Of a stretch of DNA of 32,405 nt, positions 1 through 32,405 are shown one piece after another. The stretch spans positions 1 through 32,405 of the forward strand of contig JACQRA010000016.1 in the NCBI GenBank assembly GCA_016206725.1. Direction: 5' to 3'. How positions within the stretch are numbered: position 1 is the first letter of the stretch; each line of letters starts with the position of its first letter. The position numbers and the translations under genes were made by a program. The notes below the pieces were generated by a model. That model had not been told where the DNA came from. It worked only from the letters and a program-made list of their open reading frames with translations, and did no database searches. This DNA is from Candidatus Omnitrophota bacterium (GTDB lineage Bacteria > Omnitrophota > Gorgyraeia > Aquiviventales > Aquiviventaceae).

Positions 1-876
1 ACCAGGACTGACGGCATAGAGGCCGAGGAGAAACACCAGTCCTTCCCGCCAAGGATCAGCCGGCTCGTGGCGCCGAGACCGCCGCCACACCCAGCCCAAG
101 AAGACGGCAGCCCACCCCCAATAGACCTTGGGCCCGTAGACTTGGAGCAGTTGGTTGACGCCGGTTGCCGCTTCCACTATTCCCTCAAGACCACACCACT
201 CCAGGAGACGAGGGCCCTGCAGGAAGAGCATGCCATACCCCCACGCGCCATACGCCCAGACCGGCGAGGCCATGATGCCGTGGCGGTACGTCCCGATCAA
301 GGTGACATTGGCCAACAGAGTCACCAGCGCGAAACCGGCGACAAGAGCAAGACGGCGAGTCCGGCTGGCCAACATCAGCGGAAGTATCAGCAACCCGAAA
401 TGCTGCCGGACGCTGGCGCTGAGCGCCAGCGCCACCCCCGAGGCCATCCGGCGATGACGCTCGGCGTACCACAGCGCCAAGACTGCGCCGGCTGCGGCCG
501 GCGTGTGGAGCTGGCCGTGGTAGACGGAGAGGAGGAAGCTCACGGGATTCACTATATAGAGGAAGGCGGCCCAAGCGCCCCCGCGTGACATCGTGCGCAA
601 CGTCAGCGCGATCGCCAAGTCCGCCAGGATGGCCGGCACCTTGAGCCAGAAGGCGTAGCTGAGGCCCGTCCACATCGAGGCCAGGAGGGGGGCGGTCGCC
701 AGCCAATAGTAGCCCAGCGGGAAAATGGACGGATGCTCCGGTCGGAGGACAGAGGGGCTGTGGAGAAACGCTTCGGCTTGCGCCAGCGTCTGGGGAATGT
801 CATTGGTCCACCCCCAGCACGCCGCGAGGATCAGTTTGACGACCGTCATCGCGACCAACCACGCCGTCAAGCGCAT
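1..876 (-). CDS. GT-C-fold polytopic membrane glycosyltransferase (DUF2029/GT87- or PMT_2-like), 3' end cut by window edge
   Basis: Absent from the supplied track because it has no stop in the window. My translation of the reverse strand from ATG 876..874 is stop-free for all 292 codons down to position 1: MRLTAWLVAMTVVKLILAACWGW...LKVPAILADLAIALTLRTMSRGG...VNPVSFLLSVYHGQLH...LLILPLMLASR... It has multiple hydrophobic helices and a loop pattern typical of lipid-linked-sugar-dependent GT-C enzymes. The ATG lies 1 nt after the TAG of the upstream gene. Confidence 0.6.
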   Translation of the reverse strand, partial: MRLTAWLVAMTVVKLILAACWGWTNDIPQTLAQAEAFLHSPSVLRPEHPSIFPLGYYWLATAPLLASMWTGLSYAFWLKVPAILADLAIALTLRTMSRGGAWAAFLYIVNPVSFLLSVYHGQLHTPAAAGAVLALWYAERHRRMASGVALALSASVRQHFGLLILPLMLASRTRRLALVAGFALVTLLANVTLIGTYRHGIMASPVWAYGAWGYGMLFLQGPRLLEWCGLEGIVEAATGVNQLLQVYGPKVYWGWAAVFLGWVWRRSRRHEPADPWREGLVFLLGLYAVSPG

Positions 877-877
877 C

Positions 878-2719
878 CTACAACCATCTGCGCCACCAAT
901 AGACCAGCATCGCCACATACTCATGGAGCAGGCCGCGAATCTGTTCCAGGCTCGCCCCTCGACGGTGCGCGTAGAACTGGCTCTGCGGAACCGGGGTGGG
1001 AATCACGGTCGTCTCCGGCGCCAGCTTGCGCCACGTCAACAGCACCCGGCGCATGTGGTAGGGGGAACTGACGAGGAGCACCGAACGCCACTGATGTTCC
1101 TTCAGCATCCGGTCCACAAAGACCACATTCTCGTAGGTATTCGCCGCCGCGGTCTCGAGCAGGATCGCGTTGGCCGGGATGCCGAGCCCAATGGCACGTT
1201 CCTTCATCACCTCGGTCTCATGGAAGACAAACGTGAAGCCTGAGGAGAAAATCATGTGCTCGGCGAATCCCTGACGATAGAGATCCGCCGCCTGCTTGAC
1301 GCGCTCTTGATAGCCTCCTCCGGCCTTCCCTGACTCCCCGACACCTCCCGCAAACACAACAATCGCATCAGCCGCCCTCGGCGGTTGGACAACCTGCAGG
1401 GGTGCGGCCAGCCACCACGGCAGCGGGCTCTGGAACAGGAGCAGGTACACCGAAGCCAACCCGATGATGGTACGAAGGACTCGGCGCTGGGCGAGGCGAT
1501 AGAGCCGGCTCAGGGAGACCTCCCACGACACGATCGGTGCCGGTCGGAAGGCGAGCCGCTCATCAATCAGCCTCGACATCTGCGCAATCCGCGCGCGCCA
1601 ACTGTTCTGCGACGCCACGTCGATTCGCCGTCGGATCTCTTCCGATGAGGCGGGCGAGAGTGCCGTGCGAATCGCCGTCGCGAACTCTTCCGCGCTGCGC
1701 GCCACCACCGCGATGTTGCCGTACTCCGCGTTGAACCGTCTGATCTCGGGCAGGTCCGTCGCCACGACCGGCAGCCCCATCGCGAGATATTCGTTGAGCT
1801 TCGTCGGATACACGTGGGCCGTATACTCGCTCAACCGATAGGAGATGATGCTGACGTCGAAGCCCTTCATGTAGTGCGGAATCCGCTCGTGGGGACGTCC
1901 GTGGAGCAAATGGATATTGGTGCATCGCATGAGGCGCGAGACATCGGTCTGCAACGGGCCCACAAGGACGAAGCTCGCTTCCGGCAGGCGTTCGGCGGCT
2001 CGCACGAGCAGATCCTGGTCCACCCACTGGTGGACGCCGCCGACGTAGCCGACGATGGGTCGTGACAGCCGCCGCAGCTCCTCCGGAATGTCACTCGCAG
2101 CCTGCCGCACGCGCTCGAACTGTTCGAAATCCACGCCGAAGGGAAACAGATGCACCCGGGTACTGAAGTGCTCCGCCCGCCGGCGAAGTTTTTCCGACGT
2201 GACAAAGACCAGGTCGGCCCTGCGGAACAGCTCGGCCTCACTGCCCGCAATTTTCCGGGCCTGGGATGAGCTGGAGGCGAGGTCATCAATGCAGTAGTAC
2301 ACCGTCAACTCCGGTTCCAACGCTTGGATGAGGTCGTGCACGATCGGGGTGGGCAAGAACGTCCACAGGAGGGGCCGACGAAACCCGGTCGCGCTCATCC
2401 AACGCTGCAGAGCCCGCAGCAGAAGCTTTCGGTTGACCCACCGCGCCAGACGGGCATAGGGGAACGGTAGGAGGATCGGCGAATACACGAACAGCCGAGG
2501 CTGAACCTCACGGAACCCTTTCAGGCTGCGCCACCAGTTGGTCAGCCGATGCCAGACGCGTCCAACGTCCCGAAAGCCCGGGGAGCGTACGCCGGTGTTT
2601 TCGATAAAGAGCACCCGGTTGCCCTCGCGGGCCAGGGTGGACATGATCTGCTGGTGCCCTTGCCAAATGAAGTCCCAGTCGATGGAAGACAAGCACACGA
2701 TATCTTGGTGGTTGAGCAT
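878..2719 (-). CDS. Fusion protein: GT4 (GT-B, Glycos_transf_1-like) glycosyltransferase, one TM helix, then a DUF218 (YdcF/ElyC/SanA-like) domain
   Basis: Track ORF 878..2830 trimmed to ATG 2719 (MLNHQDIVCLSSIDWDFIWQGHQQ...), 2 nt after the TAA of the upstream gene. The long form would overlap that gene by 109 nt. The N-terminal ~430 aa look like a GT-B fold (PIVGYVGGV..., PTKLNEYLAMGLPVVATD). A hydrophobic segment follows (VLRTIIGLASVYLLLFQSPLPWWLAAPL). The C-terminal part carries DUF218 signatures (AIVVFAGGVGE, ETAAANTYENVVF, LLVSSPYHMRR). Confidence 0.85.
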   Translation of the reverse strand: MLNHQDIVCLSSIDWDFIWQGHQQIMSTLAREGNRVLFIENTGVRSPGFRDVGRVWHRLTNWWRSLKGFREVQPRLFVYSPILLPFPYARLARWVNRKLLLRALQRWMSATGFRRPLLWTFLPTPIVHDLIQALEPELTVYYCIDDLASSSSQARKIAGSEAELFRRADLVFVTSEKLRRRAEHFSTRVHLFPFGVDFEQFERVRQAASDIPEELRRLSRPIVGYVGGVHQWVDQDLLVRAAERLPEASFVLVGPLQTDVSRLMRCTNIHLLHGRPHERIPHYMKGFDVSIISYRLSEYTAHVYPTKLNEYLAMGLPVVATDLPEIRRFNAEYGNIAVVARSAEEFATAIRTALSPASSEEIRRRIDVASQNSWRARIAQMSRLIDERLAFRPAPIVSWEVSLSRLYRLAQRRVLRTIIGLASVYLLLFQSPLPWWLAAPLQVVQPPRAADAIVVFAGGVGESGKAGGGYQERVKQAADLYRQGFAEHMIFSSGFTFVFHETEVMKERAIGLGIPANAILLETAAANTYENVVFVDRMLKEHQWRSVLLVSSPYHMRRVLLTWRKLAPETTVIPTPVPQSQFYAHRRGASLEQIRGLLHEYVAMLVYWWRRWL

Positions 2720-2721
2720 CG

Positions 2722-4581
2722 TTAGGGTTTGGTCCCAGCGATCATCCAGCCCCGCTCGTAAGCAATCGTCATCTCCTCGAGGCCCGCCTCGCGAAAGAGC
2801 GCGAGCGCCCCCGTTCGGCTGTACCGCCACTCCACCGGCGCGGAAAACCGATCGTAGAGATCAGCCGTGAGGTTGAAGGGGCCGGCGGCGTGGCGGAACG
2901 GTATCCCGGCGGCGAGGCGTTGCCCGCCGGGCAACCGGCGCAAGCACTGATACGGCGCCGCAAAGAGCAGGTAGACCATCGGTGAACACGCCTGGCAACA
3001 CCGATAGAGTAGCCGCGGGGGAAGTTGCGTCGTCGCGCGGCGCATGGCATTCGCCACCCTGAGGAGCCAACGCCAGACGAACGACCGGTCGCTGAAGTCT
3101 TCATAGAGATAGGCCGCCACCTGCGCGCCCGGTTTGAGCACGCGCGTCAGCTCACGCAATCCCTCGAGCGGCAAGGCCACATGGTGGAGGACACCGTAGG
3201 AATAGATGAAGTCGAAGAGACCGCCGGGAAACGGCAACCGGCAGAGATCCGCTTGAACCACCGAGGCCGACGACCATGGTTGCGAGCGTCGCCGGCTGAT
3301 GCGGCAGCCCTCATCGCTCAGCTCAACACCGATCACCTCGACCCCCGGGCGCTTCGCCTGGTTGATGAGGTCCACCCCCTCGCCGCAGCCCGCATCCAGC
3401 ACTCGTCCCTTGAGCGGGGGCAACGAGAGCCGCTCGGCCATCCGCTCGAAGTGGTACGGGCCGAACCCGTCGGCGGATGCCTGCGCCTCCGAGCGGCTCC
3501 ACAGATACCCGAAGCGCAGCCTCGTCCTCTTGGTGATCTCCGCGTGGCGTGGGAAGATGGGGGCGGGCGAGCGGTTCCAGACACCGGAGACCCGAGCACA
3601 GAACAGCGCGAAATTCCCCTTGTCACCGATCATCGTTCGGCGCAGTTCGAACGGACGGTGGTCAGGGGCATTCAAGCCTTCGTCCGTCGTCACCGCACAC
3701 GTGTAGCCGGCTGCGCGAACCGCCTCGACCACCGTCTGATTCCAGGCCCCATACGGATAGGCGAAGAGACGACAAGGCCTCCCAAGCTCGCGCTCAATGA
3801 GGTCCTTGGAGGCTCGGGCTTCCCTCACTTGCTCTGGGTGAGCGAGACCGATAAGGTTGCGGTGCGTCAGCCCATGCGAGCCCACCGTCACCAGGTTGGT
3901 CGCTACGACCTCTCGCCACTGTGCCCATCCAGCCGGCGAAAATTCTGGATACCGCTCGAGCATCCCGGCGCGCTGTCCGGCGGCCAGCAAGGCAGGCATC
4001 ACGGCTTGCCACTGACCGGGAGACATCGCCGTCAGACGCCGGCTCAGCGTCATGAACGTCTCCTCCGGATGGCGCATGGTCCGCCCGTCAATGACTAGCT
4101 CGTCGGTCAAGCGCATCGCCGTGCTCTCGCGCGCGCGCTCATGAACCAGCACGCGCAGGAGATCGAACCACGACCACGAACCCCGCTGGACATCATCGGC
4201 CGGCACACACGCGGTGACTGGCACGCGAAACTGGCGCAGGAGCGGCATGATCGTCTCCAGCGTCTGGCGGTAGCCGTCATCGAAGGTGATCATCACGGCC
4301 CGCTCCGGGAAAGGCCGTCCGGCCGTGAGACAGGCCAGGACGTCATCGAGCGAGACGACCGTGAAGGCGCGCACCAGATATTGCAGGTGCCGCGCAAACA
4401 ACTCCGCACGGATAAAGAGATTCCCTAACGCGGCCGGTCCGGTAACCTGTGGCACCACGCCGTGGTACATCACAATCCGCAGCCGACGCCCATGTCGGCG
4501 GCGGGCGTCCACCGCGAGGCCGCTCAGCATCATCCCCAGGGCGATCCACGGTTTCAAGGAACGGACAACGTGGCTCCTCAC
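2722..4581 (-). CDS. Fusion protein: CE4/NodB polysaccharide deacetylase plus class I SAM-dependent methyltransferase
   Basis: Track ORF 2722..4668 trimmed to GTG 4581. That codon forms a GTGA overlap with the upstream stop and is preceded by GGGAGGGG (4589..4596). An alternative ATG lies at 4533. CE4 motifs: MITFDDGY, GSHGLTH, LFAYPYG. Methyltransferase motif I is RVLDAGCGEGVD, followed by FDFIYSYGVLHH and VLKPGAQV. Confidence 0.85.
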   Translation of the reverse strand: MRSHVVRSLKPWIALGMMLSGLAVDARRRHGRRLRIVMYHGVVPQVTGPAALGNLFIRAELFARHLQYLVRAFTVVSLDDVLACLTAGRPFPERAVMITFDDGYRQTLETIMPLLRQFRVPVTACVPADDVQRGSWSWFDLLRVLVHERARESTAMRLTDELVIDGRTMRHPEETFMTLSRRLTAMSPGQWQAVMPALLAAGQRAGMLERYPEFSPAGWAQWREVVATNLVTVGSHGLTHRNLIGLAHPEQVREARASKDLIERELGRPCRLFAYPYGAWNQTVVEAVRAAGYTCAVTTDEGLNAPDHRPFELRRTMIGDKGNFALFCARVSGVWNRSPAPIFPRHAEITKRTRLRFGYLWSRSEAQASADGFGPYHFERMAERLSLPPLKGRVLDAGCGEGVDLINQAKRPGVEVIGVELSDEGCRISRRRSQPWSSASVVQADLCRLPFPGGLFDFIYSYGVLHHVALPLEGLRELTRVLKPGAQVAAYLYEDFSDRSFVWRWLLRVANAMRRATTQLPPRLLYRCCQACSPMVYLLFAAPYQCLRRLPGGQRLAAGIPFRHAAGPFNLTADLYDRFSAPVEWRYSRTGALALFREAGLEEMTIAYERGWMIAGTKP

Positions 4582-6284
4582 CGGCAGGCCCCTCCCTTGC
4601 CGACGAGGAACGGCCCCATCGCCAGGTAATCCAACCCGGATCCGAAGAAGCATCGAATGGCATCCCACGGCGTGCAGACCATGGGTTCGCCATTGAGGTT
4701 AAAGGACGTATTCAGCACGATCGGCACGCCCGTGAGACTTTCAAACGCCTTGATGAGCTCCCAGAAACGCGGATGGTCCTCGCGCCGGACCGTCTGAAGG
4801 CGGGCGCTGCCATCCACGTGTGTCACCGCGGGGATTTCATGGCGTTTCTCAGGGCGCACGGGACAGACAAACAGCATGAAGGGCGAGGGGTGGTCGCATT
4901 CAAAGTACTCGGCGGCCCGCTCCGCGAGGACCGCGGGGGCGAACGGGCGAAAGCCCTCCCGATGCTTGATGCAGCGGTTGACGAGATCCTTCATCTCAGG
5001 ACGACGGGGATCGGCGAGGATGCTGCGCGAGCCCAGCGCGCGCGGCCCGAATTCCACCGCGCCCTGGAACCAGCCGATCACCTTCCCCTCGGCCAGCAGC
5101 TCGGCGACGCGGCGCGTGAGAGACGGTGCTCTCGTATATGGGAGCTTGCACGCCTGCAAGGCCTCCTCGACCTCCTCATCGCGAAACGAGGGCCCGACAC
5201 ACGCGTGGGTCATCGGCGCATAGCGAGGAGCGTGGAATTCGCGGTGGGCGATCTCGAAGGCCGCACCGAGCGACGTGCCGGCGTCGCCTGCGGCCGGCTG
5301 GACAAAGATCCGCCGGAATGGCGAGCGGCGCAGTAACGCGCCGTTGGCGACACTGTTGAATGCCACCCCGCCGGCCAAGCAGAGATCGGCCAGGCCGGTC
5401 CGCTGATGCAGGTCTTCGGCCATCCGCGCGAGGACATCCTCCAGCCGCCGCTGGAGGCTGCAGGCCAGGTCTCGGTGGCGCTGGGTGATGGGTTCGTCCA
5501 CCCTGCGGCGTGGGCCAACGACCGCCGTGAACTTTCTGGAGAACCATCGCTCCGCACCCATGTAGTCAAAATAGGCCGGGTTGAGACGAAAGCTCCCTCG
5601 ACCATCCATCTGGAGAAGATCGGCAAACAGGTCCGCGTAGGCCGGCTGCCCGTACGCCGCCAACCCCATGACCTTATACTCATCACCAATGTGAAATCCC
5701 AGGTGGAGCGTCACGCTCAGGTAGAGCATGCCGAGCGAATGCGGCAGCGACACGGTCCCCAGTCGCTCGATGGCCGTCCCGCGGCCGACGCTGATGGTCG
5801 CACTCACCTCTTCGCCGCGGTTATCCATGGTCAAGATGGCGGCTTCCTCGAAGGGTGAGGCATAAAACGCACTCGCCGCGTGACACGCGTGATGGTCAAG
5901 AAAGCGAGGCGCCACGCGTCCCTCGGTGAATTGCTTGATCTTTTCGGCCTCTCGTAAATCCGACAGGAGCGGATAGACCGACCACCCGAGATAAAACAGC
6001 GCCGGCTTGAACGCCTTCAATCTCGCCAGTTCCTGGAGGTTCAGCCGCACGTTCGCCCGGAACATACGCCAGGGATCGAAGTTGAACCCGACCGCGTCCA
6101 CGTCGCTCCAGCTAATGCCAGCCGTGCGCAGGCATCGCTCGATCGCCAGGTGCGGAAAGCCTTTGCCGAATTTCACGCGATCCAAGCGCTCCTCTTCGAC
6201 CGCGAGCACGATGCCCTGATCCCCGATCAACGTCGCGGAGGCATCGTGGGCGAAGCCGGTGTTGACGCCGAGGATCCAGGTCAT
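4578..6284 (-). CDS. NodU/CmcH-family carbamoyltransferase
   Basis: Trimmed to ATG 6284 (ATGA overlap with the upstream stop). The N-terminus MTWILGVNTGFAHDASATLIGDQGIVLAVEEERLDRVK is the classic carbamoyltransferase N-domain start. The 568-aa length fits the two-domain architecture. Confidence 0.9.
   Translation of the reverse strand: MTWILGVNTGFAHDASATLIGDQGIVLAVEEERLDRVKFGKGFPHLAIERCLRTAGISWSDVDAVGFNFDPWRMFRANVRLNLQELARLKAFKPALFYLGWSVYPLLSDLREAEKIKQFTEGRVAPRFLDHHACHAASAFYASPFEEAAILTMDNRGEEVSATISVGRGTAIERLGTVSLPHSLGMLYLSVTLHLGFHIGDEYKVMGLAAYGQPAYADLFADLLQMDGRGSFRLNPAYFDYMGAERWFSRKFTAVVGPRRRVDEPITQRHRDLACSLQRRLEDVLARMAEDLHQRTGLADLCLAGGVAFNSVANGALLRRSPFRRIFVQPAAGDAGTSLGAAFEIAHREFHAPRYAPMTHACVGPSFRDEEVEEALQACKLPYTRAPSLTRRVAELLAEGKVIGWFQGAVEFGPRALGSRSILADPRRPEMKDLVNRCIKHREGFRPFAPAVLAERAAEYFECDHPSPFMLFVCPVRPEKRHEIPAVTHVDGSARLQTVRREDHPRFWELIKAFESLTGVPIVLNTSFNLNGEPMVCTPWDAIRCFFGSGLDYLAMGPFLVGKGGACR
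4589..4596 (-). promoter_or_regulatory. Shine-Dalgarno (GGGAGGGG) supporting the GTG 4581 start of the CE4-methyltransferase fusion
   Basis: Reverse strand reads GGGAGGGGCCTGCCGGTGA, with GTG overlapping the upstream TGA. Confidence 0.45.
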
Positions 6285-8170
6285 CGACGAACCCACAGCT
6301 CCAACATCAACAGGGTCCAGAGTTGATGCGCGTAATCGGCCCGGCCGCTGAGGTGCGCCTGCACCAGCGCGGTCACGCCGTCCTGTCGAAGCAGGCCGTC
6401 CCTCGCAACCTGTGAAGCCAGGAGAACGTCTTCAAGCATCCCGCGCAGCTCCGTCCGAAACCACGCGCTGATGGGCACCGCAAAGCCCCACTTGCGCCGA
6501 TGCAGCGTCTCGTCGGGCAGGAGGCCCGCCAGCGCCCGCTTCAAGAGCGCCTTGGACGTCAGGCGACGCAGTTTCATCGAGCTGGGCAACCGGGCCGCGA
6601 ACTCCACCACGTGATGATCGAGAAAGGGGGAGCGGGCTTCCAGGGAGTTGGCCATGCTCATGATGTCCATCTTCACCAACAAATCCGTCGGCAGATAAAA
6701 CGCCGTGTCCACCGCCAGCGCCGCGTCGACCGCATCCAGCTCCTGAGTGGCCTCGCATAATTGTTCGATCATACCATGGTTCAACGCGCCGGTTGGCCGT
6801 CCAGCCACGGTTGATCTCAACTCCGCCTCCATCACGCCCACCCACCGTTCATAGCGTCCGGCGCGGGACGATGCGGCGGCTTGCAGGAAACGCTGGAGGC
6901 GGCCCGGCAGGCGCTGGCGATCCGATGACACCGAGGGCCACCGCGCCACCAGCCATTCCACCGGACGGCGCGCCGCCGAGGGGACCGCTTGCCATTGTTC
7001 CGCCAGCCGGTTGGCGGCATGGCGCCCGTACCCTGCAAACGCTTCATCCCCCCCGTCACCGTTCAGCGCCACGGTCACATGCTCGCGGGTCAGCCGGGAC
7101 AGATAGTAGGTTGGAATCGCCGAGGAGTCCGCAAACGGCTCGCCGAAATGCTGAATCAACGTCGGCAGCACCTCCAAGGCCTGAGGCCGCACGACGAATT
7201 CGTGATGCTCGCATCCAAAGGCCTGCGCCACGCGGCGGGCATGCGGCAACTCGTTATAGCGCATCTCCTCAAACCCGATACTGAATGTCTTCACCGGCCG
7301 CTCTGAGCAGCGGGCCATGAGCGCCACGACGGCGCTGGAATCGACCCCACCGCTCAAGAACGCGCCAAGCGGCACATCGGCGACCAGACGCTTGCGCACC
7401 GCCTGGGTGAGCAGCTCGAGCAGGCGCTGCGCGGCATCGGTCTCGCTGATGGCCAGTTTGGGGGTATAGGCGAGCGACCAATATCGTTTCAGGCGCGTGC
7501 CGGTCCGGTCATAGATCAGCAGATGTGCGGGCGGCAGCTTCCGAACGGACCGGTAGATCGACAGCGGCGCGGGGATCGCCATGTACGTCAGATAATAATG
7601 AAGCGCCTCCACGTCAAGTTCCCGCGAAATCGACGGGTCGCTCAACAAGGCCTGGAATTCCGAGGCGAAGACCAGACGGCCGGCCAACTCCGCGTACAGG
7701 AGCGGTTTCTTGCCGAATCGATCTCGGGCCAAGAGAAGCCGCTGCCGGCGATCATCCCACACGGCCAGGGCGAACATCCCCTCGAGCCGATTCACAAATG
7801 CCTCGCCGTCTTCTTCATAGAGATGCACAATCACTTCGGTATCGGAGCGCGTCGCGAAACGGTGGCCCTTCTGCTCCAAGACCTGGCGCAGCTCGCGGAA
7901 GTTGTAGATCTCGCCGTTGCACACCGTCCAGATAGTCTGATCTTCGTTCGCGATCGGCTGATGGCCGCCCTGGACATCGATAATACTCAGCCGCTGGATG
8001 CCGAGCGCGGCTCTCGCCCCGCGGTCTCGAGCGGCGTCTGCGTCACGTGGGAAGAAGGCGACGCCTCGCTCATCCGGCCCACGATGGATCATCCGTTCGC
8101 ACATCTGACGCACCAGCGCTTCAGCAATCGGCCGCCCGGCACGATCAACCAGTCCGACAATCCCGCACAT
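6281..8170 (-). CDS. asnB: Asparagine synthase (glutamine-hydrolysing)-family amidotransferase, AsnB-like
   Basis: Trimmed to ATG 8170 so the protein starts MCGIVGL, with Cys2 as the Ntn glutaminase nucleophile. PP-loop AFLSGGVDSSAVVA lies in the synthetase domain. Length 629 aa. The symbol is used only in the family sense. Confidence 0.9.
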   Translation of the reverse strand: MCGIVGLVDRAGRPIAEALVRQMCERMIHRGPDERGVAFFPRDADAARDRGARAALGIQRLSIIDVQGGHQPIANEDQTIWTVCNGEIYNFRELRQVLEQKGHRFATRSDTEVIVHLYEEDGEAFVNRLEGMFALAVWDDRRQRLLLARDRFGKKPLLYAELAGRLVFASEFQALLSDPSISRELDVEALHYYLTYMAIPAPLSIYRSVRKLPPAHLLIYDRTGTRLKRYWSLAYTPKLAISETDAAQRLLELLTQAVRKRLVADVPLGAFLSGGVDSSAVVALMARCSERPVKTFSIGFEEMRYNELPHARRVAQAFGCEHHEFVVRPQALEVLPTLIQHFGEPFADSSAIPTYYLSRLTREHVTVALNGDGGDEAFAGYGRHAANRLAEQWQAVPSAARRPVEWLVARWPSVSSDRQRLPGRLQRFLQAAASSRAGRYERWVGVMEAELRSTVAGRPTGALNHGMIEQLCEATQELDAVDAALAVDTAFYLPTDLLVKMDIMSMANSLEARSPFLDHHVVEFAARLPSSMKLRRLTSKALLKRALAGLLPDETLHRRKWGFAVPISAWFRTELRGMLEDVLLASQVARDGLLRQDGVTALVQAHLSGRADYAHQLWTLLMLELWVRR

Positions 8171-8174
8171 CGCG

Positions 8175-9461
8175 TTAGGATTCCTCCTGATGTGGCCGCA
8201 AGCCAACGGCCAGCCCAAGGAAGGTCCAGAGGAACTTGAGGTGCGTGATCTCCATGTGGAAGCCGCTGAGCAAGCAACCAACCAGTCCCATCCCTGTCAG
8301 GCGGCGTAGACTGAAGGGACCCTCGGAGGGATCCTGACGTAAGAGCTGTCCCAGCAGCCAACCATACAGGACCAGCCACCCTCCCAGGGTGACGATGCCC
8401 CCTTCCCCTGCCCAGCCGAACCATGACGAATGCGGATCTTCAAATGGCTCTTCAGGAAACGGCGGCCACGATGTCCGACGCTCCTCCGGAGTCGTCATCT
8501 CAAGGAAGTGGTCCCCAAACGTTCCAGGGCCAAGACCGACGAGCGGGCTGGCTTGGAACATCCGCAGACTGGCGGCGTGGATCACCGCATAGGCGTTCGT
8601 TTGCATATTCACGGTCATGGACAGCGTCTGGCGGTCCCGATCCCGCTCGAGCCGGATGGGGACAATGGTCCAGATCGTCACGATGACACCAAGCACCACA
8701 AGGCACGCGGCAGCCCACGCCAAGGCGTGTCGCACTCGCCACAACATCGGGAGGCGTCCCCGAGCCGCGTATCCGATGAGGGCCATGGCCACGACGATCC
8801 CCACGATGGGTCTCGTCATGGACAGCCCGGCCACCACGAGGAAGAGACCGAGCCCTGCCCGCAGCAGATGCCGGCCCCAACGTGAAGGGTGGGGATCGCC
8901 AAGCAACGCGAGGCACCACACGGTCGTCGTGACGAGATAGAGCGCCAACGTTTGTGGACCCAACGTGGAGGCGATGCGAACCACGCGCCCTCCCAGGTTC
9001 ACGGAATCGTTGGAGGCGAGGAGGGTTTTCGCGCCGAAGCCGACGACCGCGACGTACGCGACCAGACCAATCACCGCCACCACGGCCCCCGCGATAAGCC
9101 AACCCTGGATGACGAGGTGACGCTCAGAGACGGTCAGACGATAGTGTGCGAAAAAGCCTAGCACGAACATCGAATAGCCCACGCGCAGGATATCCGGCAG
9201 CGCCGCCTTCCCTGCCCCTGAGGCGAGGGCTGAGATGACGACGGCGCCCAGAGGAACCAGCGACACGATCAGCACGTCCGGCTGCAGAGGGAACAACCTC
9301 CTCGGTGACGTGGCCAGGACAACACCCAGCATCGCCACAAACGCGACATCCGCAGGGGCCACCACCTTACCACCAGGCAAGGTGCCAAGGGGCCACAACA
9401 GCGGAAGGCTCATGACATACAGGAGAATCGGCCAGAGGCGCAGCATCGTGGCGGCCCTCAT
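8175..9461 (-). CDS. Wzy_C / O-antigen-ligase-family polytopic membrane protein (polymerase, WaaL-type ligase or PglL-type O-oligosaccharyltransferase)
   Basis: Trimmed to ATG 9461 (ATGA overlap). It has roughly 10-12 hydrophobic helices. A periplasmic-loop signature with a conserved His/Gly pattern is present (FEDPHSSWFGWAGEGGIVTLGGW). The sub-type cannot be resolved from sequence alone. Confidence 0.75.
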   Translation of the reverse strand: MRAATMLRLWPILLYVMSLPLLWPLGTLPGGKVVAPADVAFVAMLGVVLATSPRRLFPLQPDVLIVSLVPLGAVVISALASGAGKAALPDILRVGYSMFVLGFFAHYRLTVSERHLVIQGWLIAGAVVAVIGLVAYVAVVGFGAKTLLASNDSVNLGGRVVRIASTLGPQTLALYLVTTTVWCLALLGDPHPSRWGRHLLRAGLGLFLVVAGLSMTRPIVGIVVAMALIGYAARGRLPMLWRVRHALAWAAACLVVLGVIVTIWTIVPIRLERDRDRQTLSMTVNMQTNAYAVIHAASLRMFQASPLVGLGPGTFGDHFLEMTTPEERRTSWPPFPEEPFEDPHSSWFGWAGEGGIVTLGGWLVLYGWLLGQLLRQDPSEGPFSLRRLTGMGLVGCLLSGFHMEITHLKFLWTFLGLAVGLRPHQEES

Positions 9462-10663
9462 GAGCGCTGCTCCCTTGCGCACTGAGCATCGCGCAGCCGG
9501 TCGTACATCGCGTGGTAACGTTGCGCCATGCGCTGAAGAGAAAAGTCTTGGGCGACGCGCTCTCGCGCCTGACGACCCCATGCCTGCCGTTGTGCTGGAT
9601 GAGCGATCAGCCTCTCGATGGCCTCGGAGAGCTGGGCGACATCTCCAGGCTCGACCAGGAACCCCTCGATTCCGTCGTTAATCAGCAGATCGGTCGAACC
9701 GGGCAGTCGCGATGCGACACACGCGAGACCGCTGGCCATCGCCTCGAGGAGCGCCATCGGAAGTCCTTCACGAATGGACGGCAGGACAAAGCTATCGACG
9801 GCTTGGTAGTACCGCTCCATGGCCCCAGATGACTCGACGAAGACCATACGATCCTGCACCCCGAACGCGGCGGCCTCATCGCGGATCGCTTGCGCGAGTC
9901 CCCGGTCAATTTCAAAATAGCTCGAGCGGGTGGTACCGACAAACACCAAGTTGGTCGCCGGCAAGCCGGGTCGCTGGAGACGCCGCCATGCGTCGAACAG
10001 CGTCCGTGGCCCTTTGTCATAGGAAAAAAATCCGACGAAGAGGATCAGGAAGGCCTCCATGGAAAGCCCCAACTGCCTCCGAAGGGCCGCTCGCTGAGGT
10101 GAATCGACTGGGTGAAACCGATCAAGGTCGACTCCATTCGGAATGACACAGAATCGCTGGGGCGGCAACCCGGCGGCCTTGTAACTGGCCTCAAAATGGG
10201 AGCTGACCCCCACCAGGGCATCGGCACGTCGGTAGCACCAGAACGCCAACCGTCCCCGTGCCTGCACGGCTGGCGGCTCGTCATATCCCGCCGTATGGAG
10301 GGTCAGGAGGATCGGTTTGCGAAACAGGATGGCGAGCAATGTGAGCACGACATTCTTGTCGGACCACCCATTGAGATGGACGACTCTCACCCGGCGGCAC
10401 GTTCGCAAGAACCTCCACGCCAGACGCAGTCCGGCGACCAGCTTGGAGCGCACGCGCTTCAGATCGATGACAATCCGGTACACCGGAATGCCGTCGACCG
10501 TGGAGCGCCGTGGAAGCGACGCATTGGTGGTCACCGACAGCACCAGAAACGCTCGTGAGGGCGTTAAGGCTCGCATCAGCTCCTGGCACTGCACCCCTCC
10601 ACCACTCATCTCAGGATCGTACGCCCCGATGACCATGAGGACAGCCGCCTCCCGTTCACGCAT
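9458..10663 (-). CDS. GT4 (GT-B, Glycos_transf_1) glycosyltransferase
   Basis: Trimmed to ATG 10663 (2 nt after the upstream stop, with GGAG 4 nt upstream). An alternative ATG lies at 10636. It starts MREREAAVLMVIGAYDPEMSGGG and carries an E-x7-E motif in VLPSIREGLPMALLEAMASGLACVAS. Confidence 0.85.
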   Translation of the reverse strand: MREREAAVLMVIGAYDPEMSGGGVQCQELMRALTPSRAFLVLSVTTNASLPRRSTVDGIPVYRIVIDLKRVRSKLVAGLRLAWRFLRTCRRVRVVHLNGWSDKNVVLTLLAILFRKPILLTLHTAGYDEPPAVQARGRLAFWCYRRADALVGVSSHFEASYKAAGLPPQRFCVIPNGVDLDRFHPVDSPQRAALRRQLGLSMEAFLILFVGFFSYDKGPRTLFDAWRRLQRPGLPATNLVFVGTTRSSYFEIDRGLAQAIRDEAAAFGVQDRMVFVESSGAMERYYQAVDSFVLPSIREGLPMALLEAMASGLACVASRLPGSTDLLINDGIEGFLVEPGDVAQLSEAIERLIAHPAQRQAWGRQARERVAQDFSLQRMAQRYHAMYDRLRDAQCAREQRS

Positions 10664-11876
10664 GGCGCTCCAGAACGTCACGGACCGCCTCGATGACATC
10701 CTCCACATCCTCGTCCGTCAACTTGGCCGAGAGAGGAAGACTCACGGTTTCCCGGCCGATTCGAGTCGCCTGCGGATAATCCGTCGGACGCCACCCGAAC
10801 GTCTGCTGGTAGTAGGGGTGTTCCGGAAGGCTGAGATAGTGGACGCCGACCCCAATGCGGTGAGCGGTCATCGCGTCCAGAAACGGGTCCCGGCTGATCC
10901 CGGTGCGCCGCTCATCAACGCGAATGGTGCACAGGTGGTAGGCGTGGCGCGTCCCGGGCTGGGGTTCGGCGGGAAGCGTGAGCGGCCACGCGGCGAATGC
11001 CTCGTGGTAGCGATGCCAGATCTCCCGCCGACGAGCCCACGAGGCGTCAAGCCGGCGAAGCTGATGAAGGCCAATGGCCGCCTGGAGATCCATCATCCCA
11101 TACTTGAATCCCGCGGAGATCACCTGATAATGCTTGTAGCCCTTGTCTCCGAACCGCGCCCACGCGTCTTGACTCATTCCATGCAACGCAAGGATCTTGA
11201 CGCGATCCGCATCCTCCGCGCGACGCGTCAACACCATGCCGCCCTCGCCGGTGACGAGGTTCTTCGTCACGTAGAAACTGAAACAGCCGAAGTCGCCGAA
11301 GGTCCCCGTCGGTCGGCTTCGGAACTCCGCCTCAATGGCGTGGGCGCAGTCCTCGATCAGCGTCAGGTGGTACTGATCCGCCAGCGCACAGAGCCTGTCC
11401 ATGTCGCAGGGGCGGCCCGCGAAATGCACCGGCAGGATGGCCTTAGTCTTGGTGGTGATGCGCGCGGTCACCTGCTCCGGATCCAGATTCATGGTCACCG
11501 GATCCACATCCACGAGGACCGGCGTCGCGCCCGCATGGATGATCGCATTCACGGTCGCACAAAACGTGAGCGCCGTCGTGATCACCTGGTCCCCGGGCCC
11601 GATGCCCGCCGCGAGCATGCTCAGGTGCAAGGCCGCCGTGCAGGAGTTGACGGCGACCGCATGCGCCGCCCCTTTATAGGCCTTAAAATCGCGTTCGAAC
11701 TGGGCCACCTTGGGGCCGGCCCCCAGCCAACCGCTCCGAAGGCTGTCGACCACCTCGGTGATCTCGGGTTCCTCGATCGCCGGCGCCCCAAAGACAAGAA
11801 ACGCGTCGCGCTTCACCGATGGGGGCCGCAAGACGTGGCGAGCGGAGCCCACGCCGCTTACTGGATGCTTGGACAT
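10656..11876 (-). CDS. DegT/DnrJ/EryC1/StrS-family PLP-dependent sugar aminotransferase
   Basis: Track ORF 10656..12053 trimmed to ATG 11876, giving a 19-nt overlap with the GT2 gene end; the start is uncertain. Motifs: GPKVAQFERDFKAY, NSCTAALHL, and the PLP-lysine context FSFYVTKNLVTGEGG. Confidence 0.88.
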   Translation of the reverse strand: MSKHPVSGVGSARHVLRPPSVKRDAFLVFGAPAIEEPEITEVVDSLRSGWLGAGPKVAQFERDFKAYKGAAHAVAVNSCTAALHLSMLAAGIGPGDQVITTALTFCATVNAIIHAGATPVLVDVDPVTMNLDPEQVTARITTKTKAILPVHFAGRPCDMDRLCALADQYHLTLIEDCAHAIEAEFRSRPTGTFGDFGCFSFYVTKNLVTGEGGMVLTRRAEDADRVKILALHGMSQDAWARFGDKGYKHYQVISAGFKYGMMDLQAAIGLHQLRRLDASWARRREIWHRYHEAFAAWPLTLPAEPQPGTRHAYHLCTIRVDERRTGISRDPFLDAMTAHRIGVGVHYLSLPEHPYYQQTFGWRPTDYPQATRIGRETVSLPLSAKLTDEDVEDVIEAVRDVLERHA

Positions 11877-12841
11877 CCTAAGGACCGGGTGAGACGGAGC
11901 GCTTGCGCTCCCCGCGACAGCCACACACGCACCTGTTGGTATGACGCGTACGGCACGCACTGCATCAACCATCGATCGCGGAAGGCCTCGACATAGCGCC
12001 AGCGGTACGGGCGCAACCCCTCCATTGCCTCGCGCCGGCGGCCTCGTGCCCACGCCAATCTGGCCTCAAGCCTGGCGATTCCGAATTCAAAGCGCGCGGC
12101 CTCGCCCGCGAAAGTCCGGTCGAAATCCGGAATCAGATCGCGTTGCTTCTGGAGGACCATGCGCATCTCCACCGGCATCCGGTCGGGGCGCGTGTGCGTC
12201 AAGCTCTGTTGATGCATACGGACGCAGACCAGCGGTTCGTTGACGACATCCACCCACCATCGGTAGGCGATGCGCAGAAAAAAATCCATGTCCGAGAGCA
12301 TCTGGAATCGTGGATCGAACCCCACCGCCTCGCCTTCGAGGACTCGCCGATGCACGACCGCAGTCTGAATGCTGATGGCGAACTGCCGCAGGAGATACCG
12401 GTACGCCTCGCCGGAAGCGGGCTTCAGTTTCTGGAACTGCCGGAACAGGTGCCCGTTGCCCCACAGGTTCAGGCAATCGCTGTAGACAATCCCCAGCCGC
12501 GGGTCACGCTCGAAGCGCGGCACCTGCCGCGCCAGTTTGTGCGGCACCCACACGTCATCGTGGTCGATGAAGGCAATCAACGTCCCGCGAGACAGACGCA
12601 GCGCGAGGTCCCGCGCCGCCCCCTCTCCCATATTCCGCGGCGCTCGGTGATAGACGATCGGACGACCGGCTGCGATGTGCCGTTGGATCACGGCATCGGT
12701 CCCATCGGTTGAGGCATCGTCCACGATGACGAGCTCCCAATCCGTGTAGGTCTGAACGAACACGCTCTGCAGCGTCTCCTCCAGGAAGCGCGCCGAATTG
12801 TAACAGCAGAGGTTGATGCTCACGTGGGGCGTCATCGTCAT
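11858..12841 (-). CDS. GT2 (GT-A fold) glycosyltransferase
   Basis: Trimmed to ATG 12841 (ATGA overlap). Motifs: VSINLCCYNSARFLEETLQSVFVQTYTDWELVIVDDASTDGT, and a DxD-type FIDHDDV. Confidence 0.85.
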   Translation of the reverse strand: MTMTPHVSINLCCYNSARFLEETLQSVFVQTYTDWELVIVDDASTDGTDAVIQRHIAAGRPIVYHRAPRNMGEGAARDLALRLSRGTLIAFIDHDDVWVPHKLARQVPRFERDPRLGIVYSDCLNLWGNGHLFRQFQKLKPASGEAYRYLLRQFAISIQTAVVHRRVLEGEAVGFDPRFQMLSDMDFFLRIAYRWWVDVVNEPLVCVRMHQQSLTHTRPDRMPVEMRMVLQKQRDLIPDFDRTFAGEAARFEFGIARLEARLAWARGRRREAMEGLRPYRWRYVEAFRDRWLMQCVPYASYQQVRVWLSRGAQALRLTRSLGCPSIQ

Positions 12842-14742
12842 GTCGCAGCGTCTGCCGCCTCTTCCGGGCACGTCCTGATGAGCGACGTCCAGACCTCCTC
12901 ATCCACCGACCCGTACATCCGTTCGACCAGGGCCGCCGCGACAGGGCGCACGGGGGTGCCCGCCTTCAGCGTGGCCTCCACGGAAGCGCGCAGTGAAGCG
13001 CCGTTGCAGACCGGCACCGGCATGGCCTCCGGCTCCTGGCCTGCATCGATATCCACCAGATCGGCCCGATACTTCAGCACCGGCACCCCGCACAGGAACG
13101 CCTCCCACCAGCTCGATGTCGGCCCCACGTAGAGCAGCAGGTCGACATCGGGCAGCAACCGTGGCATGGAAAGCTCCGTCATCTTCATCCAGGACGGCAG
13201 CGCGAAGCCGTATGGCACAAGATGCGTCAGGGGCAGCGCGGGGTGGAACTTCAGTAGAAACCGGACCGAGCCGCCAGCCTTCGACTCAGACATGAGCGGC
13301 TGCCTGAACGCCTCCGAAAGGTCCGCCAGCAGACGGCTGGCATGCGGGCGGGAGATCGGAAAGGTTACCAGGACCGTACGGGGGGCTGTCGCGCGGTTCC
13401 GTCCGTAGCGAGCGACCCTCTGCTGAATCAGCTCCTCCAGCTTCGTGTGCAGATACTCATGCCGCAGCGCTCCACCGTTGACCAATCGCGCCAGCGGATA
13501 GCCCCCGATCTTGAGCTGTTCAAGGTTGAACACGCTGCTGGCGACAATCTGATCCGGCAGCGGGGTAATCTCTTCCGCCCCACGGCCCAGGGTATAAGGA
13601 AGCAGCAACGGGGGCACCCAACTGTGCTGATAGCCGACCAATTTGACGTGCGGCGCCCGCTCACGCCACGCGAGGCAAAGGAGCTTTTCCCATGGCTGGT
13701 CCTCGAACGGATAGATCACGCACCGGACCGAGGCGCCGACGCGCCCGGCGAGCCGGCGCATCGCGAAGTAGCCGATCCGGTAGTGCCAGAAATCAACCCG
13801 TCCCCACTCCCGCAGGGTTTCCCGACGCACCAGCCACCGGTAGTCCCATCCCTGACATTGAGCGAGCGCGCCGAGGTGATGAACCCGGAACCACGCGCAG
13901 AGCGTGCGGACAACATCCAGCCAACCAAGATATCTTGGTGTCACGAGACAGGGCACCGCGTGTTGCCGCAGTCGACGCAGCAAGGGCGGTGGAATCTCAG
14001 CGGGGGTCAGACGCGTGACCCGCTCACCGGCGGCCGTCAGCATGGCGTCGAGCCGTCCGGTCCACGCATCGCTCAGGCGTCCGGGCTGCTGAAAACATTC
14101 CGGGCGGATCCAGGTGTAGAGCAGCGTGGTGTCCCGCCGACGGCCCTCAAGCGACTCCCACGTCCGGGGAAACCACAGGCGCACAAGCCCGTACGATGTC
14201 ATCGCCGAACGGACGGTTGCCAGGACGGCGCGAGGGACTCGACTGAGCCACTTCAGCGCATCACGGGCGCAGGCGGCCAGTCCCACGCCTCGCCATGCCA
14301 CACGCAGGTCGCGCCCGAACTGCCAGCGCAGCGTCAGTGCCAACCAGGGGTCCTCCACCACGATGCATCGCACGGTGGCTGGCGGGGTGCTGCACAGCCA
14401 CGCATCGATCAGCCGGGTGTAGCAAATCAGCAGGAACACGTCTGTCTGCAATGGACTGCTCGTGGCGAAGGTCGACGCCCACCAGGAGACATGATCTGGC
14501 TGACGACGGCCGATGGCAACGAGCCAGTCGAGGTATGGCTGCTTCATCTCATGGGCCAACTGGGTGAGGGGCTCTTCGATCGGGATTTCGCGCGCGAGGC
14601 GGAGCGCGGCGGCTGTCCGCGCCCGCGTGGCCTCGTCCGTTCCACAATAGCACCACTCCAGGGGCGCATCCGCCGGGAGCGGCAGGCCGCCCGGAAGGCA
14701 CTCCGGCGCGACGATCCACCAACGGACGTCGGCGGGCGGCAT
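12838..14742 (-). CDS. Large (634 aa) uncharacterised cytoplasmic protein; possible GT-B-like / capsule-type transferase
   Basis: Long ORF with an ATG directly abutting the upstream TAG (TAGATG). It has no TM helices and no textbook catalytic motif. The C-terminal half alternates beta/alpha-like segments (VRCVIYPFED, KLVGYQHSW, TVLVTFPIS, VRFLLKFHP, VDLLLYVGPTSSWWEAFLCGVPVLKY). That pattern resembles the donor-binding half of CDP-glycerol-glycerophosphotransferase- or sialyltransferase-like enzymes. The functional call is weak. Confidence 0.7.
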   Translation of the reverse strand: MPPADVRWWIVAPECLPGGLPLPADAPLEWCYCGTDEATRARTAAALRLAREIPIEEPLTQLAHEMKQPYLDWLVAIGRRQPDHVSWWASTFATSSPLQTDVFLLICYTRLIDAWLCSTPPATVRCIVVEDPWLALTLRWQFGRDLRVAWRGVGLAACARDALKWLSRVPRAVLATVRSAMTSYGLVRLWFPRTWESLEGRRRDTTLLYTWIRPECFQQPGRLSDAWTGRLDAMLTAAGERVTRLTPAEIPPPLLRRLRQHAVPCLVTPRYLGWLDVVRTLCAWFRVHHLGALAQCQGWDYRWLVRRETLREWGRVDFWHYRIGYFAMRRLAGRVGASVRCVIYPFEDQPWEKLLCLAWRERAPHVKLVGYQHSWVPPLLLPYTLGRGAEEITPLPDQIVASSVFNLEQLKIGGYPLARLVNGGALRHEYLHTKLEELIQQRVARYGRNRATAPRTVLVTFPISRPHASRLLADLSEAFRQPLMSESKAGGSVRFLLKFHPALPLTHLVPYGFALPSWMKMTELSMPRLLPDVDLLLYVGPTSSWWEAFLCGVPVLKYRADLVDIDAGQEPEAMPVPVCNGASLRASVEATLKAGTPVRPVAAALVERMYGSVDEEVWTSLIRTCPEEAADAAT

Positions 14743-15399
14743 CTAGCTGGAATCCGCCCCGAATGCTTCGAGGGCGCGCGCCAAGTGAGCCAACGAGGCG
14801 ATCGTGGGACCTACGAAACCCTCCACGGCCGGCGTGCCGGGTGAGGGCCGCCAGATGAAGGGCACGGCGAACTGCCGGGCCGCCAGCCAGTCCGTCTGCG
14901 CATCGCCGACCATGATGACCTCCCACGGCTGCAGCCGTTGCCGCTCCAGCAGTCCCTGGAGCAGGGCGGCCTTATGGGGTGGTGCGCCCAGCACCTCGTC
15001 AAAGAAGTGGTCCATGCGCCGGCAGCGGATGACGTCCTTGAGCTCCGCCTCCGGGCTGCCGGAGACCACGAAGAACCGGTACCGCCCCCGGTGGGCTAGG
15101 AGGAATTCCTCGGCCCCCTCCACCCAAGGCGCCGCCACCAACCGTCTGACCACCAGCGCGGCGAAACGGTCGCACAGCTTCCTGTAAGTCGCCTCATCGA
15201 GCGGGCGTCGCAGGATGTCCCGGTAGATCGTCCGGAACTTCTCAAACCGCGACACGCCGCCATGCGCCTGGTGGTAGGCCACAATCTGCCGCGCGACGGC
15301 TGGTTCTTCGGCCGCGAAGAGCGCCGTAAAGGCCGAGGTCTTGATGGCCTCGGACTCGATCAGCACCCCGTCGAAATCAAACGCAATCGCCCGCACCAT
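14743..15399 (-). CDS. HAD-superfamily hydrolase (phosphatase-like, capped type)
   Basis: ATG 15399 gives MVRAIAFDFDGVLIES (DxDG motif I). An alternative GTG lies at 15405. Later motifs are FFVVSGSP and MVGDAQTD. Confidence 0.85.
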   Translation of the reverse strand: MVRAIAFDFDGVLIESEAIKTSAFTALFAAEEPAVARQIVAYHQAHGGVSRFEKFRTIYRDILRRPLDEATYRKLCDRFAALVVRRLVAAPWVEGAEEFLLAHRGRYRFFVVSGSPEAELKDVIRCRRMDHFFDEVLGAPPHKAALLQGLLERQRLQPWEVIMVGDAQTDWLAARQFAVPFIWRPSPGTPAVEGFVGPTIASLAHLARALEAFGADSS

Positions 15400-15407
15400 C
15401 CCCACAC

Positions 15408-17006
15408 CTAGCTGAACGTGACCTTCCCGTCGTTAAAATAGTTGGCAATGTACTGTTCCCGAAGATCGGCGAAGACGGCATTTCCTTCCTCGTCGTCGAT
15501 CTCAGCGCGCCGGATCGTTGGCCACAACGACTCCGGCAGCCTGGCGTAGAGCGAGAAACACCGCGCGATCCCCGTGATTTCTCGGGGCGAATACTGGGGC
15601 ATCTTGAGGATGGACGCGGCGGTGAGCGAGCACGTGACCGCGTTGTCGTCCAGCAGCCCCAAGGTGACCGCCAACGTTCGCAGCGGGGTCCCGTGATAGG
15701 GCATAAACGTGTAGCAGTTCATCGTGTCCACGATGAGTTCGCGATTGAGCCGGATCGTGTCGAAGGCCAGCTCCCTCGTCTCCGTTGGGAAGCCGGTGAT
15801 GTTGTTCACGGAGACGGGGATGTGACGGCCGATCAGGTTCGTCCGCTTGATCAGCTCTTCATTGGCGATCTGCCGGTCCACCACCTCCCGCCGGAACTGC
15901 TCGTTGCCGTGCTCGATGCCCAGCGACACTCGATGGCAGCCGACGCTCTTGAGCATGTCAACCGCCTCCTCGGTAATCGTCTCAGGCCGCGTCTGCATCC
16001 AGAAGGGGAGCCGGACGTTGCGGTACATCTCAATGAAGGCCTTGAACTCCTCGTTCGACCAGGCGAGGAAGGTGTCAGCCGGAAAGTAGACATACTCGGC
16101 CTTCCAGCGTCTGACGAGTTCGACCAGCTCCTCCTGCACTTTGGTAATGGATTTCTTCCGAAAGAACTTGCCGACGCGGTTTTCCTTGTGGAGCCGGTTC
16201 TGCGACGGCGAGTTGCAATAGGTACACGTGAAGGGGCAGCCCCGGTGCGTCTCGATGGGGATCATCCGGTACACCGTGCCCGCCATCGGGCGGTAGATCC
16301 GGTTCTCCTCAAAAATCTCGAAGTCCAAGATCGGCAGGGTGTCGAGCTCAACGAGGGGGCGCTGGGGGTTGACCTTCGCCTTCCCGTCCGGCCCTTTCAC
16401 CCAGAGGTTGTTGACATCGGAGTAATCCAGCCCCATGGCCATTCGCTCGCACAGTTCGACAAGGGCTCCCTCGCCCTCCCCTACGCAGACCATGTCAATC
16501 GCCGACTCCTCAATGGCGATGTGCGGGGCGAAGGTGGCAAACACCCCACCCAGGATGGTCGGGATCTTTCGGTCCTTGATCTGATTGAGGAGGTAGAGAC
16601 CCTGGAAGTAGGTATCTTCCACCGCGGAGACGGCGATCAGGTCCGGCTGGAACGTGTCCACGAGTTGGAGGAAATCATCGACCATGTCGGTCTCTTTGGG
16701 GGTAATCCCGCGCTCCACGAGGTTGAAGGGCCGCACCTGCAAGGTGAGCTCTTTGCGCTTGTCTGAGCTGATCTCAAACCTGCCGATCCCCTGCCCGCCC
16801 AGCTTCGCCATGGCCATCCCGACGTGGTCCCACGGGTAGTAGGTCGTGTCGAATAGGGCGACCTCAATCCCTTTCTGCTTCAGGAGCGCAGAGAAGATCG
16901 CGATGGAAGGCGGCATCATGTTCATCATGTAGAGATTGGGATAGACGAAGAGTACCTTGAAATGCGGCTGCAGCGCCCCACGGAGGATGGACACCGGCTC
17001 GTTCAC
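15408..17006 (-). CDS. B12-binding-domain radical SAM enzyme (class B), copy 1
   Basis: GTG start 17006 sits in a GTGA overlap with the upstream stop. The N-terminal Rossmann-like cobalamin-binding region carries KVLFVYPN and IPTILGGVFATF. The radical SAM cluster motif is ETHRGCPFTCTYC (CX3CX2C). It is a clear paralogue of 27979..29913. Confidence 0.9.
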   Translation of the reverse strand: MNEPVSILRGALQPHFKVLFVYPNLYMMNMMPPSIAIFSALLKQKGIEVALFDTTYYPWDHVGMAMAKLGGQGIGRFEISSDKRKELTLQVRPFNLVERGITPKETDMVDDFLQLVDTFQPDLIAVSAVEDTYFQGLYLLNQIKDRKIPTILGGVFATFAPHIAIEESAIDMVCVGEGEGALVELCERMAMGLDYSDVNNLWVKGPDGKAKVNPQRPLVELDTLPILDFEIFEENRIYRPMAGTVYRMIPIETHRGCPFTCTYCNSPSQNRLHKENRVGKFFRKKSITKVQEELVELVRRWKAEYVYFPADTFLAWSNEEFKAFIEMYRNVRLPFWMQTRPETITEEAVDMLKSVGCHRVSLGIEHGNEQFRREVVDRQIANEELIKRTNLIGRHIPVSVNNITGFPTETRELAFDTIRLNRELIVDTMNCYTFMPYHGTPLRTLAVTLGLLDDNAVTCSLTAASILKMPQYSPREITGIARCFSLYARLPESLWPTIRRAEIDDEEGNAVFADLREQYIANYFNDGKVTFS

Positions 17007-17905
17007 TTAAGCTCCTCGGCGAGTGCCGCGCTGATTCGCTGACGCTCGTGCATCTCGTTGAGACACGCGAGCAACCCCTGTCCCAGATCAAGGTAATGCT
17101 TCCCCACGAGTTTCTTCGCGATCTTCGGCTGGAAGGTATAGGGACTTCGACGATAGTGGACGAGCGCATCCGGTCCCTGAAACGTGATGGTCAGCTTCTT
17201 GTTGAGCATCTCCTGGATCATCTCCAGTAGGGCTTTCACCGTCATGGGTTGGTGGCCGGTGATGAGCACGTACTGGTTTTCAAATTCCGTGGCGAGTGCC
17301 TCGACACTGTGTCGTGCCGCATCCTCCACATGGATGTACTCTCGAATCTCTTCGCCATCCCCCAGCGAGTCGATCTTGCCCTCAAGGAGCGCCTGGGTCA
17401 GATACCGGTGGACGGCGTTGGTCGCATCCGCCCGCGGACCGTAGAGACTGCCGTACCGAAGGATGGTGTAGGGCAGCCCGTGCACCTGTTGAAACGCCTC
17501 GAGGTACAGCTCGCAGGCCTGCTTGCTACACCGGTAGAAGCCGCCCGCGAGGCTATGCACATAGACGGTGCTGGCGTACAGGACGCGCCGTACGCCGGTC
17601 CGGCGACACGCCTCCAAAAGCATCGTCGTACCCAGGATGTTCTGCCGGACGGTCTCGACGGGACGTTGGTTGGCCTCGTTGATATCCGCGATCCCGGCAA
17701 AGTGGTAGACGATCTCGCAGTCCGTCACCGCGCGCCGAACCGCGGCCTCATCGAGGAGATCCCCAACCATCATCTCCTGGCCGGTCTGCAGGTACGGCGA
17801 AGGGCACCGGTCGTAGATTCTCACGGCATGGCCCCGCTGCGTCAACACGTCGGCCACATGGCTGCCCAGGAATCCTGATCCTCCAAAGACCACCGCGCGC
17901 ATCAT
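17003..17905 (-). CDS. NAD(P)-dependent extended-SDR epimerase/dehydratase/reductase
   Basis: Track ORF trimmed to ATG 17905 (or ATG 17902). GGAGG at 17909..17913 overlaps the upstream TAG. Motifs: MMRAVVFGGSGFLGSHV (GxxGxxG) and YRCSK (YxxxK). The TDE motif of 4,6-dehydratases is absent. Confidence 0.9.
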   Translation of the reverse strand: MMRAVVFGGSGFLGSHVADVLTQRGHAVRIYDRCPSPYLQTGQEMMVGDLLDEAAVRRAVTDCEIVYHFAGIADINEANQRPVETVRQNILGTTMLLEACRRTGVRRVLYASTVYVHSLAGGFYRCSKQACELYLEAFQQVHGLPYTILRYGSLYGPRADATNAVHRYLTQALLEGKIDSLGDGEEIREYIHVEDAARHSVEALATEFENQYVLITGHQPMTVKALLEMIQEMLNKKLTITFQGPDALVHYRRSPYTFQPKIAKKLVGKHYLDLGQGLLACLNEMHERQRISAALAEELK

Positions 17906-17908
17906 CTG

Positions 17909-17913
17909 CCTCC
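17909..17913 (-). promoter_or_regulatory. Shine-Dalgarno (GGAGG) for the extended-SDR gene, overlapping the preceding stop codon
   Basis: Reverse strand reads TAGGAGGCAGATGATG. GGAGG is 3 nt from the first ATG and 6 nt from the second. Confidence 0.45.
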
Positions 17914-18461
17914 TACGGCTGTTCCTGACGATCGCCTCTTTGTCTGAGCACGGTCGCGGGCACCCCAGCCGCCACCGTGTAGGGTGGGATGTCATGTGTG
18001 ACGACGCTATGGGCGCCGATGACGCAACCACGTCCGATCCGGACGCTGCGCGTGACCACCACATGACTCCCCAGCCAGCAGTCGTCTTCGATCACAATCG
18101 CACCGCCCCGATGGCCTTGGTCCTTGATCGGGATCGCCGGGTCGGAAAACACGTGATCGGCCGCCCGAAGGACGCAATAGGGGCCAATGAGAACATTGTT
18201 CCCAATCTCGATTGCTCCCCCATCGCTGGGGTCGAGGACGACGCCGATATTCATGGACACCCCCTCGCCAATCTTCACCCCCTCCGGGCAGTAGATCTTC
18301 AGGCCAGACATCGAATGGAAGCGGCCCGCCTGCTGAAGGAAGCGCCTGTAAAAGGCGTACCGCGCGGCGCCACAGTGATCCGGCAGCATCGCCACAAGCT
18401 GTTGACCGGCATAGAAGCACTCCACGCCGATCCGGCGCTTGAGAGACACCCAAAAGGACAT
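17913..18461 (-). CDS. Left-handed beta-helix (hexapeptide-repeat) acetyltransferase, LacA/WbbJ-like sugar O-acetyltransferase type
   Basis: ATG 18461 lies 1 nt after the upstream TAA. Hexapeptide repeats: IGEGVSMNIGVVL, IEIGNNVLIGPYCVL, IVIEDDCWLGSHVVVTRSVRIGRGCVIGAHSVV, ending AAGVPATVL. Confidence 0.85.
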   Translation of the reverse strand: MSFWVSLKRRIGVECFYAGQQLVAMLPDHCGAARYAFYRRFLQQAGRFHSMSGLKIYCPEGVKIGEGVSMNIGVVLDPSDGGAIEIGNNVLIGPYCVLRAADHVFSDPAIPIKDQGHRGGAIVIEDDCWLGSHVVVTRSVRIGRGCVIGAHSVVTHDIPPYTVAAGVPATVLRQRGDRQEQP

Positions 18462-18462
18462 C

Positions 18463-19209
18463 TTAGTCCCCACCAGCCACGGTCAGGATCTCCCCGGTGA
18501 TGTAATCGCCGGCCCTCGAGGCGAGAAACAGGGCCATGCGAGCGACCTCCACAGGCCGACCGGCTCGTTTGAGCGGAATGAGTTGGATGCGCTTCGCGGC
18601 CTGCGTTCTTCCGATCTTCCGATGAAAGGCCGTCTCGATAAATCCGGCCCGAATGGCATTGACGAGGATGCCATGCGAAGCCCCACACCTCGCCATCCCG
18701 ACCGTGACCGCCTCCATGGCGGCCTTCGCGGCGCCATAATGCAGCGTCTCGGGCGACACGCCGTATTTTGCTGCAATCGAACTGATGTTGATGATCTTCC
18801 CACCCCGCCGCCGCATGAGCCGGAACGCCTCGCGTGCGAGCAGAAACGGCGCGCGCGCGTTCAGGGCCATGGTGCGATCCCAGGACGCTTCCGCGAGTGT
18901 GGCAAACTGGCGGGGACCGAAGACCGCTCCGGCGTTATTCACCAGCACATCAATGCCGCGAAACCGTTTGACGAACGTCTCCATCACCCTGACACACGCT
19001 TGCGGATCCAGGAGATCGCCGTGGCACGCCACCGCCTCCCCGCCACGTCGCGTCACCTCACGACACAGCGCGCGGGCCTGTCGTTCGTTCCGACAGTAGT
19101 GAATGCCGAGGCGCGCACCCTCCGCGGCAAAGAGCCGCGCCATCGCGGTGCCGATCCCCCCGCTGGCGCCGGTGATGAGGACCCGCTTCCCCTTCAGGCC
19201 GTTGAACAT
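18463..19209 (-). CDS. Classical short-chain dehydrogenase/reductase (SDR)
   Basis: Track ORF trimmed to ATG 19209 (MFNGLKGKRVLITGASGGIGTAMA), giving a 16-nt overlap with the upstream gene end. Motifs: NNAG, and the catalytic YGAAK preceded by ISSIAA. Confidence 0.9.
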   Translation of the reverse strand: MFNGLKGKRVLITGASGGIGTAMARLFAAEGARLGIHYCRNERQARALCREVTRRGGEAVACHGDLLDPQACVRVMETFVKRFRGIDVLVNNAGAVFGPRQFATLAEASWDRTMALNARAPFLLAREAFRLMRRRGGKIINISSIAAKYGVSPETLHYGAAKAAMEAVTVGMARCGASHGILVNAIRAGFIETAFHRKIGRTQAAKRIQLIPLKRAGRPVEVARMALFLASRAGDYITGEILTVAGGD

Positions 19210-19979
19210 GTCGTGCGTCTCCTCGGCGCGGTGGGGTACGGGGTCTGCGTGTCGGAGAAGCCATGCGCCCGCAGCCAGTATTCCACCATGGGAACCTGCC
19301 ACTTGAAATCGACGTCGCAGCCGCCCCACTGCTTCAAGGGAGCGATGCGACGCCCCATCCAGCGTTGGGGCAAGAGTCCGTGCGGCAACTGCTCAAGGCA
19401 CTGCGGACGGACGATGGAGACCCCCATGTCGGCGAAATAGACGTCGCCCTGCGAGTCACGGTCGCAGTTGAGGGTAGCCGGATCCCCAAAGGTTTCCAGC
19501 GGAACAAATGGCTGCAGACAGCCGTCATCACCCAGCTTGCGCGCCCGCAGGGGACTCCACATGTTGTACGGCGAGACGGTCACGACCGAATCCAGCCTCG
19601 GATCACGGCGCAGGATCTCGACCCCCTCATCGATTGTGTCCGCCAAGACGGTCGGGGCGTTACAGAAGAGCAGCACCATCAGCTCGACAGGTTTCTTGAG
19701 CGTGTCGCGAATGTAGCGGAACCCATGAGCGAAGGCGTCTTCACCCAGGGCCGTTTTGGTCGCCAGTTCCGGCGGACGTTCGATGATCGTCGTGCCGTGT
19801 TCTCGGGCGAGCTGTTTGATACGCTCCGAATCGGTTGACACATAGATTTCGTCCACGGCTTGCGCATGGAGGGCCGCCAGCAGCGGGTAGGCCATGAGCG
19901 GCCGTCCGAGTACCAGGTGGGTGTTTTTCCCCGGAAACCCCACGCTCCCTTCACGGCCCAACAGGAGTGCGGCGATCAT
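19194..19979 (-). CDS. Divergent CTP_transf_3-family cytidylyltransferase (CMP-sugar synthetase-like), copy 2
   Basis: Trimmed to ATG 19979 (2 nt after the upstream TAA). MIAALLLGREGSVGFPGKN corresponds to the ARGGSKG-x-KN P-loop of NeuA/KdsB-type enzymes but is diverged. It is followed by IYVSTDSERI. Confidence 0.75.
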   Translation of the reverse strand: MIAALLLGREGSVGFPGKNTHLVLGRPLMAYPLLAALHAQAVDEIYVSTDSERIKQLAREHGTTIIERPPELATKTALGEDAFAHGFRYIRDTLKKPVELMVLLFCNAPTVLADTIDEGVEILRRDPRLDSVVTVSPYNMWSPLRARKLGDDGCLQPFVPLETFGDPATLNCDRDSQGDVYFADMGVSIVRPQCLEQLPHGLLPQRWMGRRIAPLKQWGGCDVDFKWQVPMVEYWLRAHGFSDTQTPYPTAPRRRTTCSTA

Positions 19980-19981
19980 CG

Positions 19982-21139
19982 TTAGACCACCGTACAGCGG
20001 TTGCACGGTGAGCAGCGTGGCCGCTGTGACGTCAGATGGCGTTCACGGAGCTCTTCGTACCGTTCTGAACGCCACAAGGCGCTCAGAGACTGCTCGTTGG
20101 CACTACCGATGGTGAGCGTTGACTTGTAATCCACGTCGCACGGGTTCACGGTTCCGTCCCACCAGACAAACATCCGCCGCCATAAATCGGAGCAGGCGGT
20201 CTCGACGCCGGTGGCCGGGTGGTCGTAGACGTTTTCCCACGGGTTGTACGTCACGAAGGCCACCTGATCCACGAACTCCTCCCAGACCGAGGCCATCCGC
20301 TCCAGATCCGGCGTGCCGGGAACACTCACACCAGAGACGCGCGTGATCACGCGCGAGCGGGGGTAATGGTCCGCCCGAATTCGGTGGAACCGCTCAATGT
20401 TGGCCCGCACCTCGGCAAACCGGCCGCCGACGCGCAGGCGCTCGTACAATGCCGCGTCGGCCGCCTCCACAGAAAAGACCACCGTGTTCACCTCAGCTTC
20501 CAGAATCGCATGGCAGGCGGCCTCATCCAGCCGCGAGGCGTTGGTGTTGAGCTTCAGCGCCAAGAACTTGCCCTTGGCGTAGGCCAGCATCGCGTCAATG
20601 TCCGGACACAGCAGCGGCTCGCCCCGCGAGGCCAGCGTCACCGCCTCACAGCAGCCCCCCGCCTCATCAATCACGCGCTTGAAGAGGTCGAGGGACATCA
20701 CACCCATGTAGCCGTTCGTCCGCTTCGTCAAACCGGCATCCGTCTGGTAGCAGAACACGCATCGGTAGTTGCAGACCGAGGCCGGTTCCACCTGGAGGCA
20801 CGGCGGAAACGCGTCCAAGATGTTCCTGCTCGGATACGTCTCATACCGGTAGCGGTACCACAGGTACCGCGGCAACGCCTCGTCAGGAAGTCGGCTGATC
20901 TCTTCCACCACGTACGTCTGCAGGACAAACGGCACGCCGTCCTGAGGCGGCGCCTCGCCGAACAGCTCTGCGCAGGCTTGACGCACCACGGCCCGACGGC
21001 CCGTGTCAGGCTCGAGCGCCTCGAGTCGGTCTCGCACCCGCGCGATTCGCCTGAAGACATCCTCCGCCACCGGGCTGCGGTGATGCATCGCGGCGAAGCT
21101 ATCGTGTTTCTGGTAGGTGGCGACTCCCTTGATGGCCAT
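19982..21139 (-). CDS. Radical SAM enzyme with partial SPASM/twitch C-terminal domain and ~110-aa N-terminal extension
   Basis: ATG 21139. The radical SAM cluster is VEPASVCNYRCVFC (CX3CX2C). The C-terminal CSDLWRRMFVWWDGTVNPC fits CX12GX4C, followed by RCSPCNRC (CX2CX2C). Confidence 0.85.
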   Translation of the reverse strand: MAIKGVATYQKHDSFAAMHHRSPVAEDVFRRIARVRDRLEALEPDTGRRAVVRQACAELFGEAPPQDGVPFVLQTYVVEEISRLPDEALPRYLWYRYRYETYPSRNILDAFPPCLQVEPASVCNYRCVFCYQTDAGLTKRTNGYMGVMSLDLFKRVIDEAGGCCEAVTLASRGEPLLCPDIDAMLAYAKGKFLALKLNTNASRLDEAACHAILEAEVNTVVFSVEAADAALYERLRVGGRFAEVRANIERFHRIRADHYPRSRVITRVSGVSVPGTPDLERMASVWEEFVDQVAFVTYNPWENVYDHPATGVETACSDLWRRMFVWWDGTVNPCDVDYKSTLTIGSANEQSLSALWRSERYEELRERHLTSQRPRCSPCNRCTVV

Positions 21140-21143
21140 GTCC

Positions 21144-22916
21144 TCACACGTGAGAAGCGCTCGGCGGTGGCAGCTCGCTCAGGGTGTCCGACCAACGAGA
21201 CGCCCAGTGACGGTCCACCAGCGCGTAACGCTCCACGAATTGATGACGCGCCTGGCGGACGTCTGTGCGGCGCCACCACGCCTGTGGCTGGTCGCACACG
21301 GTTGCGACGTGGCCGGCCGCAGCCTCCGGCTCATCCCACAAGATCCCCGCCTCACGCAGCGCGTGAAGGTATGGCGCGGCCTCCGCCCGGACCTCCCACC
21401 GCCGTGGATCCCAGAAGAGCACGGTCGGGATATTGGCGGCAAGCGTTTCGAGGAAGACCGTCGCCGAATGATCCACGATGACCAGCCGGGCCTTCGCGAA
21501 CTGTCGATGAATCGGCACCGCCGGCTGCCACCGGACCTCCGGAAACCGTTCACGGATGCCTTCCTCTACGGCATGCCCATAGTCATGGGGATACGGACGA
21601 AAGAGCACCCGGCGTCGCACCCGTTCAGGCAGGGCGTCCAGGAACCGACGCTGCCAACGGAAGTATTCCTCCACTTGACCGCCCACCGGCGTGGACTGAA
21701 ACTGGTAGAGGTACCGGGGATGCGCGGTGGTAACGAACAAGAACGCACCGTCCCGCGCCGCGGGCGCGTGGCGCAGCGTGCGAGTGAGCGCCGAGAGATT
21801 CGGAGACGGCAGATTCCGGCAGATGGGGTGATGATCCCCGGCCCAGCCCCATACTAGAAAGGCGTCCGAGAGGCGAGCCTCGTGTCGTTCGATCGGCGAA
21901 AAGCGATAGAGCCCGTATCCGCCGCCGTGCTGCACCGAAATGAGCCGACCGCCGCCGGCTGACACCTCGGCCGCGAGGAAGCGAAACGGGCTGTTGCTAT
22001 ACCACGTGTTGGTCGCCACGAGGACGGCAGGAACTGCTGGATAGCGACGCCGCACTTCCTCCCTGGCTTGTCGGTAGCCTTCGAGGAAGAGCGTGGGAAG
22101 GTGAAACGGCAGCATCGGCATGACGAGCCGCTCAAAGGGATCTCCACTGGGCAGGCGGGAGAGCCCATTCCGAGCCTCGTCAAACCTCGCGTCGGGGAGC
22201 GCGAATCCCCAATCCCTCGACACCTCCAACGGCATGACGCGGCCGGCCGTCTTCCAGGCCAATGACCAGCTCATCATCCGCGATCGACAGACATCCTGCA
22301 GTCCCACCTTCCACCGACGACGTAGCGCGCGCCGGACCATGTCTTCGCCGCGCCGTATGCCGACACGCCGAGGGCTCTGACACGCGCCATTGACCGCGTC
22401 CTCCGGCGCGGCTCTCCCTCGTGCCGGAAACGCATGCCCCATTCCCGCGAGGAGCTGAGAGAAGAGCTGGAGGTTGGCGAAATCGTCATGGAGCCAGCCA
22501 CGGGCTTGCTCAGGCTCCTGCGGCACACGAAACGACCGGGGATCGAGCACGAGGGTCCGCAGGTTGGGAGCCTGCTGGAAGGCCTCCGTGAGATGGACAT
22601 AACGGTCGTAGGCGGCATGAAGGAAGGACAGCAACCATGACCCAAGGAGCACGCGCCACGACTGCAGCGGATACGCAACGCCATGAACCGCGTTCAGGTA
22701 GTTGGCCAGACGCTCGAGCATCCGTTCACCACAGCCATCCACATAGTCGGCGGCTTCGTAGAAGCGCTCTCGGTCATTCCAGGGCGAGGGCATCACGCGG
22801 AAGCGCAGGTGCGCCCAGTACCTCCGTTGATCCTGGCGAAGGCACCAAGAACCCAGGCACAGGACTTCCTCGCGGGGATCCCAGAAGTCGGTCAATGCCG
22901 TCGTCGCGAGGAACAT
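21144..22916 (-). CDS. Large (590 aa) putative transferase resembling the 'LIC12162 family' found in nonulosonic-acid loci
   Basis: Trimmed to ATG 22916 (1 nt after the upstream TAA). The N-terminus MFLATTALTDFWDPREEVLCLGSWC and the central ISVQHGGGYGL...AFLVWGW match my memory of that family. The C-terminal ARLVIVDHSATVFLETLAANIPTVLFW looks like a GT-B donor-domain helix. The family assignment is from recall and is not searched. Confidence 0.7.
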   Translation of the reverse strand: MFLATTALTDFWDPREEVLCLGSWCLRQDQRRYWAHLRFRVMPSPWNDRERFYEAADYVDGCGERMLERLANYLNAVHGVAYPLQSWRVLLGSWLLSFLHAAYDRYVHLTEAFQQAPNLRTLVLDPRSFRVPQEPEQARGWLHDDFANLQLFSQLLAGMGHAFPARGRAAPEDAVNGACQSPRRVGIRRGEDMVRRALRRRWKVGLQDVCRSRMMSWSLAWKTAGRVMPLEVSRDWGFALPDARFDEARNGLSRLPSGDPFERLVMPMLPFHLPTLFLEGYRQAREEVRRRYPAVPAVLVATNTWYSNSPFRFLAAEVSAGGGRLISVQHGGGYGLYRFSPIERHEARLSDAFLVWGWAGDHHPICRNLPSPNLSALTRTLRHAPAARDGAFLFVTTAHPRYLYQFQSTPVGGQVEEYFRWQRRFLDALPERVRRRVLFRPYPHDYGHAVEEGIRERFPEVRWQPAVPIHRQFAKARLVIVDHSATVFLETLAANIPTVLFWDPRRWEVRAEAAPYLHALREAGILWDEPEAAAGHVATVCDQPQAWWRRTDVRQARHQFVERYALVDRHWASRWSDTLSELPPPSASHV

Positions 22917-22917
22917 C

Positions 22918-24492
22918 TTACCGACGCGCTCTCCCGGCGGCCAATCGTGGCACGACACCCGACCATCCCCCCCGCCACACCATCCATCCCATCGCGCCCC
23001 AGACGGCAACCGCCAAGACGGTTCGTCCCATAAAGACCGTCAGGACCGGCGACGTCCCCTCATAGGAGAAGGGCCCCAGGTGATACACGCCAAAAAGCCC
23101 GCCGGTCACCAGAACGAGTCCTCCCAGCCATCCGTAGAGCGAGAGGCCGCTTCGCCATCCCGTCACGACATAGCGATGGATCAGCAGCAGCAGCGCCACC
23201 GAGAACATCGTCTGCGCGGCAACGCTACACAGGACGATACCGTGCAACCCCCAGCCGGCACGGATCGCCCACGTCGTCAACCCGATGTGGAGCGCAAAAC
23301 CGCTTCCCCACATCGCGGTGACCAGCCGATGCCGGTTGAGCGTCGCCGAGTTCAAGAGATAGACGGGGACGTTCTGAAGCGTCCCCGCGGCCAACAGAAA
23401 CGCGAAGAGTTCAAAGAGGCCGATGGCCGGCTGATAGCGGGGGAGCAGCCAGTGCACGAGGGCGCCACACCACGCCTGGCTCAGGCTGGTCATCGCGCAC
23501 GTCACCAACAAGAGCCAGCAGAGGAGCCGGCGGATCTGAGGACCAAGCACCTGAGGATTCGCGACCCGTTCGAGCTCAGCCCAGAGGCGCGGATAGATGA
23601 CGATGATGAGATTGATCACCATGAGCACGCCTAAGGACACGCACTGCTTCACGAAGGTGAAATAGCCCAGCTCGGTCAGGGGGAGGGCCACCGCGGCCAT
23701 CGCCTGATCCACGGATCGGAAGCCCCAACACAGAAACGTCTGCAGCGACAGGGGCAGTCCGACGGCCAGTAACCGTCGGCATTCCCGGGGATCCCAACGC
23801 CATCGTAGCGCAAGCGTCGGCGCCCATAACCGGAAGCCGAGGAGCGTCGTCAGAGCGATCACCGTCGTTTTCAACAGGGGGCTGTAGATCTTGAGCCACG
23901 CGATCGTGCTCAGCACAAATATCACAGAGCCAAGGCTGCTCAGCACGGTCGTCTTCGCCATCACCGGAAAGCGTTCACGAATAAAGTGAAGGCCGGTGAC
24001 GAAGTCGGCCGCTTGAGAACCGATGAATCCCACCGCGCCAATGAGCAAACCGTGGCGCAGCCAGGGGTGGGATTGCAGGCAGGCGGCTCCCACCATCACG
24101 CCCGCCACCAGCAGCACCCAGATGCCTTCTCCGGTCACGCCGACATGTTGAAGGGCCGTCGCCTCTCGTGATTTTCCCTGCCCCAAGAGGGCAGTGGCCT
24201 CCCGTTGCGCGGCGCTATAGATACCGGTCTTGGCCATCGAGGCATACAGTTGCCAGACGGCGACGAACCCCACGACCCCCAGCCCTTCCGGTCCCAGCAC
24301 ATGAGCTACCAGAAGCCCAAGGGGAAATTGGATCAACGCATTCAGGATCGTGGCGGCAGAGAGCGCGGTCGATCGACGCAGGAAGGCCCGAAACGACAGC
24401 GCGCTTTCCTTCGCCGGGCCCGTCCACGACTCCACGAGCGCCGGAGGCGGCGCGTGGGAGATGTCCGGGAGGATCGCGGCTTCACGGGTCAT
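22918..24492 (-). CDS. MOP-superfamily polysaccharide/oligosaccharide flippase (Wzx-like)
   Basis: Trimmed to ATG 24492 (ATGA overlap). The protein is 524 aa with ~12-14 hydrophobic helices throughout (ATILNALIQFPLGLLVAHVLGPEGLGVVGF...). This is typical of Polysacc_synt/Wzx proteins. Confidence 0.78.
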   Translation of the reverse strand: MTREAAILPDISHAPPPALVESWTGPAKESALSFRAFLRRSTALSAATILNALIQFPLGLLVAHVLGPEGLGVVGFVAVWQLYASMAKTGIYSAAQREATALLGQGKSREATALQHVGVTGEGIWVLLVAGVMVGAACLQSHPWLRHGLLIGAVGFIGSQAADFVTGLHFIRERFPVMAKTTVLSSLGSVIFVLSTIAWLKIYSPLLKTTVIALTTLLGFRLWAPTLALRWRWDPRECRRLLAVGLPLSLQTFLCWGFRSVDQAMAAVALPLTELGYFTFVKQCVSLGVLMVINLIIVIYPRLWAELERVANPQVLGPQIRRLLCWLLLVTCAMTSLSQAWCGALVHWLLPRYQPAIGLFELFAFLLAAGTLQNVPVYLLNSATLNRHRLVTAMWGSGFALHIGLTTWAIRAGWGLHGIVLCSVAAQTMFSVALLLLIHRYVVTGWRSGLSLYGWLGGLVLVTGGLFGVYHLGPFSYEGTSPVLTVFMGRTVLAVAVWGAMGWMVWRGGWSGVVPRLAAGRARR

Positions 24493-25295
24493 TTGCGCGC
24501 TTCCACATAGAGGGAACACCCTGCCCGATGAGGCCGCTCGAGATTCCGCAACACGAGACCGGCAATCCCCGTCACACCGTTCTCGCGCCGGGCGATCTCC
24601 CGGAACCCGGCCTCGGCCAGCAGACGGCGGAGCTTCTCAAAATAGATCGGTGTCACATGTCCTCCGCTCACGCGCTGCTCAGCCGTCTGCAGCGAGACGC
24701 ACCACTGACCAAACGCTTCCAGACTGAGGGAAGCCAGTCTCACCTCGACCTCTTCCCGGCTTGCGAACACAGGAATCTGGCCGTTGCGCTCGTCAATATA
24801 CGAGGACGCCAGCCCCAAGAGGGCCATGTGGTCCTCGGCATAGACCTCCGGCAACCGCAACGCGTCGACCAGGCTCCTCCGATTCTCCTGACACAAGGGA
24901 TCAAGCACCGTGCGGTCGCCCTGCCGGTAGGCCTGGACGGTCTTTTCAAGGTCCGGCGCTTCGATCCGGATGGCGCCGCCCGGCTTGAGCACCCGGTAAC
25001 ACTCCCGCAACAGATACGCGAGTGCCGACTCATCAATGTGCTCCACGGTATGGGCCGAGTAGATGAGCGATTGCGAATGGTCTGGAAACGGCCACGCAAC
25101 CCGCCGGCGGAAATCCAGCGTCACATCGGCGCCCTCGACGTCCACCGTGATCCAGTCCGGCCGGATGCCGTAGCGGTTCTGCTCTCCCACGGCGAGCTTT
25201 CCCGACGAGAAGTTGGCGGTCACCAGGCGGCGCACCCAGCGCCGCTCCTGGATGCGGGCATACCCTCTTCGGAGGAGCCGTTTCAGGGCGCGCAT
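24489..25295 (-). CDS. Class I methyltransferase-fold protein (Methyltransf_11/23-like) with degenerate SAM motif I
   Basis: The ATG at 25295 overlaps the upstream TGA by 1 nt (TGATG). Post-motif regions are intact (SLIYSAHTVEHIDESALAYLLRECYRVLKPGGAIRIEAPD). Where relatives have LxLGCG, this protein has KLAVGEQ. Confidence 0.7.
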   Translation of the reverse strand: MRALKRLLRRGYARIQERRWVRRLVTANFSSGKLAVGEQNRYGIRPDWITVDVEGADVTLDFRRRVAWPFPDHSQSLIYSAHTVEHIDESALAYLLRECYRVLKPGGAIRIEAPDLEKTVQAYRQGDRTVLDPLCQENRRSLVDALRLPEVYAEDHMALLGLASSYIDERNGQIPVFASREEVEVRLASLSLEAFGQWCVSLQTAEQRVSGGHVTPIYFEKLRRLLAEAGFREIARRENGVTGIAGLVLRNLERPHRAGCSLYVEARK

Positions 25296-26362
25296 CAGCC
25301 GCTCATCACCACGGCACCCGTTCGCCGGGCGGGATCCAGCTCAGGATGGTAGTTCCACAGCCGTCCGGTCGCCGTGATCTCGTCGCGAAGACGCCGCGCT
25401 TCGCGCAACACCTCGCCGGCCAACGACCCCCACCGAATCCCCGCGCGCGAGGCCGCCTCGCGGACGGCGGGCGGCAAGGCGCCGGTGGCATGAAAGGCCA
25501 GCGTGTCGCAGAAGAACAGCTCTCCTCCCGCGCCCGACGGGCGGCTCACCTCGGCATGTTCCGCCTGCGCCCGCCCCAGGCAATGCCGGAGAAAATAGTC
25601 GGCATACGCCGACCGGCTCACGTTGACGTACAGTGTGAGCTTGGTCTTCTCCGGCGGCGTCTGGAACATGTGCAGCCCCTGCTCCGCCTCCGTCAGCCGC
25701 CGCCTCTGGCGCACCGACAGGGTGCTGCTATGCCAGAGGAACGAATGAAAGAACACGGCGTCTCCCTGCCGAATCGGCACCCGTTGAGCGTTCCAGAGAA
25801 CCCCCAGCCGCCCGGCGAGCTGCCGGAGGTTCCAGTCCCGGCGCGCATCGCCGGTGCGCAGCGGCAGGCGGTGCGAGCCGGGGACCACGTCGATACCACC
25901 CCCAAACTCCGGATCGTTGTCCTGCAGGTAGAGCCCGCCCTTGAGCACGCGGTACGCCGGCTCCAGGTGGAGCGGACGGAAACCCTCGGAGCAGGCGTCC
26001 TGATGCCACCCCCACCGCCGGGGCAGCGGGATGCCCTTCACGTCCACGCGGTTCGTCCCGAACATGTTCCGTTGGATGTGCAGGTCCGGCATCAGTGTGT
26101 AGGCCGGCTCAAGGATGGCGCGCAGCGTCTCCACGACGGGCTCGCGCAGCAGCCACTCCCACGCGCCCTCCACGTCGGAGGCGAGGGACGTCGGCAGGTA
26201 ACGGACCACCCGCCCCGGCAGCCGCGTGTCGAGACGCTCGAAGGCCGCGAGGATGCGCTCGCGCAGCGCCTGGCACTCTGCCGGGCTGAGGACTCCCCGG
26301 ATGAGTGTGTAACCGTCCCGTTCAAACTGTCGTTGGAGCGCTTCGGTCTGTCCGGCGATCAT
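25295..26362 (-). CDS. Phytanoyl-CoA dioxygenase (PhyH)-family Fe(II)/2-oxoglutarate-dependent oxygenase
   Basis: ATG 26362 (ATGA overlap). The N-terminus LQRQFERDGYTLIRGVLSPAECQALR is PhyH-like. The HxD iron ligands are in GWHQDA, and the distal His lies in VFFHSFLWHSS. Confidence 0.85.
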   Translation of the reverse strand: MIAGQTEALQRQFERDGYTLIRGVLSPAECQALRERILAAFERLDTRLPGRVVRYLPTSLASDVEGAWEWLLREPVVETLRAILEPAYTLMPDLHIQRNMFGTNRVDVKGIPLPRRWGWHQDACSEGFRPLHLEPAYRVLKGGLYLQDNDPEFGGGIDVVPGSHRLPLRTGDARRDWNLRQLAGRLGVLWNAQRVPIRQGDAVFFHSFLWHSSTLSVRQRRRLTEAEQGLHMFQTPPEKTKLTLYVNVSRSAYADYFLRHCLGRAQAEHAEVSRPSGAGGELFFCDTLAFHATGALPPAVREAASRAGIRWGSLAGEVLREARRLRDEITATGRLWNYHPELDPARRTGAVVMSG

Positions 26363-27357
26363 CGGACACGTGCCTCCTCATGGTGTGGCATGGTCTCGAC
26401 ACTCGCTCGGCGCGCCTCCACAGGCTGTGCGATGAGCACCCACAACGCGGCATGCTCGGCGGAAGGGGCGAGGCTCTTGGCGAACCACGGCCGCACCCGC
26501 CTAGCCAAGAGCGGCACGATGAGCCGCTTGAGCAACCCCTTCAGTCGGAGAGATTGCAACGCGCGACCCAACAGCACCAGCCCGTGCAGGATTGGGCGCG
26601 TGCTCATGTCCCATCGGCGAACCGCTCCGACGTGTAGAACCGGTATCGCCCCGTGCAACCGGAAACCCGCCGCGGTGAGCCGTTCTTCCCACTGCGCGCG
26701 ATGGCCGGTGAGTCGCGTCAGCGTGCGAAAGCGGCCGTTGTCAATCCACTCGAAGAACCGGGCACGCCAGTGGCGACCGTTGCGCCGGTATCGTTGGGCG
26801 CGATGATGCGACTGGAGTTGCCCGCCGAAGGTATCGTTCGGCACCACCAGCACGAGTCGACCGTCATCCCGCACAACGCGATGCATCTCGCGCAACCCGG
26901 CCTGCCAATCCGGCAGCCAGTAGAGGATATTGCAGAAGACCGTCGCAAACGAACGATGAGCGAACGGCAGCGCCTGCCCGTCACCCTGCACCAGGGAGCG
27001 ATACGTCGCCGTCCGTCGGGCCTTGTCGAGTAAGCCCGCCTTGTGGTCCAGCCCGACCGTCACGAGCCGTCGGGGGGGTGTGGCCTCGAGGCGCGTCATC
27101 GACGCGGCCGTGTCGTAGAGATCGCCGCGCAGGCGCAGGCGGGTGTCGGTATAGCGGTCATACGAGAGCCGCACCCGCCCTCCCGACGCGATCAGCATGA
27201 AGAGCCCGTCGCCGCAGCCCATATCCAGCGAGGGCTCGCCCATCAGCATCGACGCCAGGACGGACGCCACCGACGCATCCCACACCGCGTCGAAGGGTTT
27301 GAGCCAGTTCGCTTCGAGGAAGCGACGCAGGCAGCGTTCAGCGTCTGCTGACGGCAT
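26359..27357 (-). CDS. Class I SAM-dependent methyltransferase
   Basis: Track ORF trimmed to ATG 27357, giving a 20-nt overlap with the upstream gene end; the start is uncertain. Motif I is SLDMGCGDGLF. Later motifs: FATVFCNILYWLPD and VVRDDGRLVLVVPND. Confidence 0.8.
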   Translation of the reverse strand: MPSADAERCLRRFLEANWLKPFDAVWDASVASVLASMLMGEPSLDMGCGDGLFMLIASGGRVRLSYDRYTDTRLRLRGDLYDTAASMTRLEATPPRRLVTVGLDHKAGLLDKARRTATYRSLVQGDGQALPFAHRSFATVFCNILYWLPDWQAGLREMHRVVRDDGRLVLVVPNDTFGGQLQSHHRAQRYRRNGRHWRARFFEWIDNGRFRTLTRLTGHRAQWEERLTAAGFRLHGAIPVLHVGAVRRWDMSTRPILHGLVLLGRALQSLRLKGLLKRLIVPLLARRVRPWFAKSLAPSAEHAALWVLIAQPVEARRASVETMPHHEEARVR

Positions 27358-27982
27358 GGGTCGCCTGGCGTTTGCGCAGCACCTGTTCGGCCAGCCACAG
27401 ATCGAACGGCTCGTCAATGTCGATATGCTGCTCCCGGTCCAGGAGCACCCGCTCGATCTTCGTGCCGTACCGGTCCCCGGAGCGGATCAGATCCGCCTTC
27501 ATCACGTAGACGTTGCCGTCGTCATAGAAGAAGCCATCGATGTCCTGACGCCGATGCTCCTGGCGATCCTTGGCGTAGGCCGTGTATTTGCAGATGAAGC
27601 CGGTCGCCAACGAGTCCGCTCCCGTGTCGAGAAACCGCTGGATGCAACGGTCAATCAGATCGACATCCCGCACCGGGCACGGCGCCTGGAGGATCACGAC
27701 GACGTCGGCGGGAATGCGCTCCAGCGCGTGTTGCAAGACGCCGAGCATCGGCGCGTCGTCGGTCGCCAACGCCGCCGGGCGGTCGAGCACCTCCGCGCCG
27801 CACTGCCGCGCCACGGCCGCAACCTCCGCGTCTTCGGTTGACACCACGTAGCGGTCGAGGCGTGCCGCGGCCTTCGCCGCCTCAATCGTCCAGGCGAGGA
27901 GCGGTTTGCCACAGAGGGGCCGAATGTTCTTGCGCGCAAGCCCCTTGCTCCCCCCACGCGCCGGTGTGACGCCAAGGATCAT
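27338..27982 (-). CDS. neuA: Acylneuraminate (nonulosonate) cytidylyltransferase, NeuA/CTP_transf_3 family, copy 1
   Basis: Trimmed to ATG 27982 (ATGA overlap with the radical SAM stop). MILGVTPARGGSKGLARKNIRPLCGKPLLAWTI is the canonical CMP-NulO synthetase P-loop. The symbol is used in the family sense only; the actual nonulosonate is unknown. Confidence 0.88.
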   Translation of the reverse strand: MILGVTPARGGSKGLARKNIRPLCGKPLLAWTIEAAKAAARLDRYVVSTEDAEVAAVARQCGAEVLDRPAALATDDAPMLGVLQHALERIPADVVVILQAPCPVRDVDLIDRCIQRFLDTGADSLATGFICKYTAYAKDRQEHRRQDIDGFFYDDGNVYVMKADLIRSGDRYGTKIERVLLDREQHIDIDEPFDLWLAEQVLRKRQATHAVSRR

Positions 27983-29913
27983 CCGCGTTTCTCGCAATCG
28001 GATTGATCCGCCTGGGCGAATTGCGTCGAGATATCCTGCTTGGCGAGTGCTCGCATCATCGTTCGAATCTCATTCAGGCGGGCAGAATCTAAGCGCCCGC
28101 CTTGATTGAATTCGTGGGCACCGGTCAATACCGGCACTCCCGGAGATGCGTCGACAGCCGCGGGTCCTTCCTCCAAAGCGACATCTCTCAGTTGCCACAG
28201 CTGCCAGATGCGCGGCACGAACGCCTCGGCAAATGTGGGATCCGTTTCACAGGCGGCAAGAAATGGACGCATCCACACAGGCAATGCGCCGCGCCGTTGT
28301 TCCAGCTCGTGCGTGGACACCGGCTCCCGGATCGCATCGGCATGACAAGAATCGTCAGGTGTCTGTTGATCCATTGCCTCTCCGAATTTTTTCCAATACA
28401 AGCAGCGAAAGATGATGGAGGTGAGCCGGCTCGAAAGCAGCCTGTCGGTCCCGCACTCATCGATCAGCGGCCAGAGCCATTCCGGGGCCACGACGTAGTA
28501 CGAAAAGAAGTCTCGCAAGCGCACGAGCTCCTTCCTTGTCAGATCCGCCAACTTCAACACCGACCCGACGTTCTTGGTGTAGGTCATAAAATGCTCAGTG
28601 GGTTGAGCCAGCAGGCTCGCTTCGAACTCCGTGTCGAGTAATCCGTTCGATTCGCAGAACGTCCGAATGGGAGTCCCTTTGTACGGGTAGAAAATGCCCA
28701 CCGCCTGGGCTTCTGTCTTCAAGCGCACGTTGAGGCGGATGGTTTCGAAAATATCCGCCCGACGCTCAAAGGGAAGACCGATCATGTTGAACGAGACGCC
28801 TCGAATCCCCTGCTCGCGGAGCAGCTGATAGGCTTGCTCGTAGGCCGCCGTGTCAATGTTCTTATCCAATACACCTCGTCGCAAATCCACATTGCCGGTT
28901 TCCAACCCCAGGCTCGCCGTCGCGCAGCCAAACTGCTTGAGGAGTTTGGCCGTGCGAGGCGTCACCGATGACGAGATCGTCTCAATCGCAAACGGAATGC
29001 CGATCGTCCGGCTGTACTCTGTCGCGAGACGCTCCAAGCGTTCATCGCTCATCAACAAGAACGTTTCATCCCAGAATTTGATGAATTCAATGCCGTAGTG
29101 CCGTGTAAACCACGCAATCTCTTGAATGACACGCGCGACGGATTTCTCGCGATGATAATTGCCTTTACCCTTGTAGATCTGCTGGAGCTCAACGTTGATG
29201 CAATAGGAGCACGTAAAGGGACATCCCCGGCTCATCTCGAAATCGCCATACTTGTAGACGTGCCCATCGAAGGGCTTATAGAAAGCCGAGTCAGGATAGA
29301 TCGTCCAATCCGGATAGGGCAGGGTATCCAAATCTTGCCTCAGCGGGCGTACATGGTTGCGGATCATCTCGCCATTCAGCGTCTTGATCCACAGGTTCTC
29401 GACGGTACTCAGATCTTCTCCGCGATCAACGCGTGCCGCGACCTCCGCTAAGACTTCCTCGCCCTCGCCCAGGCAGACCATGTCAACACAAGGTTCTCGA
29501 AGCACCCCATCGGGGTCCACCGTGGCGTGCACGCCCCCAACGATCGTGGGAATACGGAAGTGCTGACGGACGGATCGGAGCGCTTGCAGCCCAAAGGGGT
29601 AATCATCAGAGAGGACCGACAGCCCGATCATATCCGGACTCGTCTCGTCGATCATCTTGAGTAAGTCGTCGAGCGCCTCTTGGCGGCTCACTCGGCGTCG
29701 AGGCGGGAGCCGTTCAGGGTTGCGCAGCTGCCTGAACTCCAGCGAGACTTCCCCCAAGCCTCGATCGTCCATTCCCCCGCTCAGATCGTACTGCGTGAAG
29801 TCAAACAACCTGAACTCATGCCCAGCCTGTTTCAAGACAGCCGCAAGCGAGGCGATGCCGATGGGCTTGTTCCCTGTCGCCCATTGATTGGGATAGATCA
29901 TCAAGAAGCGCAT
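27979..29913 (-). CDS. B12-binding-domain radical SAM enzyme (class B), copy 2, with ~140-aa extra C-terminal region
   Basis: ATG 29913. Motifs: MRFLMIYPNQ..., IPTIVGGVHATV, VDMVCLGEGEE, and EMSRGCPFTCSYC (CX3CX2C). It aligns by eye along its length with 15408..17006, for example NLWIK/NLWVK and PYKGTPIRT/PYHGTPLRT. The C-terminal tail (from about WKKFGEAMDQQ...) has no counterpart in copy 1. Confidence 0.9.
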   Translation of the reverse strand: MRFLMIYPNQWATGNKPIGIASLAAVLKQAGHEFRLFDFTQYDLSGGMDDRGLGEVSLEFRQLRNPERLPPRRRVSRQEALDDLLKMIDETSPDMIGLSVLSDDYPFGLQALRSVRQHFRIPTIVGGVHATVDPDGVLREPCVDMVCLGEGEEVLAEVAARVDRGEDLSTVENLWIKTLNGEMIRNHVRPLRQDLDTLPYPDWTIYPDSAFYKPFDGHVYKYGDFEMSRGCPFTCSYCINVELQQIYKGKGNYHREKSVARVIQEIAWFTRHYGIEFIKFWDETFLLMSDERLERLATEYSRTIGIPFAIETISSSVTPRTAKLLKQFGCATASLGLETGNVDLRRGVLDKNIDTAAYEQAYQLLREQGIRGVSFNMIGLPFERRADIFETIRLNVRLKTEAQAVGIFYPYKGTPIRTFCESNGLLDTEFEASLLAQPTEHFMTYTKNVGSVLKLADLTRKELVRLRDFFSYYVVAPEWLWPLIDECGTDRLLSSRLTSIIFRCLYWKKFGEAMDQQTPDDSCHADAIREPVSTHELEQRRGALPVWMRPFLAACETDPTFAEAFVPRIWQLWQLRDVALEEGPAAVDASPGVPVLTGAHEFNQGGRLDSARLNEIRTMMRALAKQDISTQFAQADQSDCEKRG

Positions 29914-29924
29914 GTTAGGCCCAT

Positions 29925-29931
29925 TCCTCCC
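29925..29931 (-). promoter_or_regulatory. Possible Shine-Dalgarno (GGGAGGA) for radical SAM copy 2, in the only real intergenic gap
   Basis: Reverse strand reads ...CCGGGAGGAATGGGCCTAACATG. The spacing of 11-12 nt is rather long. Confidence 0.3.
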
Positions 29932-29966
29932 GGATCACGGCGAAGGCCTCGGCGTAACCCCCAGCC

Positions 29967-30797
29967 TCATGACGGGGACACCTCAAGGCGTCGTTCAGGA
30001 ATCTCCGCCTCCTCGAGCGGGAGCGAAATCAGACGTAGGGGCGTCTCCGGCCGGCTGAGGAACCGTCCCACCACCTCCTGCTCGAGATGGCGCAGATACC
30101 GCGCCAATACCTCTTCAGTGAAATCCGCATCGCGGTAGTATCGGCCATTGGTCACCGGCCATTGGGGAACCTGAGGCAGGCGCTGACCTGTCCGGACCAA
30201 ACGCACCTCGCGCCGCAGCGCCTCGGCGCTTGCCGCAATGACGCGGCAGCCCGCCGTGTGGACGGTATCCCCCGCCCTGATGCCGGGGCGCACATGGGCG
30301 ATAATGGGTCCGGTATCAACGCCCTCGTCGAGATGCAGCAGGGTCGCGCCGACATACTCTAACTCACCGTCGACAAACGGCCAGAAATTGGTCCCGCTGC
30401 CTCGGGCGTACGGCGAGAGGCCCAGATGCAGATTCACGGTGCGGCCTGCCGGCAACCGCGAGAGCAAGGAAAGGCGAATCAGGGAGGCGCCGAACACGAC
30501 GCACAGGTCGGGGCGGAAGGCCTCGACGACGCGGCAGGTTGATGGAAGATTGACGTCTCGATAGAGTATCGGGAGGGTGGCGGAGAGGAACGTCTCATGG
30601 CCGGTAAACCACGCCTGTTCCGTCTCTTGTCGAAGCCGGAAGTGAGCCTGCAGGCGCGGGGACAGTCCAGCCCCCCGCCGGTCCTCGTCGCTCGGTTGGC
30701 ATTCGGAGACGACCAGTGTATCGTCGGCGTGCCGCGCGAGCGTGTTCGCCACAAACTTGTGCCGCAGGGCATTGCTGGTCAACACGAGCAACCTCAT
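29967..30797 (-). CDS. Formyltransferase (Formyl_trans_N, Fmt/PurN-like) lacking a tRNA-binding C-domain
   Basis: Track ORF trimmed to ATG 30797 (ATGA overlap), giving MRLLVLTSNALRHKF. The catalytic region is TVNLHLGLSPYARGSGTNFWPF, followed by ATLLHLDEGVDTGPII. Confidence 0.85.
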   Translation of the reverse strand: MRLLVLTSNALRHKFVANTLARHADDTLVVSECQPSDEDRRGAGLSPRLQAHFRLRQETEQAWFTGHETFLSATLPILYRDVNLPSTCRVVEAFRPDLCVVFGASLIRLSLLSRLPAGRTVNLHLGLSPYARGSGTNFWPFVDGELEYVGATLLHLDEGVDTGPIIAHVRPGIRAGDTVHTAGCRVIAASAEALRREVRLVRTGQRLPQVPQWPVTNGRYYRDADFTEEVLARYLRHLEQEVVGRFLSRPETPLRLISLPLEEAEIPERRLEVSPS

Positions 30798-31807
30798 CGT
30801 CGCTCGTGCTCCTGAATCATCTGGGTCAGCTTGGCGTGGATGGTCTCGGCGGTATCCGAGCTGGTCGGGGCGAAACGTCCCAGTTCCAACGGAGAGGACG
30901 TCTTCGTATTGACGACTTCCTGCACGGTGAAGGCCAGCTCGTACTCCCGGGTGCGGCGGAGGAGGGTTTCCCAAGTCAAGCAATCCTGTGGATCGCCAAA
31001 GGGGTAGCTCAAGGCGTTGACCGGCACCTCGAGGGTGCGCTCGAGATACCTCTTGGGCTCAACGACCTCTTCTAGAAACTCCGCCTCGTCGAGATTCGCC
31101 CCGGCGATCGAGACGTGGGAATGCGAATGGACCCCGATGGCGTGCCCAAGCTGCAGGATGTCCTCGACCTGTCTCCGGTCAAGGTGCATCTGCGTGAGGA
31201 TGTCTGGATGGTCGTGCAGCAACGAGCGCCGGTAGATATGCAGGAGGACGCGCCGCGTCTGATGAGGGGGTAACCGGTACGTGAGCGTGCGCTTGAAGGC
31301 GGCGATTGCCATCCACGGATCATCCCGGCCTCGGCGAAACGGGATGTCGTAGTCTCCTGGCGAGAGCCCTTCCTCCTCCAGGGCAGCCCGATAGTGCTGC
31401 AAGAACCGCTCGAGGCCGTAGGCGGCGATGCCGTAGTGCACGATGATCGGATTCGCCGGCAACCGATCTCGCAGGATGCAGGTGGGAATGAAGAAGAACG
31501 CCCGAATGCCGCGCGCGGAGAGCATCCGGGCGGCGTCCACGTGTTCGGCCAATCCGTCATCGAAGGTCAGGAGCACACCGTAGCGGTGAGGTTCCACGCC
31601 TCTCGATCCATAGGCGATCGCCCACGCCTCCTCGGGCGAGAGCAACTCATAGCGCCGCTGAAACAGCGCGAGGTGATCGGACAATTGATCGAGGGACAAC
31701 CCAAGGAGGCGAGGAAACCGATCTTGCGCCTTGGGCGGACGGAGGTAGTGGTAACACAACGCGAGATACCCTGTGGTTGCGCAGGCCCTCCCCGCCGTCA
31801 CGGTCAT
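30794..31807 (-). CDS. CE4/NodB-family polysaccharide (sugar N-/O-) deacetylase
   Basis: The ATG at 31807 overlaps the upstream TGA by 1 nt. Motifs: LLTFDDGLAEH, GVHSHSH, LSYPFG. It carries a long insert between motifs 1 and 2, as does the CE4 domain at 2722..4581. Confidence 0.85.
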   Translation of the reverse strand: MTVTAGRACATTGYLALCYHYLRPPKAQDRFPRLLGLSLDQLSDHLALFQRRYELLSPEEAWAIAYGSRGVEPHRYGVLLTFDDGLAEHVDAARMLSARGIRAFFFIPTCILRDRLPANPIIVHYGIAAYGLERFLQHYRAALEEEGLSPGDYDIPFRRGRDDPWMAIAAFKRTLTYRLPPHQTRRVLLHIYRRSLLHDHPDILTQMHLDRRQVEDILQLGHAIGVHSHSHVSIAGANLDEAEFLEEVVEPKRYLERTLEVPVNALSYPFGDPQDCLTWETLLRRTREYELAFTVQEVVNTKTSSPLELGRFAPTSSDTAETIHAKLTQMIQEHERR

Positions 31808-32151
31808 CAGTAGGCCGTCATGATGTTCACCAAATGCCCCAGTCGATCAATCACCGGAATCAAGAAAATGTGCTGTTGCTCAAAAATGGCCTTGGCCCGG
31901 TCGGCTTCTTCGGCGGTGACCGCGATGAAGTGGGTGTTCATCGCCTGGTGGACCGGCATCGAGAGGACACGGTGATCCAGCACGGCTTTGCGGATATCGC
32001 CGTCGCTGAGCGTGCCGACCACCACGCCGCGCGCATCCACCACCACGACGCTGCGATGGTTGTTCTGCTCGATCAGCGCCATCGCGGTCTCGATCGTGTC
32101 ATTATCGGAGACCGTGTACGGAGACTCAGGAGCTCGACGCGTCCCGCGCAT
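31807..32151 (-). CDS. Stand-alone CBS-pair (Bateman) domain protein
   Basis: The ATG at 32151 overlaps the upstream TAA by 1 nt. The 114-aa protein has two CBS repeats (SVVVVDARGVVVGTLSDGDIRKAV and LIPVIDRLGHLVNIMT) and no catalytic domain attached. Confidence 0.8.
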   Translation of the reverse strand: MRGTRRAPESPYTVSDNDTIETAMALIEQNNHRSVVVVDARGVVVGTLSDGDIRKAVLDHRVLSMPVHQAMNTHFIAVTAEEADRAKAIFEQQHIFLIPVIDRLGHLVNIMTAY

Positions 32152-32405
32152 TAGTAGGCCAAGGCCTTGAAGAGCAGCCGCTCATCAAGGGGAATAGTGG
32201 AGAGTGTTTCAAGAATTCGCTCGCTGGCATGGCCGTCTCCGTACGGATTCTGCAACCCCGACAAGCCGGCGCGAAAGGCGGACGAAAGTGCGCGCTCGAT
32301 GGCGCTCAGGATGGCGCCTTTCTCGTGGCCCACGTTCAAGACATTGCCAGCCTGCATCCGACCCGCCTGCCGACGCCCGATGTTCACCACCGGCAGCTCA
32401 AAGGA
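32151..32405 (-). CDS. neuC: UDP-N-acetylglucosamine 2-epimerase (hydrolysing), NeuC/LegG/PseG-neighbour type; C-terminal 84 aa only, 5' end outside the window
   Basis: The frame is open to the window edge: SFELPVVNIGRRQAGRMQAGNVLNVGHEKGAILSAIERAL...LQNPYGDGHASERILETL. The NIGxRQxGR and NPYGDGxAS motifs are characteristic of the C-terminus of NeuC-type Epimerase_2 enzymes. Confidence 0.8.
   Translation of the reverse strand, partial: SFELPVVNIGRRQAGRMQAGNVLNVGHEKGAILSAIERALSSAFRAGLSGLQNPYGDGHASERILETLSTIPLDERLLFKALAY

Follow-up and report, generated by a model that had tools for sequence, protein, structure and literature searches.

The genes described here lie on the reverse strand of a 32,405-nucleotide stretch of DNA, which was analysed at its full length and is referred to hereafter as the window. 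One of them, copy 1, encodes a predicted cobalamin-dependent radical SAM (B12-rSAM) enzyme, and a second B12-rSAM gene, copy 2, is found 11 kb away. Copy 1, the features within it and the genes around it are listed below.

12838 to 14742, reverse strand: 634-residue protein of GT-B fold, TIGR04326-like (LIC13510 type), putative nucleotide-sugar-dependent transferase (NCBIfam, AF2 model, Foldseek)
14743 to 15405, reverse strand: HAD-superfamily hydrolase, probable phosphatase, directly downstream of copy 1 (PF00702, PF13419)
15408 to 17006, reverse strand: copy 1, predicted class-I cobalamin-dependent radical SAM enzyme, 532 residues (PF02310 and PF04055, AF2 model, Foldseek, dN/dS)
16215 to 16238, reverse strand: [4Fe-4S] cluster motif of copy 1, C257-P-F-T-C261-T-Y-C264 (translation, invariant columns)
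16437 to 16958, reverse strand: N-terminal Rossmann (B12-binding) domain of copy 1, residues ~17-190 (AF2 model; PF02310 at 107-185)
17003 to 17905, reverse strand: extended SDR (NAD-dependent epimerase/dehydratase) coupled to copy 1 (PF01370, E 5e-43, residues 58-259)
17913 to 18473, reverse strand: hexapeptide-repeat acyltransferase (PF00132)
18463 to 19329, reverse strand: classical SDR (adh_short), start probably M41 at ~19209 (PF13561, PF00106)
19194 to 20006, reverse strand: cytidylyltransferase A (CTP_transf_3, NeuA/PseF-like) (PF02348)
19982 to 21139, reverse strand: radical SAM enzyme with SPASM domain (rSAM-SPASM), the third radical SAM enzyme of the locus and first gene of the copy-1 block (PF04055, PF13186)

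The first-pass annotation had placed copy 1 at positions 15408-17006, with 532 residues and the motif CPFTCTYC, and each of these particulars was recovered. The other motifs quoted for it (IPTILGGVFATF, DMVCVGEGEG, NLWVK and PYHGTPLRT) were all found, and the gene does lie between the extended SDR and the HAD hydrolase. Its GTG start codon (17006-17004) overlaps the TGA stop codon of the epimerase-family SDR (17005-17003) in a GTGA, as had been described; this 4-nt start/stop overlap is conserved, taking the form ATGA in the closest relative (L004). The start context reads 'GAGGAGcttaaGTGAac', with a Shine-Dalgarno-like GAGGAG 5 nt upstream of the GTG. An alternative in-frame GTG at 16994 is the start picked by a public gene caller (528-residue protein P0001). 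The reading frame ends with TAG at 15410-15408, and the HAD gene begins with a GTG at 15405. Promoter and terminator consensus matches around copy 1 were no more numerous than in shuffled sequence, which fits an operon-internal gene with coupled translation. An Rfam scan of the window, cobalamin riboswitch included, gave no family at gathering score.

Copy 1 is an intact, selectively maintained gene. Comparison with orthologues gave dN/dS values of 0.07-0.11, indicating purifying selection, and the protein has every family-invariant residue. The total GC content of the gene is low (0.597), but its GC3 (0.85) is like that of its neighbours.

Both domains of a B12-rSAM enzyme were detected in both copies. 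PF02310 (B12-binding, gathering score 32.1) matched copy 1 with 49.4 bits and copy 2 with 64.2 bits, and PF04055 (Radical_SAM, gathering score 29.5) with 78.4 and 74.4 bits, respectively. In class I of these enzymes a five-stranded N-terminal Rossmann domain precedes the radical SAM domain (PMC12931638). The AF2 model of copy 1 (pLDDT 92.5, pTM 0.91) has a five-stranded Rossmann domain (strands at 17-22, 48-53, 123-127, 150-153 and 172-174) and a TIM-barrel radical SAM domain. The Rossmann domain holds the motifs GGVFATF and GEGE and the loop S127-A-V-E130-D131. Cysteines C257, C261 and C264 are invariant in 100 homologues (CxxxCxxC), and the N265-S266-P267 that directly follows the cluster motif is invariant in the copy-1 family; S266 forms a family-specific pair with N240 of copy 2, and F156/H129, D311/E283 and I403/M377 are further pairs in which the two families differ. 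On sequence and model, copy 1 would be a class-I (class B) cobalamin-dependent radical SAM enzyme, with cobalamin binding predicted.

The top Foldseek matches to the copy-1 model were MgmA (9ccb), TsrM, OxsB, AprD4 and TokK (TM 0.57-0.63, E down to 8e-22); as modelled, copy 1 resembles these enzymes at the level of the fold only. Apart from AprD4, all of them are class-I B12-rSAMs. AprD4 shows that such an N-terminal domain can occur in a protein that lacks cobalamin. In the radical methylase TokK, a hydrophobic W76 lies beneath the corrin and a hydrophobic W215 between the corrin and the cluster; radical methylases have a hydrophobic residue at the lower-axial position, where TsrM and OxsB have a polar one (PMC12931638). 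A phmmer alignment with TokK set D131 of copy 1 opposite W76 and S266 opposite W215, at an identity in the loop (~16%) at which the two sequences may be misregistered. MgmA, a radical methylase, has valine and not an aromatic residue at the W215 position, two residues after the third cysteine.

The start of the extended SDR is probably M54 or M55 of a mechanical reading frame that reaches 18064; NCBIfam models align from residue 55, and orthologues, which lie directly upstream of copy-1 orthologues, are ~290 residues long. The acyltransferase at 17913-18473 matched NCBIfam models for WbbJ, WcaF and NeuD-type acetyltransferases, all below cut-off. Orthologues of the classical SDR (59% identical) and of the HAD hydrolase occupy the same positions in L004 and L006, respectively. 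Cytidylyltransferase A has CMP-NeuAc synthetases (6ifd, E 3e-13, and 9ftb) as its closest relatives in the PDB. The two PF02348 proteins in the window reach the Pfam gathering score and both miss the NCBIfam PseF cut-off (205.7 bits), cytidylyltransferase A with 67.6 bits and cytidylyltransferase B of the copy-2 block with 110.2 bits over a full-length alignment. The 634-residue protein scored 62.6 bits with TIGR04326 (cut-off 250), and its AF2 model (pLDDT 87.3) matched NeuC/UDP-GlcNAc 2-epimerases, TagF and HepE in Foldseek with TM (target) ~0.57. This L13510-like protein is a conserved downstream partner of copy 1 (L004, L006, L007, L008, L014, L020, L022 and L031). Elsewhere the window carries a DegT/PseC-like aminotransferase, a Wzx/Wzy pair and a PhyH dioxygenase, and four SAM methyltransferase domains of the conventional kind are encoded in the locus. 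The cytidylyltransferase and the PhyH dioxygenase raised the possibility of a phosphonate (Fom3/PhpK-like) pathway, but neither PEP mutase nor phosphonopyruvate decarboxylase nor any other phosphonate gene was found in the window, and the pathway was rejected on this ground.

Copy 2 lies in a block of its own, with the following genes.

21144 to 23009, reverse strand: LIC12162-family transferase, 621 residues (TIGR04331, 451 bits against a cut-off of 225, full length)
27338 to 27997, reverse strand: cytidylyltransferase B (PseF-like), conserved downstream partner of copy 2 (PF02348)
27979 to 29913, reverse strand: copy 2, B12-binding radical SAM enzyme of 644 residues with a C-terminal extension (Pfam; a separate orthogroup in clustering)
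29967 to 30983, reverse strand: formyltransferase-like protein, directly upstream of copy 2, listed for context (PF00551)

The gene of cytidylyltransferase B shares 19 nt with the end of copy 2. Its adjacency to a copy-2 orthologue recurs in L010, L093 and L095, where the orthologue lies between NeuB/NeuC-like genes and the cytidylyltransferase. A LIC12162-family transferase accompanies copy-2 orthologues in these three loci and in L012 and L094. A search of full-text literature for 'LIC12162' returned an incidental mention only. By sequence, neither this transferase nor the L13510-like protein has a relative in the PDB. A comparison of the two with hhalign gave a probability of 0.5%, so there is no detectable homology between these ~620-residue partners. 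The formyltransferase-like protein scored below the cut-offs of all NCBIfam formyltransferase models.

The motifs quoted earlier for copy 2 (IPTIVGGVHATV, DMVCLGEGEE, NLWIK and PYKGTPIRT) are all present, together with CPFTCSYC, and the reported alignment of the two copies along the whole core was reproduced by BLASTP, with 508 aligned positions at 34% identity and an E-value (5e-90) far below what chance would give. The locus, a glycan locus with its genes in one direction, does contain two bona fide, intact B12-rSAM genes, each in a different sub-module. The copies are not each other's closest relatives: they share 34% identity, compared with 65-83% for orthologues of copy 1 and 61-70% for orthologues of copy 2, and both sets of orthologues reach other phyla. 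Family relationship was assessed by identity-based, unrooted average-linkage clustering, in which the copy-1 and copy-2 families merged only between distance cut-offs of 0.68 and 0.72 (~28-32% identity). The 34% identity and the separate orthogroups exclude a recent duplication, and copy 2 is, judged by sequence, an anciently diverged paralogue of copy 1. The description of the pair as diverged paralogues in one operon is supported as far as ancient paralogy goes; duplication within the operon is not. In none of the related loci sampled did the two orthogroups occur together. The closest relative, L004, keeps the copy-1 block, but the further B12-rSAM found with it is a third, unrelated one, with only 23% identity to copy 2.

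Related loci were obtained from an alignment-based metagenome scan with crude ORF calling, of which the best 80 of 489 matches were used; after removal of redundancy these gave 37 related loci with a length of at least 12 kb, and all neighbourhood counts that follow refer to this set. A scan of a genome collection with copy-1 peptide patterns returned just 3 loci because the patterns were too specific. Two B12-rSAM genes in a surface-glycan locus had been called rare. Among the best 80 of 489 matches, 16 of the 37 loci have at least two such genes and 7 of the 37 at least three, contradicting this view for loci of this class; L045 and L052 hold three copy-1-family genes in tandem. Since copy 2 is an ancient relative in a separate block, the pairing follows a common pattern of such loci and is not a rare duplication.

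Within the same best 80 of 489 matches, the most constant neighbour was a cytidylyltransferase (27 of 37 loci), followed by the rSAM-SPASM gene (22/37), which usually adjoins cytidylyltransferase A, the extended SDR (22/37) and the L13510-like protein (14/37); NeuB or HMGL was present within +-10 kb in only 9/37. Synteny of the copy-1 block is kept in Planctomycetia, Acidimicrobiia and other contigs. The recurring cross-phylum block consists of an rSAM-SPASM enzyme, a NeuA-like cytidylyltransferase, one or two SDRs or dehydrogenases, a B12-rSAM, a HAD phosphatase and a ~620-residue GT-B protein. In the window itself, PF03102 (NeuB-type synthase) was not found among the 26 genes, nor was any NeuB, KdsA or HMGL-like synthase for a 2-ulosonic acid. 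The copy-1 family comprises 1,690 clusters at 50% identity with E<=1e-30, and we know of no characterised member of this very large orthologous family.

Neither copy reached the cut-off of any curated family model. For copy 1 the top curated match was HpnJ (TIGR03471, 93.7 bits against 577.6, residues 103-505). BchE (TIGR02026, cut-off 481.35) was the best match of copy 2 with 100.5 bits and gave 80.4 bits with copy 1, and MgmA/QCMT (TIGR04014, cut-off 360) gave 65.6 bits with copy 1 and 37.4 bits with copy 2. The P-methyltransferase models for PhpK and Sden_1168 (TIGR04479 and NF038361) gave 74.3 and 49.5 bits against cut-offs of 600 and 575, and the AprD4 model NF033070 gave 36.7 bits against 500. 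Lipid and RiPP enzymes were among the weak matches (rSAM_ladder_B12, rSAM_ocin_1).

MgmA/QCMT (9CCB) was the closest solved structure to copy 1 both by sequence (E 1e-12) and by fold (E 8e-22, TM 0.59 for the query and 0.74 for the target). The two proteins have in common the Rossmann B12 domain and radical SAM barrel, GEGE and 'ETHRGCP..C.(Y/F)C'. Their identity is only 18%, however, and MgmA is archaeal and acts on a protein. Copy 1 is ~80 residues longer, with a conserved insert in the B12 domain (~54-120) and a C-terminal helical domain. The substrate of HpnJ is an amino sugar, bacteriohopanetetrol glucosamine, whose ring the enzyme contracts; HpnJ is a proposed non-methylase and falls into one cluster with Fom3 and MoeK5 in a sequence-similarity network from the literature (PMC9204698). 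Its model score for copy 1 is ~6-fold under the cut-off and the window has no hopanoid genes. OxsB and AprD4, fold neighbours of copy 1 (TM 0.61-0.63 for the query, 13-15% identity), act on sugar or nucleoside substrates and contract a ring or dehydrate a diol, outcomes without methylation; with 744 residues, OxsB carries additional domains, and AprD4 lacks cobalamin.

Fom3, MoeK5 and GenK provide a proposed working analogy, drawn from function and not from sequence comparison, in which an unactivated sp3 carbon is methylated on a sugar or a cytidylylated intermediate. The substrate of Fom3, cytidylyl-2-hydroxyethylphosphonate, is made by the cytidylyltransferase of its pathway (PMC9204698, PMC8158854), and copy-1 loci are alike in having a cytidylyltransferase partner. 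These three enzymes serve antibiotic pathways and not surface glycans. C-methyltransferases are by far the best-represented group among characterised B12-rSAMs (PMC12931638) and include enzymes with carbohydrate or CMP-linked substrates, namely GenK, MoeK5 and Fom3 (PMC12931638, PMC9204698). The window resembles nonulosonic-acid (Pse/Leg/Neu) loci in its NeuA/PseF-like cytidylyltransferases, DegT/PseC-like aminotransferase, acyl- and formyltransferases, Wzx/Wzy and LIC12162-family transferase, but differs from them in the absence of a NeuB synthase. We know of no described nonulosonic-acid pathway with a B12-rSAM. A search of full-text literature for a tie between nonulosonic, pseudaminic or legionaminic acids or O-antigen loci and B12/cobalamin radical SAM enzymes matched only an unrelated virus-methanogen study.

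The reading that we prefer, with a probability of about 0.45, is that copy 1 carries out one radical tailoring step, probably a C-methylation, on a CMP-activated acidic sugar and that copy 2 acts in parallel on a second sugar. The copy-1 block would build a modified acidic (ulosonic-acid-like) sugar, which the block's own cytidylyltransferase would activate to a CMP-sugar and the GT-B protein would install on the polymer. Copy 1 would contribute a single radical step at an unactivated carbon, most probably methyl transfer by the route of GenK and Fom3, in which a 5'-deoxyadenosyl radical takes a hydrogen atom and methylcobalamin then gives the methyl group. Copy 2 would do an analogous job in the second block with the PseF-like cytidylyltransferase and the LIC12162-family transferase. 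The CMP-NeuAc synthetases nearest to cytidylyltransferase A, the full-length alignment of cytidylyltransferase B with the PseF model and the GT-B fold of the L13510-like protein favour a CMP-sugar. The lack of a NeuB, KdsA or HMGL-like synthase in the window and the low number of related loci with NeuB or HMGL (9 of 37) speak against an ulosonic acid, and the residues that the TokK alignment, if in register, sets opposite W76 and W215 speak against methylation. Methylation by copy 1 is assumed by analogy as the most probable outcome, the best model matches, HpnJ and BchE, being non-methylases that score far below their cut-offs. The earlier proposal of two distinct radical steps gains from the gene context, which favours two steps on different substrates because either copy is accompanied by a cytidylyltransferase and a ~620-residue putative transferase of its own.

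Several other explanations were weighed against this reading. Copy 1 may instead be non-methylating and carry out a radical rearrangement, ring contraction, oxidation or dehydration like HpnJ, OxsB, BchE or AprD4, with cobalamin as an electron sink or at least not as a methyl carrier. We judge this unlikely on balance, although it is the strongest competitor. The top curated matches of both copies are non-methylases, but their scores are generic, at the level of the superfamily, and 6-fold under the cut-offs. OxsB and AprD4 are among the closest folds; the closest structure, MgmA/QCMT, is a radical methylase. The polar E130/D131 aligned with the lower-axial position and the small Ser266 at the stacking position of TokK W215 would suit a non-methylase, except that the loop alignment may be out of register and that MgmA itself has valine at the latter position. 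That HpnJ and AprD4 act on amino sugars (PMC9204698), and that the locus already has its four conventional methyltransferase domains for ordinary methylations, also speak for a non-methylating enzyme, while methylases form the majority of characterised members (PMC12931638).

An improbable variant is that the two paralogues work successively or iteratively on one sugar, either to assemble an ethyl or isopropyl substituent or to methylate one residue at two sites. Iterative methylation is established for the B12-rSAMs TokK, ThnK and CysS (PMC9204698), both genes lie in one co-directional locus, and the tandem triplets of L045 and L052 would suit such a scheme. The distance between the copies, their separate conserved blocks with a cytidylyltransferase and a ~620-residue partner each, the failure of the two orthogroups to occur together in the related loci sampled and the non-orthologous second B12-rSAM beside the copy-1 block of L004 all argue against it; with separate parallel blocks, copy 1 and copy 2 would act on two different sugars and not iteratively on one. 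We consider it very improbable that copy 1 has nothing to do with the glycan and is a lipid, cofactor or peptide modifier merely embedded in the locus. B12-rSAM substrates are very diverse (PMC12931638) and the weak matches to rSAM_ladder_B12 and rSAM_ocin_1 point in that direction, but the coupling to a sugar SDR and the position among sugar-nucleotide enzymes are conserved across phyla, and the block has no precursor-peptide or lipid genes. Least credible, and already contradicted, is the idea that one copy is redundant or a decaying duplicate. The copy-2 orthologue of L095 is split into fragments of 132 and 496 residues beside an IS element, and copy 2 has the lowest GC content of the locus. 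Against this, both reading frames in the window are full length, with CxxxCxxC and the shared invariant residues intact. The dN/dS values are those of maintained genes in both cases (0.07 for copy 2 against L010), the GC3 of copy 1 matches that of its neighbours, and the divergence into separate orthogroups is not that of a fresh duplicate.

The result so far is a well-supported refinement of the annotation and not a surprise. To our knowledge, cobalamin-dependent radical SAM enzymes perform chemistry unmatched elsewhere, such as the methylation or rearrangement of unactivated carbons, and most B12-rSAM subfamilies have no known function. The neighbours of copy 1 point to the tailoring of surface sugars, on CMP-activated acidic sugars, a setting outside the characterised pathways and the literature searched, and the conserved block supplies concrete candidate substrates and partner enzymes. 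A bolder proposal, which we advance tentatively and regard as rather doubtful, is that both orthogroups are the first B12-rSAMs to act on ulosonic (sialic-acid-like) sugars, either CMP-activated or before activation, giving undescribed C-methylated or ring-rearranged acidic sugars. If this is true, the recurrent block would represent a route to such sugars that is widespread among environmental bacteria and archaea and has so far escaped recognition, and a locus with two or three B12-rSAMs would produce several sugars that differ in their branching. Confirmation of the tailoring of CMP-activated acidic sugars would give B12-rSAMs a new substrate class and would predict new branched or rearranged sialic-acid-like surface sugars in Planctomycetes and many uncultured microbes.

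Base composition was also considered as a sign of recent horizontal acquisition; the GC3 of copy 2 (0.69) is only mildly low, and neither this value nor the 0.85 of copy 1 is decisive. In L012 (Acidimicrobiia), a truncated ORF after the extended SDR was taken as a candidate continuation into a copy-1 orthologue and is not one. The HAD hydrolase and the L13510-like protein, which follow copy 1 as separate genes in the window, also occur as a single fusion protein of 829 residues (P0401).

The genes of the window are all on the minus strand and together make up a single continuous polysaccharide locus of 32.4 kb. Its content, annotated with Pfam and NCBIfam, is listed here in the direction of transcription.

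Genes of the polysaccharide locus
(-), CBS protein, polysaccharide deacetylase, formyltransferase-like protein (first genes of the locus)
27979-29913 (-), B12-radical SAM enzyme (B12-rSAM) copy 2, 644 aa; PF02310 and PF04055, as in copy 1
27338-27997 (-), PseF-like cytidylyltransferase B
(-), methyltransferase, PhyH dioxygenase, second methyltransferase, then Wzx-like flippase
21144-23009 (-), LIC12162-family transferase; TIGR04331, 451 bits against a cut-off of 225
19982-21139 (-), rSAM-SPASM protein
19194-20006 (-), NeuA-like cytidylyltransferase A
(-), classical SDR, then hexapeptide acyltransferase
17003-18064 (-) as listed ORF, extended SDR; PF01370, E 5e-43; directly upstream of copy 1
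15408-17006 (-), B12-rSAM copy 1, 532 aa; PF02310 and PF04055
14743-15405 (-), HAD hydrolase; downstream of copy 1, begins 2 nt past its TAG stop
12838-14742 (-), 634-aa TIGR04326-like protein ("L13510-like")
(-), GT2, DegT/PseC-like aminotransferase, GT4, Wzy-like protein, AsnB-type amidotransferase
(-), carbamoyltransferase, deacetylase-methyltransferase fusion, GT1-DUF218 protein (last genes)

The copy 1 ORF, its GTG start in a GTGA overlap and its SDR and HAD neighbours were all as the first-pass annotation described them. Both domains exceeded their Pfam gathering scores (B12-binding, PF02310, 49.4 bits vs 32.1; Radical_SAM, PF04055, 78.4 vs 29.5). The start region reads GAGGAGcttaaGTGAac, in which the GTG start at 17006 shares bases with the TGA stop of the SDR gene, and GAGGAG is found 5 nt upstream of this GTG. 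An alternative GTG four codons further in is the start used in a public 528-aa protein (P0001). As the same junction in the closest relative is ATGA, the 4-nt coupling of the SDR to copy 1 is conserved. The extended SDR ORF is over-extended at its N terminus (orthologues have ~290 aa), and its true start is most likely M54 or M55 (~17905/17902). The adh_short ORF, 18463-19329 (-), is likewise over-extended, with M41 (~19209) the most likely start. Such over-extended ORFs probably also account for several of the seemingly long overlaps between genes of the locus.

The two B12-rSAMs align along the whole catalytic core, as had been proposed, with 34% identity and 51% positives over 508 positions (BLASTP, E 5e-90), and each motif pair quoted for them is present. 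The three cluster cysteines, G153-G154 and E177-G178 are among the invariant columns of a 100-sequence alignment and all are kept in both copies. Rough NG86 estimates of dN/dS, for which dS is saturated, were 0.11 and 0.07 for copy 1 (against a Planctomycetia MAG locus, L004, and a related locus, L006) and 0.07 for copy 2 (against locus L010). Rough as these values are, their sign is clear: both copies are under purifying selection. Together with the invariant residues they rule out that either copy is a pseudogene. We judge copy 1 to be a genuine, intact second B12-rSAM that is predicted to be functional.

A recent duplication within the locus is also ruled out. Orthologues of copy 1 are 65-83% identical to it (the best named one, from an uncultured Planctomycetia MAG, 80%) and those of copy 2 61-70%, compared with 34% between the copies. 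When 215 B12-rSAMs from the searches and loci were clustered by average linkage (identity-based, unrooted), the family of copy 1 (173 sequences) and that of copy 2 (17-25 sequences) were apart at a distance cut-off of 0.68 and joined only at 0.72. Among 50%-identity representatives, copy 1 matched 14,481 clusters at E<=1e-10 and, under the stricter limit of E<=1e-30, 1,690. From the separate families and these cluster numbers, copies 1 and 2 are ancient paralogues in different orthogroups, merging at ~28-32% identity, and the view of them as a rare pair duplicated within one operon was not upheld. No other gene of the locus has a GC as low as that of copy 2 (0.567; GC3 0.69 vs 0.70-0.85 in other genes), which may hint at a later arrival of copy 2; copy 1 also has a low total GC (0.597), with GC3 0.85. 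In one relative (L095, 9364-11281) the copy-2 orthologue looks like a disrupted copy, broken into a 132-aa B12-domain piece and a 496-aa radical SAM piece, with an IS element (transposase genes HTH_Tnp_1 and rve) immediately upstream of the break.

Copy 1 lies in a conserved block. In the Planctomycetia MAG locus the order is rSAM-SPASM, CTP_transf_3, adh_short, extended SDR, B12-rSAM and a 600-aa protein; L006 adds a HAD hydrolase, and L007, L008 and L009 carry variants of these orders. Scanning metagenomes with the family alignment added 80 loci (the best 80 among 489 confirmed matches); collapsing at focal-protein identity >=95%, with length at least 12 kb, left 37 non-redundant loci, whose neighbours were counted from stop-to-stop ORFs by phmmer/BLAST against the window proteins. 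A NeuA-like cytidylyltransferase was present in 27/37, rSAM-SPASM and the extended SDR in 22/37 each, the adh_short SDR in 18/37, the L13510-like protein in 14/37, a 2-hydroxyacid dehydrogenase in 13/37, and the HAD hydrolase and a NeuB or HMGL-like synthase in 9/37 each. An AP_endonuc_2 TIM-barrel protein and a Methyltransf_24 protein were further repeated neighbours. At least two B12-rSAM ORFs lay within 10 kb on either side in 16/37 loci and at least three in 7/37, which for this class of locus contradicts the earlier description of the arrangement as rare among surface-glycan loci: multiple B12-rSAMs are unusual in characterised glycan loci and common in this uncharacterised class. Upstream of the focal gene, two marine metagenome contigs (L045, L052) carry three tandem copy-1-family genes whose products share 41-49% identity with copy 1; in L011, two NeuB genes are surrounded by three B12-rSAMs that differ from one another.

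The copy-2 block has partners of its own. A PseF-like cytidylyltransferase directly follows the copy-2 orthologues in L010, L093 and L095 (in the window the two genes overlap by 19 nt), NeuB, NeuC-like or PIG-L genes precede them and a LIC12162-family gene is nearby. No sampled locus had orthologues of both copies. In the window's nearest relative the copy-1 block is retained, but a formyltransferase there has as its neighbour a 524-aa B12-rSAM that shares only 23% identity with copy 2; the locus is thus a mosaic whose blocks can be exchanged. One ~620-aa partner protein goes with each B12-rSAM block, and hhalign detected no similarity between the two. For the 634-aa partner of copy 1, neither a Pfam domain nor a sequence relative in the PDB was found; its AF2 model (pLDDT 87.3) has a GT-B fold, nearest to NeuC/UDP-GlcNAc 2-epimerases, TagF and HepE. 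A homologue (P0401) is an 829-aa fusion of a HAD hydrolase domain to an L13510-like protein, and this Rosetta-stone fusion ties the HAD gene functionally to the 634-aa protein. The LIC12162-family transferase also lacks a Pfam domain, its TIGR04331 match being full-length. Cytidylyltransferase A is nearest in the PDB to CMP-NeuAc synthetases (6ifd, E 3e-13). The rSAM-SPASM protein (PF04055 with a SPASM domain) is a third radical SAM enzyme of the locus; the end of its gene runs into the start of cytidylyltransferase A, and the pair recurs in 22/37 loci. The best NCBIfam matches of this enzyme (tungsten-cofactor and metalloenzyme maturases, spiro-SPASM) are all far under cut-offs.

The AF2 model of copy 1 (pLDDT 92.5, pTM 0.91) has a five-stranded Rossmann domain with a conserved, partly disordered insert (residues ~54-120), a radical SAM barrel and a C-terminal helical domain. 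Foldseek ranked MgmA/QCMT (9ccb), TsrM, OxsB, AprD4 and TokK nearest (TM 0.57-0.63 on the query, 13-18% identity). These are radical methylases, a non-radical methylase, a ring-contracting enzyme and a cobalamin-free dehydratase, and with such mixed reactions the fold leaves the reaction type unfixed. The architecture matches class I as defined in PMC12931638. In a low-identity, weak alignment, D131 lies opposite TokK W76, the lower-axial position, where radical methylases typically have a hydrophobic residue (PMC12931638), and S266 opposite TokK W215. Only four positions are fixed within each family and differ between them (copy 1/copy 2: F156/H129, S266/N240, D311/E283, I403/M377). Since F156/H129 falls within the B12-domain motif GGV(F/H)AT and S266/N240 is two residues past the third cysteine, the differences cluster around the cofactors, as would fit different substrates or different tuning. 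No NCBIfam model reached its cut-off (best: copy 1, HpnJ, 94 bits vs 578; copy 2, BchE, 100 vs 481). A published sequence-similarity network groups HpnJ with Fom3 and MoeK5, all acting on sugar or cytidylyl substrates (PMC9204698), a possible lead.

The separate conserved blocks, each with its own cytidylyltransferase and ~620-aa partner, support the proposal of two distinct radical steps. Each block would build a modified acidic sugar that is CMP-activated and then transferred by its own partner, with each B12-rSAM carrying out one radical tailoring step. We favour C-methylation for that step because methylases dominate the characterised members, among them GenK, MoeK5 and Fom3 with carbohydrate or cytidylyl substrates (PMC12931638, PMC8158854, PMC9204698). 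A non-methylating B12-rSAM chemistry seems rather unlikely but is a serious rival. The main weakness of the CMP-ulosonic reading is that no NeuB, KdsA or HMGL-type ulosonic-acid synthase was found within the 32.4-kb window, despite two NeuA/PseF-like cytidylyltransferases, nor within 10 kb on either side in most related loci. Equivalent blocks of five loci (L007, L009, L010, L020, L093) do have a NeuB or HMGL-like protein, with a ferredoxin-like protein. The gene for such a synthase may lie elsewhere, or a different kind of compound may be the one that is activated. A full-text search, covering few subscription journals, found no paper linking nonulosonic, pseudaminic or legionaminic acids or O-antigen loci to cobalamin-dependent radical SAM enzymes. 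Copy 1 adds to a known enzyme class; the sugar-tailoring block around it is unstudied but widespread.

The reading frame in the ~250 nt upstream of the CBS gene is shut by stops, so the operon seems to start near 32151, and this stretch is likely to hold the promoter of the locus. The window ends (1-878 and 32152-32405) are without recognisable genes, and ORFs at 67-588 (+), 185-706 (-) and 725-1243 (+) had no Pfam match. Between the copy-2 block and the flippase, the PhyH-family Fe(II)/2-oxoglutarate dioxygenase (25295-26362, (-)) has a class-I methyltransferase on either side; the arrangement of PhyH, methyltransferase and flippase also occurs in L007 and L094. The AsnB-type amidotransferase (6281-8281, (-)), whose gene is followed by the carbamoyltransferase and the deacetylase-methyltransferase fusion, reached 618 bits with TIGR03108, the model for the amidotransferase of the XrtA/PEP-CTERM system (cut-off 817), a score that hints at a link to PEP-CTERM-type exopolysaccharide systems.

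What the first reader, a model, noticed from the sequence alone, without database searches (positions are those of the whole stretch)
19982..21139. Radical SAM/SPASM-type enzyme with a long N-terminal extension inside a sugar pathway and no peptide substrate gene
It has a CNYRCVFC cluster plus CX12GX4C and a terminal CX2CX2C, meaning auxiliary Fe-S site(s). About 110 aa precede the radical SAM core (…RYLWYRYRYETYPSRN…). SPASM/twitch enzymes mostly mature peptides, but BtrN-type members oxidise aminoglycoside sugars and some radical SAMs epimerise sugars. Here it sits 2 nt upstream of a divergent cytidylyltransferase, with no small ORF or intergenic space for a precursor peptide. That points to radical oxidation, epimerisation or deoxygenation of a sugar nucleotide. 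It is the third radical SAM enzyme in the locus.
Basis: partly seen in the sequence, partly recalled or inferred. Interest (0 to 1): 0.7.

Follow-up and report, generated by a model that had tools for sequence, protein, structure and literature searches.

The report
Sugar-pathway radical SAM enzyme, uncharacterised family
This gene encodes a member of a widespread but unstudied family of iron-sulfur "radical SAM" enzymes that is almost always encoded beside a sialic-acid-type sugar-activating enzyme, so it most likely remodels a cell-surface sugar rather than a peptide.

Summary
Window 19982-21139 (-) is a real 385-aa gene with a radical SAM core, a C-terminal Fe-S domain and a conserved 112-aa N-terminal extension. 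It lies 2 nt from a cytidylyltransferase gene and 4 nt from a LIC12162-family transferase gene.

One refinement: across 82 family members only seven Cys are invariant, three for the radical SAM cluster and four for a single auxiliary cluster. These four sit at the same spacing as the corresponding cysteines of BtrN; three fall inside the printed alignment. The enzyme is therefore a BtrN-like "twitch" enzyme, not a two-cluster SPASM enzyme.

The N-extension is an all-helical domain found only in this family. It is not an RRE.

The family occurs in at least 10 phyla, including Nitrospira, Nitrospina, SAR11 and Elusimicrobia. It travels in a shuffled but conserved module with a NeuA/PseF-like cytidylyltransferase (74/86 loci, 52 adjacent, in either order), a GalE-like enzyme, an SDR and/or 2-hydroxyacid dehydrogenase, a HAD hydrolase and often a B12-radical SAM enzyme. 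The module sits in nonulosonic-acid/polysaccharide loci.

Best model, inferred and not shown: it oxidises a secondary alcohol on a (CMP-)ulosonic acid, the way ElaA is proposed to in ElaABC, and the SDR then reduces the ketone. No curated family or paper covers it. I rate it a new variant of a known kind, of moderately high interest.

The parts
19982..21139 (-). RS: the radical SAM/twitch enzyme gene (385 aa plus stop)
   Evidence: ORF. Pfam Radical_SAM and SPASM. Full-length homologues.
20804..21139 (-). Family-specific N-terminal extension (aa 1-112). It is all-helical. K11, S14, E80, Y92, R96, Y99 and P103 are at least 97% conserved.
   Evidence: Alignments. AF2 models (pLDDT 81, pTM 0.85; pLDDT 85.5). 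No PDB fold match. A profile search of 1.84 billion representatives found only 180 hits; all but one repetitive outlier lie at protein N-termini.
20750..20773 (-). CX3CX2C motif (C123, C127, C130), the ligands of the radical SAM [4Fe-4S] cluster
   Evidence: 100% conserved in 82 sequences.
19991..20194 (-). Twitch-type auxiliary-cluster domain (aa 316-383). Invariant C316, C334, C379 and C382; C376 is not conserved.
   Evidence: Pfam SPASM hit. Family profile against BtrN, E 1.2e-13, with RS C334/C379/C382 aligned to BtrN Cys 187/232/235. Cys conservation.
19194..19979 (-). CTPa: NeuA/PseF-like cytidylyltransferase, probably translationally coupled to RS (2-nt spacer)
   Evidence: Pfam CTP_transf_3. 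Weak PseF match in NCBIfam. Best PDB hits are CMP-NeuAc/CMP-Pse synthetases, 6IFD at E 3e-13. Found in 74/86 RS loci, adjacent in 52. Homologues are 70-85% identical across phyla.
18463..19209 (-). FabG-like short-chain dehydrogenase/reductase (start codon inferred at M41 of the listed ORF)
   Evidence: Pfam adh_short_C2, E 1e-55. PDB hits. Found in 48/86 RS loci.
17913..18473 (-). Hexapeptide-repeat acyltransferase. It is a variable accessory gene of the module and occupies the slot usually held by a 2-hydroxyacid dehydrogenase.
17003..18064 (-). GalE-like NAD-dependent epimerase/dehydratase (the true start is probably about 50 codons downstream)
   Evidence: Pfam Epimerase. Best PDB hit is the 6WJB/6WJ9 NAD-dependent epimerase/dehydratase family protein. 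Found in 63/86 RS loci at about 49% identity.
15408..17006 (-). B12-binding radical SAM enzyme (putative C-methyltransferase), a frequent module accessory
   Evidence: Found in 32/86 loci.
14743..15405 (-). HAD-superfamily hydrolase (HAD_2 type)
   Evidence: Found in 36/86 loci.
12838..14742 (-). 634-aa protein distantly related to TIGR04326 (LIC13510-type surface carbohydrate biosynthesis protein); candidate transferase for the module's product
   Evidence: It follows the HAD gene or RS in 13 loci.
21144..23009 (-). LIC12162-family transferase, immediately upstream of RS
   Evidence: NCBIfam TIGR04331, 451 bits against a cut-off of 225.
27338..27997 (-). CTPb: a second, PseF-like cytidylyltransferase in the locus
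32154..32405 (-). 3' end of a NeuC-like hydrolysing 2-epimerase gene, cut by the contig end. It shows that nonulosonic-acid genes lie just upstream.
   Evidence: tblastn, 55% identity to L002 NeuC aa 296-379. The adjacent CBS gene is at 31807-32151.

Best explanation
RS belongs to an uncharacterised, phylogenetically broad family of BtrN-like 'twitch' radical SAM enzymes. It has one SAM-cleaving [4Fe-4S] cluster and one fully Cys-ligated auxiliary [4Fe-4S] cluster. A family-specific, Arg/Tyr-rich helical N-terminal domain probably helps bind an anionic sugar substrate.

RS works inside a conserved glycan-tailoring module. Its obligate partner there is a NeuA/PseF-like cytidylyltransferase (CTPa).

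The most likely reaction runs as follows. The 5'-deoxyadenosyl radical abstracts H from a carbinol carbon of a (CMP-)nonulosonic/ulosonic acid. The auxiliary cluster takes the second electron, and a keto-sugar results. This is BtrN-type dehydrogenation. It is the role that the Gfo/Idh/MocA enzyme ElaA is proposed to play in the Acinetobacter ElaABC C8-epimerisation system.

The co-encoded FabG-like SDR and/or GalE-like enzyme then reduces the ketone, giving net epimerisation. In some loci a DegT aminotransferase would instead aminate it. The product is transferred to the polysaccharide by the ~600-aa LIC12162/TIGR04326-type proteins.

Shown: the gene, the motifs, the cluster count, the homology ranking, the family-specific N-domain and the conserved gene neighbourhood. 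Inferred: the substrate identity, the dehydrogenase chemistry, the role of the N-domain and the division of labour with the SDR.
For: - Domains and motifs.
- Exactly seven Cys are invariant in 82 diverse members (C123/127/130 and C316/334/379/382), and no other Cys is conserved.
- BtrN is the best solved relative. The family profile scores E 1.2e-13 against it, over both the core and the twitch domain. Three of the four auxiliary Cys align column for column; the fourth lies just outside the alignment at identical 18-residue spacing.
- Foldseek's top hits include the sugar-acting DesII, BtrN and BlsE.
- The lack of a conserved free Cys argues against the Cys-donor epimerase mechanism and for dehydrogenase-type chemistry (plus established knowledge of HygY, NeoN and EpeE).
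- CTPa is in 74/86 loci. It is adjacent in 52 (32 upstream, 20 downstream) and within 3 kb in 71, on the same strand as RS in all but one. Adjacency that survives inversion of gene order indicates functional coupling.
- CTPa's best solved relatives are CMP-NeuAc/CMP-Pse synthetases.
- In 15 of the 22 loci that show NeuB, NeuC or PtmE genes, CTPa is the only cytidylyltransferase found.
- The window itself ends in a NeuC fragment.
- The order RS-CTPa-SDR mirrors ElaA-ElaB-ElaC. ElaB was solved using 6IFD as the search model, and ElaC is a FabG-like SDR (PMC13656337).
- DegT overlaps the RS start in L084, and a 28%-identical paralogue directly follows DegT in L024. This recalls the BtrN/BtrS pair.
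Against: - There are no biochemical data for any family member, and no literature.
- The module holds more redox enzymes than a simple epimerisation needs: SDR, GalE-like enzyme, 2-hydroxyacid dehydrogenase and a HAD.
- A recurrent cytidylyltransferase-2-hydroxyacid-dehydrogenase fusion hints at chemistry at C1/C2 of an acid sugar that this model does not explain.
- Many hosts are aerobes (SAR11, Nitrospira). An NAD-dependent dehydrogenase would be cheaper for them, which suggests the radical step may do something NAD chemistry cannot.
- NeuB lies within 10 kb in only 9 of 42 loci with full flanks.
- A few RS genes sit alone among unrelated genes.
- Similarity to BtrN is remote.
Confidence: 0.45

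Rival explanations
1. RS is a radical SAM lyase, either a diol dehydratase or an amino-alcohol deaminase in the manner of AprD4 or DesII. It would remove a hydroxyl or amino group from the (CMP-)sugar to give a deoxy-keto intermediate. The adjacent SDR would then reduce it, so the net result is deoxygenation, as with AprD4/AprD3.
For: DesII is the top Foldseek hit (E 3.6e-11) and is a significant sequence hit for the core. RS is next to or near an SDR in about half of the loci.
Against: From established knowledge, DesII and AprD4 have no auxiliary cluster. RS has an invariant, fully ligated one whose closest relative is BtrN's. The DesII similarity covers only the generic core, and TM is about 0.49 for all top hits.
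Confidence: 0.18
2. RS is a direct radical SAM sugar epimerase of the HygY/NeoN/AviX12 type. It would invert one stereocentre of the nonulosonic acid by abstracting H and returning it to the opposite face. The centre could be an N-acylated carbon such as C5 or C7.
For: Twitch enzymes include sugar epimerases (established knowledge). The EpeE epimerase is among the fold hits. Natural C7/C8 epimers of legionaminic acid exist, and their enzymology is unresolved (PMC5595891). Aerobic hosts keeping a radical enzyme suggests chemistry at an unactivated C-H.
Against: No non-cluster Cys is conserved: C178 68%, C56 44%, C209 59%. Known radical SAM epimerases use a conserved Cys as H donor. A Tyr or another donor cannot be excluded.
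Confidence: 0.12
3. RS helps build the acid sugar itself, or performs other new chemistry. For example, it might convert an aldonic acid into a 2-keto-3-deoxy (ulosonic) acid, or form a C-C bond, on a route that does not use NeuB. CTPa would then activate the product.
For: NeuB is absent within 10 kb in 33 of 42 loci with full flanks. A 2-hydroxyacid dehydrogenase occurs in 44/86 loci and is repeatedly fused to a CTPa-like domain. HAD and SDR enzymes could supply a dephosphorylated, oxidised precursor; the SDR scores close to the glucose-1-dehydrogenase model.
Against: Polysaccharide loci often exceed the 20 kb examined. The window and several other loci do carry NeuB, NeuC or PtmE genes. No twitch enzyme is known to do this.
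Confidence: 0.12
4. RS is a protein or peptide maturase. It could be a RiPP enzyme, an anSME-like enzyme, or a maturase of a neighbouring enzyme such as the unusually conserved CTPa.
For: Most SPASM/twitch enzymes modify peptides. The top NCBIfam hits are putative metalloenzyme maturases, though far below their cut-offs. CTPa is more conserved than RS (61% vs 53% mean identity) and nearly always adjacent. One JGI record carries an automatic 'AslB' name.
Against: There is no RRE fold. There is no precursor ORF, with spacers of 2 and 4 nt. No sulfatases occur in any neighbourhood. The anSME model scores 26 against a cut-off of 349. anSME-type enzymes need two auxiliary clusters and RS has one. 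RS occurs without CTPa in some loci.
Confidence: 0.05

Closest known systems
BtrN (2-deoxy-scyllo-inosamine dehydrogenase, butirosin pathway; PDB 4M7T)
   Same: Best solved relative by sequence (profile E 1.2e-13). Both have a radical SAM core with the GEPLxC motif and a C-terminal twitch domain. The four auxiliary-cluster Cys are equivalently placed. Both act on a carbohydrate-type small molecule and neither has a peptide substrate.
   Different: BtrN is about 250 aa with no N-terminal domain and an abridged barrel, and it works in aminoglycoside synthesis on a cyclitol. RS has a 112-aa family-specific N-domain and a longer core. It sits beside a CMP-sugar synthetase in polysaccharide loci. 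Similarity is remote, so RS is not an orthologue.
ElaABC module of Acinetobacter baumannii KL49 (proposed C8 epimerisation of CMP-legionaminic acid; PMC13656337)
   Same: Both have three consecutive genes: an oxidising enzyme, a PseF-like CTP-transferase and a FabG-like SDR. Both lie within a nonulosonic-acid locus. CTPa's best PDB hit (6IFD) is the model that was used to solve ElaB.
   Different: [quoted passage not shown] The RS module usually also carries a GalE-like enzyme, a HAD, a 2-hydroxyacid dehydrogenase and a B12-radical SAM gene. I made no direct sequence comparison with the Ela proteins.
DesII (TDP-4-amino-4,6-dideoxyglucose deaminase/dehydrogenase; PDB 8HZY)
   Same: Top structural hit. 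It is a radical SAM enzyme acting on a nucleotide sugar, and it has a long segment before the CX3CX2C motif.
   Different: From established knowledge, DesII has no auxiliary cluster. The isolated RS N-domain shows no fold similarity to it.
SPASM peptide/protein maturases (anSME, PqqE, SuiB, sactisynthases)
   Same: Pfam SPASM hit and overall fold similarity.
   Different: Those enzymes carry two auxiliary clusters (7-8 Cys) and usually an RRE and a precursor or target protein. RS has one auxiliary cluster, no RRE and no precursor.
Twitch sugar epimerases and dehydrogenases of aminoglycoside pathways (HygY, NeoN, SpeY)
   Different: They occur in antibiotic gene clusters of actinomycetes, not in cell-surface glycan loci. 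The epimerases among them depend on a conserved Cys H-donor that RS lacks.

Membership tests
Radical SAM superfamily | CX3CX2C motif binding the SAM-cleaving [4Fe-4S] cluster, with a Pfam PF04055 match above threshold | tested here: met
   C123/C127/C130 are 100% conserved. PF04055 scores 63.5 bits against a cut-off of 29.5.
Radical SAM superfamily | Reductive cleavage of SAM to the 5'-deoxyadenosyl radical | not testable with these tools
   Requires an anaerobic enzyme assay.
SPASM subfamily (two auxiliary clusters) | Seven-Cys motif CX9-15GX4C...CX2CX5CX3C...C ligating two auxiliary [4Fe-4S] clusters | tested here: not met
   PF13186 matches (56 bits), but only four Cys are conserved after the core (C316, C334, C379, C382). 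C376 is a Cys in 16% of members.
Twitch subclass (BtrN-like, one auxiliary cluster) | A truncated SPASM domain with a CX~17C...CX2C set of four ligands for a single auxiliary cluster | tested here: met
   RS C334, C379 and C382 align to BtrN Cys 187, 232 and 235. The 18-residue spacing of C316-C334 equals that of the BtrN pair, and the profile E-value is 1.2e-13. All four are invariant. The cluster itself has not been observed.
BtrN orthologues (DOIA dehydrogenase) | Size and architecture of about 250 aa, and an aminoglycoside (2-deoxystreptamine) gene context | tested here: not met
   RS is 385 aa with an extra N-domain, and its context is polysaccharide/nonulosonic-acid genes.
Anaerobic sulfatase-maturing enzymes | A match to TIGR03942 above its cut-off, two auxiliary clusters, and sulfatase genes nearby | tested here: not met
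   26.4 bits against 349. One auxiliary cluster. No sulfatase in any of the neighbourhoods inspected.
RiPP radical SAM maturases with an RRE | An N-terminal PqqD-like RRE (three strands plus three helices) and an adjacent precursor peptide gene | tested here: not met
   The N-domain is all-helical. There is no PDB fold match at E<=1 (best E 4.0) and no PqqD Pfam hit at E<=1. The spacers are 2 and 4 nt.
Any curated NCBIfam radical SAM family (W_rSAM_matur, rSAM_Geo_metal, spiroSPASM, N_Twi_rSAM and others) | A score above the family's curated cut-off | tested here: not met
   The best score is 82.5 bits against a cut-off of 380. All 25 families listed (of 53 matched) are far below their cut-offs.
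ElaABC-type nonulosonic-acid epimerisation module | A PseF/NeuA-like CTP-transferase and a FabG-like SDR encoded together in a nonulosonic-acid locus | tested here: met
   CTPa against 6IFD, E 3e-13. The SDR is FabG-like. A NeuC fragment and a CBS gene lie at the window edge.
ElaABC-type nonulosonic-acid epimerisation module | A Gfo/Idh/MocA NAD(P) dehydrogenase (ElaA) as the oxidising enzyme | tested here: not met
   No Gfo/Idh/MocA gene is in the window's module. RS occupies that position, so the resemblance is functional analogy only.

The most novel reading that the evidence does not exclude
The RS-CTPa module may make a so far undescribed class of CMP-activated ulosonic or nonulosonic acid in some of the most abundant environmental bacteria (SAR11, Nitrospira, Nitrospina, Elusimicrobia). 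RS would perform a radical step that no NAD-dependent enzyme can do. Examples are inversion of an N-acylated stereocentre, side-chain deoxygenation, or formation of the 2-keto-3-deoxy acid itself by a route independent of NeuB. The new N-terminal domain would recognise the CMP or carboxylate part of the substrate.
Probability: 0.22. Interest if true: 0.8.

Novelty: new variant of a known kind. Interest (0 to 1): 0.6.

Why it matters
Radical SAM enzymes that tailor sugars are known almost entirely from antibiotic pathways. This family would carry BtrN-type radical chemistry into primary cell-surface glycan synthesis, on CMP-activated sialic-acid-like sugars.

The family is found in at least 171 species-level genomes (a lower bound) across at least 10 phyla. 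These include globally dominant marine and nitrifying bacteria whose surface glycans are essentially unknown. The surface glycans shape phage susceptibility, grazing and immune recognition.

The tight RS-cytidylyltransferase pairing gives a directly testable substrate hypothesis. The family-specific N-domain and the recurrent cytidylyltransferase-dehydrogenase fusion point to enzymology that has not been described.

Tried and rejected
- RRE hypothesis. I modelled the N-domain both within the full protein and alone and searched the PDB by fold. Nothing was significant, so I rejected it.
- N-domain in other protein architectures. A profile search of 1.84 billion representatives gave 180 hits. 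All but one lie at N-termini of family members or fragments. The exception is a repetitive 1314-aa protein that I judged spurious. No new context emerged.
- Literature. Searches for radical SAM with SPASM plus cytidylyltransferase, with legionaminic acid, with nonulosonic, and with twitch/nucleotide-sugar/O-antigen terms found nothing relevant.
- The two ~600-aa proteins. PDB sequence searches found no hits, and they are not detectably related to each other by BLASTP.
- Plasmid collection. It holds only ~24-28%-identical core homologues, from Brachyspira, Azospirillum and Neorhizobium. No cultured organism with a known glycan structure carries a close RS.
- Viperin- or MoaA-like action on the nucleotide. 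I considered it because of weak NCBIfam core hits. I rejected it because those matches cover only the generic core.
- Identity of the N-terminal half of spiro-SPASM proteins. I suspected a cytidylyltransferase domain, which would be a natural fusion. I could not test this because I had no sequence.
- A search for module variants in which RS is replaced by an NAD-dependent dehydrogenase. This was not feasible with the tools' best-80 limit.
Full report
**1. The observation**

Window 19982-21139 (-) is an ATG-initiated ORF of 385 aa. Pfam finds Radical_SAM at aa 118-254 (E 3.5e-17) and SPASM at aa 316-383 (E 4.3e-15), both above their gathering scores.

About 112 residues precede the core and contain RYLWYRYRYETYPSRN.

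On the minus strand the stop codon is followed by 'cg' and then the ATG (19979) of a CTP_transf_3 gene. The upstream LIC12162-family gene ends 4 nt before the RS start. All genes from 12838 to 29913 abut or overlap, so there is no room for a precursor peptide.

Two B12-binding radical SAM genes lie at 15408-17006 and 27979-29913. The window is 63.6% G+C, and the 420-aa ORF on the opposite strand is a shadow ORF. The minus-strand gene is real: more than 120 full-length homologues share 55-72% identity with it.

**2. Cluster count and nearest relatives**

I extracted RS orthologues from the loci fetched from genomes and metagenomes and aligned 82 distinct sequences, which are 43-69% identical to the window protein. 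Exactly seven Cys are invariant: 123, 127 and 130, plus 316, 334, 379 and 382. The others are not conserved: C376 is a Cys in 16% of members, C56 in 44%, C178 in 68% and C209 in 59%.

The family therefore has one radical SAM cluster and one auxiliary cluster with four Cys ligands. That is a twitch domain, not a two-cluster SPASM domain.

A profile of the family finds BtrN as its best solved relative (E 1.2e-13). The match covers both the core, including the shared GEPLxC motif, and the twitch domain. RS C334, C379 and C382 align to BtrN Cys 187, 232 and 235. The C316-C334 spacing of 18 residues equals that of the BtrN pair (single-sequence search). CteB, anSME and DesII follow, matching over the core only.

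Foldseek with the AlphaFold model (pLDDT 81, pTM 0.85) ranks DesII first, then SuiB, MoaA, BtrN, SkfB, BlsE, anSME, AbmM and EpeE. All have TM of about 0.4-0.5. This confirms the fold class and little more.

No curated NCBIfam family is reached. The best score is 82 bits against a cut-off of 380, and anSME scores 26 against 349.

**3. The N-terminal extension**

The extension is conserved across the family. K11, S14, E80, Y92, R96, Y99 and P103 are at least 97% conserved.

It is predicted with confidence as four or five helices. Modelled alone it gives pLDDT 85.5. In the full model it also includes one short strand. An RRE has three strands followed by three helices, and this domain does not.

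Foldseek against the PDB returns nothing better than E = 4, although that library contains many RRE structures. Pfam gives no PqqD hit at E<=1.

A profile of the extension searched against 1.84 billion representative proteins gave only 180 hits. All but one lie at protein N-termini, in ~385-aa family members or in fragments. The exception is a repetitive 1314-aa protein that I regard as spurious.

The extension is therefore a family-specific domain. Its invariant Arg/Tyr-rich helix (R91-Y-L-x-Y-R-x-R-Y-E) would suit binding of a phosphate or carboxylate group, but that is my inference.

**4. Genomic context in the window**

The whole 32-kb contig is one minus-strand polysaccharide locus. In order of transcription it encodes:

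- a NeuC fragment at the contig edge
- a CBS protein
- a deacetylase
- a formyltransferase
- a B12-radical SAM enzyme
- a PseF-like cytidylyltransferase (CTPb)
- a methyltransferase, a PhyH dioxygenase and a second methyltransferase
- a Wzx flippase
- a LIC12162-family transferase
- RS
- CTPa
- a FabG-like SDR
- a hexapeptide acyltransferase
- a GalE-like enzyme
- a B12-radical SAM enzyme
- a HAD hydrolase
- a 634-aa TIGR04326-like protein
- a GT2 glycosyltransferase, a DegT aminotransferase, a GT4 glycosyltransferase and Wzy
- an AsnB-like enzyme, a carbamoyltransferase and further transferases

**5. Comparative context**

The best 80 come from Nitrospirota, Nitrospinota, Omnitrophota, Elusimicrobiota, Acidobacteriota, Planctomycetota, KSB1, Cyanobacteria, Actinobacteria and many Proteobacteria, including numerous SAR11 single-cell genomes.

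I ran tblastn with the window's proteins, plus a few neighbour proteins from other loci, against 86 loci.

| Gene | Loci with a homologue (of 86) | Note |
|---|---|---|
| CTPa | 74 | adjacent in 52 (32 upstream, 20 downstream); within 3 kb in 71; same strand in all but one |
| GalE-like | 63 | |
| SDR | 48 | |
| 2-hydroxyacid dehydrogenase | 44 | nearly always next to the GalE-like gene |
| HAD | 36 | |
| B12-radical SAM | 32 | |
| TIGR04326-like | 13 | |

Precomputed Pfam annotation of five metagenomic contigs shows the same module. Adjacency of RS and CTPa survives inversion of their order across phyla. That is strong evidence of functional coupling rather than inherited synteny.

CTPa is even more conserved than RS, with a mean identity of 61% against 53% and homologues 70-85% identical across phyla. 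Its best solved relatives are CMP-NeuAc/CMP-Pse synthetases, with 6IFD at E 3e-13. By eye it keeps the N-terminal GxGSxGxPGKN motif and a C-terminal DxD motif.

Of the 22 loci that show NeuB, NeuC or PtmE genes, 21 have CTPa and only 6 have a second cytidylyltransferase. In most such loci CTPa therefore appears to be the enzyme that activates the nonulosonic acid.

A minority of RS genes lack the module nearby, namely L026, L049, L074 and L084.

**6. Mechanistic reading**

The closest analogue with partial experimental support is ElaABC of A. baumannii KL49. There a CTP-transferase (ElaB, solved with 6IFD as the search model) is proposed to make CMP-legionaminic acid. A Gfo/Idh/MocA dehydrogenase (ElaA) is proposed to oxidise C8. 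A FabG-like SDR (ElaC) is proposed to reduce the ketone to the epimer (PMC13656337). Related aci genes in the same species are predicted to yield the C7 and C8 epimers (PMC5595891).

The RS-CTPa-SDR trio has the same layout, with a BtrN-like radical SAM enzyme in ElaA's place. BtrN itself is a radical alternative to an NAD-dependent alcohol dehydrogenase, and it feeds a DegT-family aminotransferase (established knowledge).

Three observations favour dehydrogenase chemistry over the alternatives:

- The auxiliary cluster is invariant and fully ligated. The lyases DesII and AprD4 have none (established knowledge).
- No conserved free Cys is available as an H-atom donor, as the known radical SAM epimerases require.
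- DegT overlaps the RS start in L084. A 28%-identical paralogue with the same seven Cys directly follows DegT in L024.

I put the dehydrogenase model at about 0.45. The broader statement, that RS is a small-molecule glycan-tailoring partner of CTPa and not a peptide maturase, I put at about 0.8.

**7. What the model does not explain**

- The module usually carries more redox enzymes than one epimerisation needs.
- A 2-hydroxyacid dehydrogenase is present in half of the loci. In L004, L025, L057 and L086 it is fused to a second CTPa-like domain. This suggests chemistry next to the carboxylate, which is blocked in a CMP-glycoside.
- The role of the HAD hydrolase is unknown.
- Strict aerobes retain an oxygen-sensitive enzyme.

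These points keep the rival readings alive: lyase plus reductase, direct epimerase, or a route to the ulosonic acid that does not use NeuB.

**8. Novelty and verdict**

No paper in the searchable library links radical SAM enzymes with nonulosonic acids or cytidylyltransferases. No curated family covers RS. Source annotations are generic.

The enzyme class, a twitch radical SAM enzyme acting on a sugar, is known. The family, its N-domain, its pairing with a CMP-sugar synthetase and its setting in surface-glycan loci of abundant environmental bacteria are new. My verdict is a real feature and a new variant of a known kind.

Noticed in passing
window 32154-32405 (-) and 31807-32151 (-): The contig ends inside a NeuC-like hydrolysing 2-epimerase gene (55% identical to L002 NeuC aa 296-379), and a small CBS-domain gene follows it. 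The order NeuC-CBS matches that in L002, so NeuB and the rest of a nonulosonic-acid pathway probably lie just beyond the window.
   Followed up: partly
L004 8203-9996; L025 7158-9095; L057 14072-15853; L086 8242-10008: A ~590-645-aa fusion recurs next to RS or CTPa. It joins a CTPa-like cytidylyltransferase domain (about 40% identical to CTPa) to a PGDH/glyoxylate-reductase-like 2-hydroxyacid dehydrogenase. It links cytidylyl transfer to oxidation or reduction next to a carboxylate. I have no explanation for it.
   Followed up: partly
L024 2941-4077 (and DegT at 1883-2941); L084 8874-10004 with RS at 10001: A distant RS paralogue (28% identity, same seven-Cys pattern, shorter N-terminus) sits directly after a DegT aminotransferase. 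In L084 DegT overlaps the RS start. This arrangement recalls the BtrN/BtrS pair.
   Followed up: partly
L087 (Brachyspira hyodysenteriae pBHWA1, NC_012226.1 2927-19847): The 36-kb plasmid carries seven radical SAM/SPASM genes in the stretch examined, five of them consecutive (the match is 27% identical to the RS core). They lie with a large HAD-IA protein, an ATP-grasp ligase, an rfbC gene and rhamnan-synthesis genes. This is another uncharacterised set of radical SAM genes in a glycan locus.
   Followed up: no
window 15408-17006 (-) and 27979-29913 (-): The locus has two B12-binding radical SAM enzymes. The first type is a frequent member of the RS module (32/86 loci) and often lies directly next to RS, which suggests C-methylation of the same sugar.
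   Followed up: partly
window 24489-27417 (-): A PhyH-family Fe/2-oxoglutarate dioxygenase (25295-26362) lies between two SAM methyltransferases and directly downstream (in transcription order) of the second cytidylyltransferase. This may be a hydroxylation/O-methylation tailoring set for the other CMP-sugar.
   Followed up: no
window 12838-14742 (-) and 21144-23009 (-): Two ~620-630-aa proteins, one weakly TIGR04326-like and one of the LIC12162 family, have no solved homologue by sequence and no detectable similarity to each other. They are candidate CMP-sugar transferases, one for each cytidylyltransferase.
   Followed up: partly
window 878-8281 (-): The downstream part of the locus encodes unusual fusions and amide- or carbamoyl-forming enzymes: GT1 fused to DUF218 (878-2830), a polysaccharide deacetylase fused to a methyltransferase (2722-4668), a carbamoyltransferase (4578-6296) and an AsnB-like amidotransferase (6281-8281).
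   Followed up: no
window 20219-21481 (+): A 420-aa ORF lies antisense to RS. I found no evidence for it and regard it as a shadow ORF typical of 64% G+C DNA.
   Followed up: yes
L026, L049 (RS at about 10 kb in each): A few RS orthologues (53-56% identical) sit alone among housekeeping genes, such as ThrRS, a Ser/Thr kinase and RsmB. No module gene lies within 10 kb apart from one opposite-strand 2-hydroxyacid dehydrogenase homologue about 4 kb from RS in L026.
   Followed up: partly

What the first reader, a model, noticed from the sequence alone, without database searches (positions are those of the whole stretch)
27338..29913. B12-dependent radical SAM enzyme translationally coupled (ATGA) to a canonical CMP-nonulosonate synthetase
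The 644-aa class B radical SAM (CPFTCSYC plus an N-terminal cobalamin-type Rossmann domain) is the first gene after the only intergenic gap. Its stop overlaps the start of a textbook NeuA-like gene (PARGGSKGLARKN). Class B radical SAMs are known to methylate unactivated carbons of sugars or cytidylylated substrates: GenK and GenD1 act on gentamicin sugars, and Fom3 acts on cytidylyl-hydroxyethylphosphonate. I know of no characterised radical SAM step in sialic, legionaminic or pseudaminic acid pathways. The pairing suggests radical C-methylation (or related chemistry) on a nonulosonate or its CMP ester, which would be a new class of NulO modification. The ~140-aa C-terminal tail has no counterpart in the paralogue at 15408..17006.
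Basis: partly seen in the sequence, partly recalled or inferred. Interest (0 to 1): 0.82.

Follow-up and report, generated by a model that had tools for sequence, protein, structure and literature searches.

The report
Radical SAM enzyme in sialic-acid-like pathway
A B12-type radical SAM enzyme and a compact CMP-sugar synthetase form a conserved gene pair inside bacterial gene clusters that make sialic-acid-like nine-carbon sugars, which points to an undescribed radical tailoring step, most likely a carbon methylation, in the making of these surface sugars.

Summary
On the minus strand, a 644-aa class-B-type radical SAM gene (27979-29913, CPFTCSYC) ends in an ATGA overlap with a 214-aa NeuA-like cytidylyltransferase gene (27338-27982).

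The link to nonulosonic acid (NulO) synthesis is strongly supported:
- Orthologues (44-71% identity; uncultured bacteria, including SAR11 single-cell genomes) mostly sit beside a cytidylyltransferase and near NeuB/NeuC.
- The window itself starts inside a NeuC-like gene, syntenic with a locus carrying NeuB-NeuC-CBS-rSAM-CT.
- In a sister clade the radical SAM domain is fused to NeuB, to NeuB plus the cytidylyltransferase, to NeuC, to an Fe-alcohol dehydrogenase, or to a methyltransferase.
- In reverse, three of three long-contig orthologues of the compact cytidylyltransferase (about 70% identical) sit beside or one gene from large radical SAM genes, NeuB and a LIC12162 transferase.

The chemistry is not established. 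C-methylation is the most likely reading and would fit the recently reported C10 ulosonic acids of unknown origin. An AprD4-like dehydration or another radical reaction is not excluded, and the substrate (free sugar or CMP ester) is open.

The cytidylyltransferase is a compact subfamily, not textbook. No searched paper links radical SAM enzymes to NulO synthesis. Interest 0.72.

The parts
27979..29913 (-). Class-B-architecture radical SAM enzyme, 644 aa (clade A)
   Evidence: ORF. Pfam B12-binding plus Radical_SAM. AF2 model with pLDDT 81; Foldseek top hits are TsrM, MgmA, CysS, OxsB and AprD4. 34-sequence family alignment.
29440..29676 (-). Core of the N-terminal Rossmann, cobalamin-type domain (residues 80-158; GGVH and GEGE motifs)
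   Evidence: PF02310, 64 bits. This region aligns with the cobalamin domain of TokK. G126, G127, H129 and G149-E152 are invariant.
29200..29223 (-). CxxxCxxC [4Fe-4S]/SAM motif, CPFTCSYC (C231, C235, C238)
   Evidence: Translation. Invariant in 34 homologues.
28732..29238 (-). Radical SAM TIM-barrel core (residues 226-394)
   Evidence: PF04055, 74 bits. Best PDB sequence match is AprD4, 6fd2.
27982..28401 (-). C-terminal helical tail (residues about 505-644), specific to the clade
   Evidence: Absent from the paralogue. Present but poorly conserved in all 34 homologues, with a conserved terminal helix (W573, R617, A624). Helical in the AF2 model, with two disordered linkers.
27338..27982 (-). 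Compact NeuA-like CMP-nonulosonate synthetase (short CT), 214 aa
   Evidence: PF02348, 75.7 bits. Best PDB hits are CMP-Neu5Ac synthetases, 6ifd at 4e-24. Motifs PARGGSKG, VSTED, LQAPCP, RRQD and DIDEPFD are present. More than 120 database clusters at 67-79% identity.
27979..27982 (-). ATGA stop/start overlap between the radical SAM and cytidylyltransferase genes
   Evidence: Read directly from the sequence.
29914..29966 (-). 53-bp intergenic gap with a GGAGGA ribosome-binding site 11 nt before the radical SAM ATG
   Evidence: No promoter-like site was found on this strand.
26359..27417 (-). Class I SAM methyltransferase directly downstream; a conserved member of the module
   Evidence: Pfam Methyltransf_11/25. 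26-34% identical over full length to methyltransferases in the homologous modules of L001, L098, L099, L095 and L094.
29967..30983 (-). Formyltransferase directly upstream (probable N-formylation of an amino-NulO)
   Evidence: PF00551 and NCBIfam formyltransferase hits. A deacetylase-plus-formyltransferase arrangement was reported in the Kuenenia Leg-type cluster.
30794..31807 (-). Polysaccharide deacetylase family protein upstream
   Evidence: PF01522. Homologous modules carry a PIG-L deacetylase at the same place.
31807..32151 (-). Stand-alone CBS-domain protein, syntenic with L002 and L003
   Evidence: PF00571. 59-60% identical to the CBS genes between NeuC and the radical SAM gene in L002 and L003.
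32151..32405 (-). 3' end of a NeuC-like hydrolysing UDP-GlcNAc 2-epimerase gene that runs off the window
   Evidence: Translation. 71% identical to the C-terminus of the L002 Epimerase_2 protein, which follows NeuB-SAF there.
21174..22919 (-). LIC12162-family transferase, candidate transferase for the CMP-activated sugar
   Evidence: NCBIfam TIGR04331, 452 bits against a cutoff of 225. 42-52% identical to the LIC12162 genes next to the CT or radical SAM genes in L002, L096 and L099.

Best explanation
The two genes are the core of a conserved tailoring-and-activation module for a sialic-acid-like nine-carbon sugar (nonulosonic acid, NulO).

Proposed pathway:
1. A NeuC-like epimerase and a NeuB-type synthase build the NulO. 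By synteny these genes lie just beyond the high-coordinate end of the window.
2. The deacetylase and the formyltransferase remodel an N-acyl group.
3. The class-B radical SAM enzyme uses its [4Fe-4S] cluster and SAM to generate a 5'-deoxyadenosyl radical, which abstracts a hydrogen from an unactivated carbon of the sugar.
4. The compact NeuA-like enzyme converts the product, with CTP, to the CMP-sugar.
5. The LIC12162-family transferase uses the CMP-sugar in glycan assembly.

My preferred chemistry for step 3 is methylcobalamin-dependent C-methylation. A GenK-like methylation of the terminal carbon would give a ten-carbon backbone.

Shown: gene structure, domains and motifs; conserved pairing with cytidylyltransferase, NeuB and NeuC; domain fusions in the sister clade.

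Inferred: that the enzyme acts on the NulO or its hexosamine precursor (probability about 0.85); that the reaction is C-methylation (about 0.45); the order of steps; use of cobalamin. The confidence given (0.5) is for the explanation as a whole, between those two figures.
For: Domains and fold:
- Class B architecture with an invariant Cys triad.
- The fold matches the cobalamin-dependent enzymes TsrM, MgmA, CysS and OxsB.
- The N-terminal domain aligns with the cobalamin domain of TokK, including the GGxH and GEGE motifs.

Context of orthologues, 44-71% identical:
- A cytidylyltransferase is directly adjacent in about 10 of 16 non-redundant loci: window, L001, L002/3, L014/15, L004, L009, L018, L011, L005, L021.
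- NeuB or a cytidylyltransferase lies within 10 kb in three more: L007, L022, L023.
- Adjacency survives the change from co-directional to divergent orientation.

Synteny:
- The window edge encodes a NeuC fragment 71% identical to that of L002, plus a CBS protein 59% identical.
- In L002 the gene order is NeuB-SAF, NeuC, CBS, rSAM, CT.

Fusions in the sister clade (31-36% identical; within one ingroup in the NJ tree):
- rSAM-NeuB-SAF: P0157 and P0158, on contigs up to 621 kb, in four data sources.
- rSAM-NeuB-CT: P0165.
- rSAM-NeuC: P0268.
- rSAM-FeADH: P0159, on 11 contigs.
- rSAM-methyltransferase: P0210.

Reverse check from the cytidylyltransferase side:
- Three of three long-contig orthologues (70-74% identical) have NeuB-SAF, a PIG-L deacetylase, a 584-702-aa radical SAM gene (adjacent in L096 and L099, one gene away in L098) and a LIC12162 transferase.
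- In L098 and L099 those radical SAM genes give their only NCBIfam hit to the KedN5 family of methylcobalamin-dependent C-methyltransferases (184-199 bits, below the cutoff).

Cytidylyltransferase:
- Its best solved relatives are CMP-Neu5Ac synthetases, and its catalytic motifs are intact.

Literature:
- CMP-activated ulosonic acids with an elongated C10 backbone exist, and no biosynthetic origin is given for them.
Against: - No NeuB gene is inside the window, so its presence rests on synteny.
- Nothing computed here distinguishes methylation from other radical chemistry.
- The best sequence match of the radical SAM core among solved structures is AprD4, a 1,2-diol dehydratase (2e-11 with the single sequence, 9e-17 with the family profile).
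- OxsB is also a non-methylating structural neighbour.
- The window enzyme scores only 61 bits on the KedN5 model, and its highest NCBIfam scores are to BchE and HpnJ, both non-methylases. All are far below their cutoffs.
- The family is common in SAR11 genomes. From my own knowledge, SAR11 is thought to have little or no cobalamin metabolism.
- A class I methyltransferase is already a conserved member of the module.
- One 68%-identical orthologue (L013) has no cytidylyltransferase downstream.
- The cytidylyltransferase family pairs with radical SAM genes only 22-25% identical to this one. The pairing is therefore between families and not strict one-to-one co-evolution.
Confidence: 0.5

Rival explanations
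1. The enzyme acts in the NulO pathway but is not a methylase. It would carry out AprD4-like radical dehydration of a vicinal diol, for example the C7-C9 glycerol side chain of a Neu-type sugar. A dehydrogenase would then reduce the product, giving a deoxy-NulO. Another redox-neutral radical reaction (epimerisation, rearrangement) is also possible.
For: - AprD4 is the best sequence hit in the PDB for the radical SAM core. Foldseek gives a TM-score of 0.70 normalised to AprD4.
- In the sister clade the radical SAM domain is fused to an Fe-dependent alcohol dehydrogenase (P0159 = L054, on 11 contigs). Fe-ADH genes also recur in these modules (L096, L002).
- The NeuB domain of the P0157 fusion passes the Neu5Ac synthase equivalog cutoff (412 against 400 bits). 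The substrate there would therefore carry a triol side chain.
- SAR11 carriage fits a cobalamin-independent enzyme (own knowledge).
Against: - The AprD4 similarity is limited to the barrel. The N-terminal domain aligns with the cobalamin domain of TokK and not with AprD4.
- The NCBIfam AprD4 model scores 46.5 bits against a cutoff of 500.
- The Fe-ADH genes are often paired with an aminotransferase (L096, L002). From my own knowledge this resembles the KdnB/KdnA oxidation-transamination pair of Kdo8N synthesis more than a reductase partner.
- No Fe-ADH gene is present in the window.
Confidence: 0.27
2. The enzyme methylates, or otherwise modifies, an N-acyl substituent and not the sugar backbone. 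Examples would be acetyl to propionyl, or building a branched acyl group stepwise as TokK and CysS do. It might act at the CMP-sugar level, using CMP as a handle as Fom3 does.
For: - The deacetylase and formyltransferase directly upstream show that the N-substituents are being remodelled here.
- The gene is adjacent to, and overlaps, the cytidylyltransferase gene.
- Structural neighbours CysS and TokK are, from my own knowledge, iterative side-chain methylases.
- Several class B radical SAM paralogues often occur per locus (window, L007, L098).
Against: - No direct evidence exists.
- Fusions to NeuC and NeuB suggest action near the free-sugar stage.
- The reported C10 species were assigned to an elongated backbone and not to acyl changes, although in a different organism.
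Confidence: 0.12
3. The radical SAM enzyme modifies a different sugar or a non-sugar component of the large polysaccharide cluster, and its position next to the cytidylyltransferase is incidental operon packing.
For: - The window is one 32-kb glycan cluster with many unrelated tailoring genes and two further radical SAM genes.
- More distant relatives, such as the Scalindua locus L093 and L095, show no NeuB in the 10-kb flanks read.
- The 4-bp overlap is commonplace.
Against: - Adjacency to a cytidylyltransferase or NeuB recurs across phyla and gene orders.
- There are independent fusions to NeuB, NeuC and the cytidylyltransferase.
- The reverse look-ups from the cytidylyltransferase side were positive in three of three cases.
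Confidence: 0.06

Closest known systems
GenK and GenD1 (cobalamin-dependent radical SAM C-methyltransferases of gentamicin aminosugars)
   Same: Class B architecture (cobalamin-type Rossmann domain plus CxxxCxxC barrel) acting on unactivated carbons of amino sugars. GenK extends a hexose side chain by one carbon, which is the logic proposed here for a C10 ulosonic acid. This comparison rests on my own knowledge of GenK.
   Different: No GenK model or structure was available in the libraries, so similarity could not be tested. The pathway (NulO, CMP activation) and the taxa (uncultured environmental bacteria, SAR11) differ. The activity here is only inferred.
Fom3 with the Fom1 cytidylyltransferase domain (fosfomycin)
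   Same: A class B radical SAM methylase whose substrate is made by a neighbouring cytidylyltransferase, so the CMP moiety serves as a handle (own knowledge). Here too the radical SAM gene is paired with a cytidylyltransferase gene.
   Different: The substrate there is a phosphonate, and no PEP mutase or other phosphonate genes are in the window. The PhpK-type family model scores 67 bits against a cutoff of 600. Sister-clade fusions to NeuB and NeuC suggest action on free sugars at least as much as on the CMP ester.
AprD4 (radical SAM 1,2-diol dehydratase of apramycin, PDB 6fd2)
   Same: Best sequence match of the radical SAM core among solved structures (2e-11 with the single sequence, 9e-17 with the profile). 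Structural match with a TM-score of 0.70 normalised to AprD4. It acts on an aminosugar.
   Different: The match covers the barrel only. The N-terminal domain resembles the cobalamin domain of TokK instead. The NCBIfam AprD4 model scores 46.5 against a cutoff of 500. No AprD3-like partner was identified next to the gene.
TsrM, MgmA, CysS, TokK, OxsB (structurally solved cobalamin-dependent radical SAM enzymes)
   Same: Top Foldseek matches (E 2.5e-18 to 3e-16, probability 1.0), with alignments of 480-660 columns.
   Different: Only 13-19% sequence identity and TM-scores of 0.45-0.53 normalised to the query. Their substrates are tryptophan, a protein glutamine, carrier-bound or beta-lactam side chains, and a nucleotide. 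None acts in a NulO pathway.
NeuA, LegF and PseF CMP-nonulosonate synthetases
   Same: PF02348 domain. Best solved relatives are CMP-Neu5Ac synthetases (E 4e-24 to 5e-18). The motifs PARGGSKG..KN, LQxxxP, RRQD and DID..D are present.
   Different: A compact 206-222-aa subfamily with a shortened insertion before RRQD. Below the PseF equivalog cutoff (110 against 205.7). Consistently found with radical SAM genes.
KedN5-family methylcobalamin-dependent radical SAM C-methyltransferases (NCBIfam NF033712)
   Same: The radical SAM genes next to or near 71-74%-identical orthologues of this cytidylyltransferase in L098 and L099 give this family as their only strong hit (184-199 bits). This supports C-methylation as the theme of the module.
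   Different: Those hits are below the cutoff of 700. The window enzyme itself scores only 61 bits and is 22-25% identical to those enzymes.

Membership tests
Radical SAM superfamily | CxxxCxxC motif that binds the [4Fe-4S] cluster, within a partial TIM barrel | tested here: met
   CPFTCSYC at residues 231-238. PF04055 scores 74 bits against a cutoff of 29.5. The motif is invariant in 34 homologues. The barrel is recovered in the AF2 model and matches solved radical SAM enzymes.
Class B (cobalamin-dependent) radical SAM enzymes | N-terminal Rossmann-type cobalamin-binding domain preceding the radical SAM core | tested here: met
   PF02310 scores 64 bits against a cutoff of 32.1. The domain aligns with the TokK cobalamin domain, including GGxH and GEGE. 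Foldseek top hits are TsrM, MgmA, CysS and OxsB.
Class B (cobalamin-dependent) radical SAM enzymes | Actual binding and use of cobalamin | not testable with these tools
   As far as I recall, AprD4 has a related architecture without cobalamin. The sequence alone does not decide this.
Class B radical SAM methyltransferases (GenK, Fom3, TokK, KedN5 type) | Membership of a curated methylase family, or demonstrated methyl transfer | tested here: not met
   NCBIfam scores against cutoffs: KedN5 61/700, PhpK-type 67/600, RiPP C-methyltransferase 64/282, MCR glutamine methylase 37/360. Activity was not tested. This weakens 'is a member of a known methylase family' but not 'works like one'.
BchE, HpnJ and AprD4 (non-methylating relatives, the usual automatic annotations) | Score above the curated equivalog cutoff, and a tetrapyrrole, hopanoid or aminoglycoside gene context | tested here: not met
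   Scores against cutoffs: BchE 100/481, HpnJ 94/578, AprD4 46.5/500. The context is a glycan/NulO cluster in every locus read.
TIGR04295 'B12_rSAM_oligo' family | Score above the curated cutoff | tested here: not met
   64 bits against a cutoff of 400.
CMP-nonulosonate synthetase (NeuA, LegF, PseF) | CTP_transf_3 fold with the CTP-binding P-loop motif and the sugar- and Mg-binding motifs | tested here: met
   PF02348 scores 75.7 bits against a cutoff of 22.6. The motifs PARGGSKGLARKN, LQAPCP, RRQD and DIDEPFD align with CMP-Neu5Ac synthetase 6ifd.
CMP-nonulosonate synthetase (NeuA, LegF, PseF) | Equivalog-level identity with a characterised enzyme | tested here: not met
   PseF TIGR03584 scores 110 bits against a cutoff of 205.7, and no other NulO cytidylyltransferase model passes. 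The protein belongs to a distinct compact subfamily.
CMP-nonulosonate synthetase (NeuA, LegF, PseF) | Co-occurrence with a NeuB-type NulO synthase | tested here: inconclusive
   No NeuB gene lies in the 32-kb window. However, the window ends inside a NeuC-like gene syntenic with L002, where NeuB is the next gene. NeuB is also present near orthologues in L001, L002, L014, L035, L054, L068, L096, L098 and L099.

The most novel reading that the evidence does not exclude
Class-B radical SAM enzymes of this clade and its sister clades are the missing enzymes that extend or branch the carbon skeleton of nonulosonic acids. They would produce the CMP-activated C10 'higher-carbon' ulosonic acids recently detected by mass spectrometry. 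[quoted passage not shown] If so, radical C-C bond formation would be a widespread and so far unrecognised layer of cell-surface sugar diversification, with the compact cytidylyltransferase as the dedicated activator of the modified sugars.
Probability: 0.3. Interest if true: 0.85.

Novelty: new variant of a known kind. Interest (0 to 1): 0.72.

Why it matters
Nonulosonic acids cap bacterial flagella, capsules, LPS and S-layers, and they shape recognition by phages and immune systems. Every characterised tailoring step uses polar chemistry such as acyl, amidino, methyl-ester or methyl-ether transfer. A radical SAM step would be a new type of modification for this sugar class.

The conserved pairing and the fusions to NeuB, NeuC and NeuA give a well-defined, testable enzyme family: about 2,500 relatives at E <= 1e-30 in a 50%-clustered library. 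Public databases currently annotate its members as BchE-like cyclases or as generic radical SAM proteins.

The family also offers a concrete candidate for the unexplained C10 ulosonic acids. Its presence in SAR11 genomes raises a question about cobalamin use in organisms thought to make little use of it.

Tried and rejected
I therefore could not test whether Magnetospirillum gryphiswaldense, the organism with the reported C10 ulosonic acids, carries a homologue.
- The exact look-up of the window protein found no public contig, so the source organism stays unknown. The listing of cluster members gave no taxon names.
- The promoter and terminator scan around the gap showed nothing above the shuffled expectation on the coding strand.
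- The ten literature searches found no paper linking radical SAM enzymes to NulO synthesis. The Leptospira paper found was irrelevant, and the 'NeuB' search was swamped by matches to unrelated words.
- Foldseek and the PDB sequence searches did not separate methylases from non-methylases.
- I first read the rSAM-FeADH fusion as an AprD4/AprD3-type dehydratase-reductase pair. I then noted that Fe-ADH plus aminotransferase pairs in these loci resemble KdnB/KdnA (own knowledge), so the fusion is ambiguous.
- I rejected the BchE, HpnJ, RiPP and phosphonate readings on scores and context.
- I rejected the idea that the ATGA overlap is itself meaningful.

Full report
OBSERVATION

All long ORFs of the 32.4-kb, 63.6% GC window lie on the minus strand and form one tightly packed glycan cluster.

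The radical SAM gene:
- It occupies 27979..29913 and encodes 644 aa. Its N-terminus, MRFLMIYPNQ, coincides with that of 33 homologues.
- Pfam finds a B12-binding domain at residues 80-158 (64 bits) and a Radical_SAM domain at residues 226-394 (74 bits).
- The Cys triad CPFTCSYC lies at 29200-29223.

The downstream gene:
- It starts at the ATG at 27982 and ends at 27338, giving 214 aa that begin MILGVTPARGGSKGLARKN. It carries a CTP_transf_3 domain (75.7 bits).
- The minus strand reads ...cgc gGA TGA tcc..., so its start overlaps the radical SAM stop by 4 bp.

- With maximal ORFs, the 53-bp gap upstream of the radical SAM gene (29914-29966) is the only junction wider than 4 bp. It contains a GGAGGA 11 nt before the ATG.
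- The paralogue at 15408..17006 is 34% identical, and that alignment stops at residue 490 of the query. The tail therefore has no counterpart there.
The overlap itself is unremarkable: three -4 junctions occur in this window, and the overlap is not conserved in homologues.

WHAT THE TWO PROTEINS ARE

The radical SAM protein:
- No curated family is reached. The best NCBIfam scores against their cutoffs are BchE 100/481, HpnJ 94/578, KedN5 61/700, AprD4 46.5/500 and TIGR04295 64/400.
- By sequence, the nearest solved structures are AprD4 (barrel only), then TokK (cobalamin domain plus barrel), CysS and MgmA.
- An AlphaFold2 model built on 34 homologues has pLDDT 81 and pTM 0.82.
- Foldseek places that model with TsrM, MgmA, CysS, OxsB and AprD4 at E 1e-18 to 1e-15.
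- This establishes the class B architecture. It says nothing decisive about the chemistry.
- The tail of about 140 aa is present in all clade members. It is poorly conserved except for a terminal helix (W573, R617, A624), and the model shows it as helical with two disordered linkers.

The cytidylyltransferase:
- Its best solved relatives are CMP-Neu5Ac synthetases (6ifd at 4e-24, 1eyr at 5e-18). KdsB enzymes score about 1e-3.
- All catalytic motifs are present: PARGGSKG..KN, LQAPCP, RRQD and DIDEPFD.
- It is a compact form with a shortened insertion before RRQD, and it scores below the PseF equivalog cutoff (110 against 205.7).
- It belongs to a very conserved subfamily: more than 120 database clusters at 67-79% identity, each 206-222 aa, including Nitrospira and Omnitrophica MAGs.

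SURROUNDINGS IN THE WINDOW

In transcription order the genes are:
- the 3' end of a NeuC-like hydrolysing 2-epimerase gene that runs off the window (32151-32405);
- a CBS protein, a polysaccharide deacetylase and a formyltransferase;
- the radical SAM gene and the cytidylyltransferase gene;
- a class I methyltransferase, a PhyH dioxygenase, a second methyltransferase and a Wzx flippase;
- a LIC12162-family transferase (TIGR04331, 452 bits against a cutoff of 225);
- a SPASM radical SAM gene and a second, divergent cytidylyltransferase;
- an SDR, an acetyltransferase and an epimerase;
- a second class B radical SAM gene and a HAD hydrolase;
- then further transferases and tailoring enzymes.

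No NeuB gene is in the window. The NeuC fragment is 71% identical, and the CBS protein 59% identical, to genes in locus L002. There the order is DegT, NeuB-SAF, NeuC, CBS, rSAM, CT. NeuB is therefore expected just beyond the window edge.

RELATED SEQUENCES

About 80 database clusters are 44-71% identical to the window radical SAM protein, and most are near 620 aa. They include SAR11 single-cell genomes and an Acidimicrobiia MAG.

I screened ORFs of 95 fetched loci with my own HMMs for cytidylyltransferase, NeuB and NeuC. Combined with the Pfam tables, the result for orthologues is:
- A cytidylyltransferase is directly adjacent in about 10 of 16 non-redundant loci.
- It is co-directional in the close relatives L001, L002/3 and L014/15.
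- It is divergently transcribed in SAR11-type loci (L004, L005, L009, L011, L018) and convergent in L021.
- NeuB or a cytidylyltransferase lies within 10 kb in L007, L022 and L023.
- Nothing was seen in L013, where a GFO/IDH/MocA oxidoreductase, DegT and a methyltransferase follow instead, nor in the short contig L025.

In a larger sister clade (about 490-530 aa, 31-39% identical), the order CT-rSAM-NeuB(-NeuC) is contiguous in L034/L094, L035, L040/41 and L054. In L068 the cytidylyltransferase sits directly upstream of an rSAM-NeuB fusion. The radical SAM gene is directly adjacent to NeuB in L038, L039 and L071.

In the L054/L068 subclade of this group, the radical SAM domain is fused to pathway enzymes:
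- rSAM-NeuB-SAF (P0157 and P0158, 875 aa, on contigs up to 621 kb, in four data sources);
- rSAM-NeuB-CT (P0165, 1097 aa);
- rSAM-NeuC (P0268);
- rSAM-FeADH (P0159, on 11 contigs);
- rSAM-class I methyltransferase (P0210).

The NeuB part of P0157 passes the Neu5Ac synthase equivalog cutoff (412 against 400 bits).

An NJ tree places the window clade, the fusion clade and a third NulO-linked clade in a single ingroup, set apart from the other class B radical SAM genes found in the same loci. The third clade also contains the window paralogue.

THE REVERSE CHECK

I chose three orthologues of the cytidylyltransferase only for contig length or for carrying a name: L096 (Nitrospira), L098 and L099, at 70-74% identity.
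- All three show NeuB-SAF, a PIG-L deacetylase, a 584-702-aa radical SAM gene and a LIC12162 transferase. The radical SAM gene is adjacent to the cytidylyltransferase in L096 and L099 and one gene away in L098.
- Those radical SAM genes are only 22-25% identical to the window enzyme.
- In L098 and L099 their only strong NCBIfam hit is the KedN5 family of methylcobalamin-dependent C-methyltransferases (184-199 bits, below the cutoff).
- Conversely, the cytidylyltransferase next to SAR11-type orthologues is only 23-27% identical to the window cytidylyltransferase.

The pairing is therefore between families and survives replacement of either partner. That argues for a functional link and against inheritance of a fixed block.

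The methyltransferase downstream of the cytidylyltransferase and the LIC12162 transferase are also conserved members of the module.

MECHANISM

Shown: the domain architecture, the invariant cluster motif, intact cytidylyltransferase motifs, and conserved association and fusion with NeuC, NeuB and NeuA-type enzymes.

Inferred: the radical SAM enzyme abstracts a hydrogen from an unactivated carbon of the NulO or of its hexosamine precursor, and the compact cytidylyltransferase activates the tailored sugar for the LIC12162 transferase.

I favour methylcobalamin-dependent C-methylation (about 0.45) for four reasons:
- Most characterised class B enzymes are methylases (own knowledge).
- The N-terminal domain aligns with the cobalamin domain of TokK.
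- The partner radical SAM genes in L098 and L099 are KedN5-like.
- A 2026 preprint and an earlier survey report CMP-activated ulosonic acids with an elongated C10 backbone and give no biosynthetic origin for them. Terminal C-methylation, as GenK does on a hexose (own knowledge), would produce exactly such sugars.

The main rival (about 0.27) is AprD4-like dehydration or another non-methylating radical reaction:
- It is supported by the AprD4 match in the barrel, by the Fe-ADH fusion, and by carriage in SAR11.
- SAR11 is thought to make little use of cobalamin (own knowledge).

On the substrate stage:
- The fusions to NeuC and NeuB suggest action near the free-sugar stage.
- The overlap with the cytidylyltransferase gene is equally compatible with action just before or just after CMP activation.
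- The same preprint shows that deacetylation and formylation act at the CMP-NulO level in a Kuenenia cluster with an arrangement similar to the deacetylase and formyltransferase here.

COMPARISON AND NOVELTY

The enzyme is a class B radical SAM protein by architecture but a member of no curated family. The cytidylyltransferase is NeuA-like but belongs to a distinct compact subfamily.

The ten full-text searches found no paper that connects radical SAM enzymes with nonulosonic, sialic, legionaminic or pseudaminic acid biosynthesis. The library does not cover subscription journals. Source annotations of homologues are 'BchE-like cyclase', 'YgiQ' or a generic radical SAM name.

I rate this a new variant of a known kind: a known enzyme superfamily recruited to a pathway where radical chemistry has not been described. 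The finding is widespread, with 2,556 relatives at E <= 1e-30 in a 50%-clustered library. Interest 0.72.

Noticed in passing
window 19194-21139 (-): A SPASM/twitch radical SAM gene (19982-21139) lies directly upstream of a second, divergent CTP_transf_3 gene (19194-20006, 270 aa, LLGREGSVGFPGKN, 29% identical to the first cytidylyltransferase). Both cytidylyltransferases in the window therefore follow a radical SAM gene. SPASM radical SAM plus cytidylyltransferase adjacency recurs in L065, L075 and L014.
   Followed up: partly
window 14743-17006 (-): A second class B radical SAM gene (532 aa) is followed by a HAD hydrolase. In the NJ tree it groups with a clade that is also next to NeuB or a cytidylyltransferase in other loci (L034, L035, L039, L050, L071), so it may be a second NulO-tailoring enzyme.
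   Followed up: partly
L068 8923-11550; L054 10001-12688; proteins P0157, P0158, P0159, P0165, P0210, P0268: Natural fusions of the sister-clade radical SAM domain with NeuB-SAF, NeuB plus cytidylyltransferase, NeuC, an Fe-alcohol dehydrogenase and a class I methyltransferase. These would be ready-made constructs for biochemistry.
   Followed up: yes
window 28001-30000 and 16001-17000: The GC content of the radical SAM gene is about 57%, against 64-68% in the flanking genes. The second class B radical SAM gene also dips, to 59%. This may reflect an amino-acid composition constraint or acquisition from a lower-GC donor.
   Followed up: no
window 29967-31807 (-): The deacetylase plus formyltransferase directly upstream of the pair mirrors the arrangement reported for the Leg-type cluster of Ca. 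Kuenenia stuttgartiensis. That organism makes CMP-NulOs with a free or formylated amine.
   Followed up: partly
window 21174-22919 (-) and 12838-14742 (-): The first is a LIC12162-family transferase (TIGR04331, above its cutoff). The second is a 634-aa protein with a weak hit to the TIGR04326 'surface carbohydrate biosynthesis' family (62 bits against a cutoff of 250). The installed Pfam copy finds nothing in either.
   Followed up: partly
L004, L005, L009-L012, L018, L031: Orthologues are common in SAR11/Pelagibacter genomes and marine metagenomes. There they are always divergent from a 205-210-aa cytidylyltransferase that lacks the RRQD motif and is followed by a 300-aa NAD-dependent epimerase/dehydratase. 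A B12-type enzyme in SAR11 is unexpected (own knowledge).
   Followed up: partly
L096 13162-15559; L002 4011-7459: Fe-ADH genes sit next to aminotransferase genes within the NulO modules. From my own knowledge this resembles the KdnB/KdnA oxidation-transamination pair that makes Kdo8N, and it suggests amination of a terminal carbon of the ulosonic acid.
   Followed up: no
L098 and L099, downstream of the module: A conserved trio of an HMGL-like protein (about 550 aa), a long HAD hydrolase (534 aa) and a ferredoxin/LdpA-like Fe-S protein follows the NulO module. Its role is unknown.
   Followed up: no
window 1-880 (-) and 878-8281 (-): A multi-pass membrane protein runs off the low-coordinate end. 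Upstream of it lie a GT1-DUF218 fusion, a deacetylase-methyltransferase fusion, a NodU-like carbamoyltransferase and an AsnB-type amidotransferase. Carbamoyltransferases also recur next to the module in L002, L003, L007, L095 and L096.
   Followed up: no
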